Origin: Vermamoeba vermiformis
Taxonomy: Eukaryota
DNA: 64,000 nucleotides
Assembly: GCA_045837725.1 (NCBI GenBank)
Contig: JBEWZL010000243.1
Location: forward strand, 124,001-188,000
Direction: 5' to 3'
Both the position numbers and the translations under genes were made by a program. The number at the start of each line of letters is the position of its first letter. Within the stretch, counting starts at the first letter, position 1. This document shows positions 1-64,000 of the stretch, one piece after another. Under the pieces are notes generated by a model, which did no database searches, was not told the origin of the DNA, and saw only the letters and a program-made list of their open reading frames with translations.

Positions 1-3000
1 GGAGAGTACGTAAAATATTATTAAGCCATGAGGCATATCTAATATAGTCGTATTATTAGGATAGCACGTTTAATCCAGATAAACGGTGGATCTTGCAAGT
101 CAGCGAGGTGCATTTGAAAAATATTCCAGATGAAGCGCCCTTTAATACCTCCGACTTAGTATTATTCATTAATTATGGCAAACAAAAGCATAGCGCAGTA
201 ATTAGGAAAGGAACGCACGCTGATAAATGGAAACAATTAGAATGGTTTTATTTAATTACGTCAGAGCAGCTCGAAACAAATCACGTGATATTCGAAGGAG
301 ATGTGTCGAGTAATTTCGAGGAACAAGACAGTTTTGTTATTCCGATCAAATACGTGCTTCAGACGCTAGAGAACGAAAATACCAAGACCAATATTTATAA
401 GCAAGAATTGAACTTATCAGTCAACGACGAGTTCATTTCAACGCTCGAAATTCACTTCAAGCTATATGAAGAGAGCGATATTGATAAAGAAATCGAAGAG
501 GTTTACTTGGAATTAGAGTAAGATCCAGATCAAGTTTTGTAACGAAATTATTATAATTTACTAATTGTACTTTACTCATTTAGAGATATTCAAGAGCATC
601 AAACTGACTTAAAGGTTGCGAAGAAGGCACGCGATTATTTAAAAGAGGTAATTTAACTTTCTTAACTTGTTCGAGCGGATTTACCTCTGGTCTGAATTTC
701 TTACTTACAATTAATTATCCAAGGGCGAGCCTCGTCGTACTGGATTGGAGAAGTATCCATGGGCTAAAGATGATAATTATCCACCGCACGTTGGCCGATT
801 AAAGTTCTCAGCTAAATGGGAGAACTTCCAGCTCGAATTCGCCTCGATATCCAAACTCGTTAAATTGTCGATTATTAAGAGCTTTAGAGGTTGCGAGAAC
901 GATCTTCGCGAGCGCAATACGTTTGATGCGTACAGAAAGCCATTTGAACGGTACGAAATTTTATCAATTTTATTTTTTGTAACGAAATTATTTTGCTGGA
1001 AATTCTTAGTATTAATTATTGATCGCCCTGCATCATAGGTTACACAAATACGAGAAGTTTAGAGAGTTGTTTAAGCTACCGGATCCAGTCATTACAAGAG
1101 ATGAACGGTGGAAAAGTGACTATAAATTTGGCTTACAACGCGTTGGAGGATGTAATCCTTTGTTGATAGAGAAAGTAGGCAGTGCCAAGATTAGGTTAGT
1201 ATAGTATATATGTATAAATCGTCGTACTAACAGAATTGATTAGATCCGTACTTAATGGTGTTGATGAATCCAAATTGATGGTAGATCCGGCCAACAGCTT
1301 GAGATTCGAAGCAGATATCGAAAATAGATTCTATATGGTACTTATTCTATATTTATGGCATTCATAATCTCATTATTTCCTTGCAGGTCGATTACCGAGA
1401 AGTATTGAAGGATCTCATCGTTGCTGCAGGTGATGAGATTAAAAATCAACCAATGGTCCGACCTGTTTGTCTAATGCGCGTAGCTGATGACGATAAGCTC
1501 TATCCTGTTGCTATTCAATTGAACTGGCGACAAGATCTGCCGAACCCGATCTTCTACGCTGTGGATCAGAAAGACAATCCGGAATTATGGCTCTATGTAA
1601 AGATGTGGTACGTGTACAACAGCTAATACGCGTTAGAACGATCATATATTGAACAGAAGATAATATTTCCTTATTTGGCAATTCTTTGTAACGGATCTTC
1701 TTTAGGTTCCAAATGGCCGACGCAAACGTCCAAACACTTGGCTATCATACTGCATTAACGCACTTCATTGTTGAGGCTGTAACTGTCTGCGCGTATCATC
1801 ATTTGGATACTAAGCACCCGATCTTCAGGTACGGATGCTGCTGCAGAGAATACACTTGCACGTTATTTATCCACAATTATTTCTTAGAATTCTCAAGCCT
1901 CATTTCTACGGCACATTTATTTTGAACCAGAAGACGCGCACTCAACTCTTCCCGAACTATTTTGAACCTATTCTCGCGCTCGGTGCATCCAAAGAAGGTA
2001 ATGCATCTTTTGTTGTTGTATTATCGTTGGTATACTAATATATTATTACTATAGGAGGTTTGAAGCTTATTAATCGCATGTACAGCAATTGGCACTTCTA
2101 TGACCGCGCAGTGCCGAACGATCTGACGCGCAGAGGCGTGTTGAACAGCACTTTGAAATATTATCCTTATAGGTACTTTATATTGAATACGAAACAATAT
2201 ATATAGGATATGGTATTAATATCGATGATTTAGGGACTACGGTTTAAAGTTGTGGAACACGATCCAGTACGCGATCGAGTGCATTATTATGAAACTGTAC
2301 AAATCGAAGCATTCTATTCGCGAAGACACAGGTACTTATATTTTATTACTATATAAGGCTATTGTATTAACATATTGATATTTTTAGCTTTGCAAGCCTT
2401 TGTCGCAAGTTTGACATCCGAAGCGAAGTTGAAAGGAGTCCCGCCATGCACTTCAATTCAAGAAGTAACGTTTATATTAACTCAAGTACGTATATATATA
2501 TGATATTTATTATATTGATAATTAATATGGGATAATTGTTAGATTATTTGGGTCGCGACAGTACAACACGCGATCGTCAACTTTACGCAGTTTGAATTTT
2601 TGGGCTTTGTGCCTAATATGCCGTATTTAATTAACGGCGTGCCTCCGACCGATGTTAATACTAAGATGACAGAAGAAGATATTCTAAAGGTACTATTCTA
2701 ACGTATGAAAAGTGTTGTGGATCTGATCACTAACGCGGATCTGTTTTTATTATAGAGTTTGCCTGGATTCTACGAAACACTATTGCAAATGACTATAGCG
2801 AATATATTAGTGACTCCTTGTGCTATAGAACGGTCATTGCGTGAATACAAAGACGATTACCTGGAAGAAAAAGTAAGTCGGGATCTGGATGTGCCTCACT
2901 TTGATATGATCGATCAGTATTACGTACTATAGGAGAATAATAATATTAACGTTATAATACCTAGTTCGAGGCCATTCACAACGAGTTAAAGCAATCGTTA

Positions 3001-3158
3001 ATGGACTACGACAAACAGCTGGAACAGACACAAGACAAGGTAACTCCATCAAGTACTGATTTTAATATGGAGCTAATACTAACATATATTGCGATGAATA
3101 GTCCATCAGCATGCAGGCACTATTGGCAGCCAATATTCCGATGAGTGTTGCGATCTAG
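1..3158 (+). CDS. Lipoxygenase (multi-exon, 5' end outside window)
   Basis: Spliced exons give FGLQRVGGCNPLLIE, LYPVAIQL, WLYVKMWFQMAD..GYHTALTHFIVE..HHL..KHPIFRILKPHF, QHAIVNFTQFEF and C-terminal NIPMSVAI-stop (TAG 3156-3158). These include the iron-ligand His/His/His/Asn and terminal Ile of LOX enzymes. Confidence 0.93.
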
Positions 3159-3920
3159 ATCTGTTTAATTTGACTTCTTTGTTACTCGAGCTAAAACAAT
3201 CTTAACCACATTAAGTACTGCATTTTGATCATGTTTTATTCAATCTTTTGTTCCTAGAAAAGAGATTAGGGCAGATCCGAACTGTGGCTGGAAATTTGTT
3301 GTCACATCCGGTAAAACGAGCCACGTGATGAACGTATATTTTTTTGAGCAAGCTAAATCTTTATCTTTCGGAAGTCTACGAGGTATGTAGGCAGTTTCTA
3401 CTACTTGGCGATTGTCATGACACCGGATCGGGTGTGAGGTGTGGCATCAACTTCCGATTCAACTGCTCAATCTGTAACACAATAGGTTGACGCATATAAC
3501 AACCAATTCATCTGCACTGTATCCGTTATATGTATGCCATTTGAGCGACAATCCGTTCGAGTGTCCGATCCCTGCCTGGGCTCAAAATTGTGGGGCGACT
3601 TGTAAATGGCATTATTAAAAAACAATAGACAAGCAACTTGCTCATTCTCCGTACAATTTATGATAACAAAGTAAATTTGAATTTATCTTAATAGTTCCAG
3701 ATTCTAGGAGTTAAAAAATTATTCAGATCGCAGCCAACAAAGTTAAGCAACACAAAGAAATCAGAACCGAGATTTGGTTTGTTATTATATTTCCACCATT
3801 TTAATAGTCAAGCACGGCGATATATTAGCAATAATCGATTTGATGGAACCTGCACCAGGAAAAGAATCGGAAAGTACGACTATATCTCATTATTATTTAA
3901 TTAATTCAAAAAATTAATTT

Positions 3921-4967
3921 TTGGACAGAAACGCTTCCAATAGCAACAAACAAGGAAGAAATTCAGTATTTGGCTGTAAAAAAGAGGTTGATCTGGGAGT
4001 AAAAACAATTACATTTTCAAATGCTGTGGCAGCCAGGCCGACAATGAATGCACATCTAGTAGAAGCTATTAAGCGCAGTAAAATATTGACAGGCTTAATA
4101 GTCCATTTCAAAACAATGAACAACCATTTCGAATATTGGGATCAGATCGTGGATGCAGTCTTAGAGAACAGATCTATTCAAGCATTAACATTCAATAACG
4201 TTGTATTTTCAATGCATTGGAAGCCAATCAAAAGCCTCTGCAAAATATTAGAAGGAATGCAAGATCTGCATGACACTTTGACACGTGTCAACCCGAACAG
4301 GCCCGTCCGTCTTGCCTTACGGAAAATATCCATCAACGGAGGTAGATTCGCAACAAAATTCTTAGAGGAGTTAGTACAGACATTACGGCATAACAAAGTA
4401 ATCACACAATTGGAAATAAATTACTTGAAGGAACATCGGCCAATATTTGGTGAACAGGCACAAGTGACAGTAGTACTTAGAGAGCTCCGAAATAACGATA
4501 CATTGACTAAAATAGAAATGACTCGCGGAGTTTTGAAGGAAGAATCAGGATTGGTCGAATTTATAAAGGAAAACAGATCCGTCAAAAAATTGATTTTTTG
4601 CGCTTGTTCGTTTAGCGATAGTTATTGGAAATTAATAGAACAAGCAGCAGAAGAAAATAGAGTAATATCCGAATTGATCTTTACACCTGATATTGAAGCT
4701 ATCAGTGCTGCGGATGTCGATCTGCCTCAGACGACCATTCCAAAATCTCTCGAGAAAGTATTAAAACAGAATAAAGATGCAAGAGATAGTGCTAAGAATA
4801 ATATGAAGATATTAGTACGAATGATAGCAATCAGGCCTCGAGCATACCTTGACATTTTTCCTCCGGAGATCTGGCTGGAGATTTTGAAGTACATTCAGCT
4901 CCCTGGCGTCAAAAAATCATTCAATTACAAACTGATCAATGAATTCAATAATGTTATTACGAAGTGA
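3921..4967 (+). CDS. RNI-like leucine-rich-repeat protein with C-terminal F-box-like motif
   Basis: Repeated LxxNxxIxxLxL units (ENRSIQALTF, HNKVITQLEI, NNDTLTKIEM, ENRSVKKLIF, ENRVISELIF) and C-terminal LDIFPPEIWLEILKYI. The true start is uncertain. Confidence 0.7.
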   Translation: MDRNASNSNKQGRNSVFGCKKEVDLGVKTITFSNAVAARPTMNAHLVEAIKRSKILTGLIVHFKTMNNHFEYWDQIVDAVLENRSIQALTFNNVVFSMHWKPIKSLCKILEGMQDLHDTLTRVNPNRPVRLALRKISINGGRFATKFLEELVQTLRHNKVITQLEINYLKEHRPIFGEQAQVTVVLRELRNNDTLTKIEMTRGVLKEESGLVEFIKENRSVKKLIFCACSFSDSYWKLIEQAAEENRVISELIFTPDIEAISAADVDLPQTTIPKSLEKVLKQNKDARDSAKNNMKILVRMIAIRPRAYLDIFPPEIWLEILKYIQLPGVKKSFNYKLINEFNNVITK

Positions 4968-5197
4968 CGCGCATCCGGGTTCGGAACTGGCCGACTTTAA
5001 AAGTCGCGATTTCGAATAATTGAAACAGCGCTAAAACGAATAAACCGAGGAAATTACTGTCGAAAGATATCTTGTTTTGATTGCTTTTGGTTAAAATCGG
5101 TACCAATCGGCGTAAATTCCTCGAGTTTTCCCGTCAAAAGGTTCAAAAAACGGATTCGCACTGAAATTTTTGTTGTATTGAACTCAAATCGCTGAAG

Positions 5198-5749
5198 ATG
5201 ACCATAGACGAAAGCAAAATGTTTGGACTCAAGTGCTCCCTAGGCACTTACTTGCTGGTCTCTTGTGCCACACTAGCCCTGGTTTCAGTACCAGATCCAG
5301 CCTTTCTCGTGAGCTTGTTGAATATTTTAATAGCGCTATTTGGTATATTCGCTGTCGATTATAATAAGAGCAGGTGCGCTGCCATCATCGGAGGAATCGG
5401 TAAGGAAGAATTTAAGTCAGATCCCAAAATTCAATTTCGATTCAAATATTGCAGAATAATTTCTAATATGGTTATATATTCAGCAGGCATAATAGCAACA
5501 TTTTTCAATGTCGCGGTCGTTCAAAGAGACATAGACACGATAAATCAAGTGGATTCGCCGTTGTACTTACTCGACGAAAAGACACACGAGTATTATTTGA
5601 ACAAAACGTACTATCCTTTCATTATTGCGCTTGCATTCCATATGTTGATGGCAATCGAATGCTGTTTTGTCACTCTGCTCGTACTGTGGAAGGCAGTACA
5701 TCCAAAAGAAAATCAAATCCAAGAAGAAAAACTTGTGGAGAACGTTTAA
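5198..5749 (+). CDS. Small multi-pass (about 4 TM) membrane protein, unknown function
   Basis: ATG-initiated ORF with four hydrophobic segments. A probable in-frame intron lies at about 5400-5483 (GTAAGG...TTCAG). Confidence 0.6.
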   Translation: MTIDESKMFGLKCSLGTYLLVSCATLALVSVPDPAFLVSLLNILIALFGIFAVDYNKSRCAAIIGGIGKEEFKSDPKIQFRFKYCRIISNMVIYSAGIIATFFNVAVVQRDIDTINQVDSPLYLLDEKTHEYYLNKTYYPFIIALAFHMLMAIECCFVTLLVLWKAVHPKENQIQEEKLVENV

Positions 5750-5841
5750 ATCAACTGATATAGATGTAAATAATGTAAATATGTAAAATAAAATCCATAA
5801 ATATTGTTTATATAGCACATACGACAACTGGAGCTGAGTTT

Positions 5842-8246
5842 TTAGAACTGACCATCGAATCCGATGAATCCGGTCAACAAAAATATATGGAAATATGATT
5901 TCTTTTCTACTAACGAGCACCAGTTCCAAGCAGACGTTAAGCGACCGTCAATGCACGAGCCTGCATCGAAAAAGTTGTCGGCGCCAGATCCGTCGAAGGC
6001 GTGTCTGAAAAAGTCTGCTAAAATAGTCTTGCGCAGCTTATCAACGCCCCCATATTGTTCTACAACAGGCACGATCTTAGGATTATCCATCAAGCTCGGA
6101 ATTTTGTCCAAGCAAGACACGATCGGATTCAAGATGCGCGGGACTTGGTTGTACTTGTCAATGAACATCAATGCATTAGGCACGTTGTGATCGCCCAAGT
6201 GAATAACACTGCTGCCGACCCAGTGCTCGACTTTCTCTTGCACTTGACGCAAGATCCTGTGCATGACCTTGCCGACACGAGGAGCGTCTTGAACACGATT
6301 CAAGCCCTAGTAATGTCATAATTAATACTGTAACATACTATGGAAAAGATACGTAATTGAAATAGCAAGAAGAAATTAGGCTATAATTAGCAAGATTTTT
6401 TTGAGCATTGCGGATCGAGCAGATCCAAGCACGGTAGTGAGTTCGATTAAAATGTTACGATGTCGCGATAATGTTAAACTTACTTGACCCGTGTCCATCA
6501 ATCTATAGTAATTGCTCTCGCCTAACAAATCTTCTTCAGCGAGGTACCACAATTTGAACATTTCGTGACTGATCTCGCGCCACAACATGAGTGATTGCAA
6601 CACGTAGTGATATTGACGCGCGTGATTGTGACTCAAACGTGCACCACCGCGACCAGCTTGGATCGCCAAAGAAAACTTCTCGTCCTCGTCGTCTTCGGCT
6701 GAAAAGTAGTGCTTGAGATAGACGATCACTTTGTCGACGGCGTCACGTGATGTACGGAGGTACGCGTGATTGTCAGTGATTGAGTAGAGGCACTGTTTGA
6801 TCTCTTCGTCGGTGATTTGGGGCGATTGGTACTTCTTGCACAACGCGTCAATGGCCTTCTCTTTCAACTTGGACTATAGTAACAATTATTAGTATGCATA
6901 GGCCTGAGCTACTCGAAAGTGACCACTACACGTGGCTAAAAAATCAAAATTTCCGTTCAAATGAACATTATTTTTCAAATAAATATCTGCAAAATAGTGA
7001 TAATAGTAGTGTTGCTACATACCTCTTTGCTGACTTCATGACGGCTCTTTCCTTCAGACAAGATCTCGCGAGTAGCAAGAGCCATGAGCGGATCAGTCAA
7101 CAAATCTTCAGCATCGCGATCAGCGAGGTACGAGTGCACTGTAGTCATAGGCTTGACGACTTTAAAGTTCAACAACTCTTGCACGTGTGGCAGCATCGAG
7201 TCTTGAAGCATGTAGATCAACTTGCCGTACTCGCTGCGCATTTTTTCAGGGTTCATAACCTTGTAACGACGTCCAATTTCTATATAATAATATTAGTATT
7301 AATTTATCTAAGCCAGAAGAAAATTTTTGAATTCATCATTCGAAAAAAGGCCGGTACAAAATGCTGAAATTTAAGGATTTTAATAACATTAGTATATTTA
7401 ATTGATGTATATTGATGCGTACCAAATACTTTTTGGAAGAAAGCTTCGTTATCAACAAAGTTTTTGTCCTTGATCATGACCTGTCCTTGGTTGTAATCAG
7501 CGGCAATCACCAAACCGCTCAAAATAGCGCAAATTTCTCTCAATTGAGCAGCCATACGTTTAGCCTATAATAATATAAATAAGATCGATCTCTTTAATGA
7601 ATTATAGTTCGGATCTTACCTTGCTTCCCCACGTAATAATGTCTACTTTGTCGGTGTATTCAGAGACGTGCATAGCTGCTTGCAACAGTCTCAACCACTT
7701 GCGTTCTTCGTAAGTCAAGCGCAGAGGAATATATTGAGCGCGATTAGCGAACCAATCCGGATCCTTCTCCAAAATGGATTCCAACGAGTTTGCAGAGTTA
7801 TTGGACGGTGCGAACTCGCCTTCACCATCGCTATCATCCTCCATATCAGGTTGACCGTTATTGTTGGCGCCCTTTGCTCCTGGAGCTTGTGCAGGTTTCT
7901 GATCGCGTAGCAAATCCGGTCTTACAATGTTCTTAGTGTGGCCCTTTCTATTACCCTTTTTATGCAAGGCTTGGAAGCAGACGTCGCAGTAGTTGTCCTG
8001 GCATTGTACGCACGTTACAGCCCACGGCTGGTCCTCGCATTCAATGCACATCTGGTCCTTCATAAATTGTTCATTTTTCTTTTCTTTTTGTTTTTGAGCT
8101 TCAACATTCTCAACGAATTCTTCTTTCATATCTTCTTGGTTGTCCAATACTGCATCTAAAATGCTCTTTGCGTGCTCGCGTTGAGCACGAGTTCGCGGGC
8201 TAAGTTCGCCATCGCGATCGTCAATTGACATCCGGTCCTGTTCCAT
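5842..8246 (-). CDS. UPF0652/DUF2009 family protein with N-terminal B-box zinc finger
   Basis: CIECEDQ..CVQCQDNYCDVCF..LHKKGNRKGH B-box; YIPLRLT..ERK.LRLL.AAM.VSEYTDKVD; MNPEKMRSEYGKLIYMLQD; RHAFDGSGADNFFDAGSCIDGRLTSAWNWCS. Confidence 0.88.
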
Positions 8247-8792
8247 TGTAAAGTGGCTCTAAATAGTATAAAAATAATTAATATTTGGGTGATAGGGGTT
8301 TTAATAATAATTGAAAAGAGAAGTTATATTTGCAAAGAGGAAATTTGACCGTTAAGAATTCAAAAAATAGAAAAAATACAAGTAGTCCACAAAATATTAT
8401 GGGCACTATATCGGTAAGTATTAAAAATAATATTAAATAATTTTTGATTTCGGTTAGTCTTTTAAAAATTAGGAAAAAATCACGATCTAAATTTACAAGT
8501 CAAGACATTTACCTATGCAAAATGGTAACGTACTTTTGTACTTTATATGGCCTATTGTGAAGAAGATTTGTGGTAGTTACACCAAACAAATCACTGTTTG
8601 TAACTTGAGAAATTTAAAAAATATTACGTGGATCCCTGGTTGACTGACGAAAAATTTCAACCTACAAATTACCCCCTATCTTACCGTATAGATTAGTGAG
8701 ATTTGTGTGGGTTAATTCTGTGCGGAATTCTTGCTGATCCGAGATCTCAACAATAAATTAAGTATTTATTACAAGGGTGCACTACAGCTCGA

Positions 8793-11462
8793 TTAGTGCG
8801 TATATACTTGGTACTGAGGGTTTGGCGACTTATTCAGAATAAATTGCGGCGGAAGAACAGTTGGTATGCTCGTGTAAAGGCTCTTCAGTTTGCCGTTAAT
8901 CAAAAACATTGCCAACACGAATTCTTCAATATCCAAGGCACCATCTTGGTCTTGATCCGCAAGTTCCCTATACAATAGTTAGATATAAATGACTTGCTGT
9001 TAAGAGTTCACCGTACCATATCTGCGCCAGATCGTCTTGTGGCAAACCAGATCGGTTAAAGAAAGCGTAAGCAGCAGGGCCCTCAATAATGCCAGTATTA
9101 TTAACATCTTCGCGCTTGAAAATTAATGAATATTTCGTTCGTTCTTCAGCCGGAATTTGAGGAATATCACTGAGTGACTTTCCAGATCCGCTGCTAGATG
9201 GGACAGGAGTTGTGGCCATTGGTGCAGGTCGACTTGGAGCAGCTTGAGGTGCAGCAGCAGCTTTAGGAGGTTGTTTGGGTGGGGCACCAGGATTGCCGTA
9301 TGTAGTAGAATTGTTTGGCAATGTCTGCGTGTAATTAACTGATGCGCGAGGGGGTAAAGACGGGGCTGCACTGCCGTTAGCTTGAGGCATCATAACTGAC
9401 GCTCGTTGAGGCAATGAAGGAGGTGGCGTGCTAACATCACCATTTGACTGGCTCATCATAACTGACGCTCGTTGAGGCAAGCGGGGTGGTGCAACATCGG
9501 AGTCGGAATTGGACGGCATCATCACTGACGCGCGTTGTGGCGGTCGAGGTGGCGGGCTTTCAGTGACTTCTGAGTTATTGATAGCAACTGAAGCACGTTG
9601 TGGCAATCGTGGTGGACCGCCGTCTGCTCCCAAACCTGGCAGCCTGAACCCTTCTTTGACTGGCGAGCTGGTCGGATTGGTGTTCACAGCCATCGACGCT
9701 CTGCTTGGCAGTTGTGGTGGACCACGTGGTGACGTGTTACTAGCATCGTAATTGCTCGGTTGAACACTGTTTGGTGCAATTGTCATGCGATTAGCACGGG
9801 ACGGAACAGGTGGACTTTCATCGTGACTGCTAGTACTAGCTCCGACAGTGTACGAGCGGTCACGACTAGTCGACGAAGTGTCCACTGTGCGCATGGGAAA
9901 TGGTGGTGCGTCATTGCTGGGCATTGCAACTGACGCCCGTGCTGCGCGTGATGGCAGTTGTGGTGCTGAAGATTCGTACGAAGGCGATGGTCGTGAAGGA
10001 ATTGATGGTGCTTCAGAAGAGGCACTAATAGCGAACACCAACACTTAGCTATAGTGCTATGGTGAATTAAAGTCAACTTACGCTCTGTTTCTGTGTGCCG
10101 GTGGAGGCATTTGTGGCTCTTCTTGAATACGCGGGGACGAGACACGCGGTGACGAATCACGAGGACTATCACTATAGACTACATTAGGACTTAAGACAAT
10201 AACAGCAGCATTAAATAGATTATAACGTACCCGACGACATTGAGTGACAAAGAAAAGGCGTCACCACCAGTAGGCACAGAATTCTTAAATGCTTTCAAGA
10301 AGCGCTGGTACATCACTTCTTGCGAGTCCAAAAACTATTTGTGAATTAATATCGTGTAAATATTATGACAATTTGAATTGTGATCCTTGCGACACGTACA
10401 CTTCTGAAGAACTTTTCAAAGTCCAACATCTTCCTATCGCAAAAATCTTTGAGATCTCGCGTGACAGTCTCGCTCTCTCTTTCGTATGCTGATTTGGCTA
10501 AATTATATCGCTCAGAATACTAGCAAAATAATTCCGATTAGATCAGATCTCGCGAGTTAGAATTCAACCGTCTTTAGCTCTTGGACTAATAAATAAATAG
10601 TAGTTATAACGTACTTGTTGAATCTTAGGGTCATCTTGTTTAGCTGATGTGTAAGTCTTCATGCTCGATTTGTATTCAGACAATAATTTGTCGCGTTGCG
10701 ATATGCGTTGCTATATTGCCATTAAATTAGAGTCATAATTAAATAAATATATTTCTAGTAAAATCAACTTACTTGCATAGTTGCAAGCGCTTCTAAATAT
10801 TTTTCTATTTGTCCATCCAGTCTAGCTTGTTCGCCCTATTGTCCACAGTTAATTAAAATTAATTAGATATCATTAAAAATATTATTACCGAATAATCTTC
10901 AATCGCTTTCTTAATCGGAATGCTAGCACCTGCAATTGCGGATCCACCCAAAGAACTTTCGCCATGACAAAATTGTCCGACGCTGTATGAGAGCTCTTCG
11001 AGGGGTTTGATAATGCCTAATATTGATAATTATAAATATGAGCCGTTCGCAGGTAATTGTAAAAGAAATCTTTGTCGTGGAAATTTGACAAAAATTCGAT
11101 CGAAATTACAAAAGTGTAATAATTTATATAATTGCAACGGTTTGTACAATAGCAATTACGTATGCATTATTTAACGAATATTATACTAAAAAAATACCTG
11201 AAAGTGCTTTGACGTATCTTCTTGTTGCATCCAATATTTCGTTTACGTCCTTTTTGATATTTTTGAATTTAGTCCTTAATTGTTCAAATTGAGCTTCTTC
11301 TCCTTCGGGAGTACGATCTTTTTTGTCTTTATCATCCTTTGGCTTGAAGATCTAAAAAATTATGGATCAGATTAGTCTTCCATGGCCCGCTTCTTCATTA
11401 TATATTGCTTGAATGTGCTCAAATTACCATGTTAAGCTTACCTTTTTGATTTTCGAAGCCAT
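8793..11462 (-). CDS. Endocytic adaptor: N-terminal BAR-like helical domain, proline-rich repeats, C-terminal EH domain
   Basis: Start MASKIKK; helical exons such as EAQFEQLRTKFKNIKKDVNEILDATRRYVKAL; long Pro/Ser-rich exon; EH domain KYSLIFKRED..GII.G..A..FF.RSGLPQDDLAQIW/ELADQDQDGALDIEEFVLAMFLI..IPTVLP. The BAR call is weaker than the EH call. Confidence 0.8.
9340..9970 (-). repeat. Imperfect coding tandem repeat encoding PxxPxRAS[V/M] motifs
   Basis: About 7 copies, e.g. PPRLPQRASV, PPRPPQRASVMMP, PPSLPQRASVMMPQ. Near-identical DNA 'catcataactgacgctcgttgaggcaa' at about 9388 and 9454. Confidence 0.85.
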
Positions 11463-11698
11463 TGTGGTACTGTCTTCGTGCAATAAATGGGTAAACAAAA
11501 ATCAAAATCTTTGTTGAAGATACCCAAAGAGCAATATCATAAAGGAATGGGTATTCCTGTCTTGCTCATCTAAACGTCGCACAATTATGTAGGTAAACCC
11601 GCCGTGTTCTTTTACGAATCCAGCCCTGGTTGACGCCCGAGTCTTGAACCAAAACTTAAAAGTGTGAAGTTGCGTTTATTTTCAATTCAGCACCAAAT

Positions 11699-12745
11699 AT
11701 GAGCACCTCAGTATTACCTTTCACTCCATCGATCAACGACTTGCATTTGAACACCATCAATGGTGTTCTGGGCAACGTGAGCCAATCTCACCTCAACGAA
11801 TATTCATCGCCTCAACAACGAGTGCAAGCACATCTCCAATATGTTTTGAATATTGTAAGCACCAAATTTCGAATTTACAAATGATTGGCGATTTATTTTT
11901 AATTTTTTTAGCTCGAATCTGGTCAATTTGCTCCCTCAAGCTTGACCGACTCTCAAAAGCAAAAAAGAAACGAGTGCGTGAATATTCTTCGTGTGTATAT
12001 GAACGCTGGAGTATTTCCTCACCAATTTGAGGTATGAATGAATATTAAAGTAGCCGTTAAATTTATAATTTTTCTAGTACCCAGATCCATCTTCAACTCA
12101 TCGCCCATGCTTTAAAGACGATGCCAACAACGTTTGCGCTGTTGGTCACTTGATCGAAAAGACAGCAGGCATGGAAGTCGTCGATCAGATTAACAACTCG
12201 TTCAAATTCGCCTACATCCGCGACATGGACCTATCGCTCATCGAGCAATGGAAATCTGAACACGGTTTCAGTTTGATCGAGCTCGCAATGGTACGCATAC
12301 TATTCAAACGAAAAAAAAACAACTAATCTCCGGATTTAGATTCAGCCGAGTTATTCTTTTATGCACCGCCCTCACCCTCTCCCTATACCTTCCGTTCCTC
12401 CCCCAAGTATGGTAATCCACGCTAATGTGCGATGCGATAATTGTGGCACTTCACCCATTTACAATGTGCGTTACAAGTGCGTAAACTGCCCTAATTTTGA
12501 TTTATGCGCAAGTAAGTCTTTATTGCTAATATGAGCTAGCTGTTAATACGATATATTAATTAATTAATTTAAAATCAGATTGCGAGTCTATTGAGTCCCA
12601 CGATAAAACCCACGTCTTATTGAAGTTGCGATATCCGATCGCAGCTGAACCTTCCAACAACGTCGCATTGTTGCCAGGTATTAAAGTCGTGCCACCAACA
12701 CAGCAAGTCAGCCCTGTTCCTATCATTCCTCGTCCAGTGGATTGA
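11699..12745 (+). CDS. Uncharacterised bacterial-like domain fused to a ZZ-type zinc finger
   Basis: Spliced product reads RVQAHLQYV..GVFPHQF..HRPCFKDDANNVCAVGHLIEKT..QIN..FKFAYI.DM..W..HGFSLIELAMIQPSY, then HANVRCDNCGTSPIYNVRYKCVNCPNFDLC..CE...HDKTHVLLK (ZZ). Stop TGA 12743-12745. Confidence 0.8.
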
Positions 12746-13255
12746 TCTTCATGATCCGATCTTGCCGTTAAGCGCTGCGCATCTACTATATTGCACAGTA
12801 GCATCATTGTACTCATTATTATAATAAATCGGCTTTATTAAGGCCCTTATCAAAAATCTTTCGTGGCAAGGTGAATTTTTTTTCCCGCCGTCCATTTTTC
12901 TTTCAATTTTCGTTCTTAAATATAATATTACAAGCACAAATCAAGGACTATATTTGAATATATCGTTGCTTTATCAAGGTATGTTAATTAAACAAGTGTT
13001 ACCCTGTGCTCGACCAGTAAATCGAATCTGGTTGACAACTGAAAATTTAAACTACTTGAAGTTAATTAGCATATTTAGTACTGCCATTATTTTTTTAGTG
13101 AAGATCTAGCAATTATAACATCAATTAATCGATAATGTAAATTAATTCTGTATTTTTCTTCTAAATGAAAACCAATTTTGTGGTTAAATGATCGTCTAAT
13201 ACACATCTTTGTTATAAAATATCGTGCATTAATAATTTAATTAACGCAAATATAG

Positions 13256-14411
13256 ATGGTCAAGGGACGAAGAAGAGCTAAGAATCAGGATCGCTTCAAC
13301 ACGTACATCTACAAAGTCCTGAAGCAGGTTCATCCTGATACTGGCATATCCAATCAAGCCATGGTAGTCATGGACAACTACGTCCAGTTCACTTTGCGTC
13401 GTATTGCCGAACAAGCACAGATCTTGGTTGATCTCGAGAAAGCAAGGACGTACGTGCTTAGTTAAATATTTTGTGGTCGCTAATAGCTTTTTAGTCTCGA
13501 TAGCCGTGACATTCAAACTGCTGTTCGTTTGGAATTGCCAGGCGAGCTTGCAAAGCATGGTAAGCCCCATAATAGTTAGTTTAAATAATAATTATTAATG
13601 GGCGTTCAGCGGTCTCTGAGGGCACCAAGGCAGTCGTTAAATTCACCTCGTCTCGTGGTACTAAAGGCTCGCAGTCCTTCAAGGCTGGTTTACAGTTCCC
13701 CGTGTCACGTGTCAAAAAGCTGCTCAAGTTCTGTAAGCACCATACTTAAACTCACGCCTCGTTCATTTTACTAATTACTCTGTTTGGTAGACACTAATGC
13801 ACCGCGCATTGGCAATACTGCTGCCGTCTACTTGGCTGCAGTGTGCGAGTACATGGCTGCTGAAGTCTTGGAGCTTGCAGGCAACGCCTCAAGGGGTACG
13901 TCACTATTTCAAATTCTGTTGCTAAATTTCACTAATGCGCACGTAGATCTGAAGCTGAGAAGAATTATCCCTCGTCACATCCAATTGGCAGTCCGTGGAG
14001 ACGAAGAACTCGATCGCTACTTGAAGGACGTTACTATCCGCGGAGGAGGAGTCATCCCGCACATTAACAAGGCCCTTATTACTGGTAAATTCTCGAACAG
14101 CACTCCTGCAACGACAACGAGCTTCGGTGCCTTTGGGGGTGGATTCGGCAGTACTGCTCCGACCCTTTGGAGGTTTCGGTACTATGACACCTGCACCCTC
14201 AACGGACTTTGGAAATGCTTTTGGAGCTCCAACGGCCTTTGGTACCACGGAATGCGGCTCCAGCATTCACTTTCGGGGGGCGCTACTGCCTTCAATCCCA
14301 ACGCAACCAATTTCACTTTTGGTGCTCCTTCTACTAACCCAATCCCTGGATTTGGTGCGCTGAAAATCAAGGATGAGGAAGATGGAGGATGACGAGGCCG
14401 ACGATGAGTAA
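13256..14411 (+). CDS. Fused histone H2B-H2A doublet with FG-rich and acidic C-terminal tail
   Basis: Exons 13256-13449, 13495-13559, 13610-13732, 13791-13895 and 13947 onward, all GT-AG and phase-consistent. H2B ([49 protein letters not shown]) runs without a stop into H2A ([57 protein letters not shown]). As assembled the frame ends at 14392; the frame-corrected tail ends at TAA 14409-14411. Confidence 0.92.
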
Positions 14412-14735
14412 AGTCGTGGTGGTACATCTGAATCTGGATCGGAAAGTAAGAGCCTGTGTGTCGAGTAATATTGGTGCACGACTCTTTGTAATAAATAGCG
14501 TTTATGACGTACGTATGTTCTAACTGCTTAAACTCTCAGAGTTGATTTCCTTATTTAGATTCAATGTTCGTGACGTATCGCGACTAGAACCAAAAAGGAA
14601 GTGAAGCTGGATTTTTAGGTAATGCACTGTAAAACGACGTCGCGATAGGCACACGATAAATTTGACCCTTAGGCCGGCTCACAACAGTATTCAGCTAAGA
14701 ATAACAATTAAGGATCATCCACGCACGATCTGATA

Positions 14736-17406
14736 ATGGAGCTCGACGTACCGCCCGTGCAGCTTCAATGGAACGACATACGATATTCAGTCAAGAAAGC
14801 CAAAAAAGGATGCAAAAAAGGAGAAGCTAAGACGATCAACATTTTGCATGGATTGACTGGAGTTATTGAGCCGGGAAATACCTTAGCTATCATGGGACCT
14901 AGCGGTAAGAAAATATATTTTATTATGTGCCATTAGGTTTTAATGCTAATTGAGAGGTTACTAAGAGCAAAATTAATTTCAAAAATAAATCCGATCTCTC
15001 AACAATCCTTAGCAGTAAGCTGATTCTTTTCATACTATAGGTTCAGGAAAAACTACATTAATGAATATTTTTGCTTGCCGTATTCCTAAAAAGGCCGAGG
15101 GAGAAGTGTTAGTAAACGGTATTAAAGCTGATCTACAAATCATGTACGTCGACAATGCATTTAATTGATAATATCGTCATTTCTAATTATTTCACGCAAT
15201 AAAGGCGCCGAATTGCAGGCTACGTACCGCAAGAAGACATTTTGACTGGATCACAAACTGTTCGAGAAGCCTTAATGTTCTACGCGCAACTCAAGCTACC
15301 CACAACGGTCACGAACAAAGAAAAAGAAGAACGAGTACGTCATTAGCCTTTATTATGATGGCTTAATAAGCTCACATTGCTGTCTTAACAGGTCGATAAA
15401 ATTATTGAAGAACTTGGCTTGAAGAAAGTAGCAAAGAGCTTCATCGGATATGTAGGAGAAGGCAAGTACTAAGACCTTAACTAAAGTATTGAGAATCGCA
15501 TATCCGTAACTTCGTAACAAGGTTGTTACGCGACGGAAGAAATTTGACAGCCAAATTTCAAAATTTTGCCACTCAAATCCAAGGCCGCGTACTGACCTAA
15601 TATTTCCATAGATGCATTGAATAGTGGTCTACGAAGAGGTTTGAGTGGTGGCGAGCGCAAGAGACTTAGCATTGGATTGCAATTAGTAAGCAACCCTTCG
15701 CTGCTGTTCCTCGATGAACCAACCACTGGCTTGGACTCATTCACCGCTCAAAGTATTGTACAAACACTATCGAACTTGGCTAAACAAGGCAGAACCGTAA
15801 TGTAAGTGAACGAACTTTTTACGGATCCGAGTTTAACTCCGCTGCTTTTAGCTTTACTATTCATCAGCCCTCAACAGAAGTGATGCAATTATTCGATCAA
15901 TTGATGATTATTGGTGCGGGCAAAACCATGTACTACGGACCTGGACCTAAAGTCGTTGACTACTTCAAATCCGTTGGTTACACTTGCCCAAAGTTCGAGA
16001 ACCCTGGCGACTATATCAGTAAGCAATACTATATTATTATGTACGACTTTTTTTATTAACTAATATGTAGTGGAGAGTGTTGTCGTTGGTAAAGGCGAAG
16101 AATTTGACGGGCTGACTAAAACGAAGGACAGCGAGGCTGTTGATGGCGACGGCAAGAAAAAGAAAAAGAAGAAGCCTACAGACGGAATTGACTTCTCGAA
16201 AGCTAGCGAACAAGCGGACAAATTGGCTGCTCTGTACAACGAGTCCGAATACGTCAAAGTAAGATCTGATCCGCTCTCTTGTTGAAGCAACAACTAACTC
16301 TTAATTATAGTATACTCAAAAAGCTGGTGATGTGCCTGTTAAGATTGACACTGGCAAGCGAAAAGACCGACCAGGCATCGGACTGCAAATGAAGATGTTG
16401 TTAGAACGGGCGTACAAGAACGTGTTCAGAGAACCCAATTTGTTGAAAGCTGGTCTCATTCAAAACACTATCGTCGGAGTATTAATCGGACTTATTTATT
16501 TGCAACTGACTTACACACAACGAGGTACGTTATTTAATAATATTTCCTAATTAGGAAAGTGCATTAACATGGAATTTTCCTTTTTTAGGCATTCAAGATC
16601 GATTGGGCAGTATCTTCTTTGCAGCCACTTTTATGATGTTTGCGGGTATTTTAGGCCCGTTCTATTTATTCCCGACTGAACGCAAGATATTTTTGTTCCA
16701 ACACGTGGACGGCCTTTATTCAACACTCACGTACTACGTGTCCAAGTTAATGGCTGAAATTCCGAGCTTTTTAATCGCAAACATCATCTTCGGCACGATA
16801 TTCTATTGGATGGCGAATTTGAAGCCGGATGTAAGTGGTGGATGTCAAAAGTGTTTTTGACACGTACTTACGATTGTTTCCTTATTAGGCAGGAGCGTTC
16901 TTCTTGTTCATTTGCATTAATTTCTTAATCACCAACACTGCCTTTGCATTCGGTGTCGGTATCATTGGTCTGTTCCCGAACCCAGCCGTCGCCCTCAATA
17001 TCTTCCCCTTGTTCTTCATTCCTCAAATGGTAATCACATCGAATCATTCATATACTAGTACTAGTACTGACCTCGTTATCAGATCTTCTCTGGCTTCTAT
17101 ATCTCAGCCAATACAGTGCCGCCATGGTTCGTGTGGATCGAGTACATCACGTTCTTGAAGTATGCATTCGCTGCCCTCGCGCAGAATGAGATGGAAGGTG
17201 CCTCGTTCTACTGCACCGACGAAGAGCTGAAAGATCGTGGAGGTGTATGCGTATTGACTACTGGTGAAGCTGTGTTGGATTTCTTCGGTTTGGATCAACT
17301 GCCGATCTACGCGAACATTTTGGTTTTGATTGGTTTCATGTTATTCTTCCACACTCTCGCGGTCATATTGCTTGCTGTATCTGCTAGAAAGCAGAAGCAG
17401 GTGTAA
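14736..17406 (+). CDS. ABCG-family (White-like) half transporter
   Basis: Walker A GPSGSGKTT, signature [12 protein letters not shown], Walker [18 protein letters not shown], and a C-terminal TM domain (NBD-TMD order). Confidence 0.95.
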
Positions 17407-17522
17407 TGGACCAATTGTAGCTATATTTATATAAATATTTTAATTTTCTGCGACACCACATCCACAACCCGATGAGGGTATATTATCGCTCCTTTATATT
17501 ACAATAATTATTCCAATAATTC

Positions 17523-20110
17523 TTATTGTAGAAATGACGTAAGTTCACTGCTCGAGAATTCATAGGGAATGTGTCGTGGTTGTTGAGGTGCTTCACCACC
17601 CAAACGTTCAATATACTCATTATAGTCATCATCAGTTTTTCTTACAATCAACGAAACACATCGGCCCATTTTAGCATATCGAGAAAGTGTTTCTCGATCC
17701 GACACTAAAAAGTGTTAAGCAATTGCGTATTTCAGTTGTAACATTATCATACCTTCATAAACAGTCTTACTGCACTTGTTGCAATATCTTTCAGTGTCAT
17801 TTGCAGTCGTGTCTAACTTCTCCCACAAAATCGGACATTGAAATTCAAACTCGCAGTTCTCTGCGAAAAATAGCCAAATTAGGAAAAGTTAACTAATAGA
17901 TCACGTGATAATGATGCGTACCAATCGGATGACTAGCTAGTAGTAACGTCTGTCGAGTGGTCAAGTACCGTGCTTTGTACAACGACTTCCACGATTTGAC
18001 TTTGACGTCATGATAAGCGTTTTGAAAGCACCAACGGAACAACGTGCGCCACACTATATTATCATCCGACGCCTTTTTGAAGCTCTTGGAAATCTGTCAA
18101 ACAAAAAACAATTAATATTCAGCTTCGACAAAAAGTCAAAAAAAAAACCTCGCGCGAGCGTCGATCTCGTGTATAAAATTACAGCACTATGGTATCCGAG
18201 CAATTCCAAATTTGATATACTTATTGTGCTCGTCAATGACACCGTGGTAATGTTTGATATATCGATATCTCTATTTAAGTAAGACTGGGAGATCGATCGA
18301 GATCCATCATCCCGAAAAAAGTTCAACTTTCGGGAACGAAAAGTTGGAAGAACTAAATAGGCTATAATTATATATATATTCATTACTTACTAATCGGCAC
18401 TCCAATGCAAAGTCATGGCACGGCCTTGGCATCGTTGCTGATGGATCCAAACTTACGCCCCATCCGGGTTGACTAGCGTAAACAATCATCTCAGACACTA
18501 GTTCTTCAGGTAGCTCTTTCAATCGATCTTTTTTGTCGTTGCGATAATTAGGTATGCTATGCACATCGAATGTAAAGGGACCAATCATATTCACTGAAAA
18601 CTCTGCTCCTTGTCGCGAGAACGAAACTCCTGGGAAACAATCCATGCCGCGATGAACTCGACCAGGGAAGCAACCTAAAGACAAAAATTAATATTAATAA
18701 GTCTAAGACTGATCCAGGATCAAGATCCGATGTACCGAGCATTTTTCCATTTTTGGTGAAGTACAAGCGTCGCAAGTTGTAGCTGTCCAATAAAATGCCT
18801 GCGCCAATTGTATCGCCTTCATTAATACTAGGAAATTCGATGCCGTCTGCATTGGGGTTATTGCTGACCAACAACTACAAAGGAACAAAATTATTAGACC
18901 TAAGCTTAACTACATTTAATCGTTCTTAAATATAGTTAATGTTGTTAATATAGTTACCTTTCCATCGCTCAAATAACCATAGCTATTCTGTTGTTGACCC
19001 AACATCCGGTTTTGAACAAAAGTTTGATTGCCAATGCCAACACCAACAGCGCCATTAATCTTCTTGAACATGACTTCAAAGTACGCGTGCGGCACTGGTT
19101 CAATATCAATGCGCGACAAGTCCCAATGTTGTTGCGAGATCATACTCATCGCATCTGGACACTTCTTGCCGACAGCATCAATCGTATATGTATTTGGTAC
19201 TGGTGAGTGTACCACGTGCTCTAGATTACCAATATCAAGTCGCATCTCCTTTGCAGCGTTTGGCTCGGAGTTGTGGATCAGCTCGTACGCGCATGTTGAG
19301 CACTCGAAGTAGCCAGGACACTGAGAGCAAACGTAGTGGTATCCTGTGCAGTTTGCATGGCATCTCGAGCACTCAGGTTTGGCAATAGTGTTGGATGTCA
19401 GTGCAAAGCTAGTATCGACTAATTCTGGTCGTACGAGCGGATGTGGATGCGTTGCGGAAGTGACCACAGGATAGCGTGGAAACTTGTAAAGACTATTGTA
19501 ACATGTTGAACAAAGTGTATAATCGTTGCAGTACTCGCATGAATGATCTAGAACAAACGGGTGGTCAGTTTTCGGATCGTCAAATCCGCATCCGAAATTT
19601 AAGTTGACTTACAAATGACGTACGGTTGTGCACAACCGCAAGTAGTGCATTTCAGGCCTAAATTACCACCGTTGAAAACTCCCTCTTGCGGCAAGGGATG
19701 CGGGTGTCTCGTAGCGATTTTTTGTTTCAAGATCACTTCTGAAATTGAAATCATCCATTGACGACTCTCTTCCTCAGTATCAGTTTTGAATATAGGTGCT
19801 TGGGAATATTCTGCACTTTCTTCTTCGTTTTTAATAATAAAACCACAAGGAACCGAATCCAAAGGAACTGCCGCGCCTAACAGACCAATATTCACGTTTT
19901 GTTGCGTACCCTTGATAGTAAAATTAAAATTAATTAAAATTTCAATATTTATTTTGCATAATAGTAAATTAAATACGTATTTAATTTACTTACAGCGTAA
20001 TTTAACGTTATCACAGCATCCGAAGACAAACTCATTTCGCATTCCTCCCATTTTCCTCTGGAATAATCTCCAGCCAAATATTTAACTTTTCCAGCACGAA
20101 CAGTAGTCAT
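17523..20110 (-). CDS. PH - two ZZ/C1-like zinc fingers - SPRY - F-box - C-terminal Cys-rich domain protein
   Basis: Start MTTVRAGKVKY..KWEECEMSL, PH end FKTDTEEESRQWMISISEV; two HPHPL..CxxC..CxxC..CxxC fingers; SPRY (YFEV..VGVGI..SYGYLSDG..GDTIGAG..YFTKNGK); F-box LKELPEELV..CRLISKSF..DNIVWR..WKSLY; terminal CEFEFQCPILWEKL..RYCNKCSKTVY..GRCV. Confidence 0.82.
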
Positions 20111-20369
20111 TTTTCAATATTACCAACCGTACGCCAGATTGATTTTGTTTATCAAAGGTTTTAGTTTTTTCCAAAAGCCGCTTAAAGGAAATTGCTAAAA
20201 AAATGAGAGGTCTATATATTAAGATGCTAAATTTTACCGCGTATTTGCGTGGTTGTCGTCAGTTACGAATGAAAAAAGTTAATCGTTAAAATTTCAGACC
20301 GGAACCACAACCACCAGGATCAGCCAATTAAAATTTTATAGTAGGAATATATAATATTATTATAATATA

Positions 20370-21210
20370 ATGGAAGACTGGAAGTTCATTTTAGTAGGAA
20401 GCAGGATGAAATATTTACTTCGTCTTCTCCAAATTTCCCAGGTGAGCAACGATTAATTAAATAATATATCATCCTAATAAATAAATTTTATAATATAAGC
20501 TCAAATCTGCATATTATGATTAATTATAAAATAAATACATCAATTTTTAGAATTTGCATAGCTCTAAAACTCTATTTTTAGTCCACATAGATACGTACTT
20601 TGATAAGGGTAAGTCAATTTAATTAAGTTGATTAAGACCGATTAACAGTTACAAAGTATCGCACCGCAGCAACGATCCGGTCGAAATTGATGGCACTGCT
20701 TGTATGTACGAGTTCTATGCCACTTGGATGGACCCTAAAGAACTGCATCCTATGCTAAATATTGCACTCCCAAATGCTCAAGGCTATGTTGTAAGATCCT
20801 TCCGCTTTGACCGAAAGGGATCTGATCCGAAACATTTTTTATTTTTAGGTGGCTTATAGCTGCACCGATCGACCGTCCTTTGAATTAATACATGATATAA
20901 TAACAAAAATTAGATCAGTAAAAGCCGCTCCGCCTGAAGAAATTCCAACAGTTCTTATTGAAACAAATGAATTTTGCATTGTGGCCGAGGATGAGGTAAG
21001 CAGCGAAGGTAATTATAACAATACTAATACTACGTACTATAATTTGTAGCTCGTCAAGTGACCCTTCAAGAAGGTAAGATCTCGCGCTCAATCGATATTT
21101 TTTCTACTTCCGCTCAAACAGCAAGTCGACGAGTCCGTAGAAGAAGAGCGCGAGCAAAAGAAGATATTAAAAAGAACGCGGCACGACCTATTCCGGAAAA
21201 TTTCCATTTA
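20370..21210 (+). pseudogene. Degenerate Ras/Rap-like small GTPase (pseudogene or pseudo-GTPase)
   Basis: Ras-like segments WKFILVGS, VEIDGTAC, NAQGYVVAYSCTDRPSFE..IPTVLI and RQVTLQEG. G1 (GxxxxGKS), G3 (DTAG) and G4 (NKxD) are absent, and the exon phases do not join cleanly. Confidence 0.55.
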
Positions 21211-22034
21211 ATTCAACACTAAGACGCAATTTAATATAAATATGCACAAATCGCCTATATTAATGATAGACAAATAGACAACTACACAACAACTCGAAGA
21301 TACTGCAATAAGAAAAAAAAATAATTTACTTTTTAGAGACCATGGAAAAAATCATAAGGCGATGAACAGGGAATGGGAAATCAAAGGAGAACACGAGCCC
21401 CGCGACTTTCGACACATTCTGAAACCATAATTTGGAGAAGGAGGGGACGCAGACGGAGGGCGAGGGGGAGCAGCAGGGAGAGACGAGGACGTCAGGGGTG
21501 GAGGGAGGAATGACGGGCAAGAGCTGACCACGAGCATGCATGCCTTTTGGTGCGCGTGGTTAGTGTGTCATTATACAAATACGTCTATTTGGGAAAATTC
21601 GAGCGGTACGTTCCTTATACCGACCTTACTTTAGCGCCTTAATGTTATATGTTATTGATTATATAAAATAGAGTTCAAGGTGATACAGACGCACAGTACG
21701 AATCAGCTATCATGAAGTGGGAAGTGTTCGATTTGCTGCCGATACTTAAGGTGTAATTCAAACGAGCCCATGAAACTTAAAAGATTAAAGTACTAATGAG
21801 GCAATGATTTAGAATGAACCAATTGAACCTCTGAAACCAGTGTTTGAAAGCTTGTTCAATCTGAACTTTATGAGTGACTTGAAGATTGTTGTAGCATCGA
21901 ACGACAAGAAAAAACATCGGCACGAGATATTTTGTCACAAAATGATACTTTTGACACCGTGAAAAATATACTGTGACACGTGTCACCCGGTGAACAAGTC
22001 AAACAGGATACGTATTAACATTTTTTACTTCCAG

Positions 22035-22650
22035 GCAGGATTCAAAGAATCAGGAATGACCGAACTGATAATTGACGACTGCAGATATGACGGTAAGCGC
22101 TGACCGGACATGTCATGTACCAATAATCGCGTAACAGCTGTAATGTTCTTGATCAAATATTACTACCTCGACGTGCATGAACTTGAAGACCACTCACTTG
22201 CATTGGATCTGTTGAAGTAAGTAATGACATCCTTTGACACTTTGACACGTGTCATTAATGCATTTACGTTAGGATTGCCCATCGCTACAATGAACGACAA
22301 GTGCTGCACGTGATCTCGCGATACTTGAGCCTAAAGATCACCATTGACTCAGTCAGTCACATTCTCGCGCTGTGCGAGTTATTTGTACTCGATGAGCTCA
22401 AACAAGGTACGGCCTATTTTCTTCGATATTAATACCTAACAGAATACACTAATTTACGCTCCTCTTAGCGTGCCTCGAGTTCATTTCGTATCGCTTTCCA
22501 AAGGTCGCCAAGACGGCAGGCTTCAAACAACTGTCCGCTGAGACACGTGCTGCATTGGAAGCGCAACAAGTGGCAGGTCAGTGGATGATTGAAAAAGAGA
22601 AGCAAGATGAGTCGCACCTCGTCAAACTCCTCAAACACTTCACATTGTAA
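22035..22650 (+). CDS. BTB/BACK-domain protein, 3' exons only (5' exons not identified)
   Basis: GFKESGMTELIIDDC..FLIKYYYLD..ALDLLKIAHRY..ITIDSVSHILAL..DELKQACLEFI..F.KV.KT.GF..L; stop TAA 22648-22650. Confidence 0.7.
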
Positions 22651-22879
22651 ACACGATCGTTAGAAAACTGCCACGTAAAATGTACAAGTACACAGATCTT
22701 TTCTCCAAATAGCGCGCACAACATCGACAATAAGAATATAGAAGATATATTGCATGCGTACTTCCATCGCAAACCATAACTTGATGGCCCATGATTGAAA
22801 TGCTGGATGTGGTCAACGCAATCTATGTACGATACTTAATATTTTATATATTGATAGATATGTTATATCTACACTAGTA

Positions 22880-24000
22880 TTACACTTTAATGTCCCAATT
22901 GAACATTGGAGGACGCGGTACAAACGCTTCAAATTTATCGAGCAATTCAACCGGATCTGAAGCAACGATCCAAATATTCTTATCCTTGTCTGATACAAAG
23001 CCCTCGTCGGTAGCCTTCTTCACCCACTCTAAGAGCGGATCGAAATAGCCAGCAATGTTCAGCAGACCGATCGGCTTTGAGTGGATGCCGAGTTGAGACC
23101 ACGTACTGGCAAGAAAAGTGATTAGTATGGCATATTAGTACCAAAACAATAATAATCCGTATCAATATTGATCATAGGTAAATATTGTTAGCTTATTAAA
23201 GCAAATTAAGTCGCGAGTATTTTTTGAGCACATCCAGTACGCGCTACTTACATGATCTCCATTAATTCATCAAGAGTACCATATCCACCAGGAATAGCAA
23301 TGAAACCATCAGCTTCCTATTTAGCACATCAGTAATCGCACTCATTAAGAGGAGTACGAATCCACAATAAGTACCTTGTACATCATGAACTTTCGATCGT
23401 GCATTGAATCGACGATAATACTCTGTAAACAATACTCATTAGTCATATGAATAGCGTAATTGATTGCCTTCGGTTGATTGCGCATCTAATCTGTTGAAGA
23501 GACGCGGGATCGAGGTCTTTTTTTGTGACGATGTAACTAATAGATATGATTACCTTGCCTCCAGTCATGACACCTGATACTTCACGAGGAGCTAATGATT
23601 TAGGAATGATGCCCAACACATCACCACCGCCTGCAAAATGAGATCCAGATCAGAACAGTTCAAAAAATATTCTAATAATTTTAAAATATAGAATAATATA
23701 TTTTTTAAATTATAGTATTATTATTGACTCGATAGATGAACGCATAAAATTAAAATTATTCATTGCAAATTTAAGCACAGAATCTGGTCGTTGTTTACCT
23801 TCAACAATGCTCGAGCTAACGACGCCCATCAACCCAATATTGCCACCACCATAAACTAAGCCGATCTTGCGTTTCAACATTTCAGCGGCCAAAGCCTTCG
23901 TGCCCTCAACGTATTCAGGACGATTTCCAGTCTTAGATCCGCAGAAGACGCACACGCTCTTCATAGCGTACTTAGTGTTAGTACTCGTTGTGTCGCTCAT
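22880..24000 (-). CDS. LOG: LONELY GUY family nucleoside-monophosphate phosphoribohydrolase
   Basis: SVCVFCGS, LVYGGGNIGLMG, MHDRK, IAIPGGYGTLDELMEI.TWSQLGIHSKPIGLLN.AGYFDPL (PGGxGTxxE motif). ATG 24000, stop 22880. Confidence 0.93.
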
Positions 24001-24044
24001 TGTGGCTGTCAATTGAATTAACTTGGATCGCACCAAAACAACAT

Positions 24045-25370
24045 TTATTGCATAAGGCGAATGGGAAGAGAGAAGAGGAGGGAAAAGGGAAGGAGGAGGG
24101 GAGAGGGGGGGGGGGGGGAGGGCACAAAGATTACATATTCGTCCTCCAGGTTAGTAATTATAGATACAAGCTCTTTCGGGTAAGACTTTAAAAATAAGTG
24201 TCGTTCCGACTTGTTTTCCACTCGCGCAAGACTGGCAGAGAAGATAATTCGGATCTGGTCTTTGAGATCGCACCACCACTCATCTTCTAATGCCAGTTTG
24301 TAGACCTCTTCGAAAGGTACTATCGATAAGCACTTACCAGCAGCGTCGAGCATTGTTTCTATCTCCAATGAGTCGCGTGGCATTAGAGCCCATTTGCCGA
24401 GACACACAAGGTGATGAAATTCCGCGTTAAGCAGTTCGCCTTTTGAACTCAAAAAACACGTTGTTGCCTTGTCCCACAACAGTCTAGCGTAAGAGCCTGG
24501 TCTGAACTGGTTCTCAGGTGAAGTTACAACAAATTGGGACCTTTCAGTCTCAGTTGGTAGAACGGTCATACTATTGACATCAATAAATCCGAGCTTGTGA
24601 CCTTTCTCTTTCTCGTTTTGGGTAAGAGCGATTTCTGGTCTCAAGCGTTTAGTGCAATGAAACCGCCATGCTGTTTGCTTACCTGATCCATCTCGTCTCG
24701 CAAAATCCTTTGGTGAGCCGCGGTCATTAACTAACCTTGCGAGCTCTGCATAAAGAACTCCCTTCATGATTTTGACGTCTGGGAAGAAATCCACGGAAGA
24801 TAGGTGTTGGAGAGCGTGCTTCAAGACTATAACGCTGTAAGTGCCTTGATAGAGATTAGATAAGACCATTTGTGAGCGTCCATATCGCACCCAATAGACG
24901 GTATTGTTCCGCTCTGCCACAGCCGTACAGTAAAGCACTTTTGAAATTTCTTTCATCCACGCCACTCGCGCGTGCAATGAATAGCCGTCATCTTTGCTGA
25001 ACATGCAAACAAATTGCGAGTAAAGTATTGTCACTGCATCGCGTAGCTCTCTGGAGAGTAACATCGAGTTCTGGAGCACGTGACAAAATAAGGCAATAAT
25101 CGCCTCCACAACTTCCTGTTTGGGTAACGTGTTCATTCGCAGTTGTTGTTTAAGTACTTCTGAGCCGTAAATGCAAGCATTCATCCAATATTGATGTGAG
25201 TGGACCGACAGTTTGATTTGCATATCAATTTGGCTGTTTTCTAATTCTTTCAGAAATCTCGTCAATTGTTCTATTTCCTCCGAGGTTTGGTCCAGCTAAG
25301 CCGTTTTGTCCATTAGCTCCGCAATTAAACTCCTTGCAATATTTACCGCCTCTTCTTGTGAGTCATTCAT
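24045..25370 (-). CDS. Intronless ORF of unknown (helical, possibly TPR-like) protein with an in-frame TAG near the 5' end
   Basis: 406-aa open frame 25265-24045. The upstream in-frame ATG at 25370 (MNDSQEEAVNIARSLIAELMDKTA) is followed by TAG at 25298-25296. The 3' end runs into a G/A-rich low-complexity tract. Confidence 0.5.
24059..24123. repeat. Purine-rich tract with a 14-nt G run (G-quadruplex-prone)
   Basis: gaatgggaagagagaagaggagggaaaagggaaggaggaggggagaggggggggggggggagggc, in an otherwise AT-rich context. Confidence 0.85.
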
Positions 25371-25467
25371 ATTGTTGCATTCATGCGCGTTGAAAGTGGT
25401 TAACTAAATCCAAAAAAATTCCTTTGGTTTATTTGCAGCTTAACCTAGACTCCAAATGTGAATCGAT

Positions 25468-26382
25468 TTATTCCAAATAACCACGTTTTTTGAGCTCGTT
25501 AATCAACTCATCGACTAATTCGGGGAATTCGTCGTCGAGGAAATGACCTCTGTTCGGTAACTCGTGGTAGATCGGCTGCAAGTTCTTCGCGACCTCGCTA
25601 GTACGAATAATTTAGTATTATAATCGAAAATTGACCAAATTATCTGATATTTAATAGGCAGTACTCAAGTTCAAGCAAAATTTACGTACCGGCCTTCAGC
25701 GATCGGAACTAAATGGTCGCTCGGTGAGCTGAATTGCATAATAAACTCTGCGTTGGATTTCATTTTATCCCATTGCCACGGTCTATTGTAGTAACCGCTA
25801 GCACGCTCTCCTTCCTACCGAATAAAAGAGTCAAATCTGGATCACCGCGAAAAAACAACGTTATTCTCTTATTGAAACAAATATATAATTCCGTAACGAC
25901 AATATTGAAATCTTAATTAAAAAGATGACTTACGTCTCCCAAATCCGTTACACAGGGCGAAACTAAAACCGCGCCAATTACTTTTTCGGTTTCTAACAGC
26001 CTAACAAACGATGGAACACATTATTATTATGCCTGTATATATTTACACGAGTATTTGTACCTCATAGTGGCTTCAGCTCCCGAACTGTGACCAACTAAGA
26101 CTGTATTTTCATCACATCCAAGATCTTTCTTGATAAATGGAAGCCAAATAGATTCTTTCGCGCCATATGGATCAGGCATATTTTTCATTACAATAGGAAT
26201 ATTTGTACGTTTTTTCAGCTCTGAGTAAGCATATCCGTAAAAATTACCATCAAATATCTATTTTAATTCATTAACAATTAGCCATTAATATTTATATTAA
26301 TAATACTCATTAATATATCTTTACTTACGTCGCCTCCGCCATTGCCAGGCAATATAATAATTTTAGATATTTTTTTGCTCAT
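25468..26382 (-). CDS. RBBP9/YdeN-family serine hydrolase
   Basis: IIILPGNGGGD, NMPDP..AKESIWLPF..LGCDENTVLVGHSSGA, ERASGYYNRPWQW, S..DHLVP, RGHF (Ser-Asp-His triad). Confidence 0.92.
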
Positions 26383-26729
26383 GATCAACTTTCGCAACAG
26401 TTTTGTTGTTGTTGTAATCAAAGATTTGTTGCTAATATGCTTCGTACTAGATAATATTGCTATTTGCAATGCCTTAAACACGTTCAGCGGTCAATATTTC
26501 GTCAGCAGGAAATGTCACGTGGGCACATCCAATTCATCAGCAAGTTTCTCTGCAAATCACCCTGGTTTTCATCTTAATCGGTCCATTGCAATGTAACAAA
26601 CCTTGCCGTGCTAATTAAATCAAAGGTAAACCATAAGAACACTTCAAAATTGACTTAGATCCGATCGTGTACTGGCCGCACTGAAAATTTTTCTTATAAA
26701 TTCGTTAACACAGAATAGACCACGTATCA

Positions 26730-29700
26730 ATGGAATACGATCCATATATTGTACTACCAGAAGAGGTAGCATCGTCCGTCATATATTATAAAGAGAAAGA
26801 AGAGGATTTTGAAGCGCATCTGAAGCACGTAAGAAACTGTGGCTTAGTTTCGAAGATCTGGAGCTTCTGCATCGCAAAATATGGCTTGATATTGGCACGT
26901 AATGAATTCTCGGCTTCTAATTACGTGACTGCTCGTCATTATGTTGCGCTCTCATGTAATTTGAATGTGGATGCGAGTTCACCTGCAAGTATTTATTTCG
27001 AGGTCAGTATAAGAAATTATATAGTGCCATATTTGACATTAATCTTCTAAATTTTAGTTCTCTCTATTTGTTTATCGGCAAATAAATAATTCAAGAAGAG
27101 GATGTGAGGCCGGATTCATTGAAGAATCGCTCAACAAGGACTCAGACGAGAAGAGCAAGGCACTATTAGACATCGTTAGGCACTGTCTTAGATACAGCTG
27201 CCCTCAAGAACGTTCTACTTATTTTGAGCCTCCCTCATCTCCAAAGAGAAGTGCACTCGTTCAAAGATCGTTGGATACGAATAAGGTACGTGGATATAAT
27301 TATATCGTATATTAATTACATATTAATAGCTTTTTGCAACACCATTGATTCCACTGCCTGTTGAGCCGAGATCTTTGACGCTGCGAACAATAGAACAAAT
27401 ACTCAGCTTGGTAAGCTTGAAAATATATTACATAATAATAGGCTATATGTCAAAAGATCGTTATTAATGCATATTATATAGCTTGAAGTCAAGGACTTTG
27501 ATATCAAAAAACTGCTGAAAATGATTTGCGAATTTGCTGCTCAAGGTCCAGCGGAGGTAAATATTTATCATTAGCTCGCTATATTATATACCCATTACTA
27601 TATCACAATACAAGTTACATTAACAATATTTTTTAGAGGAAATATTTGGCCTCCCGCTACATTATCCCTCGTTTAGTGAATCTGCACTTGGGACACTCGA
27701 ACAACCCCATGAGACACGTGAGTATACCTCGAATATACTTTCAATATCATAGGCATTGCTAACACACCATTCTTAGCCCGACACAGACAGCGATGACTAC
27801 ACGCAACAGATCACAACGAAGCACCAATTAGCGGTCGTGTTTCTGATTGGCTCCAAGCTCGACAAATCATACGCGAGGACTGTGAGTTCAGAAGACCAGA
27901 ACGAAGTGCGCGACAAGATGGAGTGCGAGCCTAGTGCTGGTAGCGTTGCTTGGAATGCGTTGTACAACGAGAACAACACGAGTCAACACCACGCTGTTGA
28001 AGATGACGGCAGTGACGAAGTTATTCCGACCACGCAGCTGGATTTGGACATGTTGTTTCATCAGGTACGCATCACTAAGTTTTAATTACGATGTCGTGTT
28101 ATGCATCTGGATCCTCCATTCATCATACGATTTATCCTAAGACACGAATAATACCATAATTACATATATATGGTTGTGTGTTATTATCTAATAATAGTTC
28201 ATATAGAACTTTATCAAAGACGTGATTCTGTTCAGTACAGACATTGCAAAAAATATCTTACCGTTGATCAAAGACTTCATACACCACTGGTCCTATCAAA
28301 ACGAGACTAAACTACCGTTTTTCAACGAACTATTCACTGGTCTATTCAAATCACCGCACAGAAAGGCCTCTCTGATTTTGAATCTGCTCGCGAGTTACAC
28401 CGAGATCCAAGATGACTTTACAGAGTCAAGAGTTGAATTTGCGACGAACTTGCTTTTAAAACATGCACTCGATATAATGGATTCGATAGAAGCACCACTA
28501 TGTGCAGAATTGATTCGAACATTGAACCAGACACATCCGCGTGCATCTGCCGTGTTGTTGGAACGACGTAATGACTGGCTCGTTAAATTCTACACGGCCC
28601 CAAAACAAACCGTAAGTTCCTATATACATCTATATGATTTTTGTACGTGACTTATTTGTATGATTCGTAAAGGAACTAGCAAAATTCGCTGAAGAGATTA
28701 TGACAGATCTGCTCTGGTCCCAGACGGACAAACAACCAGTCTCATTGCTCATTGAAACATTGCTATCAACATTTGAAGAGAAGCCAATCGAAATCATATG
28801 CCGTACGAATCTGAGCAATGTGTTTAATGCCATTGAATTTTTGAGCCTGCAACTTGAGAACAAAGAATTGGTACGTAATAATCACTAAGCTAAGTGCTAT
28901 TAATATTATATATATACCCCGACAGTCACTACATACTTATACTATTGTGACGTTTAACCGTGTTCTGACGACTGTTATATTTAGTTGGTAAATGCCCTGC
29001 CCACGTTCATGAACGTCATGTTCGCGTGCAACAAGCTGAAGTTGCGCGAAGACAATAACAACATTGCTACATTGACCTTCTTGAAGGCCTTAATGACACA
29101 CGACATTGGTGGCATTGATATTATGACACACGTGACCGAGCAAACTACGTTCAAGCAGCTTTTGGAGTGGTACCACGAAGAGCTTGTAAAGATTGATGGC
29201 GAATACCATTGCGAGTTCTACACGTTCAATCATCTCTCGCTCTATTACAGCGTGATCCAGCAGTGTTGCGAGTTCAATCCGGAGTGCTTGAAGTTAGCGG
29301 CAACGAACGAGGCCTTCATTAACGTCATATTAAGTCACGTAGTATTCGCTCCGATATATTTAGCTGATTGCGTCAATTTGGTTAGCGAGTAAGTGATTTC
29401 CAGGGCCTATTTCCCAGAGGTCAATTTACATTTTTGCTTATTTTAGACTGATTTGATTTTAAATTCAATTTTAGGCAGCATAATCAAATTATTTAATATT
29501 GCTGGTAGGATTAATTTTGCGCGTATCTTGTTAAAATTAATCTCGACAAGGGATTTTGTCTTTGATCTTACGCCGCATCTAACGTGATTCGTTTTAGATT
29601 ACTAGAGCAGGCAGTTAGAAGTGAATATAAGCCAAATCTAGAACTGTTCTACTCGCACTTTAACAACGCATTAGTACAAGCGACGATTAAGAACGAATTT

Positions 29701-31023
29701 CTTGTAGCGAACTTTGAATGGATCGTAAGGTACGGATCTAGCTTTAGTAGAACGTAACAAGTGTACCTCATCGATATATATGACATTAATCGTATTGTAT
29801 TGCTTAGACTGTTGGATGAATCATTACAATATCCCACGCTACGCGAAAACTTTGTTGGATCCGCTGAGAGACCTCGTGCTCCTGGCTTGAAATGTCTAGC
29901 AAGGTAAGTCTATTGCTATATAACGCTGCCTACTCATATTAAAACGACCGTGGCATTACCACGAGGCTGGTTCGGATCCTGCTCGAAATTTTGGCATTTC
30001 GTACCGGTTCGTGGCTTATTGTTTCGGCCTATTATCTTGCTACTATTTAACATAATATTTAATTGCTTAATGGCAAATCTTTTTTTCGTACTCCGAGCTC
30101 GGAGGCAATTAAATTGAAAGATTCTCGGCGGATCCAACAATTAAAAATTAGCTGTAGTAGATCCAAGCGCGATAATTTCATTGCGAAGCGATAAATTATG
30201 TTATTCGCAATGAATTTGCACGCAGATTTACTTCCAATTATGGATATAATTATTTACTCGCGACTTTGCAATGGCTGGTGCAGATTGCGACAGATTTGCC
30301 TTGACAAAAACAGCTCTTGACCTGTCATTCCTACACCTAGCATATTAATATAATACCGATATTTTAGGCTCGTTCAGAAAGCAACAGAGATAGATCCGTT
30401 CGGCATCTACAACTTTGACGCAACAAAACTGGTTTGGCGACTGTACGAGCTTATTAACGACGTAGTGCAAGATACACTGGCATATAGTACCTCTAAAGAG
30501 CTTATATGGACCCATCTGCATATTGAGGAACAAGACAAGGGAACAGCTGATGATTTGGTAAGCAAAATTAGACACATCCGGAGCGAGCGGAGCAACACTC
30601 GCGGAACATTAATAATTTTTATTCTAATCAAAGTGTACGTCTAAAATTGAGAAAGATACTTCCGTTGCATTTTCTGATATTAATGCCCAGATGCGATCTT
30701 CGAAGATCTTTTTCAATTTCGCTGTCGCTGACAGATTAATTCACTTGACTTTCATTCTTACAATACCGAGCATATAAATATATAATATTAACACATTATA
30801 GCTCAAAGCGGTGATCACAATCAACGAAAGGCTTTTGCCGCCTGAATCTACCGCATTCAACCTCGGCACAAAGCTCATCGATGCGATTAACTATGAGAAA
30901 GACTTCATTAATAAGAAGAATCAAGTAACAGATGACGCACCTTCAGTCAACGTTCCCGAACCAAATCCCGTTCAACCAACAACCGCATCTGACGCAGAAG
31001 GAAGCAGATGCACTTTGAGCTAG
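26730..31023 (+). CDS. F-box protein with long helical (USP9/24/34 C-terminal-like) region and C-terminal CaaX
   Basis: N-terminal DPYIVLPEEVASSVI..NCGLVSKIW F-box; many helical exons including EFAAQGPAE.KYL..IIPRLVNLHLG and NHLSLYYSVIQQCCE; ends RCTLS-stop. Confidence 0.68.
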
Positions 31024-31174
31024 ATAATAAGGGAGTGTTAGCACACCTCAATAAAAGGTATAATATATTATATATTGGTACTCTTGGTAATTATGGCGCA
31101 TTTTTGCGGATTCTTCTTGGGAGTTTTGGCCCGCGCCTTAACAGTACTTTATTGTGCACCTCACGACCAAATAC

Positions 31175-32614
31175 ATGAGCGTTTATATTCTCCTTTCCGA
31201 ATATAATTAACATATATAGTGCACAACAAGCCTGCATTGAGGACCTAAAATCAGATGAGCTTTTCGTAAGTACCTTTTGTACTATAAAATAGCGTTATAA
31301 TAATAATGCTATTTGTAGTTCTATTACCACCACTAAATTCGAAGAGAAGATTTTCAATAAAGAGCTATTAAACAAAAATGGAATCCGCTACACGACTTTG
31401 TTCGACAAAAATGATGTAGAAGCACTCGTGAAAGAACCAAGCACCTTGCAAGCACTATTAATGGACCTAGTTGAAGCGAATCTAGCGGATGTTGTTCAAT
31501 TAACGCAGGAAGAGGTAAGTAAAATTCCTTGGAAAGAATCTGACCTGATCCAGTACGCAGATCAAATTTCTCGATTACAGAGATGGAGATTGCAACTATA
31601 TATTAGGCCAGCAATTTAAAGACCATTTGGAGGCTATTCCGAAAGACGACGAAGGCGAGTGGATCGCAGAATGCCATAACGTGTTGTCGCATTTATTCAT
31701 ACACTTTGATACGTGGCGAGCCAAATCCGTCATGTAAGTTTAACAATCTATATACTTGCCAGTTAATAATGGCTGTTGCTTCAGTTCTGCTGCAATTAAT
31801 AAGGGCGTCAAAATCGATCGAATTTTTGGATTCGATTTTGTTAATGACTTCGATGCCTCCCTGGTATGTAAATACTGCATAATATAGTACTGTTACTTAA
31901 TTTTAACCTCATTTCAAAGTTTTTTGAGCCGTGGTACAACACTGGCATTCGTTGGCCCTTTTTGCTCGTTGAAAGCAAGCCGCAGATCTACGCCAAAGAG
32001 ATTGGCGACACGTAAGTCCGCATATGATAGTACGATGCAACATATACTCAAGTAGTTGAATAGTTGGAAGATGGCAATTATTCAGGCGTTTGGGGCAGAA
32101 CAGCAGATTCAGGTCCTCAATGAACTGAAAATTCCTTTAGACGGCGGTTACTACTTTAATGTACATGTGCCGCTAACATTTGGCGTGTATTACGTTGGAA
32201 GAATTGTCCGAATTAGTGTTTACACCTTTGTAAATGACCAAATCCATTTTTTCAGAATTCCTGAGCTGGATCTCAAAACGAAGGCAGCAAACGTTTTGAA
32301 GATGTTCGCCATAATTAAGGTACTACCTTATATGCTTGCTAATATTATTATTATAAGATTGACTGATCAATTTTTTTCTGTTTAGCGGTGGGCGAATCAG
32401 ATGCACGAGAGTGTTCTTCAAGCCTTCGATGAAAACCATTGGTACACAGCGTCATTTGATAGTTCAGCTAATACTAAAAACGAATACGATAATAGTAATC
32501 ATAACGAGCAGGCTGAACAAAAACAGATTCAGATCTGATCCCAACTCGTTCGATTTGGCGATCAACAGTAGCACCGAGGCCTTGAAATGGAATCACGATT
32601 GGTCGCGTATGTAA
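31175..32614 (+). CDS. Hypothetical multi-exon protein
   Basis: A series of GT-AG-bounded coding-like exons (e.g. FDKNDVEALVKEPSTLQALL, FFEPWYNTGIRWPF). No family recognised and the ends are uncertain. Confidence 0.5.
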
Positions 32615-33829
32615 TTTAAAATGAATTAGTTTCAGTGCGATATTAAAAGAACGTTCTTATGCTCGTAAAAACTGAAATTACAAATGTTTTACACCGCAAC
32701 TGACACAAATTCACAGCGCTTTTACAGCGCATTTTAAGAGCGAAATTAACGACGTGATCGTCCATTTACATGACATACATGATGCTTTAATAGTTAATAG
32801 GCCTTAAGCGACATAAGGCGAAAAGTCTCGCTAAGTGTCAATTAAAATTTATTTCACCCCCGATCTATTTCCGCCGGCGTAACAACAAATGTCTGCGGTC
32901 ATAAAGACACCATACCAATTCATACAGTGCACTACTTCTCGTAATATCTTTTTGCAACAGTTGCTCGCGTTGCAAATGTCTAGACGAAAAACGTGTCCCG
33001 TCCGTTTGTCACGATGACACTTCTGGATGCGCTCCCTAACTGTCTGCGCCACGACATCGGAAACAGCCGAATAAGAGTCCTAAGGGGTGTAGATAGCGGG
33101 GTAACATGATTATGAGGCTTGTCGCGTTCAGCAGATCCAGTTGAGGACTGTACGGGATATTCTTTAGGAGCACAAAATTTAGCTAAAATTGACCTTGTAT
33201 TAATATTGCAACACTTAAAGGACTGGCTCATAAGCAATGAGATTACATATTAATGTCCGAACTCTCGACAAGTCTTTTTCGTTGTCGCTTGAAGACTTTT
33301 CTAGCTTCAAATATAGCGCACGTCATATATCCCCGAGGATGTATACGCAGTTCTTCCGGTACTGAAACAGTGATCGCGTTGCACAATGCCTATATGCCGT
33401 CGAGCTCAGTCTAGTTTCCGAAACCAAACCTCTATCGTATGCCTTAGTAGCGCAGTAAGGTCAAGCAAACTAAGTGGATCCAACCCGTCAAAAACTGGTT
33501 TGGTAATTGATTAGGAACATCTATTATTATGAATGAACGGAACTAAGCTTGTCGTAGAAATTTCTGTAGTTGAGATGCACCGGAATAACACTGTGTGAAT
33601 TTGACACGTGAAAAATTAGACCTGTCAATCGAGATGTCAATGGTTGACATGGTTAAAAAATAATCGCTGCGTTCTTTGTATTTTCATTAATTTGTTGACT
33701 TATTGACCACGCGTCACGATCTTTGCCTAAAGCGTGACTTCGTGGAATTAGTCTTTGTATTTTAGAACGCGATCTGTATTTATAATTTAAACCCGGATTC
33801 ATCCTGCAACGCAATTCAATACACCCACA

Positions 33830-35832
33830 ATGCAACTTATAGTTACAGCACTATTACTGGCCACTACTTTCATCATCGCGTACTTGTACTACGCACGAAG
33901 ACCAAAGATCGCGTTGCCTCCCGGCGTTACTCTTCCACCGAGTGTTTCGCCTTTGAAACTGGCCTATGATATCTACATTAGAGGCTATTCTATCAATGAA
34001 CTCGCGGTCCAGTATCAAAAAGAGCTCAACACGCCTATTTTCAGGTTCCACGTCCCGTTCTACGGCGACATCGCGTTAGTGAGCGGCAAAGAAACGCTCA
34101 AGAAGTTCTACAGCTTAAATGGATTTTTTGGCTTCGTGCAAGTAAGTTTTATAACATCATTTAATTTATAATAATCGTTTTTTAATGCTTGTGCAACGAT
34201 CAAATCCGAAATTTCAGATCCGCAAAATTTCTCGTTTTCTGGCTTGTGTATGATTCTACTTGCCAAGATTCATCGAGTATCTTTCAATACTTGATCCTAT
34301 TTAGTGAATTATAGACTTTAATCGATATAAATAGAAAATCTTAATAGATCCCAGAGTTTTTAATCTTTATATTAATTAGAGAGGCATCTTCCCCTTCGTT
34401 GCTGATGAAGGCTACAAGCGACTCTACCGAACAAACACATTGGGCCTTGCAGTTAAGAATTTGGACAAGATGGGCCCTGTCATTGCGAAAGAAGCAAGCA
34501 ACATCTTGAACGCGCGTTGGAAGCAGGGTACCAAGAACGACTTGTTTAAGGAGGCTGAACATATGGGCTTCTATTGCCTCTTGCGGTAAGAAAAAGAATC
34601 GCTTTCACCCACGATAAAGCAATTTTCCGCGTTTATGTTGCGGATTAGAATTCAAATCCGGTTCACGAATCTTTTTCGGATAAACCTCTCCGTGAAATCA
34701 CTTTACTAATATCATACTATTCAGCGCTTTCCTCGGCAATAACATCGCTAATGAAGAAGAGATGCTGCGAGTCGTGCTTGCGCTCGATCTCGAAGAAATG
34801 ATGACCCACAACTGGTCTCGCTTATATGCGCTGTCTCCTATGGGTCGTCATGCTCAGCGCAAGGATTGGGCTCGTTTAAAGGCTCTTTTCAAGGTCATCG
34901 TTGAGAAGCGCCAAGAACAACGAACCGAGTCGAACGAATCCGAACTCAGCCACGTGCCGCTTTCCGATCCTAAGGGCGAGAACTTCTTGAACGTCCTTAT
35001 TGACTCCTATTTGAAGGACAAAACGGATGCGGATGAGTTTGCTTTGGCTATGGAGGAGATCACGTACCTGCTCTACACCCTCTTATTCGCTGGCAATACT
35101 AATAGTGCCTTCACCTTGTCTTGGATGCTATTGAACCTTCATAGCACTCCTGAGGTCAAGCAGCGCTTGTTGCCTGAAATTAGATCTGCTGTCAAAAACA
35201 TTCTCGGAGATATCTCCAGATTGCAAACCGCTAGCCATAAAGAGATCACTATGGTAAGTCTTATTTCAATCGCTACTTAAATACACTTAAACAATTGAAT
35301 TCCATTGAAATTTTCAATGCCAAATCCAATCCCAACTAAAGTTTTGCATTGCTGGCTTTGCACCTTAAACAATACTGACAGTTCAATACTATAGTTGTTC
35401 AACGCGATTCCTTTGCTCGATAAGTGCTTGAACGAGACTCTTCGCCTCGTTATGAACTCGACTTTCTCGCCGCGAAACTTCTCTCAAGATGTGGTCTTCG
35501 ACGACCAAAAAATGGCCTTGGCTAAGGATACCATTGTAGTATACAACTGGTACTCCATGAACAATACTCTTTTCGAGAATCCTTCATCGTTCAATCCCGA
35601 TCGACCAAATCTCAAAGAAGCCCTTACATTTGGCGCCGGTTATCATCGCTGCGTCGGCGAGAAGTTCGCGCAAGAACTGATTAAGCTCATCATCATCACT
35701 TTCTACGCTGAACACGATGTTGTTTGCGACAAAACAGCCGATGAGTGCAGACCTACTGGATGCACCTTTGGCGTATGCAGACCTATTCAACGTCCTAAAG
35801 CTTGGCTCGTACCCGTCACTCAAGAGAACTAA
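33830..35832 (+). CDS. Cytochrome P450 (divergent, CYP51/CYP7-clan-like)
   Basis: N-terminal TM anchor with Pro hinge, I-helix LLFAGNTNS, ETLR, FNPDR, heme loop FGAGYHRCVGEKFA. Confidence 0.93.
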
Positions 35833-36406
35833 GCCACTCCTCTGCCATTGTACACTAGACTCAGATCCAGACTCGCGTACTGGATCATTTTGTTTTTCTA
35901 GATTTTGAAATTCTGTCCTTATTTATTGCATGTAAATACTCCGCACCCTTAGCTGAAGATAGCACTTGTAAATAAAACTTATTACAACGTAACAAAATGT
36001 CAGCGACGCATGTCAGTTTGTCTTACAGTAACTAATATGGAAGTTTTGACTAATAATTTTACGGTTAGCGCAATACGAGGCAATACTGTTTCGCTTTCTA
36101 ATAGAGTACCTTCTGTAACTAAATGACTTAATAAGGCAATTACTGTAAGCCCAACTTTGTATTGATTGTGCTTGCAAACGGTGCATGCAAACAAAATTGG
36201 CCTCCTATCTTACTTTTTGTGCGCCTTTATCGCTTGTCGGATTGTGTTTCGAAATCGTAACGACTGACTGCTTTGTTCGGACTATCGGAAAAAAGCTATT
36301 TTTGATTGTTGATTAAATTTATCAATTGATTTATATATATATTAGTAGATATTAATATAGTACAAGTGCAAAACTACGGCTGATATATTCTTTTTTCGCA
36401 CTAAAT

Positions 36407-39400
36407 CTAAATGTTATCGTTCTTGGGTTGGTAGAACGGCGAGTTGAATTGTTTCATTTTGTCACCCTGGTAGATCGGTGAAGTGTTGGATGTGTCAAAG
36501 GTATCGCCCAACTTCTCGAAGAAATCGTCGACTTTAGCGGCACGAGCCTTGCGGGTCAATGCAATGGCTGTGGCGACACCGGCAATGGCAGCACCGGCAG
36601 AGACCGTCAAAGCGATGGTGAGCGTGTTGTCAGGCGAAGTGCTCTCGCTAATCAAGCCCGTGTCACGCGAGTAGTTGATGGTGATGTCGTGGCTGGCATT
36701 CATCGGGCGCTTGAGCTTGTCAGTGTTGCCCAAATCGTCCACGTACACGCTGACAACTGTTGACATTTGACTGTCGGAGGGTTGGAACGTAATGGACTTG
36801 AAGTACAGCTCGTTCAAGAGACTCTGAGGGTCCGAGCAGTTGATTTTGATCGTGTTCTCATCGCTGAGGTCAACGCAAGCGGCGGGCTTGTTGCCGATAG
36901 GCTCGAAGGCACGAGGATAAGTGATGTTGAGGTTACCAGCAGTAGCGGGGATGGACACGGTGAAGTAGATCTCCTTGTTGCGCGCATCAGGGTCACCAAT
37001 GTTGAACTCTCTGAAAGTGAACGAAGGCAAGCTACCATTGCTGGGAGCAGTGATAGTGACACTGTCGTTGGCTTGGATGTAAGGAGGATCGTTGATGGGC
37101 ATGACACGAATGATGGCCTTGACGGGGCGAGCTTCACCACCTTGGTCATCGTGAGCAGTGAATGTCAACGAGGCGTAGTTTCTCTCGTCCCATTGGTCGG
37201 GAGTGGGGATGAAAACAACACGGTAAGAAGCAGGAGCGAGACTAGGAATGGCCATGGGAGTGACCAACTTCTCGCCGTAAGGTTGAGCACATACGCCATC
37301 CTCGGTGGCAGTGGGGCAGACATAGAGCTCAGCGCCAGGGGAGGCAGGGATGGGCACGCTGATGCTCGACACGATAGTCTCCAAAGGCGAGTCAATATCG
37401 GTGACAGTCCATTCGAGGATGAGGGTAGTGTCTTCGTCCATGTCAACACGACCAGGCAAAACGTTGAACTTGGGCACGATGACTGGAGGATCGTTCACAC
37501 CCAAGACGTTGATGTTCACAAAGTAGGGGATCGAGACGGCGTTTTGCTCGTCAGAAACAGTGAAGGTGAAGTTGGCGTAGCGGAGACCGAACTCATCGGG
37601 CAAGGCAATGAACGAGACGAGCAAGTCCTTGTTGACGAGGGTGTAAGGAGTGCTGGTGATCGTGACCTTGTTGCACTGCTTGTAGGAGGTAGTGCACTCC
37701 CAGAGCGTGCCAGTAGAGACTGAACGAGTGATGGTCAAAGTGAAAGGACCTTCGCTGTCAATGTCAACAACTTCAACACCGAAGTTCATCTCAATGGGCG
37801 TGTCTTCGTAAGTGGTGAAGTCCAAGATACCCTTGTAGGTAGGAGGATCGTTGACAGGAGTGACCCAAACGACACCGTCGTACTCAGAGCTGAGACCGCC
37901 AGAGGGATCGGAGACTTGGTATCGGAACACACCCAAAGGCTCAGTGGTGCTAGAAGCGTCAGGGTCAGGGAAGAACCACATGGAACGACCGTTGAAAGGA
38001 ATAACGCTGCCTGCGGTGATGGAGGTGTTTCTAGCGTACTCGAGGAAGAATGAGCCCTTGAGCACAGAGGTGATGGTGATGACCAAGCTTGAAGGCACGT
38101 TATCAACGTCACGAGGGTTGAAAGTGACTTCAATAGGAGTGTCTTCAGGAGTCTCCAAGAGAATGTCTTCAGCGGCAGGAGGATCGTTGACGGGGATGAC
38201 AATGATTTTGACAGTGTATTCAGCGAGTGATTGCGATGAGCTGTCGTTCACACGGAACTTGAAGGAAGTGAATACAGTAGTATCATCACCACTGTTGAGG
38301 CCAGCAGGAGGAGTGTAGAGAATCTCCCACGAGGTGTAGACAGGAGTGAGAACAGAGTTGACGTCCATAGTGAGGCCGCTCGCCATATTAATTAATTCAC
38401 CCTTGTCAACATTTTTCGTGATGGTCAGGGTGAAGGTGCTAGGGTCGCTGTCAACGTCATTAACAACGAATCCATTGATCTTAACGGAGGTGTCTTCGTA
38501 AGTGATGAAAGTCATGTCAACCGAGGTGGGTGGATCGTTGACAGGTGTCACAGTGATCGAGATTGTACCGAGATCATAGAACTGCGAGTCGCTAACTCGG
38601 TAGATGAAGGAGTCAGGACCGTTGTAGTTCAAGTTGGGTCTGTAGGTCACCGTCTTGGCGGGGAGGAAGCTGCCCTTGGACAATTTAGTAGCACCGTTCC
38701 AAAGAGTACCGAATGAGGGCAAAGTCTCAATGGTGACGTTGAGGCTCGAGATAGGGTCCTCGCCGTCCGACAACAATGGAGTCACATTGACGAGCAAATC
38801 AGTGTCTTCAGGAGTAGTCAATGCCTTGTCATCTCCGGTGGGCGGCAAGTTGATCAAAGTGCCATCAGCAACAATGTTGATCGTGACAGTGTAATTCGTC
38901 ACAGAGTCCAAACCGTCATTCACTTTGAAAAGGAAGGTAGTGAACGGGATACCGTTTTGGTTAATAGGCGGCAAGTAGGTAAAGTTGTGTGCTGTTGTGA
39001 GACCCACATTGCTAGGAACAGTCGTCAAGTTAGAGTTCAAGTTGGCGAGGAATCCCTTAACAGGCAAGGATTGCACGATCACGCTGATGGGATTGCCGTC
39101 CAGCGAAGTGCCGCCGAGTCTGAAGTAGATGGGCAAGTTCATTTTGGTAGTGAACTCAACGTTGGTGGAGGTAGGAGGATCAGGCACAGGTGTCACATTG
39201 ACTGTCACGGTCGAGGCTGCGACTGCTCTAGCGTTACTGGGATCCACTGCCATGTAAGTGAAGGTGACCTTTCCGTTGAAGTTGGCAGCAGGCACGAAAG
39301 TGACGGTCTGACCGGAGAGAGTAGCACCAGCAGTCACGGTCGTAGCGCCGTCCTTGAGAGTACCAGAGGTAGGCAAAGTTTGAATGTAAATTCTAAGAGT

Positions 39401-42252
39401 GCTAGGGCTATCATCGATGTCAAAGACGTGGGTGGAGAAGTCGAGCAGAATGCTGGTGTCTTCTTTCGTTGTGTTCTCAAAGTTCTCATTGGTGGGAGGA
39501 TCGTTGACTGGCAACACATTAAATGTGATGTAACCAATGTTTGAGTTGACACAGCCGTCGTTGGCTTGGTAAGTCATTGACAGCTGACCATTCCAGTTTG
39601 GAACCGTTGTTCTGATGGTGAACTGCAACGAGCTTTGATCGTAAGTGGTGCTGGTTGAAGTCACAGGCGAGTCTTGGAAAGTCAAAGCAGCGTTCGAGCC
39701 AGGCAAAGAGAGCAGCTGCACGGTCAAGGCGTTGTTCTCGGGATCAGAGACTCTGCCGTACAAGTCGAAGTCCAAAGATTCGTCTTCGTTGAACGAGTAA
39801 GTCAAGTTCAAGGCACGAGGAGGATTGTTCAAGTTGACTGCCACACCAAATGAACGGTAGCCCCAAGCAATCATGTTGACAGTGAAGATTTCAATCACAC
39901 CAAAGTCATTGACGGGGTAAGTACCAGGGTAAGTCAAAGGAGCCGTGCGTGTGGTCCATGTGCCAAGAGGTGGGTTGTAGACAACGGCAGGCATGTCTGA
40001 GCGCACCCAGTAGAGTTCGTTCCACGAAGGAGTGCTGGTGTAGAACGGATCGAATTGCACGCGCACAGTGTAGTTGCTCAACACATCGACAGCCAGCTGG
40101 GGCCAGTTGGAATACGTATCGGTCAAGGCACCGCTGTAGCCGATGGGCAAGTTGTTGATAAAGTTTTGGTAGATGTTGTACGTGGTAGTGTTGACGTTCG
40201 AGAAGAACACAGGGACGTTGTTCCAGCCAGCCATGTCAGCCATCAAACGAGCAGTGTAGTTGAACATCGGGCGGCTGGTCAACACGACGACAACACCGAA
40301 GCAAGCAGTTCGTCTCCAACCAATAGTGCTGTTGCCAGCAAAATATCTATAGGCCTCAACGACTCTGCTAGTGGGGCCCGGGACGAGGTTGTTAGGACCT
40401 GTGAAAGAGTTGGCAACAGAGTTGATGGAGGCCAGATTGTTCGTCAAGAACAGGTGCGGGTTGACACCAAGAGAAGTGCCGTTGGTCCAGAATGTACCAA
40501 AGCCTAGTCTAGCGTTCCACAAGTTGGAGATTTGGTTAAAGAAGACTGGCAATTGAGTTCTGAAATGAAGTTAGACACAAGACCTAAGCGGATCTACAGC
40601 GAGTTTGCTTACCTAATGTTATCCAAGGTGGCCGCAGACAAACCGTTCAAGTCAATAGCAACGAAGACGTCAACGTTGGGCTTGGTGGGGACCCAGACAT
40701 CAAAGTTCAAGGGCAATTTGGAGTTGACGACAGTGCTGACAAGTACCGAGTAAGTGTTGGGGTAGACGATGGAAGTGTTAGCCTTAGTAGCAGGAGTTTG
40801 ACCAATGATGACGTTGTTATTGGTCACGTTACACTTGCTAAGTGTTTGTTGACAGTCTAATACAACGAGTTAGGACCCGAAGTCAAAGACGGATGTGGAT
40901 GTGGATGCACTTACTACTAACGTTGGGGCCGGCCAAGAGGATACCACGATCACAAGGAACGTAGACGCATCGACTATTAGACGGAAGGTACTTGATTGGA
41001 ACGACGGTGCAGTCAGTGCCATTTTGGTACAGACCACGACCGTTGGATGTGGTCATGCAGATGTTTTGTCCAGTATATCGATCCCAGTTGAAGTTCTTAG
41101 TGTTGGTAATGACCAAGCGAGTGGATTCAGATTCGTCAGCGATTGACCATCCAGCAGGAATGCTAATGTATCCAAGGCAACCTGAGATCAAAGATTATTC
41201 CACTACTCTAAGAAAGAATATTGCTCGCGCCTTACCTTGGAAGTTAGAAGTACCCAGAAGACCGTAGCTGCGGCAGTTGTAGTTTCTAGTCTTGACGACT
41301 CTACCCGTCAAGCACGTATCCACAACTTCACCATTGTACACAGGAATATTCAGTGCCGTCCCATCCACCCTCAACAGTGGCATAGAAAAGGACTGGAGAA
41401 ATATAATGTCATTAGTTGAGCTTTAGAGAACAAGAGGGCGGAGATCTTACCGTCGTTATAATCTTGATCGCCCATACCAGTAAAATCTTCGAAACCGACG
41501 ATGATCTTGCCATCGATGGAGACAATGGACGTGTGTCTGAAACCATCCAAGTTTACCAAGTTGGTGCTGTTAATGGACCACCAGATGGTGTTGTTCAGAC
41601 GGTAGGTGGAGGCGTCTTGATAACCATCCTGACGCATGAAAAAGCCGATACGAGTGTTCGCAGGGAAGGGGCCAATTCTAGTGGTCAAACCAGCAGTCAT
41701 ACAACCCCTAGGAGTAACGTTGATGCCGCTTCTAGTTACATCCGGCCAGATTAAGGGAAGACCAGGAGGGGTCTAGAAATTATTAGCCAATGACTAAAAT
41801 AATGTAATTTAATACATACGTCTAAGTTTTGAGTACCCTCGTTAAAAATAAAATAACCCAGTTGGTTTCTGAAATTGGATGTTTGGGTAATGAACGTTAT
41901 GGAAATGTTCGCGTCCTGTGTAGCGCAAAGTTAGTCCGATGTCTCAACGCTAGGTGATGTATGACAGCTTACAGTGGTTAACTTGATGGAAGTTGGCGTT
42001 TGCAAAGACACCAAAGACGGATGAGGAGTGCTGCCCTCGCGGAATAAAATGGGAATAGAGTTCGAAATATTCGTTGGAATAGTGACGAAATATGAGCTCG
42101 CTAGAGTCACAGGTTGCGCTGGATGAATTAAAGTTAGTTTCACGTTAATAAATTACGAGGTAATTACAATTTGTGGGGCAAGTCCAAGTGACTTGTCCGT
42201 TAGTGCCTAAGACCAACAAGGCTACGACTAGGTAGTAAACGAACAGCTTCAT
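36407..42252 (-). CDS. Sib-like (similar to integrin beta) cell-surface adhesion receptor
   Basis: Signal peptide MKLFVYYLVVALLVLGTNG (ATG 42252); DUF4114-like IGFF..VGFEDF..GDQDYND; Cys-rich segment; vWA-like region (DVFVAIDL..LGFGTF..VVVVLT); nine ND/NNPP-initiated cadherin-like/VCBS repeats; one TM; short tail with SPIY and SPFY. Confidence 0.88.
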
Positions 42253-43512
42253 GGAAAGCTTTGTGTTTGTTTCGTTTCACTACTGATTTAGGATTGGCAA
42301 ATAACAGAAAAAAAACGGAGATAAATCCTCGTGAGAGAAATTTCGAACGTGTAGCCAATGAGTACATAACTGTCTTTTTCATCAGTCTCACAAGAGTAGA
42401 CAATGAGCACACACTATTCCCAGAGGCCGAAGTGCACAGGTCGCTTTCGAAAGGAAACATAAGCAAGCTAACCAGCGCGGTTCCGACGTTAAGCTCAGAT
42501 ATGGATTATTTGAATTCAGACAGCGACGCAGACAGCATAGGCCCGCGAGTGAGCATGTCGTACGTATATTGCAGCATATCCGCTCACTACTGGAGTGAGG
42601 CTTGTGGATTAAAGTATAGTATAGTATAGACAGTATTGGTCTATTTTATAAATAGCCAGCCAATAGTTTAATTGGATTTTGAGAAATTTCTATCGAAACC
42701 AATCCCAAAAAAAACGATGAATGGTGGTTAAGGCGATTGAATGTGCTCGTGAGAGCCAAATAAATAGGGCAAACGATCCCCCGCAACAAAGAAAAATTCC
42801 GTGCTAACACAACAAAGTTACAATGAATCCAGATTCGTATTTTACAACTCTGTGTCTCATTCATATATTTTGATTTCGTTGTAACCCAAGCTTATATATT
42901 AAAGTAAGTAAAACAATTGTTGGCGTGTGAATCAAACGTCAATCTCCGAGTGATTGGAGCTCCAATCCACTCAAAAAAGAGGACGCGTGTCCTGTACGCA
43001 GGAGATGGGAAGCAAAACTTTGCTATGGGTACCACAAGGTGAACCGGAAGAAGAGCGGACGTTGCAATTCCGCGATCTAGTACACAATGAGACAAAAAGT
43101 GAACCAATAGGACCAAAAATTTACAATTCCGTTAAAATAACATTCGATTAGGTTATCGCTACGCTACCTCCTAGCACTAGCGCGGCTCAATAACGTTGCA
43201 AAATCAGTTCGTTGCAGGAGGCTTCCTTAGTAAAATAATTATCTCCGTTGAATGCTGTGCTATGACGCATTATATAATGCGATAAACGGACGAAATTTTT
43301 GATTTGTCTGATCTGGGGACCGGTTGAATCCGCTATTTTTAGCTAAACGGATTTTTAGCAAAACTAGACAGTCTAGCTATTGATTTTGATTGTCACCAAA
43401 TACCAACTACTTGGGTCGAAATAATTGTTCGAGAAACGAACAATCGCTGTTGCCGAAATCCAACAAGAAAAACAGAAATGTTTTGGAATATTTTGAGATA
43501 CTTTGTAAAGTA

Positions 43513-45959
43513 ATGCAACAAGCAAGAAAAAGGCAAAAGCCTACAAACAATAAGAATGACGATCAACAAGCAAAGCCAAAGTTAAAGAAAATAAAGCAAA
43601 ATGGGGATGAGCAAAGACACGCGTCTTATTCTGTCCTCCATCTGCTCGTTATCTTCATTCTATTTTTAGTTGCTCGAGGATTAGCAGCTTGGCTGAATAT
43701 TATAAACGGTAACAATAAAGTCATGATAAATTGAAAAAATCAAAAAAATTATCATTCAATACCAGAATATTATTATTTAACGAAAAATTATCTATTTATA
43801 CATACTTATTATTGTTTTTAAGATTGTGATGAAAGTATGAATTACTGGGAGCCTGCACATTACCTGATGTACGGATACGGTTTGCAAACTTGGGAATATA
43901 GCCCTCAGTACGCGTTGAGGTCGTACTACTATTTGTGGCACTACATTCCTGTCGCTAAGTTGGCTTCTTTCTTTACTAGTAACAAGGTAAGCCACATCTC
44001 GTTGACATCTTCAGTGGTAGTGATTACAGCGTTCTGTAGATGCTCATCTTCTACGCGGTAAGAGCATTCTTAGCGTTAGTTAGTGCAGTAACAGACACAG
44101 CTTTGGTGTCTACCACCAAGAGAATATTCGGCAATATCATCGCCAACTTTCTTTGCCTGTTTTTGTTAGTGAGCCCAGGCATGTTCATTTCAACTACGAG
44201 TACGTAACCAATATCCATCAATTAGTTAGTGCATGACGTTTATGCCGCCAAACTAGACTTCTTGCCGAGTTCTTTCGCGATGATCTCGCTTTCCATGTCG
44301 TTGACTTTTTGGCTCCGAAAACAATGGACTTTGGCTGTAATGTTCGTTGCTTGTGCAGCAATCATCGGATGGCCTTTCTCAGCACTCGTTGGAGTAAGTA
44401 TTGCACGAGCAGTCCTTCACCTAAACAAAGCCTAATCGTTGAAACAGGCACCCTTGGCGCTACATCTGATGATCGAAGCAGGCATTGTCAAGTTGATTTC
44501 ATCAGCCTTATTGTCATTGGTAGTATTCATGGGCCCATCTATTGCAGTAGACTATTTCTACTATCAAAAGCCTGTGATTGCTATGTGGAATATTTTGACC
44601 TACAACGTATTCAACTCCCACACCGGATCTGACCTCTACGGTGTCGAGCCTTGGTATTATTACTTGTTAAACGGCTTCTTGAACTTCAATCTCGTACTTG
44701 GATTGGCATTAGTGAGCGTGCCGGTAAGTTCTGACTGCGAAGGCAAATTGTCTGTCGGATCTGACACGTGTCCTACCAGGTCGTGCTATTGTACGTGGTC
44801 AGTGGAATGCAACCGAAGAAGCCTTTCAAGGAATGGACTCAGACTTTGCTGTACTTATCGTGCTTCTACATCTGGTTCGGGTTTATGTCAGCCATCCCGC
44901 ACAAAGAAGAGCGCTTCTTGTTCGTGGTCTATCCTCACCTCTGTTTTGCCGCAGCAATTGCGTTTTATTACATTCTCTCTTTGATGCGAGGAATTACAGC
45001 AAAGCTTGGCGCAGCTGAGGTAAGTTCTATATCACGTGCACGCTCGCGTAACTAATTATTTTCAGAGTAAAAGTTACAAGTTTGGGGCACTATTCGCTAT
45101 TGTAGTCGCAGTAGCTGTAGTGTCATTGTCCTTCAGCCGTACATCCAGCATTGTCATCAACTATCGTGCACCTATCAAGCTGTTTAGTGAACTCTATGAG
45201 AAAGAGTTAACGGAGCACATTAGCGAGAAACACTTCCCTGGAGTCGACCAAGGTAATTAGAGCACATCTTGGAATAATACTTTATTTGGGCAAAGTGAAT
45301 TAATTAATCGTTCAGTGAACGTCTGCATTGGCAAGGAATGGTACAGATTTCCCACGCATTTCTTTTTGCATGAGAAATATAGGTAATTATAGCAAGATAT
45401 GGATCAGGTTAATGGTGGATTAATATGACGTTGATATACAGATTACGGTTTGTTAAGAGCTCGTTTGGTGGACAATTGCCGCAGTACTTCCATCACCCGA
45501 ATGGCACCAGCTTTATCGCTCCAAATTTTAATGACCTAAATCGAGAAGAGCCTTCGAGATACGTACGTACACGGCCTTATTTCAGCTGAATACATTTTAC
45601 CGGAAAAGGAAATTCTGAATCGCTTCAGAAACCAACATTTCTTTAGACAATTAACCGGTGCTCCGAAAACAAAAAAACGGAATTATATATATAATGTGGT
45701 ACCATATGCGACAGCTAACGTTGTGTAGGTAACGCTCGATGACTGCCATTACTTTGTGGATGTCGAGTTTGAAGGACAATTAGAGCCGCAGTTATCCTTA
45801 TTGCCGAATTGGGAGATTGTCTTCAAATACGACTTTATGAACGCAGATAGATCTCATCGATTATATCGCGCCTTCTACATTCCCAACTTGTCCGAGAAGC
45901 ATCTGACTTACGATCCGTACGTTTTGTTGAAGAATAACAAGCCAAAGGCCCAGAAATAA
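43513..45959 (+). CDS. ALG9: Alpha-1,2-mannosyltransferase (GT22)
   Basis: DCDESMNYWEPAHYL..GLQTWEYSPQYALRSY, FLPSSFAM, GWPF, YGVEPWYYY, PHKEERFLF, VCIGKEWYRFP. Confidence 0.95.
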
Positions 45960-46324
45960 ACACAGGTACGAAGTCATTGACATTTTGACATCTGCCGTAC
46001 AATTGCACTTGTTTTTGATCAAAAGAAATCGTTTCTGATCTAAATCTGAAGCCAGGCTTGAATAATCTTGCAAAGCCATATCATAACATCACGAATAGCA
46101 ATAGTTGTTTACACCTTAAAAGGATATTTCTTATTAGCGCGATTCGAACGCGTCAGATCCTTATCTCGCATGATAATGCTCAAAATTTCAGGGAAGATTC
46201 CAAGGCTTTCGATAAGCATGCAATAGTGGTTAAATTAATGCCATCGAGTGGCCATTTTAGCATATTACTATTTATTTATTCACTACACGACGCAAACAAA
46301 ATTCAAATCTGGATCCTTTCCAAA

Positions 46325-49293
46325 ATGCTGTCAGATCGGGAGCTATTTCATGCTGTCGTGAATATAGAAGATAACTCACATGTGTACGATCAATGCAAGG
46401 GACGATTACAATACTATCTTAACGAAACAGAGCAAATCTATTGCAAGTGGTACGAATCTGACAAGTACTTTGAGTACAGCGAAGAAAACCTCGACAACTT
46501 TTTGCTAAAAGAAAACCAAGATATATTGCGAGAATACAAGCACTTACTGGATACCGACAAGATTAAGACAAGATCCCGAGAAGAAATGATAAACTTCTTG
46601 AAGCGAGTGGCACCCGCCAAACTGGTTGACGGTTGTTGGCTACAAAATATATTTAAGGTACCACTAATATATATGATATTATGACATCTTTAAAGTACTA
46701 ACCCGTTGTCTCGCGAAGTCGTTGCCATCCGAGGAAGATCAATTGCGTGAGCACGTGTTCTCACACTTGATCGATATTTACATAGGTATGGCAATATTAT
46801 ATTTACCATCGATGTTAATATTAATCATGTTTATAGAGGAACTTGGTGAAGGCGATCTGAAGAAAAATCATATAAAAATTTATAAGGATCTGCTCGAGGA
46901 GATAGGGTAAGTGTTGGATTTTTTCGTACGACTGAAAGTACATATGGTTAATATTATTTCATAGTGTTCCGATGCCGGAGATTAGTTCTCGAAGTTTTAT
47001 CGAACAAACGGATCTACTTGACAGTGTTTTTGTGCCACCTTTGATCCAATTACTATTGAGTCTATTCTCTATTGATAGACTACCTGAGATATTAGGCTTC
47101 AACTTGGGTATGTACACTGCATTGTGCTCGATATCCATGATGTACTGATGACGTTTTTATTGCAGGATTCGAGCAACTTCCGCTGCACATTTTAACTACC
47201 GTCGAAGAGTTGAAACGACTTAATATCAATTCTTATTACTTCCAGTTACACATTTCCATCGATAACTTAGCTAGTGGCCACGCTGCTCGAGCCGCAACTG
47301 CAGGTACAATCTTTGGAGTTACACTTTTGGATGTGCTCTCTGACCGCTTCTCATTTAGTGAAAAAATACTTGGAATTCGTTCGCGTGAGATTTGGTGCAG
47401 AAGTTATGCAAGAACAATGGCGACGAGTGTTGATTGGATTCTTTTTGAACGAGATTAATCCCTTGAAAGAAGATCTGGAGAAACAAAACACTAGCGCTAG
47501 TGCGGCAACTAACGCTGAAGAAGCAATGATCAAGCTGATTGAGAGAAAAGCACCTTACGCCCACAACATTCACGGCCACAAGTACATTCAAAACAAGACG
47601 CTGGATGCCTGGCTCAACCCTCACGAGACCAAGAAGAACCCGAGTAACACTAAAGTGTTCTTACAAGGCTTTGTCAAGTCATTTTGGATCACGCCAGGCT
47701 ACCCCGAAGAGAGCAAGTTTCTCACTGAACTGTGCGCCTTTGGAGGTCCGATGTTCCGAGTTTTCACTGACAAAGAAATTCAAGTCGTGAAGAATTGGAT
47801 CGCTAGCTTGTCATTGTCAAAAGAAGAGCCTGTCGCCACAAGATCGGTCAATGCTGCTGAGGTCGCAAAGAAAATGCAAGAGTTGATTACAACCAAGAAG
47901 AAGCAAGCTCAATATGCGCACAGCAAAGTGTAAGCATCGCGCTTTGAACGTCTAGGGTTAAATCTAACATTAATATGACAGGAGCGGCACTAACCATAAC
48001 GGCGAGACCAAGTCGTTCAATGATTGGTTCAAAGGCGATGCCAGCACTGTGATGGAAGTGCTCAAAAAGACGTACAATCTCGAGGCTTCAAACGGTAAGT
48101 ACACGCTCATCAGACGAACGCAATAACTGACCAATCCGAGCAGAAGAAGCCAATACAAAGTTCGTCGAGTTCTTCACTAAGGGTCGCATGACATCGTACT
48201 TCAAAGCCGAGGACATTGAAGTCATCAAAGCGTGGGTCAAGTACGGCGCACCAATGCCAGACAGTACAGCCACTCAAGAACCCAATGCCGGCACTACAGA
48301 ACAACGGGAAGTGAGACCTAAAATCTCACCTGAGCTGTCACGTGCTTTGGCATTGTCAGCTCAACAGCTGCCAGCAAGTGTCAACAAATTTGACGCTGTC
48401 AAAACTCCCCTGGAGATCTTGAAAATATACGAGAAATTTAGAGTCAAGAATAGCTCCAAATATGCCACTATGTTGTCAAGCCAAGCGGATCTGTTCATCC
48501 AGAAAGAACTTAGTGTAGCTGAAGCCGCTTTGGAAGATGACAATTTCAACTTCAGATTTTCACCTGAATTGGCTAAGGAGATTCTGAAAAGCTCCATGGC
48601 TCTTGTTTATTTAATCGGTGTGTAAATTATATTTTAAATTCAATACTAACCCGAGATCTTAGGTTACAATCTGCCGTCATTCATATCTGCTGGTTTCAAC
48701 CACGGCGAGTTCTCAAATGCATTGTCGCAAGTTGTGATGAAGTTGTGGGGCTACAATATGCAGCCCAGCCTATTCTCGCACTTGTCACAGCTGAATCAGC
48801 TCGTCGAGTACGTAACTTTGTGACTTCAAAAGGAGAATTTCCTCTAACGTTAATGCAGTTCTAATGCTCGTGATGTATTGAAGCTGTCGCCTGCTGGACA
48901 ACGCGCGGCTGTTTGGACCATTGCCCTCAGCTTGCACTCCAAGAAATACATGGGTTTGTTGCTAGGCACTTTCACAGCTCAGATCAGGTACAAACTTTTT
49001 AGGGATGTCAAATGACAGGTACTAATATCTGATATAGGTGGCTGATGGCCTTGACAACCAATTTGAGTGGAGAACTCCCTGCTGCGGAGAATTTGACCGC
49101 TTTTTTGAAGGAAGTTCAGGATCTAATGTCCAACACAATAGACTGCCTGCGCGATGAAATCACGAATAAAGGACCTGGTCCTAGCGCGTCTAAGAAGGTT
49201 ATAGAACGAGTCTCGCTTTCAGAGCACATAGTCAATCGAATGATGAACAATTTGACAACTAATTTTGCTGTCACGACCATGGAGCAAGCGTGA
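46325..49293 (+). CDS. Heme-oxygenase-like diiron oxidase (iron-containing redox enzyme family) with duplicated C-terminal modules
   Basis: APAKLVDGCWL, IYIEELGEGDLKKNHIKIY, PEILGFNLGFEQLPLH, YYFQLHISIDNLASGHA, WRRV..GF, GYPEESKF..GGPMFRVFTDKEI..WI. Confidence 0.88.
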
Positions 49294-49355
49294 AAAAAAA
49301 TTGTAAAAAAGTTTATCTCTGTACACAGTAAAAGTTAAATCAATTTAAGAGCGTT

Positions 49356-50598
49356 CTAAGCTTCCAAATGCTTTAAAACCACTCGCAATACATCGGTGAT
49401 ACTGACGACACCCGTCACTTTGTTGTCGTTGTCGGTCACGTACAATCGATGAATTCTGTTCTCGCACAGGTTCTTAATAACGGTCTTGAGGGTCACATCA
49501 GACTTAACAGTGACTGGTTTGTTAGGGGTCTAGTACAACATGTCAGCATGTGCGTCAAAAGGGTGCTGGACAGAGATAAACTTACGTCAAAATCTTTTCT
49601 TGTGGCTTCCAAGAACGAGGTCAAGGATTGATATAATACTTTAACGACAGCCTTTTCTTTGGCAATCAAGCGAATATCTTTGACGCTCACGTTACCGACG
49701 ATTTGGTTGTTTTCATTAACAATTGGAACAGCGCTGATTCTCTGCATAATATTCATTAGACTTGAGGATCGCTTCGCATTATATTACTTACGTTCTTAGT
49801 CAATAAGAGAAATGCGTCCATAACAGTATTGTTCTTTTCAGGAATTGAAATTACGTGCGGGCTAATTGCGCCGAGTTCGCTGCATTTAAAAATTAATTAA
49901 ATGTGATTTAAATAGCATGATTAATGACTTACGTAATCTTGGAATTAATGATAGGACCTAATTCCGGAGAATTGTTTTCTAAAATGTCCAAAATTACTGA
50001 TTGAGTGATCAGATTGACGACTTTTCCTTGGTCGTCGATCACTGGGACTCGATGAACGCCAGAAGAGAGTGACTTCATGACGTCGTAGATGTTGGACTTA
50101 TCAGAAACGGGCAAGCAGGTGTCCAAATGCGACACATCTGATTTTTCAATTTAAGTATTTTTGGATTCATGAATGACGATCAGGAAAACTTACTTCTAAT
50201 TTGATTGGCGCTGGATACTTCGAAGACAACTTGTTTGGATCGTTGAATGATCTCGGGCAAGCTCAGTTCTTCGATTTCTTTCTTTTCAAACAAAACCACG
50301 ACGAACTTAACCAAGTCCATCATATCTACGAGACCAATGAGATTCTTTTCGTCTTCGCCAGATACAATAGGCGCGCTCAAAATGTCGAACTCGGCGAATT
50401 TCTGCAAGATAAAAAGTAAAGCATTAGATCTTGATCCGAAAAAAGATCTAGTCGAGCCCAAACTGCCAATCTAGCGGATATGTATTGGAAACTTACTTGG
50501 AGAACATCGGCAACATGATCATTTTGTGAGACTACCACAAGAAAGTCTTTTGAAGGGAATACTCCTGTGACGGGGATCTTTCGTAGAACTTCAGCCAT
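49356..50598 (-). CDS. Tandem CBS-domain protein (AMPK-gamma/SDS23-like)
   Basis: Four CBS units: ILSAPIV..IGLVD, VHRVPVIDDQGKVVNLIT, ISAVPIVNE..IVGNVS, IHRLYVTD..VTGVVSITD. Confidence 0.9.
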
Positions 50599-51065
50599 TT
50601 TGTTGTTGATTAATTGATATAAAATACTATTTGTTGTGCACTATATGCTTGGTGTAATGAAATTGACAAACAAATGCGCTGACTAATTTTATAAGATATT
50701 TCACTGACTCGTTCATGAAAAAATTGATTTCGGTTTCTATTTCTATTTCCACCTAATTGTTCAGTGAACCATATTTGATCGTGGTATTGTTGAGGCAAAA
50801 CTACGATCCTAAGGCGTTGAATAACAATCTCTGAATAGGACCTCTTGATCTGGATTCGAGCCAGGAAGAGCTAATCCAGCTTTTAAGCTCAGAAAACCCA
50901 TTTATATCAATAAAGTTTGTTGTGCATTTCGAAGCGGCATTAATATTCACAACTCCACGCTCCGCAGCCAAAATTTCTATTTTAGGGTTGGATCCGCTCC
51001 GCTGTGCACTTTTTAACGGGACGAAAATCATTTTTTCGAACATGCATCCTTGTAGATAGAGCAAC

Positions 51066-53124
51066 ATGTTACCTATTGTAGAATTATTAATAGTCGCTGG
51101 AGCTCTGTGGGTACTTTCAAAGTACATCAAGTACAGGAATCACCGAAAGTATGGTATTCCTGGCCCGGAGCCTATTTTCCCATTTGGAAATGTTTTAACT
51201 ATTCTCAATAAGATCAGGTAAGTTATTAAACAGCTGACATTCTGATTACGTGCTGACTTTTGGAAACAAAAATACAAAAAAATTAATTATTAAATCACCA
51301 ACAGAAACAAAACCATGAACGAATGGCGTATTGGGTTGCATAAAATATATGGACCTGTAGTACAAGTATACGGCTGGTTTGGTGCTCCTTCTTTTGTTTA
51401 CGTTGATGATCCCGAGTTGGTAGACTTAGTGACTGTCAAAAACAACTATGTTAAGATCCCTCAGTTCGTAAGTACATTAATAATTATATTTTCCACTGGC
51501 TCGTCCTTATAAGCCGGCGAATTAAGACTCGAAATTGAATCTGATCGTTGTTGTCAGTACGAACGTCTTCAAAAACTTACTGGACACGGTCTGTTCACTG
51601 AACTCGACCAAGGAAAATGGAAGCAACAACGTCGCACGATTAGCCATGCATTTTCCAACCTTAACATTCGTCATCAAATCCCGATCTTGCAACAAAAACT
51701 TAAGGTCATGATCCAAAAATTTCATCAAAAAGCAGCCACGCAAGAAGTCGTACGTACAATAGCTTTATCATATAACGAAATTAACTAATGCATGCTTAGA
51801 TTGATCTTGATAACTGGTTCATTATGCTGACGCTTGACTTCATCGGTGAATCCGCTTTTGGCGTCACTTTTGACACGCTAGGCAGAGAAAAACCGAACGA
51901 TATTGTCGAAATTATCAACTTCAGCATTCAGTAAGAATAGAATATCATAAATATAAGTAGATCCAGTAGCTAAGATCCCTTCTTTTAGTACCATTTTAGA
52001 GTCACTAAGAAAGCCCTGGTTGTCCTTGCCGTTCAATCCAAGTGTCATGAAAATGAACGCTGGACTGAAGAAACTGCGCGGCATGGTGCGTGGTATTATG
52101 GATGAATATAGAGCCAAGCATAAGGTACGCAAAGTAGTTCCCTTACAAATTGTTCACGTCAAAAAAATCACGTGATCAACAGTCTTATCGAGATATTTAT
52201 TCACGTGGCTAATATTGTATCTTATTTAATTAGAATACGGAACAAGCAGCAGACAAAGAACAATCGCTGTTCGAGTTATTGCTGTCGTTGAAAGATCCAG
52301 AGACAGGCATTGGACTCGACGACGAAGTGATCATTGACAACGTCATCACATTTTTATTCGCTGGTACGTAATAAGAACTTAACATAGTATTTATTGGCTG
52401 ACACGTGATTTCCTTTTTCCTTTTTAGGGCATGACACTACCGCGCACTCGATGGCATTCACAATCTACGAGCTGTGTCGCAATCCTGACATTTTGAAGAA
52501 AGCGCGCGAAGAAATTGACGCTGTGTTAGGTGACGCTGAGATTGCTGATGCATCGCACATGGGCAAGTTGGAGTACTTGGAGATGATCGTCAAAGTAAGT
52601 GCCAAGACTAACAACCATATTACAGTTATGAGAGTGCCGGGCTAATGTTACTATAGGAATCGTTGCGTAAACATCCTTCAGCTGGTGGCACTGGCAGACT
52701 GTTAGAAGAGGACTACGAGTACAATGGACTCGTGCTGCCGAAGGGCTCAATGATCTTCTGCGCAGCTATTACAATGCACAATAACGAGAAATATTATCCC
52801 GAGCCCGCTAAATTCATTCCTGAACGGTAAGAAAACTCAATCAGCCGTTCACTGAACCAAAAATAATTTTGATAATTTTTTGTTAGGTTCTCAAAAGAAG
52901 CAATCAAACAACGACCACCAGGCAGTTATTTCCCGTTCAGTCGCGGTGCTCGTGATTGCATTGGCAAGAACTTGGCGATGACTGAAGAGCTGATCGTATT
53001 GTCTACCTTATTGAAGCAATTTGATTTCAAACTTGTCGAGGGTTATCAACTCGAAAAACGATTTTCCATCACTGTTGGACCCACGAATGGCCTCATGTTG
53101 AACGTACTCGAACGCAAACATTAA
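51066..53124 (+). CDS. Cytochrome P450 (CYP4/CYP46-like)
   Basis: TM anchor with IPGPEP, WKQQRR, FLFAGHDTT, KESLR, FIPERF, FPFSRGARDCIG. Confidence 0.95.
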
Positions 53125-53183
53125 TAATATGTGTGCCCCTTGTCGAATGTAAATAGAACCATCTTTCATATTGGAAGCAGGTC

Positions 53184-54748
53184 TTATAGTTTATTTTGCG
53201 CACTTTGAGCGATAATTCCATCAGCCAAATGATAGCCTGACAAAAATGCACCTGCAGCACGAACACTATTAGCCGTGTACTAATAAGGTTAAAATGACAA
53301 TTAAGGAACGTACCTTCAACGCGAGGACCACCGCACCAATCACCACAGACACCGAGACTCTTGCTAGCATCGAACAGATAGCTCTCTTTAAGTACTTTTT
53401 GCGGCGCAGCAAATCTCCAGCGATGCGCGGTGGAGTACAACAAGTCGTCGTTGTTCACTCCTGGCACGGTCTGCGTACAAAAAAGGTAATATTAGTAATG
53501 ATAGAAATAAATATTAGGTGGCAATAATAACAGTACTTCTAAGAATGTCTTCAATAACTTTTGTTCGATCTCTTTCGCGTCCTCTTCCAAGTGTTCCTTG
53601 GACCAGTCACCTGAACCATGAACGACCCAGCAATCGAATTTATCTGAGTATTAATACCATACTTATATTAGAGATATCGTTAATACAGTACTTTGTTGTT
53701 ATGTAACGTACCGGATCTGCCAGGCTTAGAACTGTTTCGCGCTATCCACGACATGGGACTGCCATTGACAAACGCGCCATCAAAACCAACATTCTGTTTG
53801 TGTTTGAATGCGAGCATGAGGCACCAGCACGGATTGATAGACACTTCGTGCTTGATCTTGGCAGCGAACTCGTCCTGCACGCCCTGCAACAGTTCTTCGG
53901 TCTGTGGCGCGGGACAGGTCAACACGACACCTTGATATGTACCCAAGTCCTATAATCATATCTCGTGTCAAACTAATGGATCAGATCTACCGTGTCAAAA
54001 GTTGACACGTGTCATTGAGGCTACTATAAAAGGAAATTCCGATTCGTACCTGACCCTTGTCATCGACCAGTGACCACTCTTTGGCGTCAGTCCACTTCAA
54101 TTGAGCGACGCGTGTGTTGTATTTGATGTGTGCAGACAGATCTGCAGCCATTTGTTTGACCAACGAACTGTTTCCTGGGACTGCAACGTATCTATAACAG
54201 TATATTAATATACGCTTATGGAAAAATATGGAGAATTTTACCTTGTTTGGGAGTCTTTTGTGTTTGAAATTGAACCGTTTTCAATAACCTACAGAGTAAG
54301 ATTAAGAATAATTATAAATAGCATATATATTGCCTTACTTTAATAACGCCAGTCCATTCTTTAACTTGGCCGCTCTGGATCAATTTTTCAACAAAATTTT
54401 TAAAAGCATCACTGCGCGCTGTGAAATACTACCAAACGTAAGAATAATCACAAAATTATATTTAAAATATTTACTTGTGCTCCGTGATCAAATGCATAGT
54501 CTTCTCCTACGCGTCGTGTGCTCAGGCGACCTCCGGATCCTTTTCAAAAACAAAAATCAAACTTAAAACAATTCCTAATTATTAAATTCGAGTGTAGAAT
54601 TTTAATACATTATGTAGGATAATTAAGGATAATTACCTCGTGATTTTTCAAAAACGGTGACTTTAAATCCCGCGTCTGATAGTTTCTTTGAACAGATCAA
54701 GCCTGAGAGACCTGCGCCAACGATGGCAAATGATTTTTGTCGTGACAT
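53184..54748 (-). CDS. Renalase-like NAD/FAD-dependent oxidoreductase
   Basis: IVGAGLSGL..FEKSRG.GGRLSTRR..FDHGAQYFT, HRWRFA, CGDWCGGPRVEGAFLSG. Confidence 0.92.
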
Positions 54749-54897
54749 GGTTCAGTTGTGACTACTTATGGCAGTATTTGAATGAAACGTCTCGAGACAC
54801 AAAGTCAGATCTTAAAAAGGTAATCGCGCGACCTAACAAGCTTTTGTACAGATAAAACCTTTCAAACGCGCTGCTTATTCAATACTACAATTCAAAC

Positions 54898-55573
54898 ATG
54901 AGAGCAACACACTTCTTATTAATATTAGCGGTCTTGGGCGCTGTTTACGCCGCGGACTACGAGCATCCAAAGTACCAGCTTTTGAAAGAGCAAAACGGCT
55001 ATCAAATCAGAGCCTACGCCGTGGATCAAGATCAAGTATGGTCTGAGACCAGCGTCGAGTCAGGATACTTCATGGTTGCTGAGAACAAATGCTTCGGAAG
55101 GCTGTTCGATTACATCCAAGGAAACAACGCTGCATCTCAAAAGATTGCTATGACTACGCCTGTTTCCATTAGTGTCAACGAGGAGGGTACTGTCTATACC
55201 CAGAGATTCTTCGTGCCTGCCGCGATCGGCAAGAATGTAAGCCTTAATCTCTTAATTAACATTATACGGACAATTTACGGACAAATTCAAATTGAAGATC
55301 TGGACTAACAGTACGCGTCATAAATAGGCCCCTACTCCTACCGACCCCGAGGTTAAGATTGTTACGTTGAAGAAGCACGTCGTTGCCAGCATTGAGTTTG
55401 GCGGATGGGCGACTTGGTCTAACTGGCAATACTACCAAGAACAATTGATTGAAAAGCTCCACGCTGATGGCATTGCCTTGGACGATAGCATGCCTATTCG
55501 TTTGTGCGGATACAACTCTCCCTTCGAAATCTTCAATCGCAAGAACGAAGTCTGGGTTCCTATCAAGTACTAA
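54898..55573 (+). CDS. Secreted SOUL/heme-binding protein
   Basis: Signal peptide, E.PKY..YQIRAY, F.RLF.YIQG.N...KIAMTTPV, YNSPF..NRKNEVW. Confidence 0.92.
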
Positions 55574-55795
55574 GCCGGCTTTAGACCCTAGTATTAGAAA
55601 TTTAAAACTAGTTTATTGGTTAGAATAAATTTACAGATAGTTATTGGAATGTACATACAGTTTTTAATGCACTACATCTGCCACAGAAGACCTCGTTCGT
55701 TAATAAGGTTTTATTTACATCGTTAAAATTATCCACAGTTATAATACACTACTTTGCTGCAAGTCAAAATTGTTTAGAGTGACGCTGATCTGCAA

Positions 55796-56412
55796 TTATT
55801 TGGACGCTTCGTTGAGGGCCTTTGACAACCAGTCCAAGCCTTCGTAGAGGCCGTCACCGCTCTTAGCGCAGCAAGCCTGGCAGTGCCACTGACGAGTACG
55901 ATAATCGGAGAGCTTCAGTCTGCTGGCAAGTGTATTGAGTGGAATGGCATGCGGCAGATCTTGCTTGTTCGCGAAGACTAAGAGAGGCACGCCAGCGAGA
56001 TCTGGTGCTTCCATGAGTCCTTTAATCTCAGCCTCAGCATCTTCGACGCGGTCTGTGTCGTTAGAGTCGACGACATAGATAACAGCATCGCTCATTCTGA
56101 AGTAGTGGTACCACAGCTTGCGGATCTTCTCTTGACCACCAATGTCCCATACTTTGAAGTTAATCTTGCCATAGTTAACCTCTTCTACATTGAAACCGAT
56201 AGTTGGGGTAGATTCAATGACATCGCCAAGGCGTAACTAGAAAGAGAAATCGGATTAGCAAATCTCGCTTAGGTTACTTTTAAAAATTCGATTATGTTGC
56301 TTACCTTGTACAAAATAGTGGTTTTACCGGCGTTATCGAGGCCGACCATCAAAATCTTGAAATCCTTCTTGGGATTCAATCGTGAAAAGAGTGAAGCAAC
56401 CCAGTTACCCAT
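55796..56412 (-). CDS. ADP-ribosylation factor (Arf/Arl) GTPase
   Basis: MGN (myristoylation Gly), [42 protein letters not shown]. Confidence 0.95.
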
Positions 56413-56749
56413 AGTGCTTGATTATTGCTTGATTTGTTGTTTAGATTCAAGTTCGAGATGAAAATAATATCCTGTCCATTTTTCGAATTTTTATAGCTGT
56501 CGGCTGACGTAAGGTTTCGCATTTTCAGATTTCAAGTAAAAAGCGAAGAACGAAACTTCAAACATTTGCAACGTCGGTGATATTATCTTGTATTGTTGCT
56601 AAATATAACATTGTTCCAAGATATTTCTCAATAATCTAGCGGTACTCGCGTATGTTCTTCACGAGAGAAGATCAAGCGAAAAGACCTTGTTTTGCCTCGA
56701 CCAAATGTGTTCAAACGAAAGAATAATATAATCTACGTACTTTAATACA

Positions 56750-58186
56750 CTAATAAACACCGGAGATATCGTAAACAAAGGCATCGTTGGACACATCTCC
56801 AGCCTTTGGATCAACATACCCTGTACTCGCGATTAGCTCGATTTTGTTAATATAAGTAAGCCTACCTCCAAAGATAAACAATTTTCCGGGCTCGAGCACT
56901 GAATAGGCAGTGTCACTTCTTAGCTGTGGTGCCACTCTGCTCATTGTCTTCTTCGTCATCCACGTTGCATTGTCTGATCCACTAGTAAGCTCTCAACTAT
57001 AGCATCACAACTAATATATAGACGTACCGAAATCAAAGTAATTAGTGGCATTCCACTCGGTGATTTGACCAGGACCAATGCCACCCCACACGAAGACGTA
57101 TTGTCCGTGGCTAATGGACAAATGACCACCGCGCTTTTCAGGCACGGGACCTTTTTGCTGCACTCGTTCCCATGTAAGAGTTTCTATATTAGGCATTAGC
57201 TAGTGCAGCAACAATCACCGAACACGTACTCAAGTCCAACACATCCATGTCTGTCACGAGTTGACTGGTAGAGTTGCACCAGCCACCAAAAGCAACCAAT
57301 TTGTTTTGATGCACGACAGCGCTGTGTCTCTTCTTAGGCTCAGGTAACTCGCCCTTGCTAGGCACTCGTGACCAAGTCAATTTGTCTGTGAAAAATTAAG
57401 TGTGAGCGGCATTGTTGACACCTTGGTGAAACGTACCCAAATCAAGTGCAAACAGATTGTCTTGTTCTAAATTAACATTGGCACCGCCTAGAATATAAAG
57501 CTGACGACCAACAAGCGATGCAGTGTGGTAGGCACGAGGAGTAGGGGCTGCAATACCAATGTGAACACGTGTCTTTTGATCGATGTCACGCACTTACCAG
57601 CACCTTCAGTCGTAGGACGAGACCATGTCAAAGTCTTCGTGTCGAGCACATATAGATTGCTTGTGCAGCCACCGACTGCCTCACCCCCGAACACCCAGAT
57701 CTGAGTATCATTCACCACCGTTGCAGAGTGACTAAAAGTATTGCAATCAATAATTCTGCCATTATAATAATATCAATAATGCGTACCCCCAACTAGCAGG
57801 TGGTTTATCTCCCGTTGTGGTTAATTTGGTCCATGTCCACGAACCTACGTAAACAATTTTGGTAAGTAAATTTCAATTTAAAGTGGCAATATCGCTGTAT
57901 TATTAATTATGCACGATAGAAGGCGATTTATTAATGCTAAATAAAATTTTAATTTGATCGTGATTCGAATTTTGTCAAAGATTTTCTTTACCTTTATCGA
58001 TCGCGTAGACGTCAGGGAAGGTTTCATTCTTCTTTGTTCCTCCAATAATGTACACTACAATTTACGATAATAAGAACGAGACCAAGTTAGCTTAGTCGCT
58101 TTACCTTTGTCCCCAACAGTTGCAGCAGATGCTGAGTGTCTTGCTGCTGGGATATCGCCTTTGGCTGCAACTTTGGTCCACGACAT
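56750..58186 (-). CDS. Kelch-repeat beta-propeller protein
   Basis: About 6 blades of PxxRxxH..[IV]FGG..D...TW. The 3' end is uncertain. Confidence 0.88.
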
Positions 58187-58394
58187 TTTGTTTGCTACGA
58201 AGCCTCGAAATAATTGTGAATACGAGGAGCAACTTTGCCTTGCCGCTTGTTCGGCACGTGTCATTTTATATCTCAAAAAAAAACCGCGCAATTTTGCGTT
58301 TAGCGTCCCTCATTAGTTTAAAAACAAGAGAGGAAAGCCAATAAAAACAATTATATTCATATTTATTGTCAATATTTCCTGTTAATATGAAACG

Positions 58395-61186
58395 ATGGCG
58401 AATCCGCTAGCTTCAAATCCCGAGCAGTCTCTGTAAGTGCCAAGAAGACAATAATTCTTCGAAAATTAATATTTAATTATGGATAAATTAATTGTAAGCT
58501 GGCTTCTTATCCTTGCTGGTTTGGACTAATCCGATCTTCTTAGGGTAGAGCAGGTGTACTTTAGCGCCGATAAAGCTGATATAGCAAAGCAACCATTATT
58601 AGCACAACGTAATTATGAAAAGTTGGCGAATGTTGTCCAGTACGTTCGTGGTTGATTTTTCTAAATATTTTAATTAATTCTTATAAATTAGAACGCAACA
58701 ATTAGCAGCAGAAGAAAACAAGAATAATGAATTAATATACGATTTAGCGGATCTACAGACAAATTGCTTTCAACCAAAACTCTCAGCTTTATTCGAATTT
58801 AATTACAAGAATATTTATCAACAATTACCACAGGTAACTAATAGTTAACCTAATAATCCGTCAATAATCTCAACTATTTTATTAGGATGTGTTACAAGCG
58901 GTGGCAAAGAGACTAACGGAGCCTAAATACCTGACCCCAATTAATTCCGACTTATTATTCAAGAATTTTCCGCTGCCAAAAGTCGTTGCCGCCCCGTCCA
59001 AGAAACCCTCGTTCAAACATTTCAAACCTATTGCACCACCGAACACCAATTCAAATAATACAACACAGAACAATAACAGCCATAATCATAATACTATGAA
59101 CAAGTCTAATGGTGCTAACACTTATGTCTCGCCGTTCAATCACGACTCCATGGAGATTGACAGCGACAACGGCAGTCACGTGATGAGCAATCAAAGTCAC
59201 GTGTCTGTCACCAATAACAACAGTCACGTGACCAGAAATCAACAGCCAGTCGCGTCTACCAGCAAAGATCAGCTGTTGCCATCACGAGCCAACAATACCA
59301 GCACTAATGCAGTCAATAAGACGAGTCCGCCGTTGCCTCAAAAACAACCGCCAGCAACAGGTGCTGGTAACAACACAGGCGCGAATAAATCGAATGGCAC
59401 AGCCAAGTCCACGCCCAATATGAACGCGATCACGAACTCGTTGTTGAACAAACGACCGCGCAATACATTCTACGGCAAGGCATCGGGCGAGAATGACGAC
59501 GAAGAGGAAGAACAGTCACCGCCGCAACAACAGGACAAGCCAAGGGACTTCAAGACTGGATTTGAACGATTGGTACGTCCTTATTTAATATTATTATATA
59601 AGAGCTAGTACTTTATAATGTCCCGTGGAATTGGTGCAGCTTATTAACGGATTTAATACCTTTTCTATGGTCAAAATTACAATGCTAACTAGCATGTTGA
59701 CAGCAAGAAGAAAATGCCAAAAATGGACAAGCGACAACATCAACCTCGGGTGCGAATTCAAGGACGCAACTGTTAGGCAAGCGAAAGAGAAATTTCCAAA
59801 CACCGTTCAAGAAATCGCCCGAAGAGGAAGAAGAAGAGGCACGTGCTGCGAAGAAAGCCAAAGAGACGACAGAACAGCCGCTGTACAAGAACATTGATCC
59901 CGAGATGATTGAGCGCATTGAAAATGAAATTTTAGAGGCTGGCGTGCAAGTCAAGTTCGATGACATTGGTACGGTTCTATTAATAGGCACATCGATGTTA
60001 TTATTTTGCTGCTAATAATGTTTGTTTTGTTCAGCTGGTCTGGAGAACGTCAAGAAAACACTCGACGAGATGATTATTCAGCCTGCTAAACGACCGGACT
60101 TGTTTCAAGGCGTAAGTGTCAACGTGTCAAAGTGTCACACGCGCTCTTTCCTAATTTGGTAATGTCAGTTACGAGCTCCGCCACGTGGTCTGTTGTTGTT
60201 TGGACCGCCTGGCAACGGCAAGACCATGATTGCCAAGGCCATTGCGACTGAAGCAGGCTTGACCTTCTTTTCCATCTCCGCCTCGTCTTTGACGTCCAAG
60301 TGGGTAAGTGACAGCAGAAATAGATTTTGCCTAATATAGTACCCGAACTAAATTCTTGCAAAGATTGGTGAAGGTGAAAAAATGGTTCGAGCGTTGTTTG
60401 CGGTCGCCAAAGTCCATCAGCCATCGTTCATTTTCATCGACGAAATTGACGCGTTGTTGGCCATGAGAAGCAACGAAGAACACGAGTCCTCGCGCCGTCT
60501 GAAAAACGAGTTCTTGACGCAGTTTGATGGCGCAACTACCTCGGCCAAAGAACGTGTCACGGTGATGGGTGCCACGAACAGACCGCAAGACCTCGATGAA
60601 GCTGCTAGACGTCGGTTGGTACGGCGTGAATTCGATCAGAACTGTTTGCCTGGCCGTTATTAACATTGCCTAATTAGGTCAGAAGAATTTACGTGCCATT
60701 GCCCGGCAAAGAAGCGCGCATGCATTTGATGCAACACTTGCTGTCGAATGAATCACACGTGCTCACTCGCGGTGATTTGGAGAAGTTGGGTGACATGACC
60801 GAGGGTAAGTTCATAGGGCTTATTACCATATTAGGCGAATTTTTGAAACTGGTTCCGGGATCTTTCACGTCACTTTTGATCGCGTTTTTGAGCTTAGTAA
60901 TTGATTATAAGGACTGAAATCTTATGAAAAGTATTTAGTCTCGAGTACTAACATGTCCAAATAAGGTTATTCCGGTCACGATATTACGAATTTGTGCAAA
61001 GATGCGGCAATGGGTCCGCTTCGAGAACATCAATCGTACATTGCCACAGTCGATGAAGCACTGATTAGACCAGTGAATATGGATGACTTTAGAGCCTCAT
61101 TGACGAGGATCAAGCCGAGTGTGGCCCCTGAAGAGACACAGCAGTTTGAAGATTGGAACACCAAGTTTGGTGTCTCGGCATTTTGA
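58395..61186 (+). CDS. Fidgetin-like/spastin-family AAA+ ATPase
   Basis: [85 protein letters not shown], and a Vps4-like C-terminus WNTKFG. Confidence 0.93.
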
Positions 61187-61378
61187 GATCGCACGTGTAA
61201 TAAATTCGATCCTTCTTGTACAAACGACCGTTTAATGGTAAAATCAGCGATTATTGAAACTCTTCCAAGCCTCTAAGGTCCGAAGATTGCAATCGGAAAA
61301 AGCACAATTGAGTCATCACAGATCCGGAAAATTCCTTAAAATCAGTGTTCAGTTTACTATATTAGTTAATTCAGTTAA

Positions 61379-62498
61379 CTATTTACCGCCTTTATTTTTA
61401 GCGCGTTGTTTTGCCTGAGCTTTCTTCGCGGCGACGAGTTCCACTTGTGAGCGCAGATAGAAATGAGCTGTGGTGCCGTTACACTTAATGTATTGGGGCT
61501 TTAATCCATTCTCAATGAGGTCTTGATCGGTGAGTCTGAATCGGTCCTTGAGATCTGTTTTTTTAATCAGTTTGTACTTGTCCAAGGTACGACACGTCAA
61601 ACACATCCGCGCTGAAACTGGATAGAAAAAGTAGCTGGAACTCGTCAAAGCGCCGCACTCTATGCAAGTTTCCTATAAACAATATTAATAAAGTGCTCTC
61701 TGGCAATTTATCCGCTGCGCTTACTTTTAACAGGTGCTTGAAATGTTGTTTCCAACTCGTGTCATCGTCTTTAGGCAGATCTGGGCACCAGTCTTGGCAA
61801 TACTCTAAAAAAAGATGATTATTATATATTGACTATATCATTCTTTGCTTACTTCGCCACAGAGCTTCGTCTTCGCCGAGCAACAACCACATCTTGCAGA
61901 CTTGAGCAGTTTTTGCGGCGTCTTTGGGAGGCAAATGCGTAAAAATCGTTGTAACGATTTCAACAGGCAGTGACTTAATATTATCAGCGGTAGTTATATT
62001 GAAGAGGGTCGGATCTGAAGAGATCGCGGATTTCAGCTACGAAAAACGGTGTCAGATTGACATTCGTGGCCACAATGATGTATAAATACCCTTTTAGATT
62101 TGCGCACATCTATATTATCTTCTGCAGGCCTCTTCTTTGTTGGTATGTGGGATTCTAAACCGGATTGAGATCGATCGAGTTAAATTGAATTAAATATCTG
62201 CTTACTGTTGACAGAATCCACGTAATTTTGTAAAATTATTTTATCCTCATCTGGTAGGTCTGCGTGGCCAATAAAAGCAGTAATCGAAAGTGGCGGCTCT
62301 GCCTAAAAAATTGTTAGATCGGGTCAAATAAACACCGTGTCAAGGTACCTTGTAGCAATTTAAATGGATAAATTTTGTCGCGGTGTAGCCCATGTATCCA
62401 CGTTCTGACAATGGTACTCTGAGTGCGCCTTTCGCAATCGTGGAATCGCAGTAGATGCACTTGGCTCGCGAAGTCGGAGATATTTCTATGATTGGCAT
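61379..62498 (-). CDS. PARP-type zinc finger - NLS - F-box - XPA-like DNA-binding domain fusion
   Basis: Six phase-consistent exons: IEISPTSRAKCIYC..I.KG.LR..HLNC; KKRP..RKSKRLK; SLPVEIVTTIFTHL..AQVCKMW..DEALWR; CIECG..SY..CLTCR..KYKLIKKTDLKDRFRLTDQDL..FYLRSQVE. Confidence 0.87.
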
Positions 62499-62641
62499 TG
62501 GTGGTTGCTTCTTGCTTGTATATGGCCTACAGCGAATTTTTGTGCATTTTTGTAATTTAATTTTGGTAAAATCCCATCGTGCAGGGAATTCTCGGAAAAA
62601 ATATCTACGGATCCGTAGATAGTTGCAACGAAAAGTCCTGT

Positions 62642-64000
62642 TTACTTTCTTACGTGAAACTGCTTCAACCATCCTTCAAGCAATTCAAAATTTACAACAC
62701 TTCCTCCGCACACGACAACGACAAGTCCCTTGCTCAAATCCAGATCCTTCAGCTTGCTGCAACAAAAGGGTCAGTACTAACACTAGCATATCCTTGCACA
62801 TATAGTACCCTTCATAAACAGCCGCGAGACCAGCACTGCACGAAGGTTCAACGAGTATTCTGTGGTCCTCTAAGAACTGATAGCCGGCCTTGACTGCCTC
62901 AGTGTCCGACACGAGTCGTGAGTGCACTGTGTGTTTCTTGGTCCACCTGCCACACGTGTCAATATATCACTGGCGCCACTGGCTAGCTAATCACTTACTC
63001 CCACGCTCCTTCGCACAATCTACTCGCACCGAGTGTCTTGGCAATCGATGTGATGGCGGGAATGGTCACGAGTTCACCTCTGTCACGTGTGATGTTAAAG
63101 ACATGTTACCGTTGTTGCTATAGCACTTACTTTTGTACGGCAGGATGTAACTTGGCAGCACCTTCAGTCTCAATAGCAATCAGCGGCACTGACTGCCATC
63201 CGACGTTGTGTAAGCCTTCAATTATTCCGCACATCAGACCGCCACCACCGACCTGTTGACGCGTGTCAGAAAAAAATCAGGATCGCGCTGCCAACAGTAC
63301 TTACGGTGCATAAAATAGCGCTCGGAGGTGTTGTTAATTCTTGTGAAATTTCTTTTACAATCGATGCATGGCCGGTCCAGATCTGTCGTTTACCCGTGTT
63401 AATCCATAATATTTGTGACTAATGTACGTACTTCAGGGTCATCAAATGGGTGAATCAACGCAGCACCCTCCTGGCTAGCGAGCTTCATAGCGAAGTCATT
63501 GGCCTCGGACCACACTGCGCCGTGCACCACCACTGGCAACATGTCAGCACATGGCAACAACTTTCAGGGCATGGCAGTACTTACCTTTAGCGCCTTCTTC
63601 TCCAATCTTGTCGCGCATCATGTGAGGCGTAGATTCGGGCACTAGTTAAATGTTAATTAAGTATCAATTGAATATCTTCAACGTGTCCATCCGCTTACCA
63701 ACAACTGTCACGGGCACACCCAACTTGCGACCAGCTTTATATGAATTAAATTTATGTCACGGTATTAATATGTCATACCATAAGCTACTGCCATGCCAGC
63801 ATTGCCTTAATTGAAGATCAGAGATGATATTCAATAGATCTCGTTAGATCGGCTACTTACCACCAGAAGACGAGACCAATAACTTAACACCTCGTTCGTG
63901 AACGGCTTTCCAACATTTAATGCCAAGTCCGCGAATTTTAAAGCTGCCTGTAACGGAGTAATTGAATTAGATCCGGATCGTTGCATACTTGAGCTATTTA
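62642..64000 (-). CDS. L-serine/threonine dehydratase (PLP fold II; 5' end outside window)
   Basis: GSFKIRG, SSGGNAG.A.AY, IHPFDDP.IW.GH, VGGGGL, LVEPSC.A.LA, VVVVCGG. Confidence 0.93.

Follow-up and report, generated by a model that had tools for sequence, protein, structure and literature searches.

The 64-kb window, i.e., the whole stretch of DNA that was analyzed, contains on its forward strand a histone fusion gene of five exons. The gene encodes a complete H2B fold, a linker of nine residues (RGTKGSQSF), and a complete H2A fold. As assembled, it extends from the ATG at 13256 to 14392, and its spliced open reading frame (ORF) comprises 310 residues. A gene with a ZZ zinc finger lies upstream and a gene for an ABCG half-transporter downstream; both are on the forward strand and intron-rich. 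The transporter gene (14736-17406) follows directly and has about 10 short introns. No other histone genes were found within the 64-kb window, and a tRNA scan of the window yielded 0 matches. On the reverse strand, an intron-split gene at 5842-8258 encodes an ANCHR-like B-box zinc finger together with a DUF2009 non-canonical E2 ubiquitin-conjugating domain. Also on the reverse strand, positions 36407-40570 are occupied by a single uninterrupted ORF of 1387 residues with bacterial cadherin-like, Big_9, and SibA-like Ig domains. The GC content of this ORF is 0.51, its GC3 value is 0.64, and its GC skew is strongly positive, in a window with a GC content of 41%; it could encode a large adhesin of bacterial ancestry.

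The features of the fusion gene are the following:

13256..13449, + strand: exon 1, with the start codon, an N-tail that is basic and very short, and the beginning of the H2B fold, from alpha1 into alpha2
13450..13494, + strand: intron 1, 45 nt, GTACGT..TAG, CTAAT at 13480
13495..13559, + strand: exon 2, which continues the H2B fold into its later portion; the spliced H2B part aligns without gaps across this exon
13560..13609, + strand: intron 2, 50 nt, GTAAGC..CAG
13610..13732, + strand: exon 3, the fusion junction, with the C-terminal end of H2B, the linker, and the N-terminal region of H2A
13733..13790, + strand: intron 3, 58 nt, GTAAGC..TAG, CTAAT at 13771
13791..13895, + strand: exon 4, with the middle of the H2A fold; matched in the PDB by H2A.Z and by canonical H2A
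13896..13946, + strand: intron 4, 51 nt, GTACGT..TAG, CTAAT at 13932
13947..14080, + strand: exon 5, first part, with the end of the H2A fold and an H2A.Z-like docking domain
14081..14392, + strand: exon 5, tail as assembled, with five in-frame FG dipeptides, a stretch that is out of frame between about 14162 and 14279, and the end DEEDGG
14490..14495, + strand: putative polyadenylation signal AATAAA, about 100 nt past the stop codon

Exon structure and histone folds

The four introns (45, 50, 58, and 51 nt) are all bounded by GT and AG. Their donors read GTACGT or GTAAGC, all eight splice sites are canonical, and branch-like CTAAT or TTAAT motifs are located 10-20 nt upstream of the acceptors. 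Splicing is required: a transcript that kept intron 1 would run into an in-frame TAA at 13465. The exon peptides were compared with Pfam, and three of the five had a match, with none on the two shortest. The exon 1 peptide matched the Histone family (PF00125, E 4.3e-08) and the exon 5 peptide Histone_H2A_C (PF16211, E 1e-09), while PF00125 was found with exon 4 at 19 bits, which is under the curated cut-off of 26.4 bits. In the PDB, 177 H2B-type sequences matched exon 1 at E <= 0.01, and the top single-stretch match was a eukaryotic H2B (9lrv_D, E 5.6e-14). All 97 residues of the spliced H2B part could be aligned with ordinary H2B without gaps (58-63% identity), and so could all 100 residues of the spliced H2A part with ordinary H2A (60-62% identity). 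Because both alignments of the spliced product are gapless, all four splice junctions are backed by homology.

The join between the two histones is located in the interior of exon 3. In a single frame, this exon runs from the end of H2B through the linker (13654-13680) into the start of H2A, which begins with KAGLQFPV at 13681, and it contains neither a stop codon nor a methionine codon. The first-pass annotation had placed the H2B end, RGTKGSQSF, and the H2A start at 13610-13732, and translation reproduced this arrangement exactly. It had also claimed that the fusion does not depend on the choice of splice sites, which holds because the join is within the exon and no stop or Met separates the folds. 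As H2B lacks a stop of its own and the start of H2A lacks a Met, neither half can be made alone, and mis-annotated splicing is no explanation for the fusion.

Both N-terminal tails are reduced. Only 16 residues precede the YIYKV motif, compared with about 35-40 in ordinary H2B ORFs, in agreement with the very short H2B tail noted initially; the Lys-rich tail of about 30 residues is absent, and the N-tail of H2A has been cut down to the linker. The histone core comprises 210 residues with a net charge of +16 and a pI of 10.1. Its central H2B helix has diverged, and the residues of the H2A acidic patch and of the docking domain have been retained. The 621 nt that encode the two folds are free of stops and frame changes. 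The H2B-H2A fusion is thus real in the DNA, and the gene is of the eukaryotic type.

The type of the H2A half could be addressed with three exons. Over the same 48 residues, the docking-domain exon scored 53.6-55 bits with human-type H2A.Z chains versus 42-48.6 bits with canonical H2A. Exon 4 gave 34-37 bits with H2A.Z and canonical H2A alike and did not discriminate between them, and neither did the junction exon. Loop 1 of H2A.Z, the stretch from FPV to AAVY, is one residue longer than that of canonical H2A. In the gapless alignments of the fusion protein, this stretch has the canonical length. With one discriminating exon and a canonical FPV-AAVY length, we call the H2A half H2A.Z-like, an assignment that stops short of membership in the H2A.Z family.

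A C-terminal tail with FG sites in several frames

Downstream of the docking domain, the sequence from 14081 to 14413 contains 11 FG sites (TTYGG), two of which are part of FTFG. In 2000 shuffled sequences, the mean number was 0.64 and the maximum was 4. The sites are distributed over all three frames, with five in the assembled frame, five in the +1 frame, and one in the +2 frame. The reading that follows the FG sites passes through three segments outside the assembled frame:

14163..14249, + strand: tail segment with the FG reading in the +1 frame, five FG
14251..14277, + strand: tail segment with the FG reading in the +2 frame, one FTFG; ends in a run of six G
14385..14411, + strand: alternative acidic end in the +1 frame, TAA at 14409-14411; one base near 14384 has to be discounted

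This path requires four frame changes, all of them +1, close to 14162, close to 14250, within the G6 run (14274-14279), and close to 14384. It starts in the assembled frame, switches to +1 and then to +2, rejoins the assembled frame in the G6 run, and finally moves to +1 again. The G6 run at one of these frame changes is one of only two G/C runs of at least six nucleotides in the 64-kb window. The first three changes add up to one codon, and therefore the assembled ORF remains open, closing only 19 nt ahead of the alternative stop. The assembled tail combines the five FG of its own frame with an out-of-frame stretch of about 37 residues rich in Trp, Tyr, and Cys, and it terminates with DEEDGG and a TGA at 14390-14392. 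Read frame by frame, the tail is rich in Thr, Gly, Ala, Phe, and Pro and has one charged residue ahead of a terminal Lys/acidic block. The earlier description of a tail with about 11 FG dipeptides was therefore right with respect to the two FTFG and to the FG sites, whose number is far above chance, but only five of the sites belong to the assembled frame. Similarly, the acidic C-terminal end is encoded in the +1 frame up to the stop at 14409-14411, but a fourth +1 shift is needed to reach it.

Two other accounts of the tail were tried and rejected. An additional intron as a repair of the frame was searched for among 24 GT..AG candidates of 40-140 nt, and the number of in-frame FG never exceeded five; none of these candidates combined a donor of the type used in the fusion gene with a CTAAT branch motif. 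An origin from a tandem DNA repeat was not supported either, as 0 arrays were found. Comparison of the tail in its three readings with Pfam at E <= 10 yielded 0 families, and comparison with the ESM Atlas gave no usable match.

All four frame changes fall into the 331 nt of the tail and none into the 621 nt of the folds. With uniform placement, the probability of this distribution is (331/952)^4, or about 0.015, and the confinement of the changes to the tail argues against decay of the whole gene. Whether the changes are local sequence errors or a real degradation of a dispensable tail is a matter of about even odds. The FG tail itself is real as a sequence relic and is in frame only in part. 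The initial ideas that the protein might be tethered to the nuclear pore, enter FG condensates, or carry its own import or chaperone module are weakened by the discontinuity of the tail and the lack of a Pfam match, and they are speculation.

Gene context and alternative explanations

The fusion gene has the appearance of a resident of the host genome. Its GC3 value of 0.55 falls within the range of the neighboring ORFs (0.37-0.64). Its four introns, its codon usage, and its intron-rich neighbors together argue for a host gene and leave a viral origin unsupported. The proposal of an obligate H2B-H2A gene of the host nuclear type was thus upheld by the spliceosomal introns, the GC3 in the host range, and the flanking genes. 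A histone 3' stem-loop was not found, and there were 0 Rfam matches in the whole 64-kb window. The introns, the AATAAA, the lack of a stem-loop, and the position outside a histone cluster would fit a replication-independent host variant gene.

The ABCG gene served as a splice control. With the pattern GT[AG]..[CT]AG, it could be spliced into a single ORF of 625-626 residues without any frame correction, with uncertain junctions in the region 15119-15624; stricter donor patterns were unsuccessful, and the solution with the fewest introns skipped exons. Several of its introns are 50-64 nt long and have GTAAG or GTACG donors, and the range for the whole model is 44-136 nt. The long uninterrupted ORFs of the window amount to about 14 kb in total, and one of them has a length of 4164 nt. 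Together with the uncorrected ABCG gene, these ORFs argue that the assembly is not generally ridden with indels.

Natural relatives were searched for by scanning prokaryotic genome contigs with the 64-residue exon 1 peptide. The scan yielded 44 loci with 25 distinct H2B ORFs, and one of the 25 was a doublet. The loci, in genomes labeled bacterial or archaeal, encode H2B of the eukaryotic type, most of them with an adjoining H2A and several in tandem cluster repeats, and they look like eukaryotic contamination of metagenome-assembled genomes (MAGs). The doublet (locus L043) is an uninterrupted H2B-H2A ORF of 274 residues at 3950-4774 of JAIXQT010000076.1, a 35.8-kb contig with a Proteobacteria MAG label. 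It is surrounded by dense intronless ORFs, namely a ResIII helicase, an AAA ATPase, a pyruvyl transferase, and two ORFs without a Pfam family, and the contig is probably a giant-virus-like one that has been mis-binned into a bacterial MAG. The doublet is close to eukaryotic histones, its top PDB match being an engineered yeast-type single chain (E 2.5e-74). Its prediction by AlphaFold2 without an alignment had a mean pLDDT of 35.6 and was unusable. The junction exon of the fusion gene matched only short unnamed or H2A-like clusters in the ESM Atlas (best value 0.93).

Four alternatives to a functional nucleosomal host gene were weighed. The fusion could be real but non-functional, a decaying pseudogene derived from neighboring or retro-duplicated histone genes. 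The four frame changes inside the 331-nt tail are in line with this view, as are the divergence of the central H2B helix, an identity to ordinary histones of only about 60%, and the isolated position as the sole histone gene of the window, with no partner histone gene close by. Against it stand 621 nt of histone-fold sequence without a stop or frame change, canonical sequences at eight of eight splice sites, gapless H2B and H2A alignments, the confinement of the frame changes to the tail (p about 0.015), and an assembled ORF that closes only 19 nt ahead of the alternative stop. We consider a pseudogene unlikely.

The protein might also be functional outside the nucleosome, as a soluble double-histone-fold protein of the Sos or the ABTB2 type that acts, for example, at the nuclear pore. 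The FG-type composition of the tail would agree with such a role. In contrast, the identity to histones is about 60%, versus 22-30% for the Sos and Cca3S-type examples given in the relevant part of a review, the protein is strongly basic with a net charge of +16, and the C-terminal docking domain of H2A is retained. This explanation appears rather improbable.

Descent from a giant-virus H2B-H2A doublet, by integration or transfer and with a later gain of introns, had been considered possible in the first-pass annotation. The order of H2B before H2A and the reduced tails are indeed also found in viral doublets, as described in parts of PMC9145170 and PMC10919886, and the one natural doublet of our scan was found in a virus-like contig. 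However, exon 3 aligned end-to-end with 17 engineered eukaryotic single-chain H2B-H2A(.Z) constructs (E 2.2e-08 to 8.3e-07, 31.5-36.3 bits), without gaps in the case of the best match, 6k0c_D, and with a gap of one linker residue in four others displayed, whereas the Marseillevirus doublet 7n8n_B reached 18.6 bits (E 0.017). The H2B half is nearer to ordinary H2B (58-63% identity) than to the L043 doublet (52%), and the H2A half is about level (60-62% versus 59%). For Marseillevirus doublets, a passage in PMC9145170 gives an identity of only about 42% with human H2B plus H2A, and four host-type introns, a host-like GC3, and neighbors that are host genes also speak against viral descent. With both halves about 60% identical to ordinary eukaryotic histones and the junction exon far from the Marseillevirus doublet, a virus-related origin was not borne out; judged by these comparisons, it is not supported, and we regard it as very unlikely.

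Finally, an assembly artifact, with an erroneous join between an H2B and an H2A gene that are in reality separate, can practically be dismissed: the tail points to possible local sequence errors, but the 27-nt linker is in frame within a 123-nt exon that has canonical splice sites on either side, there is no repeat at the join, and the abundance of long uninterrupted ORFs (about 14 kb, one of 4164 nt) and the neighboring 2.7-kb gene that needed no frame correction do not indicate a faulty assembly.

A putative single-chain histone dimer and its known counterparts

The explanation that we favor, with a probability of about 60%, is that an H2B variant without a tail was fused head to tail with an H2A.Z-like variant in a lineage-specific host gene, yielding a natural single-chain dimer. 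Judging from the alignments, the two folds would pair intramolecularly in the usual handshake, and the nine-residue linker would provide the same spacing as in laboratory single-chain constructs. In nucleosomes, the fusion protein would most likely take the place of an H2A-H2B dimer and act as a replication-independent variant; the basic core (+16) and the retention of the acidic-patch and docking residues are the basis for proposing a nucleosomal role. The fusion would enforce a 1:1 stoichiometry and assign a fixed H2B partner to the H2A.Z-like half. The identity of only about 60% and the diverged central H2B helix count against this explanation, as they could also reflect a relaxed constraint. 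The C-terminal extension presumably began as an uncharged FG tail rich in Thr, Gly, Ala, Phe, and Pro with an acidic end, and the four +1 changes would then have broken the assembled copy.

A more far-reaching version is that a cellular eukaryote makes and uses a nucleosomal single-chain H2B-H2A.Z-like histone whose origin was independent of the giant-virus doublets, and that a continuous FG array with an acidic end engages transport receptors or the FG meshworks of the pore, or shields the DNA-binding surface of the protein itself. We regard this version as improbable; if true, it would provide the first confirmed case of a core histone fusion outside viruses.

In the portions of two reviews that deal with this question (PMC11222145 and PMC9145170; one from 2022, the other from 2024), fused core histones are described as neither observed nor confirmed in eukaryotes. 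One of the two argues from the absence of fusion for an evolutionary ratchet that, earlier than the last eukaryotic common ancestor, locked the histones as separate proteins. Animal H2B-H2A predictions that were investigated appear to be mis-spliced neighboring genes with start and stop codons of their own, as stated in a section of PMC9145170. Miyake et al. 2026, as summarized in part of the 2026 review PMC13088155, reported single proteins with an H2B-like and then an H2A-like fold under the name 'HSIH-DHF', with at least 60% identity to histones and from animals only. Our literature search turned up H2B-H2A(.Z) fusions only among viral doublets, among engineered constructs, and in the 'HSIH-DHF' claim for animals; natural H2B-H2A.Z fusions of protists or fungi were not among the results, nor were histones with an FG tail. 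A lead to a combined H2A/H2B variant in Dictyostelium had no support in the portions of the literature covered. As far as the covered parts of these sources go, the arrangement of H2B and H2A in a single protein has so far been confirmed only in giant viruses and engineered proteins.

A host gene with the H2B-H2A join inside an exon would demonstrate that a living eukaryote can tolerate re-fusion, and it would offer a natural test case for the costs of fusion, e.g., the loss of tails and of the free exchange of partners, for its gains, e.g., in stoichiometry and in independence from chaperones, and for the effect of an obligate H2B partner on the deposition of H2A.Z. The FG tail, if real, would be an unprecedented appendage of a histone.

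Comparison with known systems reveals likenesses and differences in each case. The tail resembles FG nucleoporins in that FG and FTFG sites are embedded in an almost uncharged sequence rich in Thr, Gly, Ala, Pro, Asn, and Ser, but it differs from them in having neither a Pfam match nor a pore-anchoring domain and in having only 5 of 11 FG in the assembled frame. Any resemblance to particular nucleoporins is putative. With H2A.Z, the fusion protein shares the best-scoring docking domain as well as the GDEELD and GGGVIPHI motifs, and with H2A.Z genes the presence of introns and a location outside a histone cluster; it differs in the joining to H2B, the canonical length of the FPV-AAVY stretch, and the long non-histone tail.

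The 'HSIH-DHF' proteins, as far as they are characterized in that part of PMC13088155, have in common with the fusion an H2B-like fold followed by an H2A-like fold in a single protein and an identity to histones of at least 60%, but they are restricted to animals and stem from database protein predictions, whereas the join of the fusion gene lies inside an exon. Marseilleviridae doublets (7n8n_B) likewise are natural single polypeptides in which H2B precedes H2A and the tails are reduced; they lack introns and are far more diverged from eukaryotic histones, whereas the fusion gene resides in an intron-rich, host-type context. The L043 doublet is also intronless and, unlike the fusion gene, has a Lys/Pro-rich linker of about 30 residues and a full H2B N-tail. 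The engineered H2B-H2A(.Z) chains (6k0c_D, 2jss_A, 4m6b_A, 4nft_A, and 7wlp_A) share with the fusion the order of the histones, the spacing at the junction, and the truncation of both N-tails. However, these chains are laboratory fusions made for structural work, whereas the fusion gene is genomic, has four introns, and encodes a C-terminal extension of about 100 residues. By its sequence, it would be the natural counterpart of the laboratory single-chain H2B-H2A.Z dimer, and its product may enter nucleosomes.

Follow-up and report, generated by a model that had tools for sequence, protein, structure and literature searches.

The window analysed here, a stretch of 64 kb of Vermamoeba vermiformis DNA, contains on its minus strand a predicted six-exon gene at 61379-62498, which sits between the stop of an upstream gene for a PLP enzyme (about 62642) and a convergent gene of AAA/Vps4 type ending at 61186. 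Translation begins with the ATG at 62498, the stop codon ends at 61379, and the coding sequence of 870 nt (289 aa plus stop) is assembled across five GT-AG introns of 46-53 nt, with splicing read from the sequence alone and with no internal stop. A single spliced reading frame of roughly 290 aa had originally been predicted at this location, and the prediction proved accurate. The exons and introns, in the order in which they would be transcribed, are as follows:

62349..62498, minus strand: exon 1, residues 1-50; carries the ATG; N-terminal half of the PARP-type zinc finger
62303..62348, minus strand: intron 1, 46 nt, GT...AG; read-through leads to a stop after 2 codons
62206..62302, minus strand: exon 2, acidic and in frame (residues 51-82 and one further base); by its position, the presumed second half of the PARP finger
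62155..62205, minus strand: intron 2, 51 nt, GT...AG; read-through leads to a stop after 8 codons
62090..62154, minus strand: exon 3, up to residue 104; basic linker in which a bipartite NLS-like stretch begins
62037..62089, minus strand: intron 3, 53 nt, GT...AG; read-through leads to a stop after 18 codons
61853..62036, minus strand: exon 4, residues 105-165; the NLS-like stretch ends here and is followed by the F-box (about 125-165)
61805..61852, minus strand: intron 4, 48 nt, GT...AG; read-through leads to a stop after 6 codons
61725..61804, minus strand: exon 5, residues 166-192, in frame; completes the F-box and adds a short linker
61673..61724, minus strand: intron 5, 52 nt, GT...AG; retention shifts the frame and leaves the XPA-like domain unread
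61379..61672, minus strand: exon 6, residues 193-289 and the stop codon; a C4 finger with an alpha/beta core of XPA/Rad14 type (193-276) and, behind it, a 13-residue tail

Reading through an intron would thus produce an in-frame stop in four of five cases, and a frameshift if the fifth were retained. Exons are also richer in GC (0.40-0.46) than introns (0.21-0.40). Methionine occurs in the 289-aa protein at residues 1, 36, 153 and 215 only, and therefore neither the F-box nor the C4 finger can be made intact without the start in exon 1; since this argues against exons 1-3 and exons 4-6 belonging to different transcripts, we rejected such an arrangement. Within the 64-kb window, tblastn found no second copy, all other matches having an E of 0.30 or worse. 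The protein as a whole is basic (pI 9.2) and probably nuclear. Three domains are present in the one predicted spliced frame, each domain call being above chance, and the locus very probably represents a real gene that encodes, in this order, a PARP-type finger, an NLS-like linker, an F-box, a shortened XPA/Rad14-like domain and a basic tail.

F-box, PARP-type finger and linker

The clearest of the three domains is the F-box of exon 4, which exceeds the cut-offs of both relevant Pfam profiles, scoring 44.4 bits against F-box-like (PF12937; cut-off 24.3, E 1.4e-11) and 32 bits against F-box (PF00646; cut-off 20.5). Its matches in the PDB include the F-boxes of FBXW7 (E 3.7e-7), FBXW8, SKP2 and FBXL5, with FBXW7 and SKP2 as the best, so that the canonical F-box of the original prediction was recovered. 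The domain aligns end to end with those of FBXW7 and SKP2, which we take to be bound to Skp1 in the PDB entries matched, and the sequence gives no sign of degeneration. Exon 5 on its own had no match in Pfam.

At the N-terminus, all four zinc ligands of a PARP-type finger of the CxxC..HxxC form are present in the spliced model (C14-x2-C17...H45-x2-C48), again as predicted, and they align to C21, C24, H53 and C56 of PARP1. Exon 1 matches Pfam zf-PARP (PF00645) with an E of 2.8e-6 along positions 1-49 of the 87 in the profile, its first half, and, as a half-domain scored alone, stays with its 28.4 bits below the cut-off of 39.3 bits. In the ESM Atlas, the best match of this exon is a zf-PARP cluster (0.93), and the zf-PARP set makes up 22 of its 30 matches. 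Exon 2 is assigned to the second half of the finger by position only, because by itself it finds no relevant match in Pfam or the PDB and its hits are at chance level (ATP-synt_VA_C with E 0.2; designed ankyrin proteins).

With respect to DNA contacts, R11 of the model falls in the alignment on R18 of PARP1 Zn1, which passages of PMC8150716 describe as a "phosphate backbone grip" that is key for DNA binding. The base-stacking residue named in the same passages, PARP1 F44 (PMC8150716), corresponds to a gap of one residue that has Tyr-Met on one side and Gly-Tyr on the other. Thus, the present finger has in common with Zn1 and Zn2 of PARP1 and with the zf-PARP finger of DNA ligase III the CxxC...HxxC ligands and an arginine at the R18 position, but it is unlike the PARP1 finger in this gap and in having one residue fewer between the two ligand pairs. 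Furthermore, the protein contains a single finger and, unlike PARP1 and DNA ligase III, neither a PARP nor a ligase catalytic domain. The finger is followed by a basic linker segment (pI 10.0), in which the bipartite NLS-like segment KKRP..RKSKRLK of the original prediction was found at residues 89-107, across the junction of exons 3 and 4; it is called an NLS by pattern match only.

The XPA-like domain

Homology of exon 6 to the zinc finger and core of XPA/Rad14 is firm. The C4 ligands are C195-x2-C198...C216-x2-C219 (C3, C6, C24 and C27 of the exon), equivalent to Cys 105, 108, 126 and 129 of human XPA; in an alignment of 13 sequences three of them are invariant, and the fourth is only nearly so because one member, the fragment P0001, starts after that cysteine. 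This 92-aa fragment, from another source, is the one close relative that we found, being 77% identical over the XPA-like exon and retaining all of the aligned cysteines; against Pfam it had no match at E 0.01 or better. When compared by hhalign with nine XPA homologues, exon 6 gave a probability of 99.2% (E 1e-19, 84 columns, 39% identity), and an HMM made from XPA sequences only scored it at 61.1 bits, versus 8.5 bits for the best of 1000 shuffles. Two atypical XPA_C-like sequences (P0005 and P0009) were left out of the XPA-only profile A3 and kept in alignment A1. In the PDB, phmmer picked out human XPA with an E of 3.8e-4 and Rad14 with an E of 3e-3; a library of 1.84 billion proteins gave 11 distant matches that are not repetitive, and 10 of these reach the XPA_C cut-off. 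A further match from the searches, P0002 (2299 aa, 18 matched stretches, 32% identity), was treated as an unrelated tandem-repeat protein and entered no alignment; its score was discounted because it is summed from many weak repeat matches.

The predicted fold agrees with this assignment. An AF2 model of the exon 6 domain (pLDDT 84.3) has XPA or Rad14 as all of its top 14 Foldseek matches in the PDB, DNA-bound structures of both proteins among those matched, with TM-scores to XPA/Rad14 of 0.49-0.66 on the query, and a control model from an alignment without XPA sequences still has XPA/Rad14 as its top 12. Shared with XPA and Rad14 (PDB 1xpa, 6lae, 5a39, 6ro4) is a C4 finger followed by a core of helix, beta-hairpin and helix. 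Both the domain (pI 9.0) and the 13-residue C-terminal tail (pI 11.3) are basic.

Scored against Pfam, the domains of the original prediction fared unevenly, as zf-PARP was matched at the level of a half-domain and the F-box passed its cut-offs, whereas exon 6 reached 17.4 bits against XPA_C (PF05181; E 0.0043, positions 1-38 of 51), below the cut-off of 25, and had no match to XPA_N (PF01286) at E 10 or better. The segment between the first and second helix of the XPA-like domain is, by hhalign, 5 residues shorter than that of XPA, and the NPH motif, whose N and P do not vary among the nine XPA homologues, is absent. The AF2 model shows a tight Asn-Gly turn at the tip of the hairpin, without an aromatic residue, and tryptophan occurs in the protein at 154, 164, 171 and 183 only, none of them in the XPA-like module; in human XPA, Trp175 at the hairpin tip stacks on the DNA junction (10.1101/628032). 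The protein also stops 13 residues past the XPA core and so has neither the long C-terminal helix nor the C-terminal Cys pair, and residues up to 239, including the extended helix, are described in sections of PMC7038936 as required for full DNA binding by human XPA. No Gly-Phe motif was found anywhere in the 289 aa, as compared with the Gly-Gly-Phe of the N-terminal consensus of the nine XPA homologues; the extended helix, the C-terminal Cys pair and the N-terminal Gly-Gly-Phe region are all named as XPA features in parts of PMC7038936 and PMC10810185.

The close resemblance to the XPA DNA-binding domain that had been proposed thus stands as homology, but it extends to a shortened core only. 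Unlike XPA and Rad14, the protein lacks the N-terminal XPA region and the C-terminal TFIIH-binding part, and its XPA-like module follows an F-box and a PARP-type finger in the same chain. A canonical XPA orthologue was rejected on the sub-threshold XPA_C score together with the missing NPH motif, hairpin-tip aromatic, long helix and N-terminal XPA motifs.

Distribution

A full-length relative was found neither in the library of 1.84 billion proteins nor in word-indexed protein searches. Among longer proteins, the word-indexed search with exon 6 yielded 53 candidates, none of them at E 0.01 or better, and that with exon 1 yielded 4 candidates, none matching, and no candidate among proteins of similar length; such blanks are weak evidence.

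A candidate SCF receptor with DNA-repair modules

How might these modules work together? The F-box would bind Skp1 and so make the protein a substrate receptor of an SCF (Skp1-Cul1-Rbx1) ubiquitin ligase, and the N-terminal PARP-type finger would dock the complex at interruptions in DNA. The XPA-like module, placed where a recognition domain usually lies, would either grip the adjacent distorted or junction DNA or select the target for ubiquitylation there, and the outcome would be local ubiquitylation of proteins on damaged DNA or on repair intermediates. We infer here entry into the nucleus, an interaction with Skp1, contact of either module with DNA, and any target of the ligase. A ubiquitin ligase targeted to DNA lesions is a plausible and reasonable interpretation of the predicted domains. 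An SCF receptor that is docked on DNA by its PARP-type finger and that uses the XPA-like module for DNA or for substrate is the reading that we tentatively favour, at somewhat less than an even chance. More doubtful, although we consider it conceivable, is a specific version in which a lineage-restricted SCF receptor senses breaks with the finger and kinked or junction DNA with the pared-down XPA fold, and ubiquitylates proteins bound at the lesion.

The concept would have company among cullin-RING ligases, several of whose receptors contact DNA or lesions with a module of their own, for instance FBH1 (F-box and UvrD helicase), KDM2A/KDM2B (CxxC finger and F-box) and CRL4 with DDB2 or CSA, the latter two being CUL4 receptors with WD40 folds rather than F-box proteins. 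We know of no PARP-type finger or XPA fold in FBH1, KDM2A/KDM2B, DDB2 or CSA.

The XPA-like module could instead recognise a protein and not sense DNA, which would leave it to the PARP-type finger alone to bring the SCF to DNA. Such a role would suit its place, as the substrate-recognition domain of F-box proteins is usually C-terminal to the F-box, and likewise the loss of the junction-binding features (hairpin-tip Trp, NPH motif, extended helix); the substrate could then be RPA70, which attaches to human XPA at its zinc motif (sections of PMC7038936), or another excision-repair factor, or the module could be an XPA mimic competing with true XPA. Set against this, module and tail are strongly basic, which suits binding to nucleic acid. 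Furthermore, the M6 mutant of human XPA breaks the RPA70AB contact (PMC7038936), and the M6 residues E106, K110, E111, F112 and D114 align here with I, A, L, T and S, with none of the five identical. The mismatch is weak evidence because the interface could have co-evolved. A sixth M6 residue, D101, precedes exon 6 in the alignment. On balance, we consider it unlikely that this module recognises a protein and does not sense DNA.

That the F-box serves only to control the turnover of its own protein, or merely tethers Skp1, seems clearly improbable to us, since it clears both Pfam cut-offs by a wide margin and can be aligned over its whole length with FBXW7 and SKP2. The protein would then be a small repair scaffold or a factor that binds DNA ends, for which its size of 289 aa and the DNA-repair type of two of its three folded modules would be appropriate, and non-SCF roles are established for some F-box proteins. 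We also weighed whether the organism's working XPA has gained an F-box and a PARP-type finger. Its nearest relatives in the 1.84-billion-protein library are indeed true XPA/Rad14 proteins, the four finger cysteines and the core motifs are retained, and many eukaryotes have no recognisable XPA according to parts of PMC10810185, but the protein is without Gly-Gly-Phe, NPH, the hairpin Trp, the extended helix and the C-terminal part with its second Cys pair, stays below the XPA_C cut-off and shows no XPA_N, which makes this reading highly improbable. Finally, the gene model may be wrong or the locus not working, be it through chance joining of neighbouring exons, as a relic of recent exon shuffling or as a silent pseudogene. 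The splicing is a prediction, no search found a full-length relative, and conservation elsewhere was seen for the last exon only; however, five uniform canonical introns restore one stop-free frame, none of the three domains is broken and no zinc ligand is missing, no internal start yields the downstream domains, exons exceed introns in GC, and the last exon is closely matched by a protein from another source. We thus regard a faulty model or a dead locus as very unlikely.

To our knowledge, the XPA fold has almost invariably a single job, that of a scaffold of nucleotide excision repair. Here, a trimmed copy of it occupies the place of the recognition domain in an F-box protein, together with a finger of the break-sensing PARP type, and this combination is unusual. 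The more doubtful version with two DNA sensors would, if it held, be the SCF equivalent of the CUL4-DDB2 lesion ligase, and the XPA fold would for the first time be seen to target a ubiquitin ligase. Should the protein indeed bring an SCF ligase to DNA lesions, it would show a second, independent coupling of lesion recognition to ubiquitylation besides CUL4-DDB2/CSA. It would furthermore offer a minimal XPA core with which to ask which parts of XPA are needed for binding DNA or partners, and it would provide a function for the uncharacterised F-box/XPA-like proteins that XPA phylogenies have set aside as an outgroup. Otherwise, the protein would simply be an unusual F-box protein of narrow distribution.

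The combination of PARP-type finger, F-box and XPA-like domain had been said not to be described, and for this set of three the statement holds in the literature that we searched by text, where no description was found. It does not extend to the pairing of F-box and XPA-like domain, since an XPA phylogeny mentions in passing an uncharacterised "F-box clade" with hmmscan matches to XPA_N/XPA_C (PMC10810185, NAR 2023, in an excerpt); in the text available from this source, zf-PARP has no occurrence. Going by the description in that excerpt, this clade and the present protein have in common, in outline, an F-box or F-box-like domain together with XPA-type matches. The clade is described there as poorly aligned, without the conserved cysteines and grouped with a ZNT9 cation-efflux clade (PMC10810185). 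By the same description, the present protein is unlike it in keeping all four cysteines and in having true XPAs as its nearest relatives, and among its Foldseek matches the ZNT9 domain (2enk) comes only 28th, with an E of 0.14.

Gene structure

Six open segments on the minus strand, joined by five GT...AG introns, form one reading frame without internal stops (both strands were read), with a coding sequence of 870 nt, i.e. 289 codons and a stop.

Exons and introns of the gene model (window positions)
62498-62349, minus strand, exon 1
62302-62206, minus strand, exon 2
62154-62090, minus strand, exon 3
62036-61853, minus strand, exon 4
61804-61725, minus strand, exon 5
61672-61379, minus strand, exon 6
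Introns 1-5, minus strand, GT...AG: 46, 51, 53, 48 and 52 nt

In a window of 41 % GC, the exons have a GC content of 0.40-0.46 versus 0.21-0.40 in the short introns. If read through, introns 1-4 would lead to a stop after 2, 8, 18 and 6 codons, respectively, and retention of intron 5 would shift the frame, with loss of the last domain. From these sequence features we infer that the six exons are spliced together. The gene fits between its neighbours, a PLP-dependent enzyme gene upstream on the same strand, ending near 62642, and a convergent AAA/Vps4-type ATPase gene ending at 61186; the ATG at 62498 is separated from the upstream gene by a stretch with two upstream ORFs, both of 6 codons. Because the model has methionines only at residues 1, 36, 153 and 215, translation would have to begin in exon 1 for the F-box and the C-terminal zinc finger to be intact, which argues against an origin of the exons from separate transcripts. 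The original prediction of one spliced ORF with a PARP-type finger, an NLS-like segment, an F-box and a C4 finger preceding an XPA-like region was confirmed, in a single frame.

PARP-type finger, linker and F-box

Domain searches were run exon by exon. Exon 1 (50 aa) matched Pfam zf-PARP over profile positions 1-49 of 87 with 28.4 bits (E 2.8e-6), under the whole-domain cut-off of 39.3 bits, as expected for only half a domain. The zinc ligands C14, C17, H45 and C48 align with C21, C24, H53 and C56 of PARP1, and R11 aligns with PARP1 R18, described in a passage of PMC8150716 as the "phosphate backbone grip" that is key to DNA binding; the position of F44, named there as the base-stacking residue, falls on a one-residue gap. 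In a language-model search with exon 1, 22 of the 30 nearest clusters belonged to the zf-PARP set (top score 0.93). Exon 2 by itself gave no relevant match in Pfam or the PDB and should, presumably, encode the remainder of the finger domain. In the basic linker that follows, residues 89-107, which straddle the exon 3/4 junction, fit a bipartite NLS-like pattern. By its sequence, exon 4 reads unambiguously as an F-box, scoring 44.4 bits against F-box-like (cut-off 24.3) and 32 bits against F-box (cut-off 20.5), with the F-boxes of FBXW7 (E 3.7e-7), FBXW8, SKP2 and FBXL5 as best PDB matches.

XPA-like domain

The original prediction of a close likeness to the XPA DNA-binding domain held for homology and failed in several hallmarks. 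Exon 6 (97 aa, model residues 193-289) reached only 17.4 bits (E 0.0043) against Pfam XPA_C, whose cut-off is 25, and did not match XPA_N; all tests other than the Pfam cut-offs pointed to XPA. In a phmmer search of the PDB, only human XPA (E 3.8e-4) and, over query residues 3-85, yeast Rad14 (E 3e-3) scored under E 1. The same program, run over the whole of a library of 1.84 billion representative proteins, yielded 13 matches at E <=0.001: a 92-aa fragment (P0001), P0002 and 11 distant proteins, 10 of which reach the XPA_C cut-off. P0002 (2299 aa, tandem repeats) was set aside, its E of 9e-41 against a 97-aa query being treated as repeat-driven (18 weak repeat matches). Profile-profile comparison of exon 6 plus P0001 with nine XPA homologues from these matches yielded 99.2 % probability (E 1e-19; 84 columns, 39 % identity), and an HMM built from the nine XPA sequences alone scored 61.1 bits on residues 191-280 of the spliced model, versus 8.5 bits for the best of 1000 shuffles.

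An AlphaFold2 model of exon 6 from the 13-sequence alignment (pLDDT 84.3) was compared with the PDB by Foldseek, and the 14 best matches were without exception XPA or Rad14 chains (E 2.8e-4 to 1.6e-2, query TM-score 0.49-0.66). Since that alignment is mostly XPA, the fold was repeated with exon 6 and P0001 only: pLDDT fell to 66.2, and below 50 in the zinc-finger part (residues 1-28), while the secondary structure of the helix/hairpin/helix core was unchanged. XPA/Rad14 still took the first 12 places among the matches, at E 0.01-0.14 and thus never at <=0.001.

The stretch from the first to the second helix is five residues shorter in exon 6 than in XPA, as alignment and profile comparison agree, although they place the gap differently, and the NPH motif is missing, whose Asn-Pro all nine XPA homologues share. 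The two strands of the predicted hairpin (exon residues 60-64 and 67-73) meet in a tight Asn-Gly turn at the tip, where human XPA carries Trp175, stacked on DNA at the junction according to 10.1101/628032; the module has no Trp anywhere. The protein ends 13 basic residues past the XPA-like core, whereas human XPA needs residues 98-239 for full DNA binding, and it lacks XPA's N-terminal Gly-Gly-Phe region and C-terminal cysteine pair. PMC7038936, the source for residues 98-239, also locates the contact with RPA70AB in the zinc motif and reports that mutating six residues breaks it; none of the five alignable in exon 6 is identical. As judged from the alignment, the module is without the best-known contact residues for DNA junctions and for RPA70. 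Taken together, the homology evidence and these departures show that the module is truly homologous to the core of XPA, without being an orthologue of XPA.

Relatives

Neither word-indexed protein searches with exons 1 and 6 nor the phmmer scan with exon 6 found a full-length relative, and the 64-kb window holds no second copy. Text searches of the literature did not find the three-domain combination. The combination of F-box and XPA-like domain is, however, already in databases, noticed in passing and uncharacterised, because an XPA phylogeny (PMC10810185) mentions an F-box sister clade among BLAST hits to human XPA; the clade, with some XPA_N/XPA_C hits, is described as poorly aligned and without the conserved cysteines, and served as outgroup. 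The term zf-PARP is absent from that paper. In contrast to the clade as described, our protein keeps all four cysteines and has true XPAs as nearest relatives; the domain of ZNT9 (2enk), whose clade was grouped with the F-box proteins, ranked only 28th (E 0.14) in the fold search with the exon 6 model. In two of the library matches, an XPA-type C4 finger and core stand in non-XPA contexts. P0005 (334 aa; XPA_C 34.1 bits) has them after a long N-terminal region that weakly matches the MCM4 winged helix, and P0009 (167 aa) scores 22.8 bits, under the cut-off. The XPA core may have a wider range of architectures than that of the XPA scaffold.

Possible function

The order of the parts (finger, NLS-like linker, F-box, a module in the recognition position and a basic tail) suggests that the protein is the substrate receptor of a nuclear SCF ligase; by architecture it is an F-box protein whose targeting modules, of repair type, are unusual. 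Interruptions in DNA would be where the PARP-type finger anchors it, and the role of the XPA-like module would be to grip distorted DNA nearby or else to choose the substrate. The analysis shows the identities of the domains and predicts every binding step, so that we put this mechanism forward tentatively. The original interpretation is, as a whole, partly supported, its lesion-guided ubiquitin ligase being a putative one.

The gene and its three-domain architecture are very probably real: the frame is open throughout, and the last exon is conserved in another source (P0001, 77 % identity). That the model, built on predicted splice sites, is wrong or the gene dead seems improbable. A module that has lost the best-known DNA-junction contacts might also be a protein-recognition device, which we consider unlikely. 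It is more doubtful still that the F-box has a non-ligase or self-turnover role. Finally, the protein might be the organism's own XPA, as its nearest relatives would allow; given the missing NPH motif, Gly-Gly-Phe region and C-terminal cysteine pair, we regard this as very improbable. A further ubiquitin-system gene lies in the window, not adjacent to the F-box gene.

Other features of the window
7605-8258, minus strand, this ubiquitin-system gene: ANCHR-like B-box zinc-binding domain (E 2e-9) together with the initial part of a domain of the DUF2009 type, "non-canonical E2 ubiquitin-conjugating enzyme" (E 1.8e-13)
3918-4964, plus strand, 349-aa ORF without Pfam match, with a C-terminal F-box-like Pro-Pro-Glu-Ile-Trp-Leu-Glu-Ile-Leu pattern
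3227-3412, near the 349-aa ORF, matched weakly in tblastn by the F-box part of the model (E 0.30)
8971-10044, minus strand, Pro/Ser-rich ORF in which a short unit like Pro-Arg-Leu-Pro-Gln-Arg-Ala-Ser-Val is repeated many times, with a terminal EH domain that narrowly misses its Pfam cut-off (21.8 versus 22 bits)
13775-14389, plus strand, histone H2A-type ORF (Histone_H2A_C, E 1.7e-9) with a long Gly/Phe/Thr-rich extension in the same frame
36410-40570, minus strand, single 1387-aa ORF with at least five bacterial-type cadherin-like/Big_9 repeats and a SibA-like Ig domain, then an apparent membrane anchor and a short tail

The 1387-aa ORF is similar to the Sib adhesion proteins found in Dictyostelium, one of which gave the SibA-like domain its name. 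In this eukaryotic window with its short introns, that ORF is the main pointer to the source, tentatively an amoebozoan-like organism. The H2A-type ORF may be a variant with an unusual tail or reflect intron read-through.
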